Source of the DNA: a virus
Taxonomy: Duplodnaviria > Caudoviricetes
DNA: 64,000 nucleotides
IMG/VR virus record: IMGVR_UViG_3300021185_002017
Strand: one strand, 5' to 3'
The notes below the pieces were generated by a model. It made no database searches and was not told where the DNA came from. It saw only the letters and a list, made by a program, of their open reading frames with translations. Within the stretch, counting starts at the first letter, position 1. The number at the start of each line of letters is the position of its first letter. The position numbers and the translations under genes are program-made. Shown here piece by piece: positions 1 to 64,000 of the stretch.

Positions 1-1887
1 AGTAATACCATTTCCGCCTACAACATTCAATGTAACTGCACCACTAGTGCCGCCACCTGTTAAACCATTACCTGCTGTTACTGCTTCAATGTCACCTGCA
101 TCGTTAGTGAAACTAATTACACCAGTTGTACTGTTGTATGAAATGTCACCACTTGCACTAATTAAAGCTCTAACTTCGCCATCTGTTCTTTCAGTAAAAC
201 TCATTACACCAGTTGAACTGTTGTATGCTAAGTCACCACTTCCACTAATTGCTGCTCTTGCATCACCGTCTGCGTATTGAGTAATAGTTGTTGCAATAGC
301 ACCGTCTGTTACAGTAATACCTGTACTAGCACTAAAGTGAGCTCTTACTTCTGAAGCACTTGGACCTGTGTAAGTAATAACACCTGTTCCTGAGTTGTAT
401 GCTAAACTTCCGTCTCCACCAGCATCTGTTACACTGATATGAGCTCTTGCTTCACTTGCACTTGGACCTGTGTAAGTAATTACACCAGTTGTGCCGTTAT
501 ATGCTAAACTTCCGTCTCCGCCTGCGTCTGATACTGAAACAGCACCTCTTGCTCTTGCATTTGTGAAGTATAAGTTACTTGAACCTTCAACTAAGTCGTC
601 AGTTTCAGTAGCAATCTTAAAGTTTGTAGAACCATCATTTGTAAACTGCCATTGGCCTTCACTTTCGTCCCATATAAGACTTACATCTGCACTTGAACCT
701 CTGTTTACAGTTAAACCTGCATCTTCACTTGGAGCACCACTTGCGTCTCTGTTTAATTCAATAACGCTATCTGCTAATGCAGTAATTTGTGAATTAACAA
801 TAGTTTGTGTACCACTAATTGTAACGTTACCGTTAAACACTGCATCGTCACTGTATGTCTTAGCACCTGCTACTGTTTGAGCACCACTTGTTCTTACTAC
901 TGTTGTATCAACATCTACTGTTCCTGCACTGTAATCAATACCATCGCCGCCTACTAAGTGAGCGTCAATTCTTGCTTCAGTTTCTGCTGCACTAACACCT
1001 GTAAATGTAAGTACACCTGTGCTGTTGTTATATGCTAATGAACCATCACCACCTGCGTCAGTTACACTAAGGTGAGCTCTTACTTCAGTAGCACTTGGCC
1101 CTGTAAATGTAAGTACACCAGTTGAACTGTTATATGCTAATGAACCATCACCACCTGAGTCTGTTACGCTGACAGCTGCTCTAGCTCTTGCATCTGTATA
1201 ATACTGATTTGAACTACCTTCTGCTACTGCGTCACTATCAACTGCATCAACGTATGCTTTAGTAGCTGCGTCTTGTGCTTCAACTGGATCATCAACATTA
1301 TTAATGTTGCTACTGTTCATGTTAATGTTTGAACCAAACTTAACACCGCCTGTTGAACTGATTGTTTTAGCTGCTGTAAGTACAACATCTGACTTGAGCT
1401 GGATTGAACCACCTGATGTCATTTCCAAGTCACCGGAGCCAGTAGTTAAAATACTAATGTTCTGGTTATTGTCTGCACTAAATTGAATTGTTCCTGAATT
1501 ATCTTCAAGTACTTTTTGTCCGTTAACGTAAAGTGATCCTGGACCAACATATACATCTTTCCATACTTTGGAAGCACTACCTAATGAGTATGTATTGCTG
1601 ACACTAGGTATCAAATTACCTTCTAAGTCTTCGTAGTCTATTGCAAGTGTTGCTGCACCATCTGCTGCTCCACCTGTTAAACCTGAGCCTGCTACAACCG
1701 ATGTAATATCACCTGTTGCCGCAGCTACTACCTCATCGTACTTTGCTAATCGTGTGCCACCAGCAGTAGACCCGTCGTGGACACGAATTGTATCCAAATC
1801 GGTATCGACCGTGATTTCACCTACTAAGCCTGTAAATGAGCTGTGTTGTGCGGTCGTACCGCGTCTAAACTGAATAGCTGTTGCCAT
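1..1887 (-). CDS. Tail fibre protein with Mtd_N-type N-terminal domain (3' end runs off the window)
   Basis: Manual translation from ATG at 1887: MATAIQFRRGTTAQHSSFTGLVGEITVDTDLDTIRVHDGSTAGGTRLAK, the typical major-tropism-determinant N-terminal motif. It is followed by Gly/Ser/Thr-rich GGDGSLxYNSSTGVxTYTGPSASEVRAH repeats. AGGGG RBS upstream. Absent from the ORF track, presumably because its stop is outside the window. Confidence 0.85.
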   Translation of the reverse strand, partial: MATAIQFRRGTTAQHSSFTGLVGEITVDTDLDTIRVHDGSTAGGTRLAKYDEVVAAATGDITSVVAGSGLTGGAADGAATLAIDYEDLEGNLIPSVSNTYSLGSASKVWKDVYVGPGSLYVNGQKVLEDNSGTIQFSADNNQNISILTTGSGDLEMTSGGSIQLKSDVVLTAAKTISSTGGVKFGSNINMNSSNINNVDDPVEAQDAATKAYVDAVDSDAVAEGSSNQYYTDARARAAVSVTDSGGDGSLAYNSSTGVLTFTGPSATEVRAHLSVTDAGGDGSLAYNNSTGVLTFTGVSAAETEARIDAHLVGGDGIDYSAGTVDVDTTVVRTSGAQTVAGAKTYSDDAVFNGNVTISGTQTIVNSQITALADSVIELNRDASGAPSEDAGLTVNRGSSADVSLIWDESEGQWQFTNDGSTNFKIATETDDLVEGSSNLYFTNARARGAVSVSDAGGDGSLAYNGTTGVITYTGPSASEARAHISVTDAGGDGSLAYNSGTGVITYTGPSASEVRAHFSASTGITVTDGAIATTITQYADGDARAAISGSGDLAYNSSTGVMSFTERTDGEVRALISASGDISYNSTTGVISFTNDAGDIEAVTAGNGLTGGGTSGAVTLNVVGGNGIT

Positions 1888-1934
1888 TTTATATTCCCCT
1901 AAATCTTTGTTAGAAAATGATTTTTATTTAACAC

Positions 1935-1942
1935 TATTTATC
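1935..1942 (-). promoter_or_regulatory. gp55-type late promoter (GATAAATA)
   Basis: GATAAATA about 48 bp upstream of the ATG at 1887; resembles T4 late TATAAATA and recurs upstream of many structural genes here. Confidence 0.65.
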
Positions 1943-1946
1943 ATTA

Positions 1947-3341
1947 TTACTTAATTAGCCACCTTTCTAAGTCATCTGAGATATCAGCCAACTTGATCCA
2001 TGACTCGCCTGTTACTTGTCCCTTACACACAATTGCACATCCGTGTGTTATCACTGGTGCCCACTCGTTGCGTACTGTCCTACTTTTATATTCCTGTTGT
2101 CTTTCGAATTCTGGCGTTTCGTGTCCTGTGTACATATCTTCGCCGTTTGTGTGAGTTTCATACACTACTGTATTTTCTGGTTGCAGAAAATTTCTAGGTA
2201 GTGTAGAGTTGAAATGACTCTCAATAGTATGGTCTCTGTTTTCCCATTCCATTATGTGTACTCCAAGCTCTTTTTTATTCCCACGCTCATCAGCGTAATA
2301 TTTGTCTTGCCAGTAATTCCAGCCTGCTCCGCCGATCACTGCTGGGTTTTTAGAAACCACCCCAACAATGTCGTCACCTTCACCTGCAGTTACTAATTTG
2401 CCTTTAGGGCTAAGTGCAACTACAAATCCGGTTCTATCTTCTCTGCGAGGATTACCGTCTCCCCACTCAAACATTTCTGCATAACCTGAATTGTTACTGT
2501 GTACTGCACCGTCGCTAAATACTGCTCCTGTGCCGTCTACTGTAAATACTTTTTGTGCATAAGGATCGCCGTTTTCCATACTTTGATTCTTTGCTTCAAT
2601 AAAATTGTATGATTTATTATTGGTTGCCTGCGTTTCGATATCTATCATGTTACCATGAAAGAATCTACTAGGTGCATAACCGTGGAATACATTTCTGTTA
2701 TTATTAGGCTGATACACATTCAATCTACTTTGTGTATCGTCGTGCATAAGTCCTAATGACAAATCGCCTGCTCCAGTTAAATTTATTCCCTGTCTATTTT
2801 TTCTACTAACGCCTCTAAATAAAAATGCATTGCTATCATCAGCATCACTTTCAATTAGCAAACCTCTTACAGTTCCTTTACCGTCAACTGGCAAAGATGC
2901 TTCACTGTTATAATTAGATCTAATATGAACACTACCTGGCCCAATTGCTTTTGGTGACTGTGTTCCTATTCCAAGTGCTCCGCCTTTGTTAAAGCTCTGC
3001 ATTACAAGTTCACCTTTAGTAACATTAAGGCCATCTTTAGTGCCACTGAATCTAAATGTTTCAGGCCCTGCAAGTACTAATTCCGTTTTGCTTAGTGTTG
3101 CTTCCACTTTGTCCTTTGTTTTTTCAATGTGATCAAGTCTTTTGTTTTCTGCAATTACTTGTTCTCTAATTTCTTTATATAACTCTTTCTTTAATTCTGC
3201 TTTAAATTCTGCTAACGCATCTGCTGTAGTAGGTTCCTTCTTTTTTCTTGCGGTTCCTATTGGCTGCGTTTCTTGTTTTTTCTCTACCTTTTCTACCTTT
3301 TTCTTTACTACTGGTTGTGTGTCTTTTTTAACTCTTGGCAT
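1947..3341 (-). CDS. Tail appendage/fibre-related protein with C-terminal Peptidase_G2-type intramolecular chaperone
   Basis: C-terminal GYAEMFEW...RTGFVVAL...VGVVSKNPAVIG...W..KYY.DE.G...RNEWAPV pattern; Lys/Glu-rich coiled-coil N-terminus. Confidence 0.7.
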   Translation of the reverse strand: MPRVKKDTQPVVKKKVEKVEKKQETQPIGTARKKKEPTTADALAEFKAELKKELYKEIREQVIAENKRLDHIEKTKDKVEATLSKTELVLAGPETFRFSGTKDGLNVTKGELVMQSFNKGGALGIGTQSPKAIGPGSVHIRSNYNSEASLPVDGKGTVRGLLIESDADDSNAFLFRGVSRKNRQGINLTGAGDLSLGLMHDDTQSRLNVYQPNNNRNVFHGYAPSRFFHGNMIDIETQATNNKSYNFIEAKNQSMENGDPYAQKVFTVDGTGAVFSDGAVHSNNSGYAEMFEWGDGNPRREDRTGFVVALSPKGKLVTAGEGDDIVGVVSKNPAVIGGAGWNYWQDKYYADERGNKKELGVHIMEWENRDHTIESHFNSTLPRNFLQPENTVVYETHTNGEDMYTGHETPEFERQQEYKSRTVRNEWAPVITHGCAIVCKGQVTGESWIKLADISDDLERWLIK

Positions 3342-3365
3342 GTGTGTGTCCTATTGCTATTATGT

Positions 3366-4340
3366 TTAACTTACTATTGCTCTGTCTGTGATTCTTCTCC
3401 AGTTACTGCCATCGCTAAATGCCATAACTGCTCCACCAGTCTCATCGCTTACATAAATCATTTGACCTGCTACCGATGCGTCTGGTAAATTTGCTACTAC
3501 ATAAGAATCACTTGTTGGACCAAATGTATCCTTGATGTACTCAAAGTCGCCAACTGTTGCTGACTCCTCTACTGTACCAAAACTGATTATCATATTTGCT
3601 GTATCTGCTACAGAGCCGTAATCTGAAATAGGTTCAAATAATACGCCTTGTACGACACCAGTTTTTAATGTACTTGAACTTTTATCGTATGTTAATGCAT
3701 CGTTGCCTCCGAAAGAACCACTGTCGTTAAACTGTATATCAGTGTTTCCACCTTCTGGGTTTGCACTAACTGTTGTGAACGAAAGTGCTCCACTTCCATC
3801 TGTAACAACTACTTGACCTGCTGAGCCATCTGCTGTTGGAAGTGAGTATGCATTATTGATTGTGGTTGCACTACCTTGTACCTTAAAGACTTCGTTAGTG
3901 TTGTCTGCGTCATATACTTTAAATATAGGATCACTACTACTGCTGTTATCTCTTATGCGTACTTGAGTTGCTGTACCGTTTGAATGTCTTAAATCTAGTG
4001 CTGAACCAGAGAACTGAAGGCTTGGATTTGTTCCTAATCTTAAATTACCGTTAACAAATAATCTTTCATTAGATGCTGTTGAACCTATGCTAACTGTATC
4101 GTTTGTGCTGTCAACAAATAAAGTACCGTCATCAACATTTAATTCAGTTAAAGTTTCACCTATATTCTTCCAACTTGTTTCGTAGATATCTAACGTTGCG
4201 TTAGCAGAGTCAAAGAATAAGTCACCGTTTGATATATCAGCAGACGGTCTTGTACCTGTTGATATTTTGCTACCACTGTCTTTCTTTCCGATCTTGAATT
4301 CAGATGTAGTGGTACCTTTGAAATTTCCAAAAATTGCCAT
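3366..4340 (-). CDS. Short fibre / virion structural protein
   Basis: Beta-rich S/T/G composition, LPTADGSAGQVVVTDGSGALSF fibre motif, C-terminal LPDAS.AGQMIYVSDETGGAVMAFSDGSNWRR motif. Confidence 0.65.
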   Translation of the reverse strand: MAIFGNFKGTTTSEFKIGKKDSGSKISTGTRPSADISNGDLFFDSANATLDIYETSWKNIGETLTELNVDDGTLFVDSTNDTVSIGSTASNERLFVNGNLRLGTNPSLQFSGSALDLRHSNGTATQVRIRDNSSSSDPIFKVYDADNTNEVFKVQGSATTINNAYSLPTADGSAGQVVVTDGSGALSFTTVSANPEGGNTDIQFNDSGSFGGNDALTYDKSSSTLKTGVVQGVLFEPISDYGSVADTANMIISFGTVEESATVGDFEYIKDTFGPTSDSYVVANLPDASVAGQMIYVSDETGGAVMAFSDGSNWRRITDRAIVS

Positions 4341-4413
4341 TTATTTCCCCGGTTAGTTCAGAGTGTGTAAATACACACTGTCAGTGCAATTGCACTGTCT
4401 AGTCCGTTGTATG

Positions 4414-4421
4414 TATTTATC
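4414..4421 (-). promoter_or_regulatory. gp55-type late promoter (GATAAATA)
   Basis: GATAAATA in the intergenic region upstream of the 3366..4340 gene. Confidence 0.65.
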
Positions 4422-4443
4422 TTTTTGGAAAGTATCTTAGGGT

Positions 4444-7400
4444 TTATACTAATATTTCGATAACACCAGGTTGTGCATCAGTTTTTGTTTCTAATGCTCT
4501 ACCGATTATCTGTAAAGGACTTAGTGTTTGAGGATTAGCTGCAACCATTGCATGTCCTGGTAAGTTACTTGTAATTAACACATCACCTTTGTTTACATTA
4601 CCTGTAACTTTACAAGGTATTCTTCCACGCAATGCTACTGCAACTACATGTTCGCCTTCGCAATGTGAATTCATTAAATGTGCTGGGTTTGTACTTACAA
4701 CGCCAACTGCTTTGTAACTACCTGGGTCTTCTGTAGTACTTACTTCGTGTTCACCGCCAATTATTAATACAGTACCTGGATCATAATTTGCATCTGCTAC
4801 ATAATTCTCAGCCAAGTCAGCGTATCTTGCTGAAGTTGCTGTTGCTGTAATAACACCTGCACTAAAGTTACCCGAGCTATCTCTAGCAACTACTTTACTT
4901 CCTGTATTGGCCGATGTAGCATCAACTGAAACAGTATCTGCCGCTACAGTTATATATGAACCTGCGCCTACATTTAATGTTGCGCCTCCACTAGTAGCAC
5001 CACCTGTTAGACCTGAGCCTGCTGTTACGGCTGTAATATCACCAACTGTTGTTGAATAACCATAACTTAAAATTTTATCTTCAATGGCCGCTGAGGTCAT
5101 TAATGATGTATCGTTGTTTGCAAAACTTTCTGAGCTTAGTTGTAATGTACTTCCTGCAAAATGAGAAGTTGTTAATCCGCTAACTGCTAGTGAAACTGTA
5201 CCTGATGTACCGCCTCCACTTAAACCAGTGCCTGCTGTAACACCTGTTACATAACCAGTATCTGTTAAACTAATAGCACCTGTGCTATTGTCGTATGTAA
5301 TACCAGTTCCACCACTTAAAGCACTTCTGGCTCTTGCGTTTGTAAAGTATAAGTTACTTGAACCTTCTGATAAATCATCTGTATCAGCTGCCGCTATCCT
5401 GGCATCTGCTCTAGCATTTGTATAATAAAGGTTACTTGAACCTTCTGATAAATCATCTGTGTCGGCTGCTGTTATTCTAGCGTCTACTCTTGCATCTGTA
5501 TAATAAAGGTTACTGCCTTCTGAAATATGTGCTGTGGTACTTGGTATGCTAAACACACCTGTGCTTTCAGTATAACCTGCTGTACCGAGTGTTGCACTTA
5601 CTGCCTCTCTTGCTCTTTGATCTGTATAATACTGATTTGAACTACCTTCTGATAAATCGTCTGTATCTTTAGAACTTAAATCTAGTGAACCGCCTATAAC
5701 ACCGAGAACAGATGAATCAACGTATGCTTTAATACTTTGTTGTGTTGCTAAGTGTGTTGCACTAGCAGACACCATGTTGTCTTCGTCTTTAATAGCACTA
5801 CCACTTACTCCAGTGTCTAGAACAGCACTTGTAAGTGTTTTATTTGTAAATGTTTGCGTACCTGTTAATGTAGCAACTGTTGAATCAATAGAGATATCAT
5901 TTGCACTAGCAGTAATACCTGTGCCTCCAACAACATTTAATGTAACTGCACCTGCTGTGCCACCACCTGTTAAGCCGTCACCTGCACCAACTGCTGTAAT
6001 GTCAGCTGCATTTGTGTTAGCAATTGAAATTGTTGTACCTGAGTTACTAATTGCAATACCTGCACCTGCAGCAAATGTTACCAAGTCACCACTTTCGACA
6101 ACTACATTTCCTGTTGTAGGTGTTACAAATTTCCAAGCATTATAATTATCTGCTGTAGATGTAAATGCACCAGTACTGCTGTTATAACTTAGTTCAGTAC
6201 CACTTGCACTAAACTCTGATCTAATTTGACTTTGCGATACGCCTGAGTAACTAAACTGCCCTGTTGAACTATTGTAACTAAATGTTCCGTCACCTGCATT
6301 ATCTATAGCACTAAATGCTCCACGGATTGCACTAATGTCACCATCTATTGTGATTACATTTCCTGATTCCGTTGCATTAGTATATGTGCCACCGTCTATA
6401 CTTCTAATACCTGCGTATGTTGTTGCACCGTCAACTCTGTCACCTGCGTAAATGTTTGTACCTGTATTACCTACATCTTCTAATGCTCCAACATCAACTG
6501 CTGGAGTAATTTCTCTTGCTTGTCCGTCTACATAAATGTATGCTTTAGCAAGAGTACTATCATGATATATTGCACCCGATACTGTTGATGAACTGCTTGG
6601 TGTTACTAATTCTCCAGTAAATGATGTTCTATCGGAAATGTTTTGATCGCCCGATGTTCTTACAACTGTGTTATCGACTTCTATGTCATTTGCATTAGCA
6701 GTAATACCGTCACCGCCAACAACATTAAATGTTCTACTAGCGGTAATATCTCCGCCGCCGGTTAAACCAGCACCTGCTGTTAGTGTTACACCTGAGTGAG
6801 CAACATGTTCATCTGCTACAAATCCACTTAAATTGTCGTGTACTATATCTGAATCTGTTGTAGTAATCACTCCAGCATTAATTCCGATACCTGTTCCGCC
6901 ACTAAAGTGAGCTCTAACATTATCTGCTGAATTATCTATCCTTGCTTGTACTTCTGACAGGCTTGGTCCGTTGTATGTAAATACTCCATTGCTATAAGCA
7001 AATGATCCATCGCCACCGATGTCTGATGCACTAAACAAGTTTTTAATGTAAGTATCATCAGTTGAGAATGTTCTATCAGCAGTTAAGTTGCCGCCTCCGT
7101 TGAGACCTGTTCCTGCTGTTAATGTTCTGCCTTGTAGTGTTGATATGTTGGCAGTATTGTTTGTTACTACTGCACCAACATTGTCTGCATTACCTAATGC
7201 TGTTGCTAATTCGTTTAATGTATCAAGTGAGCCATCTGCTCCGTCTACTAAACTTGTAATTGCTGCTTCTACATATTCTGTAGTAGCCGCTATGTTGTTG
7301 CCACCTGTACCAGCAACATAACTTCCGCCACTGTTAGTAGGCTTAATACTTGTTTGACTAGGAAGTGTTACAGCACTACTAAATGTTTTTGCACCTGCAA

Positions 7401-8616
7401 TAGTTTGTGTGCCACTTGTTCTAACAACTGTGTTATCAACTTGTATATCATTTGCATTTGCAGTAATACCATCGCCACCGATAACATTAAATGTTCTACT
7501 AGTAGTAATGTCACCACCACCTGTTAAACCTGATCCTGCTGTTAGTGTAACTCCACTGTGAGCAATATGTTCGTCTGCAACAAAGCCGTCTAAACTATCG
7601 TGCTGTATTTGACTTTCGACTGCTTCGTAAACACCAGTACTGCTGTTGTAAGTAACACCGTTACCTGCACTAAAGTGAGCTCTTACTTCACTTGCACTTG
7701 GACCGGTGTATGTAAATGTACCAAGTCCGCTGTTATAAACTAATGAACCATCACCACCTGCATCTACTACACTAAAGTGGGCTCTTACTTCTACTGCACT
7801 TGGTCCTGTGTAAGTAAATACGCCATTGCTATATGATAGGCTTCCGTCGCCTCCTGTATCAGTTACACTTAAATAATTTTCTATATCCGATTCTACTGCA
7901 CTTTGGAAATCATTAACTTGTGAGTGCGGTATTGATATGTTTTGATTTGCTGCTGTTGTTATTTGTCCTTGAGCATTTACAGTAAATGTAGGTATTGCTG
8001 TAGCACTACCATAACTGTTTGCACTAACACCACTGTTAGTAATGCTTATTGCACCACTGCTTAAAGTAATTCCTGTGCTACCACTGAAATGAGCTCTAAC
8101 ATTATCTGCTGAATTATCTATTCTTGCTTGTACTTCTGCTAAACTAGGACCGGTGTATGTAATTACACCATTTGCATAACTTAAACTTCCGTCACCGCCT
8201 GTATCAGTTACACTAATTGCCGCTCTTGCTCTAGCATCAGTGTAGTATAAATTTGAACCTTCTGATAAATTTGTTGTACTATGATTACTAATACTACTAA
8301 CGGTACCTGTAACATCACCAGTTACATCACCCACGATGTCTGTTGTTAAGGAAGGACTTGCTCCAGTGAAAAGAATATCTTTGTCGATTGAGATTTTACC
8401 ACTGCTGTGATCGTACTGTATAGATGCTTCCGTTGTGTTACTTTTTAAAATAAGTTTTGATGCTACATCGTCGCCGTCAGCATTTACAACAAGTTCGTCT
8501 GATTCTAACCTGTTAACTAATTGTGTTGATTCTACTTGGGTAACATTACCTGTAACGGTAAGTTTACCTAGAACCAGTAACTCTTCATCTGCTGCTATAA
8601 CTGTGCGTTTTGACAT
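4444..8616 (-). CDS. Long tail fibre (1390 aa) with internal repeats and C-terminal G2-type chaperone domain
   Basis: Start moved from 8661 to MSKRTV at 8616 (AGGGA RBS; the late promoter at 8652-8659 overlaps the track's start). Repeats DTDDLSEGSSNLYYT and GGDGSLSY...GPS; C-terminal RYADLAENY...GTVLIIGG...VGVVSTNPAHLMN...VALRGRIPCKV...IIGRALE. Confidence 0.85.
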   Translation of the reverse strand: MSKRTVIAADEELLVLGKLTVTGNVTQVESTQLVNRLESDELVVNADGDDVASKLILKSNTTEASIQYDHSSGKISIDKDILFTGASPSLTTDIVGDVTGDVTGTVSSISNHSTTNLSEGSNLYYTDARARAAISVTDTGGDGSLSYANGVITYTGPSLAEVQARIDNSADNVRAHFSGSTGITLSSGAISITNSGVSANSYGSATAIPTFTVNAQGQITTAANQNISIPHSQVNDFQSAVESDIENYLSVTDTGGDGSLSYSNGVFTYTGPSAVEVRAHFSVVDAGGDGSLVYNSGLGTFTYTGPSASEVRAHFSAGNGVTYNSSTGVYEAVESQIQHDSLDGFVADEHIAHSGVTLTAGSGLTGGGDITTSRTFNVIGGDGITANANDIQVDNTVVRTSGTQTIAGAKTFSSAVTLPSQTSIKPTNSGGSYVAGTGGNNIAATTEYVEAAITSLVDGADGSLDTLNELATALGNADNVGAVVTNNTANISTLQGRTLTAGTGLNGGGNLTADRTFSTDDTYIKNLFSASDIGGDGSFAYSNGVFTYNGPSLSEVQARIDNSADNVRAHFSGGTGIGINAGVITTTDSDIVHDNLSGFVADEHVAHSGVTLTAGAGLTGGGDITASRTFNVVGGDGITANANDIEVDNTVVRTSGDQNISDRTSFTGELVTPSSSSTVSGAIYHDSTLAKAYIYVDGQAREITPAVDVGALEDVGNTGTNIYAGDRVDGATTYAGIRSIDGGTYTNATESGNVITIDGDISAIRGAFSAIDNAGDGTFSYNSSTGQFSYSGVSQSQIRSEFSASGTELSYNSSTGAFTSTADNYNAWKFVTPTTGNVVVESGDLVTFAAGAGIAISNSGTTISIANTNAADITAVGAGDGLTGGGTAGAVTLNVVGGTGITASANDISIDSTVATLTGTQTFTNKTLTSAVLDTGVSGSAIKDEDNMVSASATHLATQQSIKAYVDSSVLGVIGGSLDLSSKDTDDLSEGSSNQYYTDQRAREAVSATLGTAGYTESTGVFSIPSTTAHISEGSNLYYTDARVDARITAADTDDLSEGSSNLYYTNARADARIAAADTDDLSEGSSNLYFTNARARSALSGGTGITYDNSTGAISLTDTGYVTGVTAGTGLSGGGTSGTVSLAVSGLTTSHFAGSTLQLSSESFANNDTSLMTSAAIEDKILSYGYSTTVGDITAVTAGSGLTGGATSGGATLNVGAGSYITVAADTVSVDATSANTGSKVVARDSSGNFSAGVITATATSARYADLAENYVADANYDPGTVLIIGGEHEVSTTEDPGSYKAVGVVSTNPAHLMNSHCEGEHVVAVALRGRIPCKVTGNVNKGDVLITSNLPGHAMVAANPQTLSPLQIIGRALETKTDAQPGVIEILV

Positions 8617-8651
8617 TTTTAAATAATCCCTACTGTAAACAATATAATAAC

Positions 8652-8659
8652 TATTTATC
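8652..8659 (-). promoter_or_regulatory. gp55-type late promoter (GATAAATA)
   Basis: GATAAATA 35 bp upstream of the long-fibre start. Confidence 0.65.
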
Positions 8660-8695
8660 AAGAAAGATAAAATATGTTATTATGAACGCATAGCC

Positions 8696-8730
8696 AAAAA
8701 AATACCCCTCTGCTTTCGCTTTGGGGTATA
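8696..8730 (-). terminator. Rho-independent terminator after the porin gene
   Basis: Minus strand ATACCCC-aaaGC-GAAA-GCaga-GGGGTAT followed by a T run. Confidence 0.8.
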
Positions 8731-8748
8731 TTTCAAAGTATTTCTACT

Positions 8749-9396
8749 TTATAGTGTTTTCCACACTGAGAAGATAAAAGAATCCTCATCAGAGAGTAAA
8801 CTGCCATCATCAGCAGTAAAGTCAACATAAGAAACTTTACCTGTTAATCCACCAACTGGTAGATCAAAAGTTTTACTTATTTCTATGTTGTCTCCAACAC
8901 CATCACTCATGCCGTAAGCGATGTCTACAACTTCTAAACCAGAATATCCTATTCTAGTATAGTCATTATAGTTATCGTTGCCCATTACATGTGCAAAACT
9001 AAAGTCTTTCACATCAAGGCTTACAAACGTTTCAGATCCATTTAGACTTGAATCGCCTGCGTATGTATAATCAGCAAAGCCTACTTTAACAGACACAGAG
9101 TCACTAAGGTCTCTTCCGTATGCTAAGTATGAGTAAACTTCAGCATCAGCATCACTGCCTGCAAAGTCTACTTGGCCAACCCAAACACCTGCTTCAACTC
9201 CGTTTTCAAGATCTAAACCAATAGATCCAAAAGCAGAACTTCCGCCGTCAGTTTGAGAGATTCCACGAAACACATAGTCACTTCCGTAACCAACAGTTCC
9301 GTCCCATTTTGCCGCATTGGCATTGAACGCAATCATTGACAATAGTATAATTACTAATGCTTTGAATCCGTTCTCTATATTGAATAAAGTTTTCAT
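8749..9396 (-). CDS. TorF/TIGR02001 (Gcw_chp)-family putative outer-membrane beta-barrel porin
   Basis: Signal peptide ending ANA-A; hallmark SDYVFRGISQT motif; GVWVGQVDF; alternating beta-strand pattern; AGGAGG RBS. Confidence 0.85.
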   Translation of the reverse strand: MKTLFNIENGFKALVIILLSMIAFNANAAKWDGTVGYGSDYVFRGISQTDGGSSAFGSIGLDLENGVEAGVWVGQVDFAGSDADAEVYSYLAYGRDLSDSVSVKVGFADYTYAGDSSLNGSETFVSLDVKDFSFAHVMGNDNYNDYTRIGYSGLEVVDIAYGMSDGVGDNIEISKTFDLPVGGLTGKVSYVDFTADDGSLLSDEDSFIFSVWKTL

Positions 9397-9472
9397 TTAT
9401 TCCTCCTTTTTTCTACCGGGGCTTCTAAGTAGAGACAGAATTGTCCTACCTTTTGTCCACGGCATAGTTACT

Positions 9473-9501
9473 ATTATACAGAAAAACCTGCATGATGTCA
9501 A
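9473..9501 (-). promoter_or_regulatory. Host sigma70-type (early) promoter, perfect consensus
   Basis: TTGACA (9496-9501), 17 nt, TATAAT (9473-9478) on the minus strand, upstream of the porin gene. Confidence 0.85.
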
Positions 9502-9598
9502 GTGTTTGTAGGTATTATTTAATTCGGTTTTTTAGGGTAAAAAAGTGCCTGTTAAGTTCTCGCCGTGTTTAATCACAGCAATAACATAGATACTCAAA

Positions 9599-10309
9599 CT
9601 ATTGTAAAATAGACGAAATCCTGTCGTAAAGGTCTTTGTGTGCTTCTGCACCTGGGTGGCAACCATCTGGAAATAAGTTGCTAGATTGCATATTAGAAAT
9701 AACTGCTTCTGCTAGAGTAATATGTTTGGAAAGATTATCGGCTCTAACATCTAAATCTAGTAGAGAAGGCACAGCACTGCTAAGATGATCTGTGGCTTTC
9801 ATTGCTAATAATTCTGCTCTCCAATCTGGTACACAATAATGTACCTGTAGATATGAGTTCAACGCAAATGGATCTAACGGTGCTGCACCGCCAATTGCAA
9901 TTAGTTTAGCATTAGGAATTTTTTGTAGTATATTGTTTATACCATTGTATGTGAGATGTCTCAATTCACTTAATTGACTATAGAGTAATGTAGCATCAAC
10001 TTTATCTCTGTCTCTAAGTAAACTTGTACACATCCAAATAATATAATCTATGTTAGTGTCTTGTTGTAATGTTAATTCTGTGTACTCTTCTGATGCTAGT
10101 TGTAAGTCGCATACAGTGTTTCCATCTAAAAGACTTTCAGCACGATCAATTGCTTGTAAGTTACTACTGCCATTTACAGAAACATTGTATACATTGTGCC
10201 CTGCATTTGCTAACAATCTCGATAAATGATGATTACCATTTGCTGTACCTTCTGCTACCATAGGCCAATCTGGTACACCGTAACTATCACCTAACATTAA
10301 TATATTCAT
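9599..10309 (-). CDS. SGNH/GDSL-family hydrolase (esterase)
   Basis: Block I GDSY near the N-terminus (MNILMLGDSYG), block II NGSSN, block V PDGCHP (DxxH). Confidence 0.75.
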   Translation of the reverse strand: MNILMLGDSYGVPDWPMVAEGTANGNHHLSRLLANAGHNVYNVSVNGSSNLQAIDRAESLLDGNTVCDLQLASEEYTELTLQQDTNIDYIIWMCTSLLRDRDKVDATLLYSQLSELRHLTYNGINNILQKIPNAKLIAIGGAAPLDPFALNSYLQVHYCVPDWRAELLAMKATDHLSSAVPSLLDLDVRADNLSKHITLAEAVISNMQSSNLFPDGCHPGAEAHKDLYDRISSILQ

Positions 10310-10314
10310 AACTG

Positions 10315-10322
10315 TATTTATT
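10315..10322 (-). promoter_or_regulatory. Late promoter variant (AATAAATA)
   Basis: Lies between the gp23 terminator and the SGNH start codon. Confidence 0.5.
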
Positions 10323-10328
10323 TAAGTC

Positions 10329-10357
10329 AAAAAAAAGCACACTAAAAAGTGTGCTTT
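10329..10357 (-). terminator. Rho-independent terminator after the major capsid gene
   Basis: AAAGCACAC-6nt-GTGTGCTTT stem followed by a T run on the minus strand. Confidence 0.85.
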
Positions 10358-10384
10358 CTCTTATTCTTATAAGTCTGTTAAGGC

Positions 10385-11524
10385 TTACTGGAATGCTACG
10401 TTTGACAATGAAATTGCATCAACGTAGTCTGCTGCGTTACCCAAAGATGAAGCAGTGTTTGTTAGTTCTTTATAACCATAACGTGTCATAAAGCTAACTA
10501 CTGGTTCAAATGTGCTTGGATCCATAACTGGACCTGTGCTCATTAATGGGATATATGGGCAGTAGAATGCTGGAGCATCTGATTCGCTTGAACCTTTGTA
10601 ACCAACAAGTACTTTAGTACCGTCAGCTGCGTAGTTGTCTACGAATACTTTGATTGTTCCGTTTAATGTTCCAACAAACTTAGTGTTTGTAGGAGCGTCA
10701 AAAGAACCTTCAGTTGTTCTTGCGAACGTTGAAGTTGATGCACTTTGCAAGATTGTTAACGCTTCTGGAGATACTACAATGTAGTTACCTGCACCACGTC
10801 TTGTTCTTGCTGCGATTCTGTTAGCTGCTCTATTGATTTCAATAGCCAATGCTGCGTGTCTGTCACCAACGTATACTGATTGTCCACTTAAAGAACTAAA
10901 GTCTAAAGTAGTACCAGCACCTGCTAATGAACGTAATGAACCGATAATTTCTTGGTCGATTTCAACTACGATTTCTTGTGCTAAAGCCTGCATAATTTCA
11001 GCTTCAACATCAACACCGTGCATTGATTCTGCATCTTGAGCTGCCTCAAAAGTCCAACGAGCTGATAAACGTCTAGTTTTAGCTTCTACTGTTTCTTTTA
11101 AGATCTGAATGCTCATTTTCTTACCTGGGTTTCCTTCAGCTGCTGCTGTAGCATCTGGAGAACCTGCGTAAGTTGAAGCAAGTTTGAAAGGACTTAAAGC
11201 CTCATCACCTGCTGTTGCCCCACCTGCAGTTTCCGCATAACGGACTCTTAGTGTGTGGATTTGGCCAACTGGACCAGTCATTGGTTGAACACCGACTAGC
11301 TCGTTAGCTATTACTGAAGGCATAACCCTTCTGATTAAAGGTAACATTACCTTGTTTAAAGTTGCGACTGAACCTGCACCTGTAGCACCTGTAGTTGCGG
11401 CCTCTGACAAATAGCGTTTTGTATTTTCGAGGACCACATCCAATGAAGATTTTCTGTTTCCAGAAACACCTTCGAGCAATGCTTCTTTGGTTGCGGACCA
11501 GTTGCTTTCAAATAAATTTGCCAT
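10385..11524 (-). CDS. gp23: Major capsid protein, T4 gp23-like
   Basis: LIRRVMPSVIANELVGVQPMTGPVGQIHTLR, VEAKTRRLSARWTFEAAQD, FYCPYIPL, FMTRYG motifs. Confidence 0.95.
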   Translation of the reverse strand: MANLFESNWSATKEALLEGVSGNRKSSLDVVLENTKRYLSEAATTGATGAGSVATLNKVMLPLIRRVMPSVIANELVGVQPMTGPVGQIHTLRVRYAETAGGATAGDEALSPFKLASTYAGSPDATAAAEGNPGKKMSIQILKETVEAKTRRLSARWTFEAAQDAESMHGVDVEAEIMQALAQEIVVEIDQEIIGSLRSLAGAGTTLDFSSLSGQSVYVGDRHAALAIEINRAANRIAARTRRGAGNYIVVSPEALTILQSASTSTFARTTEGSFDAPTNTKFVGTLNGTIKVFVDNYAADGTKVLVGYKGSSESDAPAFYCPYIPLMSTGPVMDPSTFEPVVSFMTRYGYKELTNTASSLGNAADYVDAISLSNVAFQ

Positions 11525-11539
11525 TATTAATTACTCCTG

Positions 11540-12649
11540 TTATTTTGAAAGTCCGGCTAGTTTTTTAATGTAATCTAATTCAACTACATTATCTGTTTCG
11601 TCATCAGAAGCTGCTTTCACAGTTTCTTTGTTACCAGTGTGTTCTTTAATCACTGATTCAGACAATGTCTTCTTAACTCTAGGTGTTTCGCCATCTAAAA
11701 CGCTAGGTAAGTACTTGTTAAAAGCACTTTCTAGTTTTTCAGTGGTAACACTTTCAAGTAGATCTGACATAATTTCTTTCTTCTCTTTGCCAAGTGGCGC
11801 CATTAGTTCGTTAAGTGTCTCTTTACGAGTATAACGATCTTCTGCTATTTTTAACTTGCTTTCAGTAAGTTTAGATGCTTCTTGCGATGCTTCTATAGTT
11901 GCTGTTGCTTCGTTAATCTTAGTTTCCATCTCAGCGAGTGTTCTCTGTAATGTCTTAATTTCTTTGCTTTCGTTTAAGTACGATGTGTTGTACTCGTTAG
12001 CGAAAGATTCAAAAATTCGACGTCCAAAGTCATTTTCACGAGCTTTAGTGATGTCATTACGGAAAGATTTAACTTCTTCAGTGATAACTGTGTTGATTTT
12101 ATTCTCAACCAAGTCAGCTGCTTTAGAAATGAAAGCCTTCTTAGCATTCGCTAATTGTGCTTTACCTTCTCTTACCATTTTAACTTTTTGCTCTACTAAT
12201 GATTTCTTATCTTCGTGGAACTCAGCAATTTCAGTTGCTAAAGATTCTGTAATAAACTCATCAAGTTTAGTAACATGTTCTGCTACTCTTGATTTGTCTG
12301 CTCTTAGTTCTTTAACTTCTTTTGCTAAGTTTTCAGTTACGAAAGAATTTAATAGTTTAGCGTGTTCACTAATGGCTTTGTGATATTTGACTCTGTCTTC
12401 CGCCAATGCACCTTTTTCTTCTGCAATTTCTGCCACTTCTGCTGTAACCTTATCAGTGATAAAGTTATCAACTGCTTCAACGATCTTGCTCTTATCGTGC
12501 TCGTATCGTTGTGCAAACTCCTCACGAAGTTCTGCAGTAAGTGATTCTCTTGCTTCAAGTACTTTGGCTTCCCATGCTTCTTGTAGAGATTCTTTAACTT
12601 CAGAAGTTAAATCTGTCCCTTCAATTAGGTCTTTAAATGTCACTGCCAT
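11540..12649 (-). CDS. gp22: Prohead scaffolding protein, gp22-like
   Basis: Long coiled coil, E/K-rich, located between gp21 and gp23. Confidence 0.85.
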   Translation of the reverse strand: MAVTFKDLIEGTDLTSEVKESLQEAWEAKVLEARESLTAELREEFAQRYEHDKSKIVEAVDNFITDKVTAEVAEIAEEKGALAEDRVKYHKAISEHAKLLNSFVTENLAKEVKELRADKSRVAEHVTKLDEFITESLATEIAEFHEDKKSLVEQKVKMVREGKAQLANAKKAFISKAADLVENKINTVITEEVKSFRNDITKARENDFGRRIFESFANEYNTSYLNESKEIKTLQRTLAEMETKINEATATIEASQEASKLTESKLKIAEDRYTRKETLNELMAPLGKEKKEIMSDLLESVTTEKLESAFNKYLPSVLDGETPRVKKTLSESVIKEHTGNKETVKAASDDETDNVVELDYIKKLAGLSK

Positions 12650-12668
12650 AGTAGTCTCCTACTTCCTG

Positions 12669-13295
12669 TTATATTTTTAATTCTTTGATAAGTTTGTGAA
12701 TCTCACCTACCAAATGTTTTTCTGCACTCATGTCGTGTGTAACTTGTCCGGCTAATTCGTGCAACATTGCACCGCCTTTCATGTTAAATAGACTCTCATA
12801 GATAGTCTTAGGATAAGCATCCGGTGCACTAGGCTGGGCCACAATGTCGACTGTTATAATATCAAAGTCAGATACTTTACCTGACTCATTTACATTACCA
12901 CTGCCTCTACTGCTCACGCCTAGCTTCGCACCTGCTTTTAACAATGCTTTCGCTATGTTACCCATCGGTGTATCTATGATTTTTAATTTGCCTAGTCCAT
13001 TAGCGTCATCACAATGCATTTCTGTAATGATATGACTTACTCTATCTAAGTTAATTTGTAACTCTTCTGGGTGATCTAACTCGCCCATTACAGTTTCACC
13101 TTCACCTAAACGGTTACGAACACTCTCTACAGCACGTTGGATCTCATCTTTAGGATATACTCTTCCATTTTGATTTTTTACATCGCCTTGAATGAATAAT
13201 CCTTGCATGAAAAGGTCTTTACCGTCTTGTGACTCCATAATCTGCACATTAGCAGCACTTGGACTCAAATATTCGTATAGCTTTCTGGATTGCAT
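12669..13295 (-). CDS. gp21: Prohead protease, gp21-like
   Basis: NQNGRVYP, GELDHP, LGVSSRGSG, DIVAQPSAPDA motifs. Confidence 0.95.
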   Translation of the reverse strand: MQSRKLYEYLSPSAANVQIMESQDGKDLFMQGLFIQGDVKNQNGRVYPKDEIQRAVESVRNRLGEGETVMGELDHPEELQINLDRVSHIITEMHCDDANGLGKLKIIDTPMGNIAKALLKAGAKLGVSSRGSGNVNESGKVSDFDIITVDIVAQPSAPDAYPKTIYESLFNMKGGAMLHELAGQVTHDMSAEKHLVGEIHKLIKELKI

Positions 13296-13313
13296 CTTAA
13301 TTTATTCTCCTAC

Positions 13314-14075
13314 TTACGCCTTTTTAGGCTCAACTTTAATGTTGTCTGTAGGTGTGTGATCTTTTGCACTTTCGCCTTTAACACCTTCGCTACCGTCTTT
13401 TGCTTTTACTGGTGAACCAGCGCCTGCTACTTTAGTTGCTTTTGGTGCTTTAGTTAAAGGTGACTCGGATGAATCTGCTTCGCCTGCTTTAGGTGCTGCA
13501 ACATTATCAGATAACTTAGTTGCTTCTTCAACAACTTCGTCTTCTTCTTCAATTGCTTCTTCTTCAGATTCTTCAACTGCTTCTTCGTCATCTTCAGTTG
13601 CTTCATCTAAATCATACTCAACACTTTCAAGATCAAGTTCTGCTTCTTCTTCGTCGCCTAACTCAGCTTCTGGCTCATCACCAGCTGCCATTAATGCGTC
13701 AAATTCTGCTTTTAATGATTCTAATTCGTCTGCGATATCTTCGACTTTGTCTTCTAGGTCTTCTTCACCTTCTGACTCATCTTCACCTTCTTCGTCTGAC
13801 TCTTCGTCACCGAAAGGCATTTCTTCGCTTTCTTCGTCGTCGTCTTCGCCGATTTCATCTGCTTGGACTTCGTCTTCGTCTGAAGTAATATCATCTTCAA
13901 AGTCATTACTTTGATCGATAACTTCAGTCACTTCTTCTTCCTCTACCTCTTCATCAAGAAGGCTTTCATATTGCTCACGGGCTTTGTCTACGACATACTC
14001 GTGTAACAACTCTTCGGCTTTCTCATTTTCTTCAGCAAGGAGAAGTTCTAATATTGATTCTAACTTCTTAGACAT
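13314..14075 (-). CDS. Hyperacidic prohead core protein (gp67-like position)
   Basis: Extremely D/E-rich with a K/A/P-rich C-terminal tail; AAGGAGG RBS; syntenic between gp68-like and gp21. Confidence 0.7.
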   Translation of the reverse strand: MSKKLESILELLLAEENEKAEELLHEYVVDKAREQYESLLDEEVEEEEVTEVIDQSNDFEDDITSDEDEVQADEIGEDDDEESEEMPFGDEESDEEGEDESEGEEDLEDKVEDIADELESLKAEFDALMAAGDEPEAELGDEEEAELDLESVEYDLDEATEDDEEAVEESEEEAIEEEDEVVEEATKLSDNVAAPKAGEADSSESPLTKAPKATKVAGAGSPVKAKDGSEGVKGESAKDHTPTDNIKVEPKKA

Positions 14076-14137
14076 TGTGGCCTCCTTAATTGTTTATAAT
14101 GCAAACTTACGCCAATAAGAATTGCATGATTACCATT

Positions 14138-14145
14138 TACTTATA
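14138..14145 (-). promoter_or_regulatory. Late promoter variant (TATAAGTA) with TTTAA 8 nt upstream
   Basis: Intergenic, upstream of the core/protease/scaffold/capsid genes. Confidence 0.5.
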
Positions 14146-14231
14146 GCAATCTATTAAATTTGTGTTATAATGGTGTTTTTTTGGTACCAAAACAGTCATA
14201 TAATGACTTTTCTGGTCAAATGTGGGTGTGA

Positions 14232-14432
14232 TTACAACGTTGGCTCTTCGCCACCTGCTTTGTACATAACTTTTACAAACTTTGTATGTTCTATGTCTTC
14301 TGCTCTGCTGATTTCTCTAACTTTTCTTAACTTGTTTAATTCTTTAAGTGTTAGTTTAGATTTTCTAGTATCCTCTTCGGCTCGTAAAGTTTCTTGGTCT
14401 CTACTAGGTTCGTAAAATTCATTAATTTTCAT
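14232..14432 (-). CDS. Small prohead core-associated protein (gp68-like position)
   Basis: 66 aa, overlaps the portal stop (TAATG), TRKSKLTLKELNKLRK motif. Confidence 0.65.
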   Translation of the reverse strand: MKINEFYEPSRDQETLRAEEDTRKSKLTLKELNKLRKVREISRAEDIEHTKFVKVMYKAGGEEPTL

Positions 14433-16153
14433 TATATTAATTGCTCGCCTTCTGCCGGTGGAACCGTATTATCTGTAGTTGTATTTATGCCATCTGCCCC
14501 TAAAGCAGGATCTTCAAGCCCAGAAAGGTCCGGTTCTGCATTAATATCAACTGCTGCATCAGGTTCTGGTCTAACACCTATGTTTTTAAGTGCGGCTGCT
14601 TTCTCATTATCTTGATATTTTTGATAATCGTTCTCTTCACGCCACATCTCTTCGTTGCTCTTCATTTCGTTGTCGCTTAGACCCATATACTTTTGTAAAG
14701 CAAATCGCTTACTCATATAAGGTAACTGTGCAACCTGATTAAACATTTGAGCTCTTTCTGTATTAAGTTGTAGTTCTCTATAACTACTAAAGTTCATTGG
14801 CTTATTAAACAACATTCTAAATGTGCCGTTATCAATGTCAATGCCTTTGAACTTTAAGAAAAGTTTAAATTCTCTGTCTAAATCTTCTTGTACTTGTTTT
14901 TGTAGTCTTTCAACATATTTTGCAAATCTATATTCCTGAATGTATGCAACACCTACTTTACCATCGTTGTAAGTAGCACTTCCATCGTCTGGTCCTGTTG
15001 GCAAATAACTAGCAGGAATACGCAAACCTCTTAATAGTTTGTTATTAAAGTATCTTAAGTCGTCTATTTGTCCTAAGTTCTCACCACCTGGTAGTGTATC
15101 AACTTTGGAACCTCTGCCGTCTGCTGTTTGTGCAAAGAAGTAGTCTTCTAACATGCTCATTGGATTGTATGCACTGTCTGTTACACTGCTACCGTCGCCT
15201 TTGCTGTTAGGTACTCGTTTTTGTTGTACTTCGTATTTTACTCGTTCTAAGTATTGCTGTGCTTTGTGTGCAGGCATGTTACCTACATCAATAAAGAATA
15301 CTCTTCTTTCAGGTGCTCTATGCACTCTGTAAATAATAATTGAATCTTCTAATAGTTCTTTTTGCTTGAACACTTTAAAGATAGGTTCAAGTATGCTAAC
15401 ACCAAATGGCCATGCATGGTCCATTCCTTCTGTTAAACTAACATGCACAACATGTTTTGCATCAACTGGAACACCTTCGCCGGCACCCTCAACTGAGCCT
15501 GTCATGTAGTTGTTGCTTACAGTGTTAGTAGGACTCATTATGCCTGTTAAGCCTTGTCCACTACCATATGGTCTAGCATGTAATGCTGCTGGGTCTGTTG
15601 CAACTTGTTCTGCAAAGTTTGCTTCTAGGTTTTTAATAAAGTATTGCTCTATCTTCTTACCTTCACTTTCGTTAACAACAACCTTTTCAATGTTTGCAGG
15701 ATCTACCCAGTACAATTCATATGTTTCTGGATCTCTGATAAAGAACTGGTCTCCGTACTTACATGTGCTACGGAACATTCTAAATGCACGTTTATGCATT
15801 TTATTTAATCTTACCCAATTATGTAATGTCTTATCTATAATTTTTGCTTCTGTATCACTCGGAGAGGACAAAAAGTCAATAGTAAAAGGTAATCCGGAAT
15901 AATCGTTTTCTTGTGTGCCAAATTCAGCAATAGTATCTAACGCCGCATTTACTTCTAAGTCTGAATCCATTTGATCGTACTGAACATAACGCATAAGCCT
16001 ATTAGGGCTACCTGCATATACTTCTGGCAACCAACTATTAAACCTGCTTGTTGCCGCCGCACCAAATGTGCCGTCTGCCTTATCTGCACCCGTTTGGATG
16101 TTTAAAGGTAAACCTGAGTTATCAAAGGGTGTAAAATGCTTTCGCCAGCTCAT
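14432..16153 (-). CDS. gp20: Portal protein, gp20-like
   Basis: LLEDSIIIYRVHRAPERRVFFIDVGNMP, EDYFFAQTADGRGSKVDTLPGG motifs. Confidence 0.95.
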   Translation of the reverse strand: MSWRKHFTPFDNSGLPLNIQTGADKADGTFGAAATSRFNSWLPEVYAGSPNRLMRYVQYDQMDSDLEVNAALDTIAEFGTQENDYSGLPFTIDFLSSPSDTEAKIIDKTLHNWVRLNKMHKRAFRMFRSTCKYGDQFFIRDPETYELYWVDPANIEKVVVNESEGKKIEQYFIKNLEANFAEQVATDPAALHARPYGSGQGLTGIMSPTNTVSNNYMTGSVEGAGEGVPVDAKHVVHVSLTEGMDHAWPFGVSILEPIFKVFKQKELLEDSIIIYRVHRAPERRVFFIDVGNMPAHKAQQYLERVKYEVQQKRVPNSKGDGSSVTDSAYNPMSMLEDYFFAQTADGRGSKVDTLPGGENLGQIDDLRYFNNKLLRGLRIPASYLPTGPDDGSATYNDGKVGVAYIQEYRFAKYVERLQKQVQEDLDREFKLFLKFKGIDIDNGTFRMLFNKPMNFSSYRELQLNTERAQMFNQVAQLPYMSKRFALQKYMGLSDNEMKSNEEMWREENDYQKYQDNEKAAALKNIGVRPEPDAAVDINAEPDLSGLEDPALGADGINTTTDNTVPPAEGEQLI

Positions 16154-16183
16154 AAATCTAATAGTCCTGTCTTATTATAATAC

Positions 16184-16191
16184 TATTTATC
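16184..16191 (-). promoter_or_regulatory. gp55-type late promoter (GATAAATA)
   Basis: GATAAATA 30 bp upstream of the portal ATG, with TTTAA 7 nt further upstream. Confidence 0.7.
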
Positions 16192-16228
16192 AACTATTTT
16201 AAAGTATAAAATTTAATATTGGCTGTGG

Positions 16229-19200
16229 TTAGAAACTGTCTGAAAGATTTCCAGTAAGTTTGTTACCTGATCTAAGTAGTTTATTTGTTTGTTCTTGGTT
16301 TTTAACCATTTGCTCAAATAACTCTTTGTTTGATGTTCCTGGTATTTCTGCTGCTTTGCCGCCTGTGTCTGCTTCTGCTTGTGCTGTTTTTAGTTCTGGT
16401 TGCTGTGTTTGTACTGTTTCGCCTACAGGATTCATTGCTTTAGCAACACTAGGCGCCTGTGCTCTAGCTCTGGCTGCATCTTCTGGAGATACAGTAGAAG
16501 CCATGCCGCCTTGTTTCATTGTATCTCGTCTGCCTGCTCCTCTTGCTTTAGCACGTTCGAACGGAGTCATTTCTGCACGAGTTTTAGTTACTGCTCCTGT
16601 GTCTACTTCTGCTCGTTTAGCATTATCGAGATCCATTTGTGCTAATGCTACTTCGCCGTCTAATGCTGTCTGCTCAGTGATATCTGCAAAATCATTTATA
16701 CCTTTTGCCTGTGCTGCAACTGCTGCATCTAATGCTTTCTGTGCTTCTTCTACAGATGGTGTATCTGGCGATACCATAAGATCATCGCCGTACTCTGCAC
16801 TAAACGATGCACCTGTGTAGCCTTCTTGTTTGCTAGGAGTTGTTGTATCAGTAGGTGTTGGTTGCTCTTGTTGTATCGGACCAAATGTTTTCATAGCAGC
16901 CATCTTCATCAAGTCCATCATGTTGATGTTGTCCATGGACTCGTTTAATGTGTCTATGCCTTCTGCTAAATGTGCAAACTGTTTTCCTGCTGCTTTGCCG
17001 TCTAACTGCTCCATTGCTGTATTAAAGTTTTCAACTGTTTGGCCCATGTTGTTCATGTTCTCTGTCATTGAAACTATTGCCGGTGCTGCCGCTCCAATCT
17101 TAGCAAGTTTATCAAACGGTGATTCAGAACCAAACAAACTACCTAGTCCATCAAGTACTCCGCTAATTAATCCACCTGCACTAAATGCTGCCATACCAGC
17201 CGCTAGTGATACTAAACCAGGTCCTAGTAATAATACATTTTTAGGGTCTACATCGTTAAGCAGTTTGAAACTGCCCATTAGTTCAACCATTGCTGGGGCA
17301 GCAATTTTAACTGCAACTGCAAATGGAACAAGTGCTAAGCCTAATGCACCAATTGCTAATGCACCTACGCCTATTACTGGTGCTATAGGTGCTAACAAGA
17401 ATGCTGCCGCTCCTAATACACCTAATGCTACTGCACCTGCGGCTACGCCTGCCCAGTTAATGTCTGCAAACTGTTGGAATGCTTTTCCTGCAACAAACAT
17501 TGCTCCGCCTAATGCACCTAATACAACTGTACCTAGTAATGCTTTAGGATCTCCTAAAACTTTTAAACCTTGTCCTAAACCTGTTAATGTTCCTTTTAAT
17601 AAGCCGCCTATACCTGCACCAATACCTTTACCTGCATCGCCTATGCCTTTGGCTAATGAACTTATGCTTTTTTGTATGCCTTTAGCAATATTGCTTACAG
17701 AGTTGCTAATACCTTTGCTTAAATTTGTTAGCACATCAGATATACCTTTGGATATATCTTTCATGCCTGTTGCTAATGACTTTGTAAAGCTCTTAGATTT
17801 TTTACTTGCAGTGTCCATGGCTTTTGAACCCATGTCCATTTCTTTTGCTTTGCCTGTGATCTTGTCTTTGGCTTTACCAAACAAGCCATCAAGTTTGCCG
17901 CCTGTTGCTTTGCTTATACCGCCTGTGACTTTGCCCATCATGTTCTTAGCACCATCCATCAAAGACTTGCCCATGTTAGCAAACATCGATGGCATTGTTT
18001 TACCAAAGAGGCCTAACGCACCGCTTAATACTTTAAAGCCTACTACGCCCAGTGTTACTACACCTAGCAGTTTACCTAGCATATTACTAAGTCTTAGTCC
18101 GCTACTTTCTCCGTCACCGAAGATATTTGCTAATGCAGAAACTTTTTCTCCTAAGTAAGAGAAGACGGAAGTAATTGGACTTAACACTGCCATAACAGTA
18201 TCTAATGCTGATGCAAGTACTTTAAATGCAAATACAACTGGGCCAATGAAAACACCTAGCACTTTCATAACACTCATAAAGCCTTTACCGAACGACATGA
18301 TACCTGAACCAATATCTTTTGCTGTTTGTATCATATCCGGTATTTTTTTAATAAAGTCTGCAATATATTCTGCGGCAGTTCCTATCATAGGTATTAATCG
18401 TTCGCCGAACGATTTACCTAAACTTTTAGCACCTTTTGTTAAATCAGTAACACCTTCGAGATTTTTCATACCAAAGATTTCGCCAATTACTGGCATCAAT
18501 GCTTCGCTGATTGTTTTTTGTGCTGATTCAAATGCTTTAGTTAGTTTGCCTGTCTTGCCGCCAAGTTTACCTAAGTCGCCTACAGCATTACCTAGCCCAC
18601 CTAAGAAGCCTAATTTTAAACTTTCAAAGATACCAGTAATCTCTTTCATTATCTTAGATAATGTATTAGTACCGGTTTGTACGCCGTCCATGGTTAAACC
18701 TGCACCCATGTCTTTAATCTTTTTAGCAGATGCTTCAAATTGTATAATGGCTTTTGCCATACTAGCGGCCTGTGCGTCACCTGCTCTGTCTAGTAAGAAT
18801 ACTCTTTGTTTTTCTGCATCGGACAAATTACCAAGTTGCTGAGTCATGTCTAACGCCATTTGTTCAGCGTCTTCTTGACTTAGTGTACCGTTTTTAATTT
18901 GCTTAATGTAATCATTCATTGGGCCTGCTAAACTAGGCAGTGTTCTAATGTACCCAGTCATGCTTTCACTGAAGCCCATTGCGCCACTTGCCGCTGCTTC
19001 TGTCATTGCGGCTGCAATTGCTCCGCCTTCTTCTCCGCCCATAGCTCTCATAGTACTACCAAAATCAGTAATACCTGAGATAACTTTACCTCTTAATTCT
19101 TTGTCAAACTTTAACAAACTAGATGTAAGTACTGGAGTTTGCTGTATTAAACTGTCTGTAAACGCAACTATGTTATCAACACTTTCACCAAGTACTGATG

Positions 19201-27108: not shown

Positions 27109-27136
27109 ATTATACAGTCATTATTAGTAAAGTCAA
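27109..27136 (-). promoter_or_regulatory. Host sigma70-type promoter for the gp55-gp47-gp46 operon
   Basis: TTGACT (27131-27136), 16 nt, TATAAT (27109-27114). Confidence 0.7.
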
Positions 27137-27183
27137 GTATTATTTACCCAGTTTCAGCAATTATAATGGTATATATTGAATCT

Positions 27184-27191
27184 GGTAAATA
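27184..27191 (+). promoter_or_regulatory. Late promoter variant (GGTAAATA)
   Basis: 18 bp upstream of the 27210 ATG (AGGAG RBS); a mirror copy lies on the minus strand at 27141-27148. Confidence 0.5.
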
Positions 27192-27209
27192 GTACTATAG
27201 GAGAAGATT

Positions 27210-27992
27210 ATGGCAAACAGCGGAACCGGCGGCAGCTTTTTAAAAGGACTCTCAAGAGCATCTTACTTAACAAGCCTAGCAACAGACTTAAATCAAATTG
27301 CTCAAGCGGGTACATCGCTTGGAGACCAACCTGGCATAACTACTGATGTAGACTGGAGAGCAAGACTTCGTCCAAAAAACGGCGGAAGAGACTTATTCTG
27401 GAAAGGTGCAGACGATAGTTTAACAGGCGATACTGATTATTTGCTAAAACCATTAAAAGAAGCCGGTGGCCTAATTTGGCAGTACACACCTGATATTTTG
27501 GTGAGTGCTCAAGTAAACTATAACCAAACAGACTTCCATGGGCAAAACTATCCTGTAATGACTTACAAAAACACTATACCACCTGCTATTCCTATAACAG
27601 CAGATTTTAGTGCTAACACAGTTCCAGAAGCAAGATACTTATTAGCAGTACAGCATTTCTGTAAAGTTGCAACTAAGTCGTTCGGTGGCGATGCCGCAGT
27701 AGCAAGTGGCTTCTATGGAACACCTCCTCCGGTACTATTGTTTGAATACTTAGGTCATCATGGCTTTAACAAAGTGCCAGTTGTACTAACATCATACAGT
27801 ATGAACTTACCAGCAGATGTAGACTATGTACCTGTGCGTACTGGTGTAAGAGGTGAAGAAACAACTTATGTACCAACGCTGATTAACTTCCAGCTCAACT
27901 TGCAACCAACATATACACCACACAAATTGCGTAAGAGATTTGACTTACAAGCATTTACTACAGGTAAAAATTACAAGGATGGATTTGTATAA
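27210..27992 (+). CDS. Tail tube initiator / baseplate protein (gp48/gp54-like)
   Basis: PPPVLLFEYLG...NKVPVVLTSYSMNLPADVDY tube-fold motif; heads the baseplate operon. Confidence 0.65.
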   Translation: MANSGTGGSFLKGLSRASYLTSLATDLNQIAQAGTSLGDQPGITTDVDWRARLRPKNGGRDLFWKGADDSLTGDTDYLLKPLKEAGGLIWQYTPDILVSAQVNYNQTDFHGQNYPVMTYKNTIPPAIPITADFSANTVPEARYLLAVQHFCKVATKSFGGDAAVASGFYGTPPPVLLFEYLGHHGFNKVPVVLTSYSMNLPADVDYVPVRTGVRGEETTYVPTLINFQLNLQPTYTPHKLRKRFDLQAFTTGKNYKDGFV

Positions 27993-28291
27993 TGGCTAAA
28001 TTTCACAGAGCAGATAGTTTCTTAAAACCAACAGGCGTGTATGACATCTTTTTAGATGTTAACAAATTACCTTCTGTGCCTAAGTTACCATCTGACGATA
28101 CATATATTATTGAAGCAAAATATGTTAACAGGTTAGACTTATTAGCATTTGACCAATATGGTTCCACTAGACTTTGGTGGATAATTGCTTTGAGAAACAT
28201 TGATATAATTAAAGATCCAACAAGAGATGTAACAGCAGGATTAGAAATATACTTACCTAGTAAAAACACAGCAGAAAGACTAGCAGGCTAA
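27992..28291 (+). CDS. Baseplate LysM-like protein (gp53-like)
   Basis: RLDLLAFDQYGSTRLWWIIALRN motif. Confidence 0.8.
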   Translation: MAKFHRADSFLKPTGVYDIFLDVNKLPSVPKLPSDDTYIIEAKYVNRLDLLAFDQYGSTRLWWIIALRNIDIIKDPTRDVTAGLEIYLPSKNTAERLAG

Positions 28292-28292
28292 T

Positions 28293-30749
28293 ATGGCGAT
28301 TGAACCAGCAGAACAGTACGATCCGTTTTTAAAGAAAAATGTATTCGGAAACATTCTAGATCAAGTTGACAATTATCAGTACAACTTAAAGTTATACATG
28401 ATACCTCCAGTTGGCCAACCAGTTGGCACACAGGCGTCAGCAGACGACCAAGGCGGCTCAACTGATGCTAGAGCAGACAAGCCTAGCAATGCAAAAAATA
28501 GTAGCGGACAAGGAGGCTACTTACAAAATTCATTAACAGCAAGTCCAGCAGAAACAATCATACTTGCCCAAACGGGTGTTACAGGAACTCAAATAGATAA
28601 CTTAGAAATTGAATCTGTAGTAGGCCCAGGTGGCGGAGTAGAGAATGCTAGAGTAAATTTTGATATTATTCAACCTGGTGCTGCAGACTTCCTAGATCAA
28701 ATGGTTGCTGCCAAGGCGTACTTAGGTGACCAAATTACTGCACAAGATGTTCCTATATTTTTAGAAATAAATTTTAAAGGTTATGCCGGCGATATCGATG
28801 ATGAGGATAACGGAGGTGAACCAATATTAGTAGCAGGCCCGTATAGGTACATGTTAAAAATCTCTAATGTGACTTTGGAGATTGACGAAGCAGGTAGCAC
28901 ATATCAATTTAGTACTGTACCAGTTGACCAGTTAGCATACATTGATACTAATTTTAGAATGCCAAAAAAACTAGAGTCAATAGGCACAACTATTGAAGAG
29001 CATGTTGAAGACTTAGTAGCAAAAATTAGAGAGCATAACGAAACAAACAATGACAAGTATTCAATACAAGATGAGATTACAATTGACTTGTCTGGATTAA
29101 CTGAAGGTGAAAGAGGTTTAAAAGATACCAAACTTACTAACACAGAAGATTCACGAGCGGAAGAAATTAACAGAATTATGAACCCTGAGCTAGAGGGTAA
29201 AACAGAAGACGAGTATGAAGACATTCTAAAAGATGCTACAAAGGATGAAGGTACACTTGATATTGTTGTGTCTGAAAACAAAGTAACAGTTAGAGAAGGT
29301 GTGTCTTTTGAAAGATACATTGCTACATTGCTTTCTATGAATGATGAGTTCTTTGCTAGATGCACAAGATCTATAAAAGCAGATGATCCTGCTAACAACG
29401 AAGTTAGAAAAGATCAAGCATTTATTGAATGGTTTAAATTAAATGCTTATGTAAAATACGCCGCATTTGATTACAAAAGAAATGCTTATGCAATGGAAAC
29501 AGTATTTAAACCAACACTGTTTAAAACAGCAAAGAATACAGTACAAGCAGACCCGGCAGAAAATTCAGGACTAACTGGCGATGATGTAAGAGCAAGAGTT
29601 GATGGCTTGCCTATATTTAAAGCATACCATTACTTGTACACAGGATTGAATGATCAAATTAAACAATGTCGTATCGATTATAAATCCGGTATTGCAATTC
29701 TCACAGCACCTGCAGGAGGTGTGTCAGGAGACTTTAGTACTGTTTTAGCAAAAACACTTAGTAATAGTGCTACACCTGATGAAGACTTATCAGGTAATGA
29801 CTTAGCAACTGCGGCTGTTAAAGCAGCCAATGAAGAAGATAGATCTAAAGCAATAGACAGTATGTTTAGCAAAAAGAACAGTAGCCCAGATCGTGAGAAA
29901 GATATTGCAGGTGTCGGTAGGATATTAAAACTATCTGATGCAGAAATAAAAGATGCTATAGAAAATAGAAACGGTGCCAATGCTAATAGAATCAAAGAAA
30001 CATTAAAAAACAAAGGTGCAGCCCAAGCAATAAGAAACGCACAGATTAATGCCGCAAGAACACCAGACGATCGTAAAAACCCTGATACAACAAACTATAC
30101 GCCTTCACTTAGCGGGTACACATATTCTGCAGACATCATTGGCAGTGTAAGCGACAGACTAGATCAAGCCGCGGCACTAACAGCCTCACAAGAACTTGCA
30201 GAGTCCTTAAAGCCAAAAGAGGAAGAAGATGCAAACGCTGATGCAAGTGGACCACAGGAATCAATTGTTGTTGCTTCTGTGCCAAACCCAGCAGAAGATG
30301 CAACTTATAATGGCACACCGAGAAACACAGTTTTTGGATATTTAATGCAACAACATGCTATTGATGATTTCCTTGTAACCCTTGATATGGAAATAAAAGG
30401 TGACCCATGGTGGTTAGGTCCTGCTTCTGCAGATAACCAGCCAGAGAAAAAAGGAAGCGAATTTGTTGAAGATAAAACTGATGAAAAAAGTATAAGAACT
30501 GCTGGTGATGAAAACTATGTATTATTTGATTTGCAAACACCGAGACTATACGACTTTGATGTAGACGACGAGGACAGTGATAGCAATAGCGGGTACTGGA
30601 GTAAAATGGGTACATCATATTTTATAACAGGCGTTTACCAAGTTAGAGGTGTTAACCATATGTTCTCAGGTGGAGAATTTTCACAGGAAGTTAGTATGAT
30701 TAGACAAACAGCAATAGACTTGAAGAAAACAGAGAAAGGTGCGGAGTAA
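28293..30749 (+). CDS. Baseplate hub protein (gp27-like)
   Basis: Located between gp53-like and gp5-like genes; C-terminal LDMEIKGDPWWLG...FITGVYQVRGVNHMFSGGEFSQ motif. Confidence 0.65.
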   Translation: MAIEPAEQYDPFLKKNVFGNILDQVDNYQYNLKLYMIPPVGQPVGTQASADDQGGSTDARADKPSNAKNSSGQGGYLQNSLTASPAETIILAQTGVTGTQIDNLEIESVVGPGGGVENARVNFDIIQPGAADFLDQMVAAKAYLGDQITAQDVPIFLEINFKGYAGDIDDEDNGGEPILVAGPYRYMLKISNVTLEIDEAGSTYQFSTVPVDQLAYIDTNFRMPKKLESIGTTIEEHVEDLVAKIREHNETNNDKYSIQDEITIDLSGLTEGERGLKDTKLTNTEDSRAEEINRIMNPELEGKTEDEYEDILKDATKDEGTLDIVVSENKVTVREGVSFERYIATLLSMNDEFFARCTRSIKADDPANNEVRKDQAFIEWFKLNAYVKYAAFDYKRNAYAMETVFKPTLFKTAKNTVQADPAENSGLTGDDVRARVDGLPIFKAYHYLYTGLNDQIKQCRIDYKSGIAILTAPAGGVSGDFSTVLAKTLSNSATPDEDLSGNDLATAAVKAANEEDRSKAIDSMFSKKNSSPDREKDIAGVGRILKLSDAEIKDAIENRNGANANRIKETLKNKGAAQAIRNAQINAARTPDDRKNPDTTNYTPSLSGYTYSADIIGSVSDRLDQAAALTASQELAESLKPKEEEDANADASGPQESIVVASVPNPAEDATYNGTPRNTVFGYLMQQHAIDDFLVTLDMEIKGDPWWLGPASADNQPEKKGSEFVEDKTDEKSIRTAGDENYVLFDLQTPRLYDFDVDDEDSDSNSGYWSKMGTSYFITGVYQVRGVNHMFSGGEFSQEVSMIRQTAIDLKKTEKGAE

Positions 30750-33172
30750 TGAGTATGAGCCGCAGAGATAGAGCAAGTAAGAAAAATCCTGTACTTAAAA
30801 AGAATATTAGTAAAGATGCAGTATTTGGAATATACCTTGCAGAAATAGTCTCAACAAAAGACATTAGCAGAACAGGCCGTGTGCGTGTGTTTGTTCCTGC
30901 AATCAGTAAAGATAAAAATTCCCCTGCAGGATATTTTGATGCAGTGTGGACTAGTCCGTTTGCTGGTAGCACAGACCCAAGGCAAGTAGGAACGAATGTA
31001 AAAGTACCAGAAGAAACAATGAGCAGTTACGGTTTATGGACAACAGTTCCAGATAACGGTAACTTAGTATTAATTGCATTTGGCGACGGTAATACAAAGT
31101 ACCCAATGGTAATGACTTGCTTGTTTGCTGACAAACTAAATTACAGTCTCCCTGGTAATGCAGGAGGCAAAACTTATCAAGCCGCAGGTCTAAAACTACC
31201 TACACTAGAAAAAAATAAGCGAACAGAAGATATCAACCACAACGATACTTTTAGACCAATACAGCATACATTAGCAGAACAAATTGTTAAGCAAGGATTA
31301 GCACACGACCCAATCAGAGGAGCCGGCTCTTCGAGTGCAAGAAGAGAATCGCCAAGCGAAGTATTTGGTTTACTAACACCTGGTCCTAGAGATGCAACTA
31401 ATTACAACCATAGACTTGGTGGTCACAGTATTACACTAGATGATAATTTAAATTCTAGACAAATAAGAATCCGTTCAGCACAAGGTAATCAACTATTATT
31501 AGATGATACAAGCGGAATGGTTTACTTGATTAATAAAGATGGTAATGTGTGGATGGAGTTTGCTTCATCAGGACATGTATTTTTGTACGCAGAAAACGAT
31601 ATTAGTATGCGAACAAAACGCAACTTTAATATACGAGCCGACAGTGATGTAAACATTGAAGCAGGACAGAATGTTAATATTAAAGCCGCAAAGGATACTA
31701 CCGGAGAAGAATATCAAAACGAAGGTAAAGGCACAGGCGGTGTAGTAAATATTGAGGCTTTAGCAGATATGAATTTACTTGCTGACTCTAATATTTTTGA
31801 AACAGCAGTTAAAGGCGAGATGCATCTTAATTCTGCAGGTTCAATAAAAGCAACAACTGGAGACAGTTTGCATTATAATGCTGCAAATGATGTAGCAACT
31901 ACAGCAGGTGGTAAAGTTACAACTGGCTCAGGCGGCGTGATAGTACTAGAAGCAGGTGGTAACATTGTAGAGAAAGCATCTAAAGTATTAATGAACAGCG
32001 GAGGCCCAGGTGCTGACCAATCAGAACAAGCAGATATAGCACAAAAAATTACTACAGATACTTTTGACGACAATCCTCTTGCACCACCCGCTTACAATAG
32101 AGGCGGAGAATCAGATATAACAAGTGGTAGCCGTGAAGGCCAAGCAGCAAGTATAACATCTATAGTTAGTACTTTTGTTACATCTGAACCTTTTGTTGGA
32201 CACGGGTTACCCAATCCTGCAAAAGACGATCAGGACAATATGGTACCAGACGAGTCAGTAGCAAAAGGACTAGCACCAAACAGCAATGGCGTTGCTGGTA
32301 GCGATCCAGCAGACATTAATTCACCAGCAGGATTACAAATAGGACAACAAGGCAAAGACGGACAACCTAAGTACACTAGTCCAGCACAGGTACAAAATAA
32401 TTTTACACAGGCATCTGCTAAAAAACTCGAAGCAAAAAATATGGCTAGTTTAACTAGTTCTCTTAGTTCTAGTATTCCAGCAGTGAGGACACCTACTATG
32501 TCACCTATGGGTGCAAAGAAATTAGGTATCAACGGAATGATAAATGATGCACAGGCTAAGGCTAAGATGATGGCGTTCGATAATAAAGGACTGCCAATGG
32601 ACTTAAAACAAGCAAACGCTGCTTCTATGATGAATAAAGTTAATACTGCAAAACTTGGAGGTACAGGTCCTGGGTTTGAGAAAGCATTAGCAGACGCAGG
32701 AATATCAGTAATCAAAGATGGTGCTTCTACTATATACTCGGGTGGTGGAGTAAACATGGTTGACTTACAAAACGGCATTGGCCCTGTTGGAACACAGATG
32801 CATGCCACTAGTAATTTATTAAGTACAGGTAAGTCTGTACAAGGAATGATACAAGGACCTGTAAGTGATAATCAATTTATGGCATTAACCAGTATGGCAG
32901 ATCATTGTGGAATTAAAAACTTTAGTAAGAGTAAAGTTCTTCAAGCAGTAAACACAGGCAATCATGGTTCTGTGCCTAACTTAATGATGAATCACAGTAC
33001 ATTAAATGTTGCGGGTGTTGCTACTGTTCAGCAAGATTATTATCAGAGAAGGCAGTTCGAAGGCGAATTGTATCAAACGCCTGATAACATAACACCTAAA
33101 GCATATCCTAATATTGTACCTTTTGGTAAACAGGCTAGTGATTTGAAAAAAGCCCGTAGAGGTCTAATTTAA
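30749..33172 (+). CDS. gp5: Baseplate central spike, gp5/VgrG-like, with lysozyme-like C-terminal lobe
   Basis: OB-fold D..RTGRVRVFVP...W.SP..G, GHSITLDD beta-repeat region, C-terminal NQFMALTS...SKVLQAVN.G...RRQFEGELY resembling the GH24 C-lobe. Confidence 0.8.
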   Translation: MSMSRRDRASKKNPVLKKNISKDAVFGIYLAEIVSTKDISRTGRVRVFVPAISKDKNSPAGYFDAVWTSPFAGSTDPRQVGTNVKVPEETMSSYGLWTTVPDNGNLVLIAFGDGNTKYPMVMTCLFADKLNYSLPGNAGGKTYQAAGLKLPTLEKNKRTEDINHNDTFRPIQHTLAEQIVKQGLAHDPIRGAGSSSARRESPSEVFGLLTPGPRDATNYNHRLGGHSITLDDNLNSRQIRIRSAQGNQLLLDDTSGMVYLINKDGNVWMEFASSGHVFLYAENDISMRTKRNFNIRADSDVNIEAGQNVNIKAAKDTTGEEYQNEGKGTGGVVNIEALADMNLLADSNIFETAVKGEMHLNSAGSIKATTGDSLHYNAANDVATTAGGKVTTGSGGVIVLEAGGNIVEKASKVLMNSGGPGADQSEQADIAQKITTDTFDDNPLAPPAYNRGGESDITSGSREGQAASITSIVSTFVTSEPFVGHGLPNPAKDDQDNMVPDESVAKGLAPNSNGVAGSDPADINSPAGLQIGQQGKDGQPKYTSPAQVQNNFTQASAKKLEAKNMASLTSSLSSSIPAVRTPTMSPMGAKKLGINGMINDAQAKAKMMAFDNKGLPMDLKQANAASMMNKVNTAKLGGTGPGFEKALADAGISVIKDGASTIYSGGGVNMVDLQNGIGPVGTQMHATSNLLSTGKSVQGMIQGPVSDNQFMALTSMADHCGIKNFSKSKVLQAVNTGNHGSVPNLMMNHSTLNVAGVATVQQDYYQRRQFEGELYQTPDNITPKAYPNIVPFGKQASDLKKARRGLI

Positions 33173-33354
33173 ATACTGCTTAGTTGTGTTAGTTCCGCTA
33201 ACCTTTTCCATGCCTTATACTTTGCTTCCTGTTCTTCTCTAACAGTTTTTTCCAGCATTTCAACTGTACTTTTTAAACCGTTTATTTCAGTTCGCTGATC
33301 ATGGATTGTTTGGTTTGCGTTCGAAAGACTTTCTTCTGCATTGTTGGTGTACAA
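33169..33354 (-). CDS. Small coiled-coil protein (61 aa, TTG start)
   Basis: GGAG RBS 6 nt before an in-frame TTG at 33354; the track's upstream ATG lies inside a hairpin. Confidence 0.55.
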   Translation of the reverse strand: MYTNNAEESLSNANQTIHDQRTEINGLKSTVEMLEKTVREEQEAKYKAWKRLAELTQLSSI

Positions 33355-33367
33355 CTTATTCTCCGAA

Positions 33368-33408
33368 TAAAAAAAATATGTGTGTAGTCGCCTACACACA
33401 TATTTATT
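33368..33408 (-). terminator. 14-bp-stem terminator overlapping a late-promoter motif
   Basis: AAATATGTGTGTAG-4nt-CTACACACATATTT (33374-33405) followed by a T run; AATAAATA at 33401-33408. Confidence 0.8.
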
Positions 33409-33419
33409 AGTACTTTGCT

Positions 33420-33674
33420 TTAACTGGCTTTTTGAACCATCTTTTCCATCACAATAAATTCATCTGGTTTGATGTTTTTATCGTAACGGTAATTACCTGC
33501 AAAGTTTACCGAGTCAAACAGTGCATACTGTTTTGTCACTGAGTCATATAGTCCAACAGTCACGAACCGCTTAGATTGCTGAAAGATGCGATGGAATCTA
33601 TGACGACCCTGCTTCTCATTAATCTTTACTGCTTGTGACCATAGTTGGTCAAACTCACGATTCAATTTAAACAT
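33420..33674 (-). CDS. Hypothetical early protein (84 aa)
   Basis: ORF with its own sigma70 promoter and terminator, antisense to the baseplate operon. Confidence 0.7.
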   Translation of the reverse strand: MFKLNREFDQLWSQAVKINEKQGRHRFHRIFQQSKRFVTVGLYDSVTKQYALFDSVNFAGNYRYDKNIKPDEFIVMEKMVQKAS

Positions 33675-33754
33675 TTCTGTCTACCTTGTTCGCTGTGTGG
33701 ATGTTATGTCCTAAAAGGACTGTTTCTGTAGCAGTCTTTTGCTACATTGTGTGT

Positions 33755-33782
33755 ATTATAGCACCTTATACACACTTGTCAA
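33755..33782 (-). promoter_or_regulatory. Host sigma70-type promoter with extended -10
   Basis: TTGACA (33777-33782), 16 nt, TATAAT (33755-33760) preceded by TGc. Confidence 0.8.
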
Positions 33783-33797
33783 CCTTTTCTTCTATTA

Positions 33798-33828
33798 TTA
33801 AAACTCTAGTTAAAGAATCAGATAAATA
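33798..33828 (+). promoter_or_regulatory. Late promoter with upstream dyad element
   Basis: TTAAAACTCTAGTTAA-N7-GATAAATA, just before the gp25 ATG. Confidence 0.75.
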
Positions 33829-33833
33829 AGAGT

Positions 33834-34202
33834 ATGGCTACAATATTCAGAGGATTCAGCACAGTAGATACAGTTAAAGCGCCATTCTCCTTATCGGACA
33901 TGGAATTAGTAAAACGCGATCTACTAAACGAGTTTAATACTCGTAAAGGTGAAAGAGTTATGCGTCCAAATTTTGGTTGCATTGTTTGGGATTTGTTAAT
34001 GAACCCAGAAGATACTTTTACTGAGTCAGATGTCAAGGAAGACATTGCTAGAATCATAGATAAGGATTCGAGGGTAGAATTAATTAATATTACACTGTTC
34101 ACAAGTGGACATGCTATTAGAGCTGAAGTAGAACTAAAGTATGTGATATTAAATAGCGAAGATACCCTATTCTTAGAATTTAAAAACGAACAGCAGGTAT
34201 AA
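33834..34202 (+). CDS. gp25: Baseplate wedge / sheath initiator, gp25-like
   Basis: LVKRDLLNEFNTRKGERVMRPNFGCIVWDLL motif. Confidence 0.92.
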   Translation: MATIFRGFSTVDTVKAPFSLSDMELVKRDLLNEFNTRKGERVMRPNFGCIVWDLLMNPEDTFTESDVKEDIARIIDKDSRVELINITLFTSGHAIRAEVELKYVILNSEDTLFLEFKNEQQV

Positions 34203-34205
34203 TAC

Positions 34206-37200
34206 ATGGCATTGGTAAACAGACAAAATAACTTATTCGCTGCAGAAGATTGGAAAGTAGCGTACAAAGCATACAGTGAAGTAAACTTCCAAGCATATGA
34301 TTTTGACACTATTAGATCAGCTCTAGTAGAGTATGTGCGTGTAAACTACCCAGAAACATTCAATGACTACATTGAGAGTTCAGAATTTATTGCTATCATA
34401 GAATTGTTAGCATATCTTTCGCAGTCCTTAACATTCAGAATGGACTTGAACAGCAGAGAAAACTTTTTAGAAACTGCTGAAAGAAGAGACTCAGTATTTA
34501 AACTTGCAAGACAGTTAGGCTACAATCCACGCAGAAATATTCCTGCAAGAGGCTTAATGAAAATTGTTGCAGTTAGAACTAACGAACCTATCACAGACAG
34601 TTTAGGCAACGAGTTAAATAACACTAACATTTTTTGGGACGATGCAAATAACGCAGACAGTTACGAGCAGTTTATTACTATTCTTAACTCTGCAATGAAT
34701 TCCTCAAACAGATTTAGCACACCAACTAAAAGCGGAATGATTGATGGCATACAAACAGATTTGTACGAAATCAATTCTCCATTAACTGCTCCTTTAGCAT
34801 ATGACTTTGATTTAACAGTCAGCGGAGTACCTAGAACATTCCAAGTTGTGAATCCTACTTTTAAGCAAGGTACATTTGAGGAACTACATCCAGACAAATT
34901 AAATAACTTTAACTTAGTTTACAGAAATGACGGCACAGGTATTAGTAGTGTAAACTCTGGTTTCTTTGTAATGTTCAAGCAAGGTAGATTGCAGTCATCA
35001 GATTTCAATTATTCAGATCCTATACAAAGTAGAACACAAGAAATTAATATTCAAAACATCAACGAAACAGATGTATTTGTACAAGAGATTGATGGTACTG
35101 GTGCAACACTTGCAAAATGGACACAGATTCCTAACACTGTAGGGCAAACACTAAACTATAATGATTTAGCATTTGGTGTTAGAACATTGTATGCAGTTGA
35201 GAATTTAAACAATGCTGGTATTAAAATAAGATACCCAGACGGAAACTTTGGTGATCTTCCATTTGGAACATTTAGAACATATTACAGAACAAGTGACCCA
35301 GAGTCATTTGCACTTGCACCAGAAGATGCAAGAAACATTAAAGTAACTATCCCATACCAAAACGAAGCAGGTGTTAGTTTTAACTTAACTGTGACATTTA
35401 GTTTGCAGGAAACAGTTAACAACAGTTTAGCACCAGAGACACTTACTGCTATTAAGCAAAGAGCTCCTCAAGTTTATTATACACAAAATCGTATGGTAAG
35501 TGCTCAAGACTATAACATATTCCCTTTTAGTCAAACAACTAATATTTTAAAACTAAAAGCAATAAACAAAACACATGCTGGGCATAGTCGTTACATTGAT
35601 ATTAATGATCCAACAGGCACATTCCAAAACTTGGAAACTTTTGCCAATGACGGTTCGTTGTATATTGAAGATGTTCCTGGAACAACAGGTATTACAATCA
35701 GTGACGACAACACAGTTGCAGCAGTTGTAAACTTTACAATTCCACAAATACTAAAAGATAGAAACTTAAATAACTTTGTGTATGAGCAATACAGAGATAC
35801 ATCAGAGTTGTATGATATTAATCGTTTCTCTTTAGATACTAAAAATGCTATATGGAAGTCGTTACCAGTTGTACTAGGAGAAAGTGCAACAGGTTATTTC
35901 CATGAAACTATTTCTAGTGGCGATAGCACAGTTGATGTATTAGATAGACAATTCAAATATGAAGGCGGAGTAAATGACGGCGTTCGTCCTTTTAGAATGT
36001 TTACTGAAAATAACTTTATAAAATTTATAGACCCAGACGATGCTACAAAGTATGCATGGGCAAGAATAACTGGTGTTGCAAATGATGGTAAACTACATAG
36101 TGGATTAACTACAGCAACAGGACCAATTAGTTTAAGTACACCTGTACAAGACGGCTGGAAAGCTGCAGAATACATTGCTACAATGCGTAAAGTACTTGTT
36201 ACTTCAGAAGTAGCGGCAGTGTCAGCAGAGATGGCAGCTAAAAGATCATTTGGAATGGGTTATGATTCAGATGTAGACGAATGGTACATTATACAATATC
36301 AAAATTTAGACAAAACTGGAAAGTGGTCATTAAACAATGCTCGTTCTAATAACGGAGTACAACTAGATTCTAGTTGGTTATTACTTTTTGATTACAGTGC
36401 AATTGACTCACTAACTTACAAGTATGTTGTTAGTTTAAGAGGTCAGCAGTATGTTGTACAAAGCAAAAACGATTTAAAGTTTTACAATATTAACAATGTT
36501 AAAGTTGCTGACAGCAGTAACCAATCTAGCAGAGACTTAATTCAGTTTACAACATTAAACTCTAAGCCAGGTAGTGCAGAAGTATTTACATGGGCACCAG
36601 CAACAGCAGGACTTGCCAATCGTTGGGTCAGTGATGAGACAGGAGAAAAATATACTCCTAACAGTTATGATCCTGGTATACCTTTGAGAACACGATCTGC
36701 TAAATGGCATGACATAGATATAGATTACTTAACAAGTGGTGGTATTTACAGAGATGGTAACAGCACAGCAAATGTTTTTGTTAACAGTACTACAGTATCA
36801 TTAAACACATATTTTGACGATGGATACTTAGGTTCACCAACAACAAGTAATGTTACTATTGCAAATAACAGTGGTAAGATTAATTCGTTACCTTCTAACA
36901 TTACTATACCTTTTAATAATACAACATTTGGATATAATATTTTAAGTGGATTAGGCGAAGTTGTTTACAGAGATTATAACACTGGTACTTCTAGAGACGA
37001 AACATTTAGAGCTAATGTTACATTAGGCACATACAGTTATGGGCCAACTGATAGTTCAAACACAGGCGTTACCGGCAGAATTTTATTAGCAAATGCTAAT
37101 GTAACTGCTGAAACAGGTAATTTAATTATTACTAATATGTTTGCAAACAAGTATACAAATGCAGCAGATGCAACTGGTCAAATAACACAAGATAGAATAG

Positions 37201-38408
37201 TTGTTAATTATAAGAATTCAAAAGAAAAGTTAGATGCTAGTATTGACTGGAATGTAGTAGAGCCTGTTAAATATAACGACGGCTACACAGACAATAGAAA
37301 AGTTGTTGTTGCACCAGTTGACACTGACGGTGACTTAGTGCCTAACAAACCATTACAGTTTAGAGACTTTGTTGGTCCAACAGATTTAGTATTTTTCGAA
37401 TACTACACTGACTACGATGGTTATAGTTATTCAAGACCAGTAGCAGGTAACATTGTAGATTACCGTACAGAAGAAACAGTCACAACAGACTTTGCTGCCT
37501 CTGGTGGCGGCACACTTACAAACGGCGACGGACAAAAAGTTGAATCATTATTAACAACAGATATACTTGTAGTTAAAGGCATTGACAAACTGCCAGCAAG
37601 TATAGAAGGTAGTTTAGGCGATACTGCTATTACAAATGCAACAGGTTTAGTTGTATATGATTTCACAGCAGATAAGATTTATCAATTAATAATGAACAGT
37701 AACGGTTCAGCAGTTATACCTGTAGAGTCAACAGACTACTATGTAAGAAATGGTAGATCAGCAGGACAGAACACTGCATTGATTGACAATGATGAAATTA
37801 TAATTAAGTGGAAACATGTTGCACCTAAAGATGTGCGAATAGATCCAAGCATTAGTAATGTTGTAGAAATGTTAGTTTTAACAAACAACTACCATGACGA
37901 GATACAAAAATATAAAAATGTACCAGGAACAGAGTTTCCATTATCACCAACACCTGCACAATTGTCTACAGAGTTTGCAAAACTAGACGAATTTAAGAGT
38001 GCAAGTGATTCGTTGATTTATAAGAGTGCAGAATTTAAATTATTGTTTGGCACAGATGCCGAACCAGCGAACCAGGCTAAATTTAGAATTGTTAAGTTAG
38101 CAGGTTCTACTATGAGCGACAATGAAATTAAAAGTAAAGTGATTTCAGCATTTAACACATTCTTCTCAATTGAAAATTGGGAGTTTGGCGAAACATTTTA
38201 CTTCACAGAGTTGAGTAGTTATGTCCATCAACGATTGGGCAGTAACATAGGTAGTATTGTTATTATTCCTAAAAACAGTGCAGGGTCTTTTGGAGACTTA
38301 TTCCAAATTAAAGCAGACCCACATGAAATGTTCTTGAACACTGCTAAGGTTAGTGATATAGAAATCGTTGAGAAAATAAACTCTCAAACACTTAGAGCTG
38401 ATAGGTAA
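34206..38408 (+). CDS. gp6: Baseplate wedge protein, gp6-like (1400 aa)
   Basis: YDFDTIR...DYIESSEFIAIIELLAY...ENFLETAERRDSVFKLARQLGY; ETLTAIKQRAPQVYYTQNRMVSAQDY. Confidence 0.88.
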   Translation: MALVNRQNNLFAAEDWKVAYKAYSEVNFQAYDFDTIRSALVEYVRVNYPETFNDYIESSEFIAIIELLAYLSQSLTFRMDLNSRENFLETAERRDSVFKLARQLGYNPRRNIPARGLMKIVAVRTNEPITDSLGNELNNTNIFWDDANNADSYEQFITILNSAMNSSNRFSTPTKSGMIDGIQTDLYEINSPLTAPLAYDFDLTVSGVPRTFQVVNPTFKQGTFEELHPDKLNNFNLVYRNDGTGISSVNSGFFVMFKQGRLQSSDFNYSDPIQSRTQEINIQNINETDVFVQEIDGTGATLAKWTQIPNTVGQTLNYNDLAFGVRTLYAVENLNNAGIKIRYPDGNFGDLPFGTFRTYYRTSDPESFALAPEDARNIKVTIPYQNEAGVSFNLTVTFSLQETVNNSLAPETLTAIKQRAPQVYYTQNRMVSAQDYNIFPFSQTTNILKLKAINKTHAGHSRYIDINDPTGTFQNLETFANDGSLYIEDVPGTTGITISDDNTVAAVVNFTIPQILKDRNLNNFVYEQYRDTSELYDINRFSLDTKNAIWKSLPVVLGESATGYFHETISSGDSTVDVLDRQFKYEGGVNDGVRPFRMFTENNFIKFIDPDDATKYAWARITGVANDGKLHSGLTTATGPISLSTPVQDGWKAAEYIATMRKVLVTSEVAAVSAEMAAKRSFGMGYDSDVDEWYIIQYQNLDKTGKWSLNNARSNNGVQLDSSWLLLFDYSAIDSLTYKYVVSLRGQQYVVQSKNDLKFYNINNVKVADSSNQSSRDLIQFTTLNSKPGSAEVFTWAPATAGLANRWVSDETGEKYTPNSYDPGIPLRTRSAKWHDIDIDYLTSGGIYRDGNSTANVFVNSTTVSLNTYFDDGYLGSPTTSNVTIANNSGKINSLPSNITIPFNNTTFGYNILSGLGEVVYRDYNTGTSRDETFRANVTLGTYSYGPTDSSNTGVTGRILLANANVTAETGNLIITNMFANKYTNAADATGQITQDRIVVNYKNSKEKLDASIDWNVVEPVKYNDGYTDNRKVVVAPVDTDGDLVPNKPLQFRDFVGPTDLVFFEYYTDYDGYSYSRPVAGNIVDYRTEETVTTDFAASGGGTLTNGDGQKVESLLTTDILVVKGIDKLPASIEGSLGDTAITNATGLVVYDFTADKIYQLIMNSNGSAVIPVESTDYYVRNGRSAGQNTALIDNDEIIIKWKHVAPKDVRIDPSISNVVEMLVLTNNYHDEIQKYKNVPGTEFPLSPTPAQLSTEFAKLDEFKSASDSLIYKSAEFKLLFGTDAEPANQAKFRIVKLAGSTMSDNEIKSKVISAFNTFFSIENWEFGETFYFTELSSYVHQRLGSNIGSIVIIPKNSAGSFGDLFQIKADPHEMFLNTAKVSDIEIVEKINSQTLRADR

Positions 38409-38416
38409 AGGAAAGT

Positions 38417-41400
38417 ATGTCAGATAAAATTGTAAAACAGTTACCGGTAGTACTGCAAACTAAAGCCGTAAGAAATTTCTTCGAGGCTACAGTTGAACAA
38501 TTATACAGTGAGGCTAATACAGTTCCACTGGCAGGATTCATTGGTAAGAAAACAGGCGATGACGCTAAACTTCAGGGTGCATTCATCAAAGAAGATAATG
38601 CAGACAGACGCCAATACAATTTAACTCCTGCTGTTAACAATATTAATCCAGTTACTGGTGACAGTGAAAACTTAATCTTTTACGATGAATTCATTGACAC
38701 ATTAAAAGTCTATGGAGTAAACACTAGCAACCACAACAAATTATTTGGTAGTCGTTATAGATCATTTGTTCCGCCAATAGACATAGATAAGTTTGTAAAC
38801 TACCAAGAATACTACTGGCATCCTGCAGGACTTGATGCTTTAGAAATTGGTGCTGATAATCAGGCTCCTTTAAACTTAGAAAAAGATGTTTTAGGTAAAA
38901 AAGAATTTACATACGATGGCACTACATTCCGTAATGGAATGACTGTTATATTTGCAGACTCTGGATTTACTATTCCTGCAAATGCAACAACACTGCCTAT
39001 AAAAGCCGGCATTGCATATATTGTACAAGGTGTAGGTACTGGCATTAAATTAGTTGAAAAGAGTATAACAAGTAGCACAGAGTATGGCGGTGCAAACCTT
39101 GCAGAACCAGATTATATTATACAGCAACGAGGTGCCGCAAATAAAAATGCATGGAGCAGAGTTAACCACTGGTACCACAGAGACAACTTTTTAGAAGCAG
39201 GTGATGAGTTACCTGACAGAGCTCATCGTGCTAAAAGACCAATTATAGAATTTGATGCAGACTTAGAATTATTTGATCACGGTACTACAAGTTACGGCGA
39301 ACCAACAGTAAATGTTACAGGTATTGTTAGAGCTGACATTGAGAACCAACCAACTAAGCACATTGATACTAGAGAATTACGAGACGGTGATGTACTTTTA
39401 TTCTTAAACGAGGACGAAGATGCTAAAAGATTCTTGTACACTGTTAGTGGTGTAAACACAGGTATAGTTTTAATACCTACAAGTAGTACACCTATTGCAG
39501 TTGGACAAACTGTAACAATAGCAGAAGGTAATGTGTTTAAAGGCATTGATTATATTTTCAATGGAACAGATTATGTACAAGCTCAAAGAAAAATAAAAAC
39601 AAACCAAGCACCGTTATTTAATTTATATGACGATGCAGGAAATGCATTAAACCACAATGGACTTTACAATAACAGCGACTTTGCTGGTAATAAGATTTTT
39701 GGGTATAAAGAAGGCGTAGGTGTAAAAGACACAGAGCTAGGTTTTCCTTTAACTTATACACCTTACAAATCCGTTAGTGAAATAACATTTGAAAACTATA
39801 TTCACACTGATAGATCTCAGTATACTCCGTTTGGTACTCATACTGCTAAAACAGTTTTAGGCACTTACTATTACAAGTTATTAAAAGATGTACCAGAGTA
39901 TCATTCTTCTTTTAAAGAAAGTAAAATTAGAAACGAGCAGTGTGTTATTACAACACATTATATAACTCAGTTTGATGTAGACGACAACAAGTTAATATAT
40001 AACATTGGAGCAACACCTGATATCTTAGTATCTAGATCAAGTGGATATGATATCTTAGTTAAAGTTAACGGCTCTATTGTAACAGACTATACTTATGTTG
40101 CACCAACTGATATTAAATTTAATACATTTACTTTTAAGCCAGGTGATGTAATTGATGTTGAGGTAGGAACCGCAACGGGCATATCTAAAATTACAGACAG
40201 TAGATATGATTTACCTCTAAGTTGGAGATCAAATCCATACAACAAAGAAATTGAATTAGTTGCTGAACCTGACTATATGTCTCACTTTAAGAGATACATT
40301 GAAAGACAGGATGGCTTTACTGGTAGTGCATTAGGTTCTAACAACTTTGCAAGTACAGCAAAAGAGATTGTACATGCTAAAGACATTGTACAAACAGATC
40401 AAGATTTAATGGTTGCGGCATTTGCATTAGATGACCAGCCACATAACTTAGTTGATGCTCTAAGATTTACAGCAAGAGAATACGAAAAGTTTAGAGCAAG
40501 ACTAATAAAAGAAATTAATCAGTATTACGAAAGATTTGATACTGCTAACTTATCAAAAGAATATATATTAGAACAAGCACTAAGAAGTCTAATTTCTTTC
40601 AGCATAGGCAAAGATATATTTGGAACATCCTATGTATTGCCTTTTGGTGATAACTACCTCAAACAAGAATTTGATGTAGCAGATATTAATTCAACAGTTT
40701 ATGTGCTTGACGACTATGCAGACTTAGATGAAATTACTAACAGTCTATTAGTTTATCATGTTACAGCAGCAACAAATACACAAGACTTGTTAACTGTTGA
40801 ATCAGATTACACTATTTCAAGTGTTAACCCTATAACAATAACTGTTACAAAACAATTAGAATTAGGTGATTCTATTGTAACTAAACTGTACGATAAAGAT
40901 AGAGACAGTGCAGAATGTCCTGCTACTCCTAGTACATTAGGCTTATACACTTTATGTAGACCTCGAGTAGAAACAGATAACAGTTTTAAAACTCCACAGC
41001 AATTATTGATTGGACACGATTGCAGTAAAACACTTCTCCAAGGCGATATCAGAGATGAGATATTATTAGAGTTTGAAATAAGATTATATAATTCAGCAGC
41101 TCAACAATTTAGATCAACAGATAGTTTCCCTAGATTAAATGTTGGAGATGTGCGTTCGGGTGCATTTAGATCAACTAATCAATCTCCAAGAGAATATGCT
41201 GACTTATTGAGAAACAGTTTTACAAACTGGACTAAATCATCTAATGTTGATTATTCAACAAATGAATTTTATGATGCTAACGATACACTTACATGGAACT
41301 ACCGAGGCGAGCAAGACTTGCCAGGACACTGGAGAGGCTGGTTTGAATACTATTACGACACAGTAAGACCTCATACACATCCATGGGAAATGCTAGGCTT

Positions 41401-44400
41401 TTATGAAGAGCCAACATGGTGGGTATCAGAGTACGGCACTAACTACACTATGACCAACGAGGTTATGTGGAAAGATTTAGAACAAGGTATTATTAGACAA
41501 GGCGACAGAGAAAACTTTGTTAACGGCGATTACTTAACAGATAATCCATGGCGTAGAATTGGCTTACTTAATTTATTGCCAGTGGACACTACTAATGTAT
41601 TACTATCACCAGGACAAATTACTGGTACAGGTAGTACAACGAAAACAGAAACATGGACAAACTTGCGTCCAAGTAGCAGTTTAGTATCTGACGCTTTTAG
41701 AGATATAGCAGGTACAAATAACTTACCTAATGGTATTAATATAACATACGGTTCTTCAAGTTCTTTGAGAGTACTGTTTGATGCGTTTGATGTTGGTAAT
41801 GTTTCTAGTAAAGCACAGGCAGGAACATTTTGGGATTACGATGGAACAATTGGCGGTGCTAGTTCATTAACACAATATGCCACAGGTTTCCAAGAAGGAT
41901 TTGACGGATTTGAAACTCCGTATATTTTTGTTGAAGATATTACAACTCGTAAGACTTATCAACTTTATAACTACACAGCGGTAAACTTAACTGACCCCGG
42001 TGAGATTATACGAGAAGAAAATGTACTTGTAGCAGATACTACAATAGGACTTACTTCAACAGGTACGCCTTTACTTAATGTAAGTAATGTAAGTTCTTGG
42101 CAAGATGAAGATGCTTGGCATTATTCTAACACTTTTAGAAACAATGCAAACGGCAACGGAACATATTTTATTGAACCTGAACATGCAGGACTCACAGAGT
42201 GGGACAAAACAGAACACTCACCTATAGTGGGTTGGGCCTTTGACGGCTTACCTATTTACGGACCGTACGGTTATAATCGTTATGCCACTGACGGAACGCT
42301 AGTAGGCGTAGATGCTAATGACGCTATTACCCCGATTAAAAGTGCATTTGAATTAAGAACTGGTCAAAGAAGTTCAGGTCCTTTAGGAATTTACACAGGT
42401 GAGTTTGTAGAGGATTATACTTATAATGTATCACTTGGTGGTACTGCAGGATATGTAGGACACTCACAAAAAGGTGGTATTGCAAAATATAACATGCGTT
42501 GGGGTGTAACACCAGAAAGTCCTGACACACCTATTTACTTTTATGTTGCTACAATAGACACCAATGAACAACCTATGTTCCCTTATGCAATTGGTGGAAC
42601 ACAAACTGCGTCTCCTACAATTTTTGAACCGCATTATTATGCTGCTCCAGTTGAGCAAGAAGCAAACAACAATGGTTCAATTGTGGGCTCTGGTGAAATA
42701 GTTGCAGTATCAAGTTCACTGGTTATTACGCCTAGTACTACAGCATCGTTGATTAATAATCCATGGAGATTTGGTGATGGTGCTCCTGTAGAGAATGCAT
42801 GGAAGTACAGTGTAAATTATCCTTTTGCAGTAACAGAAGCATTACTATTATCACAACCAGGAAGATTTGTAACATTATTCTCTGATCCGTTGAGAAATAC
42901 TTCTCCGGTACTACAGCCAAATAAGATTATTAATACTGTAGACAGAACACCGTTTGATTTTAGAAATGAAAATCACTTTGGTATACACGGTTCTGTAAAC
43001 TCAGCAGGTGATGTTGTTACTAATGTTGGCTACTCACAGTTTATACACAGTTGGCTAACATATCAAAATTTAAATACAACAACTGATTTTGCTGACAAAC
43101 TTAAAAATGTAAATATAAAATTAGCACACAGGGTTGCTGGCTTCACTGACAAAGATACATTAATAGTTAAAGCAGATCAGCAAGGACTAACATCTACAAC
43201 AAATAGTTTAATTATACCATCAGAAAATGTTGATGTTGTTGTACATGCTTCACCTTATAAAAATAGAAATTTCTACACAGGACTTACAGTAGAAAAAACA
43301 CCAGATGGATACAAAGTAAGAGGCTACGATAAAAACGCAGGATACTTTAATGTATTAAGAAGAAATAAAACTGGTGCAACTACCTCAGTGGAAGTAGGTG
43401 GCGATGCTGTAGACTTTGTAAATTGGGAACCTCTAGTTTCCTACCAAAAGAATACTATAGTTTCTTATAACAATGGTTATTATCAAGCACCAACACTAGT
43501 TACAAGTACACAAACTTTTACTCCTTCTTTGTGGAATAGACTTCCTAGTTTGCCACAAACAGGTTCCGTAAAAGGTGTTCTTTTCTTAGACGATCTTCCT
43601 TATATTGATAGAGTAGATTATCAAACAGAATTTACTACTTTCCAAGAAGTTGTTGATCTCATTGTGGGATTAGGTGCATACCAAGAATCAATTGGTTATA
43701 ACTTTGGCGACTTCGACACAGAGATTGCTGATGTTAGAAACTGGAACTATGTTGTTAAGCAATTCTTGTTCTGGGTAGCAGGCGGCTGGGAAAACAATAA
43801 CACAATTGATCTAAGTCCGTTAGCAAGTAATGTGAAATTTACTAGCACAACAGGAATGGTTGCAGAAATTAAACGTGTAGATAAAAATCAATTTACACTT
43901 ATCGACCAAGACGGCAGAGCAATACAACCATCAGAGTGCGAAATTGTTAGAGAAGGCAACACAATAGAAATTGCACCGCCAGAAGGTATACAAATTTATG
44001 GTGCAATGTTGTTCACTAAAGAAATTGAACATGCACTAGTATTTGACAATGTAACAGAATTTAATGATACACTATTTGATCCTGTTTACAATCAAGGACA
44101 AACAAGATTTAAAATTAAAGGTAAGAGAACTGCAAACTGGAGTGGTTTGTTTAGTTCAGAAGGCTTTATTATCCAGGGCGACGAATTAAGACCTAACTTA
44201 GATAATATGGCACAAAGTTTAGGGCGTTATCACGAACTAGGCTTTATACCAGTTGAAAAACAAATATACGAACAAGCTCGTGGTTTGTTTGGATATCAAG
44301 AAAGAGAATATCTAAACAACTTAGAATTAGAAGATGATGATCAGTTTGAATTCTTTAAAGGTATGCTACAAAGCAAAGGTACACTACCTAGTTTAAGTAA

Positions 44401-47400
44401 ACTATCTAAGAGTAAAAATATTATCTCAGGCGATATGGCTGTTTATGACGAGTGGGCTATTAAAGTAGGCGACTTTGGTGATTTAGAAAATGATCAAAGT
44501 ATTGAACTTAAACTAGTTAAGAGTGATGTTAAACATGATCCTCAATTAATTACATTAGCCTTCCCTGAAGATACAACAGGTACAATTGAACAAGTTGATA
44601 TAATTAGCACAGAGCATACATACTTTGAAGCACCAACTATTGAAATTGCACCACCTGTTCCTACAGCAAATAATGTCTCAAATAGAACACAGGCAACTGC
44701 TACAGCATTATTAGGTGCTGATGGTACATTGGGTGCTATTAATGTTACTTATGGTGGTACAGGATATACTACAGCGGCAGCAAGATTAAATGTTGTTGCA
44801 GGTAATATATCAATAGCAAATGTAAGTACACAATTTGCAACAAGTATAGCCGCAAGTACAGATCCTGTATTAGACACTGCTATTTCTGGATTGTCATTAA
44901 CAAACTTAAATATTACAGCAGTAGCTGCAGGTTCAAGTAATGCAAACATTGCTGTGTCATTAGATGTAAGCAGTATTACTAGTTTAGCAAACATTGCTAC
45001 AATTGTCAACGAAAACGCAACAATTAATTCTCATATTACTGCAAACACAGTTGAAAGTAAAATTCAAGTAGGTACTAACATTGTTAGACAAAGTATATTA
45101 ACACTTGAAGGCACAGACTTTATATTAGCAGAAGCAGGTAGTACACTATCAGGACTTAATTTAGTTGCAGGTAGATATCAACCTAAACAAAGATATTCAA
45201 TTGCAGCAGTTGGCGATCATCCTACAAAAGGCACAGGTGCAACTACAGCAAATGACATCACTGTAAAAGTAAACGATGCAGTAGTTAATTCTACATACTG
45301 GACATATGATGCTGGTAGCAGACAAATAATTCCGTTTAAGATAGCAACATCTAATGCATCTTTAGGAGATCAGAACGCATCAAGAACAACTGTAATTAGA
45401 GGTAATGTTACTGTTCCTCTAAATGATCCTATAAGTTCAGACAACATAGAGAAAGTAGACAACATCTCATATCCTTATGCATCTGTGTTTGTAAACGGCG
45501 AGCAAATAAGAAATTACCCAGGTGATCAAAGATTTGATCTTACTACAACTGATCTAACACTTTACGATGTAGACAGATTAGCAGACAGCGGCATTTCGAA
45601 TGATGCAAATGTTTTTGTATTAGAAAGACCTACTGTTGAATTTGCTCCATCATATTTTGATGATAAGGCTGGTGCAAGTTTAAATATTAAAGTATCTACA
45701 AATGATAATATTGCTGTAACTACTGGTATTAAACGATTACACGAAATTACACCAGATATAAAAACAGACGATACTATATTAATTGACATTGATGATACTA
45801 CAAGATTCCTCAAGAAGCCAATTGGTGAAAGACAAGAAAGTTTATGGCCAACTACTTCTTATGTAAATGCTAAAGGTATAACTGATTCTAAATACACACA
45901 AATTCCAAATGCTGGTTATGTAAACAGTACAACAGTTGACTTTAGTAGTTTTGATGTTCCTAGCATTGGACAAATGTTTAGAAACGAAATAGTAATACAT
46001 CCTGAAAAAGATGATTTAGTGCATGTTGCTGTAGCAGAAAACGAAGACTGGAATGTTTATAAGTTTAAAGAATTTGCAAGTGTTGTACAGTTTGTTGAGC
46101 AAGAAGAAAACGATTTAACTGCACATTTATATACAACTGATTCTCTATTCTCTAAAACAACAGATGAAAACCAAATAGCCAGTGGCATAGATTCAACTAG
46201 ATTCTTAGATTACCATATTGCAATTAAAGATGCAATTGTAGACAACAAGTTTGTTGTTTGGGTTAACGAACAAGTAGTAAATCAGAAGCAAGTAAGATTA
46301 AGTAATATTACAGCGACTCCTATGATCGAGTCTACTGTTTCAAGTATAGGACCAAATAACAATTTAGCAATTACAAATATCTCATCTGGTATTAGTAGTT
46401 TTGCAATAGGCACAGCAGTACCTGCAGGAGATGGAACAGGAACAGTAACAGTTACTACTGACATTCAGATGTTAGATAGTGCTATTGGTGGCACAGTAGG
46501 ATTTGCTACAGGTAATGTTACAACCGATGAAAGATATTTACACGGAAATTCATTTGTAGCATCTAATGTTAATATTGAAGCAGGCACATTTACAATCAAT
46601 GAGCCAAATATTGCTGGTACAATTCCTCCTGCTAACCTCACTGTTAGATACTTTAACAGAACAACAATCACAGCAGCAAATCACGGATTTGCATCTGGTG
46701 AGATGGTTAAAGTTGTTGCAGGAGCATATAGCGGTCAGTATTATGTAGAGGGTGCATCACAAAATACATTCATGATTGATACACCGTTTATCACAGGCGG
46801 ACCTACAACAGGTAATGTACTTCATCCAGAATTTAAGATTACAACAACCGAAGACCACGGAATTACAAATGATTACGCAGGTAAAAAGATTGCTGTACAT
46901 AACGCAGACCAAAGATTTTATAATGGCGTGTATCGTGTTAAAAACATACCAACATCAAATACTATTCTTGTTTGGAATAGTTTCCCTTTTGCAGATGAGG
47001 CAAATACTAATGTAAACGGAACACCAGCAACAACATGTGTTGTTACTACATTAGATCACGATGTTATATCTTTAAACAACTCAAGTATTAAGATAGATAA
47101 TATAAACAGTTTAGATGGTATGATTGATTCATTGAACGATGCGTTTGAAGCTCGTGGAGATTGGATTAGTCATGTAGGTAGTTTCCAAATGAGAATGCCT
47201 ATGCTTAAATTCCCAATGCAAGGCCCAGGCGGACTAACACCTAACCAAATAGGTGGTGCAACACCTCGAGTAACTAACTTCGGAAGTATTAGTAAAAAGA
47301 ATGTTAATTTTACAGGAGTTAAAACTGCAAGTCCTAGAAGAGCTCAAAAGATTGGATTTAACAAAAAGAAATACCCCGATGGGTTGAGAAGAGGCAAAAA

Positions 47401-50400
47401 AGTTAGACCTAGAACAGTATCATCTGGTGCCAGGACTATGCCGAGAACAACTACATTAAACACAACTTCGTTTAATCCAGTAATACCTAACATTGTTAGT
47501 AGTGGAATTGGAGCGGCTGTTTTCGCACAAGGCGGAGCAGGCATGGGAGGTAACGGCAAGCCAAATACAAGTATCGGCACTGGTTATAACAGTGGCGTAG
47601 GCTTACAACTTTCTCCAAACATAAATATTTCATCATTTTTAGGATTTGGACATCAGCAGAATCCACCTAGTGCAGTGCCTACACCACCTCCGTTAGGAGC
47701 TGCAGGTATGTTCAATAGGTTGATAACAGCAGTTAAGATAAAACCAAAGAAACAAACACCTATTAAACCTAATCCAAGTACAGGCTCACCTGTACTAACA
47801 GGAACAGCAGTGCATGTTGCACCACCACCTAAGTGTGGAGAATTAGTAATTCCAGTGCCACCGCCACCTCCTGTACCACCTAATCTTCCGCCAAACGGAG
47901 CAGACGATAAGTTTACAACAGCTCAGGATACACCTGTTTCAGGAAATGTATTAGCAAACGATACAGACCCTGAGGGCGATCCATTAACATCAGTTAACTT
48001 TACAGATCCTTCTTTTGGTACATTAAGTGGAACAACTACAAGTGGTGCGTTTACATATACACCAAATGCAGGATACGCAGGTACAGATGCATTCTTTTAT
48101 GACTCAACTGATGGTACTAATACTAATAAACAAAAAGTTACTATTGAGGTATCTGTTAATCCACCTAAGCCAACAATATACGAAAAGTGTGAATACCAAG
48201 AACAGTCTACATCAGCCAACAGAACAGGACATAGTGGACAGTACGATTACTGGACATACATGATTCCAGCATCCGGTCCTGTAAAAATTATAATGGACAT
48301 GTACAGTGCCGCTGATAGACTAGAGGCACATCAGGTAAATTCAAAAGGACAACAAACTGGAAAAGTACTAGTTAGTACTAGCAGTGGTGTAAGAAAAGCA
48401 TCAGATGCAGAAAAATCTAAACTAACATCAGGAAAGACTCAGACTCCACAACAAAGTTATCCTAACTTGAACCCAACAGGCAGAGGCGGTGCGTATGCTG
48501 GCCCAGGTTCATATACGCCAACTTATAATCCTACACTAACAGATTTCCGACAGGAAGGCGATAAGATTGCATACTGTGGTGTATTAGAGTTCAACTTTAA
48601 TCCTAATGCAGGTGGTAATTACTTAGTAGTTAAAGTTCGTAAGGACAGTAGTGTTTATAGATATATGATATGCTATCCAACTACTACTAACACAGGTAAT
48701 GCAATTCCTCCTAGCACACCAGCAGGTAACTATTCCGGTTCTAGTCAACCAGCACCATCATGGCATGGTTACAATAGTACTCCAACATATCAGCCAACTG
48801 GACAAGCAACTACAAAGCCAAAGAATACTGTAGGAGTTATTAATGTTAACCCTGGCTCCGGAGGCGGCGGCTGGAACAGAAATCAATTCTTAGGTTCAGT
48901 TACATATTCACATAACTATGGTGGATTCAGTGTTGCGCCTATGGCAGGTTACTCCCATGTTCCGAGTGTGTTTAAGAAAACAGTAAAAACTGTAAACCCA
49001 CAGAACATAGGCAGAGAAGCAGACTTAACTGATAATAGATATGTAAACAACACAATGCAACGAGTTTCAGGAGGAAGAATAATTCCTCTAAGTGCTCCTC
49101 CACAGCAACCTATTCAAATTGCTAATAGAGGAATCAATGGTCTCAATTTAAGTCAATACCCAGGTTCAAGTCATTTGGCTAACTCAGGTACAATGAAAAA
49201 TATCACAGTAGCACATCAAATACTACAAATAGCAAGTAGTAATTATGATCTACAGAATCTTTCAAACCCTGGTTCATCATCTGGATTTGGCACAGCAGGA
49301 ACAAACGGCTTTAACACAAACGGCACTAGTGGAGCAGGAGGCTCAGGTGTTGGCGGCTTTAATGATTCGTTTAATGGATTTACTACAAGTGTTGGCGGAA
49401 ACACAGCAGGCTTTAATAGAGCTGGAACAAATACTCCAGGTAGTACAAGTAACATTCCTGGATACAACGATGCGGTATTTACTACTACTCCTGCAGGACC
49501 TCCAACAATTATACCAGGTTCTGATATAGGTAATAATCCTTACATGGCAGGACTAGATCCAAATTCGTTTGGTAGAAGATTAACATCACCCGAAACATTA
49601 AATTCAGATGATGCACCAATTAACGAACTTATTGATTGGACACAAGATCCTGAAATAGAATTTACACCGAAAAAGAAAATTACTAATCCAGACGGAACAT
49701 TTACTTATGTACCAGATGGTCCACCAGCAAGAGCAAAAATTTCTAGACCTACACCAAGTGTATTATTTACAGAAGACGGTGTGGGAAATTTAACACCAGG
49801 TGACGAATTTATTATTAATAATAAAAAGATTACTATTCCGGCAGTTCCGGGTGCAGTGTTAAATGAAATTGAATGTAATGGTGGGTTTGGATATACAGCA
49901 TCAGGTACTTCAAGCAAAGGTCAAAGAGCAGTTAAAGTAAGTAGTTGTTCAGCAGCACCAATTACTGTTAGAGACGGTTGTAGAGGCGGAGCATACAAAG
50001 AAGTATTAGACTTCCACATTGTTAGAACTTTCCAACAATTGTCTGCTACAGCAGCACCATTCAACAGTCAAACAGATATGTCGGGCCTTACAAGTAGTAC
50101 ATCAGGCACACATGTTGCTGGCGTAACAAGTGCAACTGTAAGTACAACTACAACTAACTCAGGTAATACAATAACACAAACACCTACTATGACAACTAAC
50201 ACTGAGTTTACAGGTGGTAGTGGTTATGTTGTTGGCGATAGATTAAGAGTTGTAGGTGGTACACCAGTACCATCACCGTTTGGTAAACTACATGAATTAT
50301 GTGTTGAACTTCCAGGTGCATTCTATTCATCAGAGGCAAATGTTAAAGTATTTGTTGGTGACGGAACAACACCAGGTGCATCAGCCTCAGTTGGTTCTGT

Positions 50401-53400
50401 TAAATTAGATGCAAAAGGTGGCATACAATCAGTAAACATAAGTAACCCAGGCTTCGGATACGATCCTTCAAGGCCTCCAGTTATTAGAGTTGTTGATGTA
50501 GGTAAAGGTTCAACAGAGCAACCAAACATGCCTGCTAAAATTAGACCTGTAATTAAAATGGAAGTAATGAATGCACAAGGCAATTTTGTTCCATCACAAG
50601 GTTCACCTGATCGTGTTGCTAAGTTTGTTGTTACAGCAGTACATCCTGATACTAAAGCAATTTTAGGATTGCGAGTTATAGACAGAGGTGTATATAAAGA
50701 ATTCCCATCAGATCTAAGTCAGGGTATACCATTAGAATATGATTATCCTAACATAGGCGACGGCATTTCAGCAGGTGGTTCCGGTCTAGGTTCAATAGAT
50801 CCAATCACAGGTGAATCACTTGGAGATCCAGGTAACTATGCACCAGGGTCAGGTAAGTACGGTGATCTTACTTCACATGGAGAAAGTGGTTCCGGAGCAA
50901 GAATTTATTTAACAGCAAGAGAGATACCAGACTGTTCAGAAAAAGCAGATGTATTAAGTAAGTTAGGAATTCCTGGACAAGAAGTTTCTTATCCAGTTAC
51001 ACAGCATTTAGCAGATCTTTTAAACACAGCATTACTAAATGCAGGATATGATCCTAACGATATTAACTTTGATGTATCTCCTATTAATGATGATATAGAC
51101 GAGCTAGTTTTAAATGCCCCAGGATATGACGGAATAGAATTTGATGAGTTAACACCTGGGTTCTTAGACAAGTTGGGTATACCGATTGGAGACTACAATC
51201 CAGATGTTGGTGACTTACAAGCAGTTGACGGAACACCGCAAAACGACGAAAACCTTAGAGATAAAGATGACATTAACAATCTAGGCCTAGGCGGACTTAA
51301 TCCAGGTTCAGGCGATGGATCAGGCTTCCCAGATGGAAGTATACCAGGCTTAGGCAATGGCGGTCCAGGTAACGACGGATTAGGATTAGGCGGACCTGGT
51401 GGTAATGGCTTAGGCGGACCAGGCACTGGTGGTAATTCTAATATTCCAGGGTTTGGTGATGACTACAGTTCAGGTACTGACTTGCCAGAAGAAGTAATGG
51501 TTGTTTACGGTGTAGACAACGGCGGCTTTGGCAGTGACGGCAGTAGTATGCTAGGCGATGCAAATGTTACTTATGTTGGTGATCTATATCAATACGAATT
51601 AAGAAATTTAGATGGAACATTTGTACAATCTACTAACGATGCAAGAAATGCAAAAGTATTATATTTAGAAAGTCAAAGATATGCAAACGAAGATCTTATT
51701 GCACAAAACGATGGTGCAAACATATCTAACACAGTAAGCGAATTTGGTAATGTATGGATTGATAACTATCAAAACAACGGCTGGGCATATTTAGAAAACG
51801 GTACAGTAATTAGAGAACAAGAACCTTTAGTAGATGCCAAGTATATTAAGAACACTATTGTGTACGATAGCACAACTGGTAATAAAGATTACGACTACGA
51901 CATGTGGGATCCGTTTAAAGGCGTATTACCTGCATTTGTTGATGCTGAAATAACATATACTAGTAAATCAGATCCTGTAGTTTATACAAACACTCGTGCT
52001 GTATTTGGCAGACCAAATGTTGGACAAACATGGTGGAACACTAACACAGTTAGATATAACTGGTACGAGCAAGGAACAAACAGAGAGCGTTGGTTAAATT
52101 GGGGTAGCACATTCCCTGGTAGTGCAATAACACTATTTGAATGGGTTGAAAGTGATGTGCCTCCTTTAGAGTATGCTGCTAATGGCGGAACTGGTACTCC
52201 TAAAAACGGTAGTGAGTTTATCATTGAAAGAAGAATTGACCCAGCAACTAATCAGTATAGAAACTATTACTATTATTGGGTACAGAATGTAAGCTCTATT
52301 TCTACACTAGCATCACAACTTGCTGGTAGAAAAACAACTACATTTAACTTAGCAAGATTCTTAGCAGATCCAATTGGACAAGGCTTAAACACTGTGAGCT
52401 TTATTAGTGCAGGTAAGCACGATCCAAATGCATTAAGTATTGCTGATACTAAAGTTGCAAGTTTTATAATGGGTAACCTTACTAAAACATTGCGTGAAGA
52501 TGAGCAGAACATACAAATTAATCTAAGCAGAAACATTAACCCTGTTGGATTAAAACATGCTTCGTGGAAGTTGTTAAGAGAAAATGATAACAACAGTAAT
52601 GTACCTGAAGATATAGCACAAAAACTAATTGACAGTTTATGTGAAATTGACTCTGCAGGAAACAAAGTACCAGCAGATAACCTCAGTGATATTGAGCGTT
52701 ACGGTGTTGGCTTCCGTCCTCGTCAAACAATGTTTAAAAAGCCTAAAGAGGCAAGACGAGTATTACAATATATCTTAAATGAAATACTAGCAGATACAAA
52801 ATTAAATACATTACATCCAGGCTGGGATTCAAACTTAACAACTAATACATACGTTGAGAATATAAACTGGTTTGAAACTATTTACACAGATGATATAACT
52901 AACGAAAAGATTAGATATGACGATACATATAAAGCATCGTTTACAGTTGAAAGTGTTAAAGAGCTAGGTAAATTAAACAGCAGTACTATTGTAGACGGTA
53001 CTATTGTAATGGTTAAGGCTGGCAGAAACAGCAGATTCCAGTTATGGAGATGGAGCCCAGCACTAAGCAAGTTCTCACTAATTGCTATTGAAAAAGAAAC
53101 AGTTAAATTAAAAGATACAATCTTTACAGATGATATAAATGAAACAATGCAAACAGAATTGAGAGCATTGTTACTAGCACTTAAAGATGTTGTGTTTGCA
53201 AACACACCACAATTTAATGAAGTATTCTTTGAACTATTAAAATACATAATGGGCGAACAGGCTGAATTAGATTGGGCATTTAAAACTTCATATGTTTACA
53301 TTGAAAAAGAAGAGGAAGATCTTGTACAACGCACAGGATTTAAACCAGACAACTTTGAAAGTGTAATTGAATACATGAATGAAGTTAAGCCTTACACAGC

Positions 53401-55267
53401 AAAAATTAGAGAATATAAAGACGGTAAACGAGCACCACTAGAATACATTAATGAACAAATGGTTAGTGACTATGATGTACCGGCATACCCAGATCCAGCA
53501 CTAAGCGAAGTTAGAACATTAGACTTCCACAATGGTGCTGACAGAAATATTATGTCTAACAGCAATGACTATGCTAAAGCATTTGGTGCTTACAGTTTAA
53601 GTCAAGCCGAATGGGGACCAACAGCACCAGTTCGTACTAACAAAGTTAGCATGATTTTTGATAGAGTTGATTGGCGTTTAGCGGCGTATGGACACAATGC
53701 GGCATCACAAAGTTATACAGTTAGCATAGCAGAAAATATTGCAGACATTAACTCAAACAGTATAGCAAATGTTAGTAATGTTTCATCTAACAGTTATTCA
53801 GCAAGTGGTAGAATGTTTAAGTTTGATCCAGATGTTAGAGCACAATTTGAAAAAGATGTAGCAGGATATATTTACTCTACAAACTTTGCAGTAACAGATG
53901 AAAGATATAGATCAGTAACACAAGAAGATTACGGTAATGTAATTATTACAGATACATCAAATGCTATTCAAATACAAGGTGCAGTTGAATCAGGTGCATT
54001 GGCTAAAACATTATACTTGATCAAAGAAAAAGTTGGCGGCACATGGCAAGGTGAAGAGCTAGATGCTAACGTGTTTGCAATGACAGTTTCAGGTCAAGAC
54101 TCATTAATGTTACAAGGTTCGTTCGGTTACGATACTACAGAGTTTGATGCAACTTCAGGATTTGGTTCACAGTTTGACAGCATGATTAATGTTGAAAACT
54201 ACGAAGGAACATTTACAGGAAATAGTACTTACAGAGAAGGCGGTATTACTTATGATGGCTTTGACGGCGTATCGTTTAATCAAATGTTGTACGGTGAAGA
54301 AAGACCAGAGGAACTTGTTTATTTAAGTCCGTTAGAAAACTTTGTTATGCATGTAACAACAGACCCAATTGCATATGGTGCAAATAATGTACCGATTGCT
54401 GCTATTAGTGTAGGACCATATGTAGCTGCAAATATTTCAAATTCAGTTGCTAATGTTGTAACAATTACAAGTCCACAGGCGGCTACATTGCTTAATGATG
54501 CAGATACTGTTACATTAACTGATACAGGTAATACAATTTTAAGTGGTTCGTTTACAATTGCTAATGTTACAACTACTAGTTTTGAAATACCATTAGCAGG
54601 TGTAAACAGTACAGTTATTACTAATGCTGGTGATGTTACAATTACTAGCGGTGTATCAGCAGTAAGAACAGAGTATCTTGTACACCAAGACTTATTTGGT
54701 GGTGACGAGTATTTAAGAATTTTAGGCGATGGCTCAGGTTCAACTACAACTGCTACAGCAATTAATGCATGGGACACAGAAATTGAAGTCTCAGATGCTA
54801 GTAAGTTACCGATACCTAAAGCAAGTATTCCAGGTGCTGTGTGGATTGATAACAGTGAAAGAATTGAATATCTCAAGATATCAGGTAATAAATTACTTGG
54901 TGTAACTAGAGGAACAAGAGGTACTACAGTACCAAATGGCCCAGTTTACACATACGATTCAAGCAATAATGCAATATTAGGTAATACTTTTGTTGCTCAC
55001 CCTGCAGGAGCACCAGTTGTTTCCGCTGGTAAAGCAGATGTGTTTGATGCTTCGATTAAAGACGGTGGTAGCGAAGGCTTTGCAAACAGAGACCCAAGTG
55101 TTGCAAATTGGCTAAAAGCAGACGGTTCACAGAAAAGTATTACTGATGTTACCAATAGAAATACCGGAAGTGGAAGCACAATTGCTGCATTCTTACACGG
55201 TGATTCAGTATCAAGTGTTGGTTTTGATAGTAGACCATGGGATTCAGTTGCATGGGACAGCATTTAA
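38417..55267 (+). CDS. Giant (5616 aa) baseplate wedge-like structural protein with YHYH-like, Ig-like and low-complexity inserts
   Basis: Follows gp6; G.GY-type wedge repeats (TYGGTGY, SNPGFGY, GGSGY); GWAFDGLPIYGPYGY YHYH-like block; Big_9-like GNVLANDTDPEGDPL...FTYTPNAGYAGTDAFFY. Confidence 0.8.
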   Translation: MSDKIVKQLPVVLQTKAVRNFFEATVEQLYSEANTVPLAGFIGKKTGDDAKLQGAFIKEDNADRRQYNLTPAVNNINPVTGDSENLIFYDEFIDTLKVYGVNTSNHNKLFGSRYRSFVPPIDIDKFVNYQEYYWHPAGLDALEIGADNQAPLNLEKDVLGKKEFTYDGTTFRNGMTVIFADSGFTIPANATTLPIKAGIAYIVQGVGTGIKLVEKSITSSTEYGGANLAEPDYIIQQRGAANKNAWSRVNHWYHRDNFLEAGDELPDRAHRAKRPIIEFDADLELFDHGTTSYGEPTVNVTGIVRADIENQPTKHIDTRELRDGDVLLFLNEDEDAKRFLYTVSGVNTGIVLIPTSSTPIAVGQTVTIAEGNVFKGIDYIFNGTDYVQAQRKIKTNQAPLFNLYDDAGNALNHNGLYNNSDFAGNKIFGYKEGVGVKDTELGFPLTYTPYKSVSEITFENYIHTDRSQYTPFGTHTAKTVLGTYYYKLLKDVPEYHSSFKESKIRNEQCVITTHYITQFDVDDNKLIYNIGATPDILVSRSSGYDILVKVNGSIVTDYTYVAPTDIKFNTFTFKPGDVIDVEVGTATGISKITDSRYDLPLSWRSNPYNKEIELVAEPDYMSHFKRYIERQDGFTGSALGSNNFASTAKEIVHAKDIVQTDQDLMVAAFALDDQPHNLVDALRFTAREYEKFRARLIKEINQYYERFDTANLSKEYILEQALRSLISFSIGKDIFGTSYVLPFGDNYLKQEFDVADINSTVYVLDDYADLDEITNSLLVYHVTAATNTQDLLTVESDYTISSVNPITITVTKQLELGDSIVTKLYDKDRDSAECPATPSTLGLYTLCRPRVETDNSFKTPQQLLIGHDCSKTLLQGDIRDEILLEFEIRLYNSAAQQFRSTDSFPRLNVGDVRSGAFRSTNQSPREYADLLRNSFTNWTKSSNVDYSTNEFYDANDTLTWNYRGEQDLPGHWRGWFEYYYDTVRPHTHPWEMLGFYEEPTWWVSEYGTNYTMTNEVMWKDLEQGIIRQGDRENFVNGDYLTDNPWRRIGLLNLLPVDTTNVLLSPGQITGTGSTTKTETWTNLRPSSSLVSDAFRDIAGTNNLPNGINITYGSSSSLRVLFDAFDVGNVSSKAQAGTFWDYDGTIGGASSLTQYATGFQEGFDGFETPYIFVEDITTRKTYQLYNYTAVNLTDPGEIIREENVLVADTTIGLTSTGTPLLNVSNVSSWQDEDAWHYSNTFRNNANGNGTYFIEPEHAGLTEWDKTEHSPIVGWAFDGLPIYGPYGYNRYATDGTLVGVDANDAITPIKSAFELRTGQRSSGPLGIYTGEFVEDYTYNVSLGGTAGYVGHSQKGGIAKYNMRWGVTPESPDTPIYFYVATIDTNEQPMFPYAIGGTQTASPTIFEPHYYAAPVEQEANNNGSIVGSGEIVAVSSSLVITPSTTASLINNPWRFGDGAPVENAWKYSVNYPFAVTEALLLSQPGRFVTLFSDPLRNTSPVLQPNKIINTVDRTPFDFRNENHFGIHGSVNSAGDVVTNVGYSQFIHSWLTYQNLNTTTDFADKLKNVNIKLAHRVAGFTDKDTLIVKADQQGLTSTTNSLIIPSENVDVVVHASPYKNRNFYTGLTVEKTPDGYKVRGYDKNAGYFNVLRRNKTGATTSVEVGGDAVDFVNWEPLVSYQKNTIVSYNNGYYQAPTLVTSTQTFTPSLWNRLPSLPQTGSVKGVLFLDDLPYIDRVDYQTEFTTFQEVVDLIVGLGAYQESIGYNFGDFDTEIADVRNWNYVVKQFLFWVAGGWENNNTIDLSPLASNVKFTSTTGMVAEIKRVDKNQFTLIDQDGRAIQPSECEIVREGNTIEIAPPEGIQIYGAMLFTKEIEHALVFDNVTEFNDTLFDPVYNQGQTRFKIKGKRTANWSGLFSSEGFIIQGDELRPNLDNMAQSLGRYHELGFIPVEKQIYEQARGLFGYQEREYLNNLELEDDDQFEFFKGMLQSKGTLPSLSKLSKSKNIISGDMAVYDEWAIKVGDFGDLENDQSIELKLVKSDVKHDPQLITLAFPEDTTGTIEQVDIISTEHTYFEAPTIEIAPPVPTANNVSNRTQATATALLGADGTLGAINVTYGGTGYTTAAARLNVVAGNISIANVSTQFATSIAASTDPVLDTAISGLSLTNLNITAVAAGSSNANIAVSLDVSSITSLANIATIVNENATINSHITANTVESKIQVGTNIVRQSILTLEGTDFILAEAGSTLSGLNLVAGRYQPKQRYSIAAVGDHPTKGTGATTANDITVKVNDAVVNSTYWTYDAGSRQIIPFKIATSNASLGDQNASRTTVIRGNVTVPLNDPISSDNIEKVDNISYPYASVFVNGEQIRNYPGDQRFDLTTTDLTLYDVDRLADSGISNDANVFVLERPTVEFAPSYFDDKAGASLNIKVSTNDNIAVTTGIKRLHEITPDIKTDDTILIDIDDTTRFLKKPIGERQESLWPTTSYVNAKGITDSKYTQIPNAGYVNSTTVDFSSFDVPSIGQMFRNEIVIHPEKDDLVHVAVAENEDWNVYKFKEFASVVQFVEQEENDLTAHLYTTDSLFSKTTDENQIASGIDSTRFLDYHIAIKDAIVDNKFVVWVNEQVVNQKQVRLSNITATPMIESTVSSIGPNNNLAITNISSGISSFAIGTAVPAGDGTGTVTVTTDIQMLDSAIGGTVGFATGNVTTDERYLHGNSFVASNVNIEAGTFTINEPNIAGTIPPANLTVRYFNRTTITAANHGFASGEMVKVVAGAYSGQYYVEGASQNTFMIDTPFITGGPTTGNVLHPEFKITTTEDHGITNDYAGKKIAVHNADQRFYNGVYRVKNIPTSNTILVWNSFPFADEANTNVNGTPATTCVVTTLDHDVISLNNSSIKIDNINSLDGMIDSLNDAFEARGDWISHVGSFQMRMPMLKFPMQGPGGLTPNQIGGATPRVTNFGSISKKNVNFTGVKTASPRRAQKIGFNKKKYPDGLRRGKKVRPRTVSSGARTMPRTTTLNTTSFNPVIPNIVSSGIGAAVFAQGGAGMGGNGKPNTSIGTGYNSGVGLQLSPNINISSFLGFGHQQNPPSAVPTPPPLGAAGMFNRLITAVKIKPKKQTPIKPNPSTGSPVLTGTAVHVAPPPKCGELVIPVPPPPPVPPNLPPNGADDKFTTAQDTPVSGNVLANDTDPEGDPLTSVNFTDPSFGTLSGTTTSGAFTYTPNAGYAGTDAFFYDSTDGTNTNKQKVTIEVSVNPPKPTIYEKCEYQEQSTSANRTGHSGQYDYWTYMIPASGPVKIIMDMYSAADRLEAHQVNSKGQQTGKVLVSTSSGVRKASDAEKSKLTSGKTQTPQQSYPNLNPTGRGGAYAGPGSYTPTYNPTLTDFRQEGDKIAYCGVLEFNFNPNAGGNYLVVKVRKDSSVYRYMICYPTTTNTGNAIPPSTPAGNYSGSSQPAPSWHGYNSTPTYQPTGQATTKPKNTVGVINVNPGSGGGGWNRNQFLGSVTYSHNYGGFSVAPMAGYSHVPSVFKKTVKTVNPQNIGREADLTDNRYVNNTMQRVSGGRIIPLSAPPQQPIQIANRGINGLNLSQYPGSSHLANSGTMKNITVAHQILQIASSNYDLQNLSNPGSSSGFGTAGTNGFNTNGTSGAGGSGVGGFNDSFNGFTTSVGGNTAGFNRAGTNTPGSTSNIPGYNDAVFTTTPAGPPTIIPGSDIGNNPYMAGLDPNSFGRRLTSPETLNSDDAPINELIDWTQDPEIEFTPKKKITNPDGTFTYVPDGPPARAKISRPTPSVLFTEDGVGNLTPGDEFIINNKKITIPAVPGAVLNEIECNGGFGYTASGTSSKGQRAVKVSSCSAAPITVRDGCRGGAYKEVLDFHIVRTFQQLSATAAPFNSQTDMSGLTSSTSGTHVAGVTSATVSTTTTNSGNTITQTPTMTTNTEFTGGSGYVVGDRLRVVGGTPVPSPFGKLHELCVELPGAFYSSEANVKVFVGDGTTPGASASVGSVKLDAKGGIQSVNISNPGFGYDPSRPPVIRVVDVGKGSTEQPNMPAKIRPVIKMEVMNAQGNFVPSQGSPDRVAKFVVTAVHPDTKAILGLRVIDRGVYKEFPSDLSQGIPLEYDYPNIGDGISAGGSGLGSIDPITGESLGDPGNYAPGSGKYGDLTSHGESGSGARIYLTAREIPDCSEKADVLSKLGIPGQEVSYPVTQHLADLLNTALLNAGYDPNDINFDVSPINDDIDELVLNAPGYDGIEFDELTPGFLDKLGIPIGDYNPDVGDLQAVDGTPQNDENLRDKDDINNLGLGGLNPGSGDGSGFPDGSIPGLGNGGPGNDGLGLGGPGGNGLGGPGTGGNSNIPGFGDDYSSGTDLPEEVMVVYGVDNGGFGSDGSSMLGDANVTYVGDLYQYELRNLDGTFVQSTNDARNAKVLYLESQRYANEDLIAQNDGANISNTVSEFGNVWIDNYQNNGWAYLENGTVIREQEPLVDAKYIKNTIVYDSTTGNKDYDYDMWDPFKGVLPAFVDAEITYTSKSDPVVYTNTRAVFGRPNVGQTWWNTNTVRYNWYEQGTNRERWLNWGSTFPGSAITLFEWVESDVPPLEYAANGGTGTPKNGSEFIIERRIDPATNQYRNYYYYWVQNVSSISTLASQLAGRKTTTFNLARFLADPIGQGLNTVSFISAGKHDPNALSIADTKVASFIMGNLTKTLREDEQNIQINLSRNINPVGLKHASWKLLRENDNNSNVPEDIAQKLIDSLCEIDSAGNKVPADNLSDIERYGVGFRPRQTMFKKPKEARRVLQYILNEILADTKLNTLHPGWDSNLTTNTYVENINWFETIYTDDITNEKIRYDDTYKASFTVESVKELGKLNSSTIVDGTIVMVKAGRNSRFQLWRWSPALSKFSLIAIEKETVKLKDTIFTDDINETMQTELRALLLALKDVVFANTPQFNEVFFELLKYIMGEQAELDWAFKTSYVYIEKEEEDLVQRTGFKPDNFESVIEYMNEVKPYTAKIREYKDGKRAPLEYINEQMVSDYDVPAYPDPALSEVRTLDFHNGADRNIMSNSNDYAKAFGAYSLSQAEWGPTAPVRTNKVSMIFDRVDWRLAAYGHNAASQSYTVSIAENIADINSNSIANVSNVSSNSYSASGRMFKFDPDVRAQFEKDVAGYIYSTNFAVTDERYRSVTQEDYGNVIITDTSNAIQIQGAVESGALAKTLYLIKEKVGGTWQGEELDANVFAMTVSGQDSLMLQGSFGYDTTEFDATSGFGSQFDSMINVENYEGTFTGNSTYREGGITYDGFDGVSFNQMLYGEERPEELVYLSPLENFVMHVTTDPIAYGANNVPIAAISVGPYVAANISNSVANVVTITSPQAATLLNDADTVTLTDTGNTILSGSFTIANVTTTSFEIPLAGVNSTVITNAGDVTITSGVSAVRTEYLVHQDLFGGDEYLRILGDGSGSTTTATAINAWDTEIEVSDASKLPIPKASIPGAVWIDNSERIEYLKISGNKLLGVTRGTRGTTVPNGPVYTYDSSNNAILGNTFVAHPAGAPVVSAGKADVFDASIKDGGSEGFANRDPSVANWLKADGSQKSITDVTNRNTGSGSTIAAFLHGDSVSSVGFDSRPWDSVAWDSI

Positions 55268-55295
55268 AATGTAGTTTAATGAAAAGTGATAAATA
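55264..55295 (+). promoter_or_regulatory. Late promoter with upstream dyad element
   Basis: TTAAAATGTAGTTTAA-N8-GATAAATA just upstream of the ATG at 55302. Confidence 0.75.
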
Positions 55296-55301
55296 AGTAC
55301 A

Positions 55302-55952
55302 ATGCAAGAAGACAAGGCAAAAGATTTGGATAATATGGAAAAGCAAGAACAAGTTGTTGATAATGCTGGTTTAAACATGAGTGGACACATTGTGATCCGC
55401 GATGCAGAAACCAAAGAAGAATTAATCAACAAAAGAAATGCTATACATTACGGCAATATGGCACGAATTGTAGCAGAGGCATTAAACAACACTGCTGATT
55501 CACATATTAACTTTATTGCTTTTGGCAACGGCGGAACAAGTGTTGATACAGCAGGTGGTAAGGTTTTATACCGTTCACCTAGAGTTAGTGAAGCATTCGA
55601 AGCATCGGCTTCGTTATATAATAAAACGCATCACAAATCAATACATGGTGTTGACGCTGATGAGAATAATAAAATAGAAATTATTACTGGGTCTTCTTAT
55701 ACTGATATTAAAATGACAGTGACTTTGGGATATAACGAACCAGATAGTGCAAGTAATCCACAAGATGTATTTGATAGCAGTACAGATAATACAGGTGATT
55801 ACATATTTGATGAATTAGGAGTTTTTACAAAGGCACAAAACTTTGATGCAGATAACCCGAAGATGTTAACTCATGTAATCTTTCACCCAGTTCAAAAAAG
55901 CCAGAACAGGGTAATAGAAATAATTTATACAATTAGGGTTCAGTTAAGTTAA
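55302..55952 (+). CDS. Baseplate/tail-associated structural protein
   Basis: IAFGNGGT...FDELG...LTHVIFHPVQKSQNRVIEIIYTIRVQ, resembling fibre-attachment folds; late promoter upstream. Confidence 0.6.
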   Translation: MQEDKAKDLDNMEKQEQVVDNAGLNMSGHIVIRDAETKEELINKRNAIHYGNMARIVAEALNNTADSHINFIAFGNGGTSVDTAGGKVLYRSPRVSEAFEASASLYNKTHHKSIHGVDADENNKIEIITGSSYTDIKMTVTLGYNEPDSASNPQDVFDSSTDNTGDYIFDELGVFTKAQNFDADNPKMLTHVIFHPVQKSQNRVIEIIYTIRVQLS

Positions 55953-55965
55953 GAGGAAATTTTAA

Positions 55966-57966
55966 ATGGCGTATTCAATAACAACAAATGACAATGTAGT
56001 AATATCCGTAACGGATGAACTACTTAATACTGACACGTCCCTGACGCTAATCGGCAGAAACGCTGTTAGTTATGGTCAGAGTCTTGCAACAAACTCAGTT
56101 CGTCACTTAGAAAACTTTGCTTCTAATAATCCACCAGCTGCATCAGTTCTTCCAACTGGGCATTTATGGTATAATAAAAGTGAAAATACATTAAGAGTTT
56201 ATAACGGATCAACATGGGCAAGAACATCTTTAGTTCCAACAGCAGCAACAGCATTAACAACAGACTTAGTTGCAGGAACACAATACTTTGATTTAACAGA
56301 AGACAAATTAAAAGTACATGACGGTGCAGTATTTAGAGATGCAGTATTACCAGGTGGTACAGTAACATCAGCATTAAGTGGCTCTCAATCAGGTAGTGCT
56401 TCAAACTATGGTGCAAAAATTGAAACATTATTTTTAACAGCACAAGGTGGCTCACCAAGTCATGTTCCAGTTTTAGCACTTAAATATGTTAGTGACGGTT
56501 CAACACCAGGTGAGTTTGCAGACGCAGCTCATGATAGTGCAGGCGCAACTGTTATGGCTATCTTCTCAGATACAGCCTTTTCAATTGATGCAAACGACCC
56601 TTACTACCCTTCACTATCAAATGTAAACAGTTTTAGTGGTACAATTACTAAGGGTATGAACCTTAGAGCAGATTATACAGATTCAAGTATTGCACAATCA
56701 GATACTAGTACATTTGCTGATCAAGCAAATGCTCTTTATGTTGGTGGTGCACCAATTAGTTCAGCAGATTATATACATACAGGTTCCGTTAACTGGGTGC
56801 CTGATACTGTTGGAGCAGTACTAGGTGACGCTTCAAATAGATTCGATGAACTACATGTAAACGAAATTCAAGTAGGTCAGTCAGGAACTCCAAATGTAAT
56901 TGGAATTTTAGGTGATGTAACATTAGGTAATGTCTCAAACGAAGTTAAAGAAATTTTCGTACATGATTTGCATGTATCAGGAGACTTAGACTTTGCCGCA
57001 GTTAACACATTAACAAACCTAGAAAGTGCTGACATTGATGATGTAACATTAACAACAGGTACAATTAGTACAACAGCATCAAGTGCAACAGATATTGTTA
57101 ACTTCTCAACACTTACAGCAGCAACAACATCAACATCGCTTGTTGCAGGTGCAACAATTACAGCAGGACCAGTAACAGCATCACAATCACATAATGTGTT
57201 TTTAGGTGCAGGCTCCGGTAATGTATCAACTGTTACACATTCAGGATTAACTTATGTTCCAAGTACAAGTACATTAACAGCAGGAACAGTAGCCGCAACA
57301 ACATTAACAGATGGTTCTTTTAGTGTTTCATCAGGTTCTGTTACAGGTGTTACAGATTTAGATGCAAGTGGTGAAATTAACGGCGACACATTAACAGACG
57401 GCACAGTTACAATTACTAACGGTGCTATCTCAGGTGCTCAAGCAATTACATCTTTTGCTACTGTCACAGGTGCTACACTAACTGATGGTACAGCAAGTAT
57501 TAACAGTGGTGCTTTAACTGGTGCAACTACAGGTAACTTTAGTGGTACAGTAACAGCAGGCTTGTTTAGCGGTACAGCAACACAGGCTAGATATGCTGAC
57601 TTGGCAGAGAAATACACAGCAGACGCAGATTACCCAGCAGGCACAGTTGTTAAAATTGGTGGCGATGCTGAAATAACAATGACAACAGAACATGCAGACA
57701 CAGAAGTATTTGGTGTGATCTCAACAGATCCAGCATATTTAATGAACAAAGACATTGACGGTCTTCCAGTTGCATTACAGGGCAGAGTACCTGTTAAAGT
57801 AATTGGCAAAGTCAAAAAAGGACAAAGATTAACATCTAGTGATGTACCAGGATTAGCATGGGCGGCGGACGATGAAACTCCTCTACAAGCAATAATTGGT
57901 AGATCATTAGAAAACAAAGATAATGGCAACGAAGGTGTTGTCGAAGCAGTAATAGGCGTAAAATAA
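55966..57966 (+). CDS. Baseplate-attached fibre with C-terminal G2-type chaperone domain
   Basis: N-terminal LTLIGRN...YGQ...N.VRHLENFA; T/S/G-rich shaft with LTDG repeats; C-terminal RYADLAEKY...VFGVISTDPAYLMN...VALQGRVPVKV. Confidence 0.8.
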   Translation: MAYSITTNDNVVISVTDELLNTDTSLTLIGRNAVSYGQSLATNSVRHLENFASNNPPAASVLPTGHLWYNKSENTLRVYNGSTWARTSLVPTAATALTTDLVAGTQYFDLTEDKLKVHDGAVFRDAVLPGGTVTSALSGSQSGSASNYGAKIETLFLTAQGGSPSHVPVLALKYVSDGSTPGEFADAAHDSAGATVMAIFSDTAFSIDANDPYYPSLSNVNSFSGTITKGMNLRADYTDSSIAQSDTSTFADQANALYVGGAPISSADYIHTGSVNWVPDTVGAVLGDASNRFDELHVNEIQVGQSGTPNVIGILGDVTLGNVSNEVKEIFVHDLHVSGDLDFAAVNTLTNLESADIDDVTLTTGTISTTASSATDIVNFSTLTAATTSTSLVAGATITAGPVTASQSHNVFLGAGSGNVSTVTHSGLTYVPSTSTLTAGTVAATTLTDGSFSVSSGSVTGVTDLDASGEINGDTLTDGTVTITNGAISGAQAITSFATVTGATLTDGTASINSGALTGATTGNFSGTVTAGLFSGTATQARYADLAEKYTADADYPAGTVVKIGGDAEITMTTEHADTEVFGVISTDPAYLMNKDIDGLPVALQGRVPVKVIGKVKKGQRLTSSDVPGLAWAADDETPLQAIIGRSLENKDNGNEGVVEAVIGVK

Positions 57967-57981
57967 ATTTAGGAGATTTAA

Positions 57982-58953
57982 ATGGCTTCAGGATCAGCAG
58001 TAACAATAACAGGCGGCACTAATATGACGCAAGTCGTAGCAGGCACGGACACGATTGCTGCCGCGGACTTTAATAATGCTCGAACAAATGTAAACACTTT
58101 ATTAAGTGGCGCTGCTGATGTAACGACAGGTACATTTACAGTAGCAAACACTTACGGTTGGAATCAAGGTGGTGCAGGTGTTAGTGCAGCAAGTGCAGGT
58201 AATACAGTGCAAGATACAGGCGCAGGTGGTTTTAAAGATTTACAGGATGATGTACAGGCAATGTGTGCATTCTTAGGACAATCAGTAAGATCAGGTGTAG
58301 GTTCAGATGTATCAACATCAGATACTATAACAGCGGCAACTTGGAATAACTTGATGCTAAACGTTAAAGATTGTTGGGATAATAGATTTTCACCAGCAGG
58401 TAGAACAGCGGCAACAGATGGTAGTACTACTAGAACATCATCGTGGACTAATACACTAACTCAAACTACTACATGGACATTTGCTAATGAGGGTGCTTGT
58501 AGAGCATTCTTTAACGGCGGTGGTGCTGTAGGCATGAGTGCAAGTAGAAGTGGTGGTACAAGTAATACTCAGAATACACAATGGACTAATAAACTAAGTG
58601 GTATTTCAGATGTATGGTTATATCATAACACAACATCAGCAAGTGCTGGTACAAGTGCAGGACTTGGTTTTTATGAGTTAACTACTAGTTACCAACAAAT
58701 TATGATTTACTATGGTGGAACATCTCCATATACTTCAGACTATATTCAAGTACTTGCTAAAGTAAATAGCACAACTAACCCAACTGTAATTTCAATTCAA
58801 ACAAAATTACGAGATGAAGGCGATAACGTGCTTGATGAAGCGGTAAACGGTACACTTACTATTAACGCAAGAAGAAATCAGCCTAACGCAAGTGGTTCAG
58901 GCTTTAGTTTTGCTACACCAACAGACAGTGTAGGAACAATTAGCGGAAGTTAA
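57982..58953 (+). CDS. Thr/Ser/Gly-rich virion structural protein
   Basis: 323-aa ORF, AGGAG RBS, repeated DTI.AA.FN/WN helical motif, co-transcribed with the fibre gene. Confidence 0.65.
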   Translation: MASGSAVTITGGTNMTQVVAGTDTIAAADFNNARTNVNTLLSGAADVTTGTFTVANTYGWNQGGAGVSAASAGNTVQDTGAGGFKDLQDDVQAMCAFLGQSVRSGVGSDVSTSDTITAATWNNLMLNVKDCWDNRFSPAGRTAATDGSTTRTSSWTNTLTQTTTWTFANEGACRAFFNGGGAVGMSASRSGGTSNTQNTQWTNKLSGISDVWLYHNTTSASAGTSAGLGFYELTTSYQQIMIYYGGTSPYTSDYIQVLAKVNSTTNPTVISIQTKLRDEGDNVLDEAVNGTLTINARRNQPNASGSGFSFATPTDSVGTISGS

Positions 58954-58968
58954 TAATTAACTAACTTT

Positions 58969-59003
58969 AAAAAGCCAGTAATTACAGTTACTGGCTTTTT
59001 TTT
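58969..59003 (+). terminator. Rho-independent terminator
   Basis: AAAAAGCCAGTAA-6nt-TTACTGGCTTTTT followed by further Ts. Confidence 0.85.
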
Positions 59004-59018
59004 GGCTTAAATATAGGT

Positions 59019-59378
59019 ATGAGTACACGATTATCTAAAGCACTAGAATTTGCAAATTACCGAGTCACCCTGAACAATCAGAACGCTGCCTTGAAGGCTA
59101 AAACTCAAAACTTATTGAGCTACAGTATTAACGGTGGTACATTTGTTATTGATTTACCATTACTTACATTTTGTAAGCAACTTATAGATCTCAAGCATAA
59201 AGATGCAGTTCTATTAGACAGTTTTGATAATCCTATCAAAGTAGAGCTAAAAGAATTTCATAAAGAGATTCTTAGTAGATGGTTCGAAGTTACAAATGAC
59301 TACTACACTGAGTATGAAAAATTACGCAGAGCAAGAAAAGTTCATAAGATTTTGGATTTAAATGAAAAGGAAGAATAG
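59019..59378 (+). CDS. Hypothetical protein (119 aa)
   Basis: ORF preceded by the late-like motif CTTAAATA (59006-59013). Confidence 0.7.
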   Translation: MSTRLSKALEFANYRVTLNNQNAALKAKTQNLLSYSINGGTFVIDLPLLTFCKQLIDLKHKDAVLLDSFDNPIKVELKEFHKEILSRWFEVTNDYYTEYEKLRRARKVHKILDLNEKEE

Positions 59379-60258
59379 CCGCGGCATCTTAATGTTTGCC
59401 CATAACAACGACGAAATAGATTATTTCAAGTTGGCAGTAGTAAACAGTTTCTTAATACAAAAACACTTAGGTATTAAGGATATCACTGTGGTAACAGATT
59501 CGCATAGTTTAGCTCACGCAGAAAAAGAGCTAGGCAAAAAGACTATTAAGAAAGCAATAAACAATATAGTCATTAGTGAAAAAGATAGAAACTTTAAAAG
59601 AGCAAACATACGGATATACAAAGATACCAGTCACACTGCAAAAAACTTATCATTTTATAATGTAAACAGATGTGATGCATACGATATCTCACCGTATGAT
59701 GAAACTATATTACTTGATGCAGACTACCTTATATTAAGTGATACATTGAATCAGTGTTGGGAACACAACAACGAACTGATGATGAATTGGAAGTGGCAAG
59801 ATGTTATGCACGAAAGAGAATTCGAAAACTTAGATAGACTCAACGAATTAGGCATAACAATGTATTGGGCCACTGTGGTGTACTTTAAAAAGACACCATA
59901 TGTAGAAAGTTTTTTCAATTGTGTAAAACATGTAAAAGACAACAGTCAATTTTACAGAGACTTATACAAATGGAAAGGTAGGTTATATAGAAACGATTAT
60001 AGTTTTAGTGTAGCCGCACACACGATGTCGGGCTTTATAGATAAAGGAATCCCTCAACTGCCTACAACACTGTACAAAACATTTGATACAGATGATGTAC
60101 ATAGTGCAATGAGCGAGGACACTCTTTTGTTGTATTTAGAAAAGCCTAGATCACCTGGTGATTTTATGATTACCAAATGGAGCGGAGTTGATTTGCATGT
60201 AATGAACAAATGGGCAATCAACAGAATTAGCAAGGAGTTACTCGACTATGTCGCCTGA
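59362..60258 (+). CDS. GT-A fold glycosyltransferase-like protein
   Basis: N-terminal RGILMFA beta strand; SPYDETILLDAD (DxD motif). Confidence 0.75.
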   Translation: MKRKNSRGILMFAHNNDEIDYFKLAVVNSFLIQKHLGIKDITVVTDSHSLAHAEKELGKKTIKKAINNIVISEKDRNFKRANIRIYKDTSHTAKNLSFYNVNRCDAYDISPYDETILLDADYLILSDTLNQCWEHNNELMMNWKWQDVMHEREFENLDRLNELGITMYWATVVYFKKTPYVESFFNCVKHVKDNSQFYRDLYKWKGRLYRNDYSFSVAAHTMSGFIDKGIPQLPTTLYKTFDTDDVHSAMSEDTLLLYLEKPRSPGDFMITKWSGVDLHVMNKWAINRISKELLDYVA

Positions 60259-60406
60259 AGACAAGGACTTTCGAAAGAGACAACAAGATTTAACAGAATT
60301 AAACGGAGATGGAAATCGTCAGCGTGGTAGATACGGTGAAGATGAGAGCCATCTCAAACCTGAAGAGGATGAAAAAGATAGCAAAGAAAACACCGAAGGT
60401 AGGTGA
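60248..60406 (+). CDS. 52-aa charged protein (not in ORF track)
   Basis: Manual translation MSPEDKDFRKRQQDLTELNGDGNRQRGRYGEDESHLKPEEDEKDSKENTEGR; GGAG upstream. Confidence 0.4.
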   Translation: MSPEDKDFRKRQQDLTELNGDGNRQRGRYGEDESHLKPEEDEKDSKENTEGR

Positions 60407-60551
60407 TCTAATTGAACACACTTGTTCTTTGAACGGAAAGTTTGAAGGCAAAGTAGTGCAATTATTGTCTATGCAGTTTGTATATGAAACTGCAAAAGGT
60501 GATAGGCGTTTCTGTCTCTTTAGGGAAACATGGAGGTTTATTGATGGCTAA
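60369..60551 (+). CDS. Small beta-rich (SH3/KOW-like) hypothetical protein; start uncertain
   Basis: PKVGDLIEH...GKVVQLL pattern; track start 60309 is an alternative. Confidence 0.55.
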   Translation: MKKIAKKTPKVGDLIEHTCSLNGKFEGKVVQLLSMQFVYETAKGDRRFCLFRETWRFIDG

Positions 60552-60717
60552 AAAGAAACAAGAAGATATGGCTGACCACAGACCGGCTGTCAGCGATTTA
60601 TGGAAAACTGATTCTATAAATTGGGACTTGATTCAACGCATGAGATTTATGAATGCAGATGCAGAAATAGATCCAGAGGATAGTTATTCCAAGGGCAGAA
60701 AGTTTGATGAAGACTAG
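60544..60717 (+). CDS. Hypothetical protein (57 aa)
   Basis: GGAGG RBS at 60532-60536 supports the start MAKKKQED rather than the track's 60478. Confidence 0.6.
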   Translation: MAKKKQEDMADHRPAVSDLWKTDSINWDLIQRMRFMNADAEIDPEDSYSKGRKFDED

Positions 60718-61153
60718 GTATTACATACTCGCAGGTATAGTTTACACATTGTTTGTAGGCTTTATTGTGAATACTGTAACCTACAGAGTGACATACGAAG
60801 AAGTTAAGGAATCATGCTTAATAGATGGCTGTACAAATGTATATGAATACACAGGTGAAGTCGGTGGTGAGGAATGGGAAGAACTAATCATAATTGCTGA
60901 AGAGCTTCAAGAAGAAGCGGAAATGTGGGAGGCAAGTGCCGACGCAAAATGGGAAAGTGACGAGAATCCATACTACAACACAGCATCTGAACAATCCGAT
61001 GCCGCAGTATATGTTAATATGTTTATGATGTTAGCAGATCCTATAAACTGGTTGTTTACATTTTTAATAGCAAGTTTTATAGCAGGTTTCTACTTAGCAT
61101 TTTATAGTTGTAAACTAGCAATAGAAAGATATTTTAAAGAGGGCAATGAGTAA
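60704..61153 (+). CDS. Membrane protein with an acidic loop between two hydrophobic segments
   Basis: Hydrophobic N- and C-terminal segments flanking a Glu-rich region. Confidence 0.65.
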   Translation: MMKTRYYILAGIVYTLFVGFIVNTVTYRVTYEEVKESCLIDGCTNVYEYTGEVGGEEWEELIIIAEELQEEAEMWEASADAKWESDENPYYNTASEQSDAAVYVNMFMMLADPINWLFTFLIASFIAGFYLAFYSCKLAIERYFKEGNE

Positions 61154-61469
61154 AGATTTAGGAAGAAAGTTTTGTGCATTCTGGATATTTGTAATATTCT
61201 TTTGGATGTGGCCATACAGGCTAGTAACAAAAAGGAACAACTGTTATTTTTGGACACTGGAAAAACTTATAACAGACGGCGGCAGTGTCAAATGGTATAA
61301 AAGTCATATCTGGTATGGGTACCACTGTACTTGGATTGACACCGAAGGAGTGGAGTGGGAATACACTTTGCCAAAAATGAAAAAGACTTCTTTATGGGGT
61401 GTGATGTGGTACCATGGCAAAATAAGGAAGTTTAGTAGAGGAAATAATTATTTTTTAAAGGGCAAGTAA
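61146..61469 (+). CDS. Trp-rich small protein, possibly membrane-anchored
   Basis: FCAFWIFVIFFWMW hydrophobic N-terminus. Confidence 0.6.
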   Translation: MSKDLGRKFCAFWIFVIFFWMWPYRLVTKRNNCYFWTLEKLITDGGSVKWYKSHIWYGYHCTWIDTEGVEWEYTLPKMKKTSLWGVMWYHGKIRKFSRGNNYFLKGK

Positions 61470-61470
61470 A

Positions 61471-61716
61471 ATGAATTGGTGGGATAAATTTTTAGAGTGG
61501 GGTTGGCAGAGAGAAGCCGATAACCAGTTTCAAAAAGGACAAGAAGAAAAGAAAGTTATCGATATGATGGCAGATGATGTTGACCCAAACGAAGTCACAA
61601 TCGAGAACGCATATAAAACAAGATGGATATGGTATCACACTATTCTAGCAATAGGTATCTTTATGACAAACATAGTTTTAATAGCAATCTTTTTATTATT
61701 AGCGATTAAGTTATGA
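61471..61716 (+). CDS. Small protein with C-terminal transmembrane helix
   Basis: ILAIGIFMTNIVLIAIFLLLAI. Confidence 0.65.
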   Translation: MNWWDKFLEWGWQREADNQFQKGQEEKKVIDMMADDVDPNEVTIENAYKTRWIWYHTILAIGIFMTNIVLIAIFLLLAIKL

Positions 61717-62576
61717 GCAGAGGATACATAGTAATAGCACAAAACAATAAGACTGTTGATTACTTAGAACAGGCGTATGCCCTAGCACTCAATTTAAAGT
61801 TAACACAGAGCACTGTAAGCAATCTAACAGTGTGTGTAGACGCCGCAACGAAAGCATTAATTAAAACAAAACACAAACAAGTTTTTGATCATATTGTTGA
61901 TATTCCATGGAATGACGATGCTGAAAATCAACCTTGGAAGATCAATAACAAGTGGAAGTTCTATTATATGTCACCGTATGACGAAACAGTTATACTAGAC
62001 ACTGATATGATATTCCCCACTGATGTAAGTTACTGGTGGGATATGTTAAGCGAACGAGATGTGTGGGCTACTACAAATGTTAGAACATACAGGGGAGATG
62101 TTGTTACTAGTGATTACTATAGAAAGTATTTTGTTGCTAATGAATTATCTAATGTGTACACAGCATTCTTTTATTTTAAGAAAAGCGACTTGGCTAGTGA
62201 ATTGTTTGCAATGATTGAAATCATATTTCAGCACTGGCAACGAATGTTTTATAAGTATATGCCCAAAGGCAAGCCAGCATGGTTAAGCGGAGATGTTGCG
62301 TATGCATTAGCAATGCAATTGTTAGACATTGAAGCAGAATGTACTAAGCCACTAGCAAATAACTTTCCTACTTTTGTACACATGAAAAGTCATGTACAGG
62401 ATATAGCATCTACACTTATAGATGAGAATTGGACTAAGACATTACCTACTTATTATAACAAGTATGATGATTTTAAAATAGGAAACTTTCAGCAACTATT
62501 ACCTTTTCATTATGTAGAAAAAAATTGGATGAAGCCAGATATGGTAAAACAAATGGAGAACGATCTTGGTATCTGA
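61713..62576 (+). CDS. GT-A fold glycosyltransferase-like protein (paralog of 59362..60258)
   Basis: SRGYIVIAQ start; SPYDETVILDTD (DxD motif). Confidence 0.75.
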   Translation: MSRGYIVIAQNNKTVDYLEQAYALALNLKLTQSTVSNLTVCVDAATKALIKTKHKQVFDHIVDIPWNDDAENQPWKINNKWKFYYMSPYDETVILDTDMIFPTDVSYWWDMLSERDVWATTNVRTYRGDVVTSDYYRKYFVANELSNVYTAFFYFKKSDLASELFAMIEIIFQHWQRMFYKYMPKGKPAWLSGDVAYALAMQLLDIEAECTKPLANNFPTFVHMKSHVQDIASTLIDENWTKTLPTYYNKYDDFKIGNFQQLLPFHYVEKNWMKPDMVKQMENDLGI

Positions 62577-63231
62577 AGCAGCACTTGCTAGAAAGAAAAG
62601 ATTCATGGAAGCCAAAGAAGAGCATGGTGGAGATGTTGCTGGCTTAACAAAGCATATTGAATCATTAGATTGGAACTTGTGGCACGAAGAAGATGGCACA
62701 ATTATATCTATGAGCAAAGAATGGAATGAAAAACTAGCAGACAAATATGAAACTGCTAAGTTTAACAACGAACAAGTAAGTATATTACAAGACAAGAACT
62801 GGAACTTGTATCGTATACGCACAGACAAACACAATAAGCATGTAAAATTTATTGAAGTACGCCCTGTGGTAATTGATAAAATTAGTACAGAAGATGACTT
62901 CTTATTTCAAGTAGATAACAATTCTAAGTCAGCATACGACATTAAAATAGTTTTAAGTTCTAAGGACATAACAGTTACTCCACATTTAAATCTTTTAGAA
63001 AAGTATGCAGAAATTGCAATAGAGGATGCTGTTATCAACGGCAGAAAAGTATTCCCGTTGTATATAACATCGAAAAACGATCCTAGTTTTATGTTCCACA
63101 CTATAAACATATCACTGTACGATATACTAAATAGTAAAAAAGTAATAAAAGAAACACCTACTGATTTTAGAGGATGTAGTATTTTTACACAGAAACTATT
63201 TGACAATTACAAGTATGAGGAGAAAAAATGA
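62566..63231 (+). CDS. Hypothetical protein (paralog of 63228..63887)
   Basis: Shares ALARKxRF...HGG, INGxxxF and TQxLFDxY with the next gene. Confidence 0.7.
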   Translation: MVSEAALARKKRFMEAKEEHGGDVAGLTKHIESLDWNLWHEEDGTIISMSKEWNEKLADKYETAKFNNEQVSILQDKNWNLYRIRTDKHNKHVKFIEVRPVVIDKISTEDDFLFQVDNNSKSAYDIKIVLSSKDITVTPHLNLLEKYAEIAIEDAVINGRKVFPLYITSKNDPSFMFHTINISLYDILNSKKVIKETPTDFRGCSIFTQKLFDNYKYEEKK

Positions 63232-63887
63232 GCGACGAACTTAGTCCACAGGCACTAGCAAGAAAGCAAAGATTTTTGGATGAAAAAGGAACACACGGTG
63301 GTTTTGATAACTTAGTGAAAGCTCAAGAAACTAGAGCAAGGCGTGTATACTTCGATGAGCGTGGCGACATAATGAGTATATGTCATCAAGAACCACACGA
63401 AGTTAATCCATTATGGCTCACATACAATTTTGATCAGCATGTTATTAATGAACTAGATGATAAAGATGTTAATAAGTTTTGGGTAGTAACACGAAAAGAT
63501 CAAACATGCGAAATACAAATACGCCCACAAGCAACAGTGTATGCAACATTAACAGCAGATGATACTGTTAAAGTAGAGTTTGATCCTGAATTAGAAGTAG
63601 CAGATTGTATGGTTTCTATCAAAGAAGATCATGCAGAAATACAATTAAGCGATAAGTTTAAGGAAACAATGAAAGGAGTTTACCCTATACAAGCAACAAT
63701 TAATGGTAAACGAATATTTAAATTCTTTATGTGTGATGCTGATCAGCAAGGTGTTATATTTGATACCATCACAGTTTCGATGGTTGAGCTGTTAACAGAA
63801 AAAATAGTTACTAAAGAACTACTTGCAGACTTGCGCCATTGTACAGTTTACACACAACCTTTGTTCGATAAATACTTGAGAGTATAA
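63228..63887 (+). CDS. Hypothetical protein (paralog of 62566..63231)
   Basis: Same shared motifs as the preceding gene. Confidence 0.7.
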   Translation: MSDELSPQALARKQRFLDEKGTHGGFDNLVKAQETRARRVYFDERGDIMSICHQEPHEVNPLWLTYNFDQHVINELDDKDVNKFWVVTRKDQTCEIQIRPQATVYATLTADDTVKVEFDPELEVADCMVSIKEDHAEIQLSDKFKETMKGVYPIQATINGKRIFKFFMCDADQQGVIFDTITVSMVELLTEKIVTKELLADLRHCTVYTQPLFDKYLRV

Positions 63888-63902
63888 ACAGGACAACACA
63901 AT

Positions 63903-64000
63903 ATGGCAAAGATAGATGTCACTGAGCTAGACATTTTCTATATTTCATACGATGAACCCAATTGCGAAGAACATTGGGCAGATCTATTGAACAAGGTACC
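63903..64000 (+). CDS. Partial CDS, possibly glycosyltransferase-related
   Basis: Manual translation MAKIDVTELDIFYISYDEPNCEEHWADLLNKV...; AGGA RBS; truncated by the window end. Confidence 0.55.
   Translation, partial: MAKIDVTELDIFYISYDEPNCEEHWADLLNKV

Follow-up and report, generated by a model that had tools for sequence, protein, structure and literature searches.

An uncultured marine jumbo phage carries a self-contained cassette for a TorF-family porin that has moved between genomic sites and exchanged its barrel-coding part. The cassette consists of a single gene, enclosed by its own promoter and its own terminator, which we located in the window (the whole stretch of viral DNA analyzed, 64,000 nucleotides). 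Related jumbo phages carry it at other positions, and the closest cellular relatives found are porins of SAR86 bacteria. Nitrogen uptake through an ammonium-type channel uncoupled from host nitrogen control is the role best supported by the evidence below, and we give it a probability of roughly 45%. An initial annotation of the DNA had proposed an autonomous, early-expressed porin gene; the mobility of the cassette, its mosaic structure and its SAR86 relatives are new findings.

Cassette anatomy and genomic position

The features of the cassette are collected in Table 1. The TTGACA-17-TATAAT promoter, the AGGAGG ribosome site, the gene and the terminator were each found on the minus strand where the initial annotation had placed them. 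The promoter is the sole 12/12 match within positions 4000-14000, and in the 64-kb window as a whole 3 perfect sigma-70 promoters were observed versus 0.06 expected. In the terminator, the stem occupies 8729-8702 and the T-run continues to 8696, with a fold z of -3.8; a simple terminator scanner overlooked this element on account of its loop, which exceeds 8 nt.

Table 1. Coordinates of the cassette, of RNA contigs covering it and of late-type motifs in the window
Feature	Position	Strand	Remarks
Sigma-70 consensus promoter	9473-9501	-	TTGACA 9501-9496, 17-nt spacer, TATAAT 9478-9473
5′ leader, 70 nt	9397-9466	-	start site inferred at ~9466; A-rich spacer between hairpin part and SD
SD (ribosome site) AGGAGG	9402-9407	-	5 nt 5′ of ATG 9396
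Ribosome-site and signal-peptide-coding block	9325-9409	-	-13 to +72 relative to ATG
TorF-family gene, 215 aa	8749-9396	-	predicted signal peptide residues 1-28 (ANA↓A), then predicted 12-strand beta-barrel
Intrinsic terminator	8696-8729	-	7-bp GC-rich outer stem and inner GC/GAAA/GC, then T-run
Separate metatranscriptome contig, runs X15 and X17	8723-9456	.	widest extent among four runs
Metatranscriptome contig, run X16	8783-9445		
Metatranscriptome contig, run X18	8813-9446		
GATAAATA late-type motif, downstream fibre gene	8652-8659	-	outside cassette; neighbour's own promoter class
GATAAATA, other sites	1935-1942, 4414-4421, 16184-16191, 20083-20090	-	
GATAAATA, other sites	20155-20162, 33821-33828, 55288-55295	+	

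On its upstream side the cassette is bordered by a prohead protease gene, a gp23-type capsid gene (10385-11524) and a 236-aa ORF, and on its downstream side by a ~1400-aa fibre ORF, which has 1405 aa when read from a TTG codon and ~1390 aa when read from the ATG at 8616. These assignments confirm the proposed insertion between the capsid module and the fibre genes. As in a moron, one gene is surrounded by its own promoter and its own terminator. The base composition of the segment does not set it apart, with a GC content of 0.371 in 8001-10000 versus 0.387-0.399 in neighbouring intervals.

The carrier is an uncultured marine jumbo phage of ~327 kb, a jumbo myovirus of the lytic type, whose capsid protein is 68.5% identical to that of Pseudomonas phage PA5oct and ~62% identical to those of Rak2-like jumbo phages. 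TorF proteins 72-96% identical to that of the window occur in many independent assemblies, with the order capsid, 236-aa ORF, TorF and fibre kept. More than 10 independent assemblies, drawn from several projects, have the junctions seen in the window, and one of them is a circular contig of 326,582 bp. TorF copies 56-58% identical to that of the window occupy the capsid/fibre site without the 236-aa gene, and the frame is intact in every copy whose locus holds a complete frame.

The encoded protein and its predicted fold

The initial annotation had assigned the gene product to the TorF family of outer-membrane barrels, and profile searches uphold this with scores above both curated thresholds: 76.4 bits for TIGR02001 (cut-off 47.15; E 2.4e-21) and 33.8 bits for PF09694, Gcw_chp (cut-off 24). 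The TIGR02001 alignment is restricted to profile positions 27-180 of 244 and is thus a partial match to the model. The window protein is a short form (215 aa; mature 187 aa), like its SAR86 relatives (197-230 aa), and the family motif SDYxFRGxSQT is present in it as SDYVFRGISQT. At the N-terminus, a hydrophobic helix covers residues 7-24 in the structural model and an ANA↓A motif is found.

The structural model (AlphaFold2, 30 relatives) has a pLDDT of 74.5 and places 12 strands after the N-terminal helix, so that a transmembrane beta-barrel is predicted, which would insert into the outer membrane. Foldseek matches were outer-membrane porins only. The best solved structures were the 12-strand porins VhGalP, KdgM and NanC, followed by OmpG and the OprD family. 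The predicted barrel resembles KdgM, NanC and VhGalP (PDB 4fqe, 2wjq, 8xua) in strand number and size, with Foldseek E values of 1e-5 to 1e-3 and TM scores of at most 0.67 by target; it differs from them in having just 10-14% sequence identity, no sequence relation at the level of families and unrelated substrates. The window protein terminates in ...VWKTL, and this Leu departs from the aromatic terminal residue of a BAM beta-signal; among the aligned relatives, 26 of 29 end in Phe.

Conservation is unevenly distributed along the protein. The predicted signal peptide is its most conserved part, and loop L1, which bears SDYxFRGxSQT, is conserved as well. Outer loops are predicted to be short, at 3-15 aa, and vary less than the strands (entropy 1.03 versus 1.30). 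Comparison of the window with the relative L005 gave a non-synonymous to synonymous ratio of ~0.33, indicating purifying selection overall.

A structured 5′ leader

The hairpin described in the initial annotation, GTAGGACA/ATTC/TGTC-T-CTAC at 9449-9429 (-), is exact, and it forms the apical part of a larger fold. This fold (9380-9466) has a dG of -22.4 kcal/mol and a z of -3.3; a closing stem that begins at +3 encloses the apical hairpin, and a small hairpin surrounds the AUG. Seven divergent leader variants fold into the same architecture, a 5′-end closing stem with an apical hairpin (z -2.1 to -4.2). Between the leaders of the window and L010, both partners have changed in 3 of the 8 apical pairs, with pairing kept. 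Conservation of the structure is read here from single-sequence folds.

RNAalifold applied to a MAFFT alignment of 8 leaders recovered the hairpin only partly and gave no compensatory pairs; the divergent variants were misaligned. No Rfam family reached its gathering score in the window, with only chance-level hits (E>1) within 8600-9700, and a tRNA search found none.

The 5′ UTR of Escherichia coli ompA contains a 5′-terminal stem-loop that stabilizes the mRNA. Like it, the cassette leader has a stem that starts 1-3 nt from the predicted 5′ end, with a single-stranded ribosome site after it, and belongs to the mRNA of a predicted outer-membrane protein; mRNAs of the ompA type are highly expressed. 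Unlike an ompA homolog, the cassette leader has no sequence similarity to the ompA 5′ UTR and no Rfam match. By analogy, the 5′-terminal stem probably stabilizes the cassette mRNA.

Promoter class and transcription

The T4 late motif TATAAATA was considered as the late motif of this phage and rejected, since 0 occurrences were observed versus ~7 expected. The variant GATAAATA is used instead: it precedes at least 7 structural or late genes, among them the downstream fibre gene, at a distance of 10-60 nt (Table 1), and looks like the late-promoter motif of the window phage. When the cassette was searched for GATAAATA and TATAAATA, neither was present. Judged by these motifs, the promoter class of the cassette is different from that of the neighbouring late genes. 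With a sigma-70 promoter and without GATAAATA, the cassette is thus built for the host sigma-70 polymerase, and early timing of its expression, as initially proposed, can reasonably be inferred.

The region is represented in four marine metatranscriptome runs, each of which contains a separate contig of 634-734 nt over the cassette with 0-1 mismatch. The X15 and X17 contigs share both ends, one situated 10 nt inward of the predicted start site and the other within the first terminator arm; these matching ends are a weak hint of a single monocistronic RNA. Neither the 236-aa gene nor the fibre gene is joined to the cassette by any RNA contig. Cover is thin at 9457-9598 and 8662-8722, and gaps in it were not counted as evidence. 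RNA-contig cover varies greatly over the 20 kb examined, a pattern that speaks against simple carry-over of DNA.

Movement between sites and exchange of barrels

In related jumbo phages the cassette is found at no fewer than three sites. The first is the capsid/fibre junction (window, L011). The second lies between ferritin/nucleotidyl-transferase genes and HSP20/ClpS/SufB genes (L010 and, from IMG/VR, L017-L019), and the third is ~3 kb upstream of genes for a 2OG oxygenase and a family-B DNA polymerase (L009, L014). Comparison of L011, at the capsid site, with L017, at the ferritin/ClpS site, defined the limits of the unit: the two are 85% identical exactly from -103 to +701, and their flanks are unrelated. 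Position -103 is the first base of the -35 hexamer and +701 lies just past the terminator. Therefore, the promoter-to-terminator unit is what moves, and the autonomy that the initial annotation had read from a single copy is borne out by the limits of homology between sites.

Comparisons at the polymerase-proximal site show that its content varies. L009 and L100 share flanks there, and their cassettes cannot be aligned. In L127 (GCA_028110345.1, a 327,645-bp contig; slot at 3333-3661), both flanks are kept (71% and 46% amino-acid identity) and a 66-aa ORF preceded by a perfect TTGACA-16-TATAAT replaces TorF. This slot thus appears to accept different sigma-70-driven cassettes. Presence or absence of the gene between the same neighbours, a further hallmark of morons, is accordingly observed at the polymerase-proximal site (L009 and L100 versus L127); an empty version of the capsid/fibre site was not found. 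The ferritin and polymerase sites belong to one kind of genome; both loci are carried by G001, an IMG/VR record of 109,775 bp (~30% complete) with the cassette at the ferritin site and the polymerase 78 kb away. No second TorF match was found within the 109,775 bp of this record. Relatives of the polymerase occur on contigs of 313-353 kb.

Among copies with the signal peptide MK(T/N)LFNI(E/D)N, both promoter hexamers are perfect in 39 of 39, at -103 to -106, and the spacers diverge. From -13 to +72 the window and L009 are 97.7% identical over 86 nt, versus 43% nucleotide and 34% amino-acid identity in the mature part; synonymous difference is 0.18 in the 5′ block versus 0.89 in the mature part. 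Barrels and promoter-leader types are also found in different combinations. Barrel type B2 lies behind four promoter-leader types, at two known sites and on one unplaced contig, and type B3 lies behind four promoter-leader types at two sites. The simplest reading of these sequence patterns is that recombination inside the ribosome-site and signal-peptide block exchanges barrel alleles. Constraint at the nucleotide level, for example from the small AUG hairpin, may contribute to conservation of the 5′ block. A variant start was seen in L010 (10001-10024), where the homologous start codon is TTG and a 24-nt insertion supplies an upstream ATG and adds 8 residues to the signal peptide.

Cellular relatives and a candidate host

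A profile search of 1.84 billion representative proteins returned a continuum of forms of ~200-216 aa, and all of these with readable context sit among phage-like genes. In cellular genomes, matches at E<=1e-20 were obtained in 196 of the 251 genomes of the SAR86 order, the best at 4e-40; the order was identified as the SAR86 cluster from the names on identical or >=90%-identical proteins. The best matches in other Gammaproteobacteria were at ~1e-26, and 0 of 401 Alphaproteobacteria reached 1e-22 with the profile. In a maximum-likelihood tree, SAR86, viral and metagenomic proteins group apart from other Gammaproteobacteria (support 98/92) and the viral proteins form one clade (99/96). The position of the viral clade as sister to an amtB-linked SAR86 subgroup is weakly supported (88/44). 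SAR86 porins are therefore the closest cellular relatives found.

Like gammaproteobacterial TorF proteins, especially the short SAR86 forms with which it groups, the phage protein passes both family thresholds, contains SDYxFRGxSQT, has a predicted signal peptide and is ~200 aa long. Several features distinguish it from cellular TorF. It is encoded by a virus and falls in a separate viral clade, and its gene has a consensus sigma-70 promoter rather than a nitrogen-regulated operon, with no glnK or amtB partner. Its predicted signal peptide is phage-specific, with a 12-residue n-region, and the window copy has the terminal Leu noted above. In the cellular set itself, many SAR86 torF matches have one in-frame TAA or TAG near the N-terminus (G467:C24:23041-23658, G603:C4:76287-76898; L177, L182).

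The initial annotation had pointed to a proteobacterial host. Profile scores and the tree agree with this and narrow it to SAR86-like Gammaproteobacteria, so that, on the TorF gene alone, SAR86 would be the host. SufB, a second host marker present in the ferritin-site phages, does not discriminate: it is 63-68% identical to many Gammaproteobacteria and carries no SAR86 signal. Among SAR86 representatives, G048 had no SufB match, and the matches at E<=1e-150 include neither G404 nor G258. According to a 2017 paper, SAR86 viruses had not yet been isolated at that time (PMC5332604), and our literature search found no report of an isolated SAR86 phage.

Proposed role of the cassette

A link of the family to glnK-amtB had been named in the initial annotation, and it holds for the closest gammaproteobacterial relatives. 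Among the best relatives in a class-level sample, 6 of 8 adjoin co-oriented P-II and AmtB genes (Pfam), and glnK-amtB lies within 1.5 kb in 21 of the 30 best gammaproteobacterial relatives (tblastn). One SAR86 subgroup encodes torF-glnK-amtB. The link did not hold in a pattern-based scan of species genomes, which we set aside as a pattern-biased sample; its hits were for the most part Caulobacterales, matched partially and unlinked to amtB. The ammonium role of cellular torF genes is a suggestion from gene neighbourhood alone.

Since the closest cellular relatives are SAR86 porins, one subgroup of which has the arrangement torF-glnK-amtB, an ammonium-type channel is the most likely role, and we rank it ahead of surface remodelling or exclusion and of transport of another solute. 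Under this proposal, the cassette would be a phage moron, an auxiliary gene cassette whose consensus sigma-70 promoter would allow unmodified host RNA polymerase to make a monocistronic mRNA. The 5′ leader stem would probably stabilize this mRNA, the strong SD would drive its translation, and the predicted Sec signal peptide would export the 187-aa mature barrel to the host outer membrane. There it would be an added channel that passes ammonium or another small nitrogen solute of this kind, is produced outside host nitrogen control and feeds replication of the ~327-kb genome in nitrogen-poor seawater. The cassette would move among at least three sites, and recombination in the conserved 5′ block would swap barrel alleles. 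Both the substrate of the channel and its benefit to the phage are thus putative. We counted several observations against an ammonium role: the weak sister support (88/44), the equally high scores of SAR86 paralogues that are not linked to amtB, the Caulobacterales set, and the fact that neither glnK, amtB nor any other nitrogen gene lies beside the phage copy. The terminal Leu, the partial HMM cover (27-180 of 244) and the SufB result were also counted against it.

A different role would be surface remodelling. The barrel might replace, mask or dilute a host receptor protein, causing superinfection exclusion, or alter the envelope against other threats, with alleles swapped as competitors adapt. 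In its favour, types of barrel that share only 34-55% identity replace one another at the same sites and combine with various promoter-leader types, the cassette of the window adjoins fibre (host-recognition) genes, and phage outer-membrane proteins with roles in exclusion or at the surface are known, such as lambda Lom and the PA-2 Lc porin. Support for receptor displacement or exclusion is somewhat lowered by the short predicted outer loops, whose variability does not exceed that of the strands; purifying selection overall and the kinship with porins of nutrient operons also weigh against it, and we regard this role as possible but unlikely.

The channel could alternatively pass another small solute (methylamines/TMAO, urea, amino acids or a metal) or be a general diffusion pore and make the envelope more permeable during infection, with no specific link to ammonium. 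The name TorF hints at methylamines or TMAO, the family is functionally uncharacterized and has varied neighbourhoods (SDR, nitroreductase, TonB receptor, MFS), the amtB-unlinked SAR86 paralogues score as well as the linked ones, and the solved structures nearest to the model are 12-strand porins specific for sugars and acids. The dominance of the amtB/glnK link among the closest gammaproteobacterial relatives (21/30) argues the other way, and transport of some other solute seems rather improbable to us. That the cassette is an artefact or passenger, either host DNA misassembled into a phage contig, which the initial annotation had named as grounds for abandoning its proposal, or a decaying, unexpressed hitch-hiker, could be imagined for a host-like gene family in a structural module with no relative in PHROGs or GenBank phages, but is contradicted by junctions that recur in more than 10 independent assemblies including the circular contig, by a GC content of 0.37 versus 0.39 for the phage, by intact frames in copies with a complete frame, by absence of the exact 5′ block from 185,579 species genomes and by presence of the cassette sequence in RNA libraries, and is very unlikely indeed.

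The ammonium-type role can be joined with the mobility data in a broader and more speculative proposal. SAR86-infecting marine jumbo phages may share a portable porin cassette in which a fixed module (promoter, 5′-stem leader, SD and phage-specific signal peptide) is combined with an 86-nt recombination handle; the handle would exchange divergent TorF barrels between phages and slots, and the cassette would override host nitrogen control of an ammonium-type channel. We put this forward tentatively, and doubt that all of its parts will hold together.

Relation to known systems

Phage morons that encode outer-membrane proteins include lambda lom and bor and the lc porin gene of phage PA-2. Like them, the TorF cassette lies within a late module as one gene with a promoter and a terminator of its own, and encodes a predicted envelope protein dispensable for virion structure. 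Unlike the lambdoid morons, it resides in a lytic-type jumbo myovirus rather than a temperate phage, encodes a different barrel family, lacks compositional contrast, and combines a conserved 5′ module with swappable barrels at several sites.

The nearest published analogue is oprP, an auxiliary metabolic gene for a nutrient porin in amoC-phages (bioRxiv 10.64898/2026.06.18.733297). In both cases, a large aquatic phage encodes a host-like outer-membrane porin with a proposed role in acquiring a limiting nutrient. In contrast to oprP, which is >60% identical to host copies, the TorF cassette represents an old, diversified viral clade with no more than distant similarity to host genes (profile E ~1e-40), and it belongs to another porin family. 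Thus, phage-encoded porins and morons are known, and the viral TorF-family clade is new with respect to PHROGs and to the 50,697 GenBank phages searched with tblastn, in neither of which a TorF relative was found. A literature search found no paper that mentions the TorF family identifiers.

The cassette offers a concrete test of nitrogen acquisition by very abundant marine jumbo phages, and it points to a candidate host for a widespread phage clade, namely SAR86, one of the major groups of uncultured bacterioplankton. For the uncharacterized TorF family, the torF-glnK-amtB linkage is the most concrete functional lead. The joining of exchangeable barrels to a fixed module for expression and export, by way of a conserved junction, also bears on how phages shuffle accessory genes, and such a unit could possibly be used as a compact expression and secretion cassette.

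Additional features of the window

The other two perfect sigma-70 promoters lie at 22259-22287(-), directed into a gene-free stretch, and at 33755-33782(-), upstream of a small ORF that starts near 33674. Directly 3′ of the capsid gene, at 10334-10357, is a 10-bp palindromic hairpin with T-runs; this is likely a terminator that ends the capsid transcript ahead of the 236-aa ORF. On the plus strand, 38417-55267 is a single ORF of 5,616 aa, preceded by one of 1,400 aa. Finally, several runs contain RNA contigs that connect positions far apart within the fibre region at 134-5464 (for example 258 to 5408, 163 to 1175), which hints at fibre segments that are repeated or that vary among strains occurring together.
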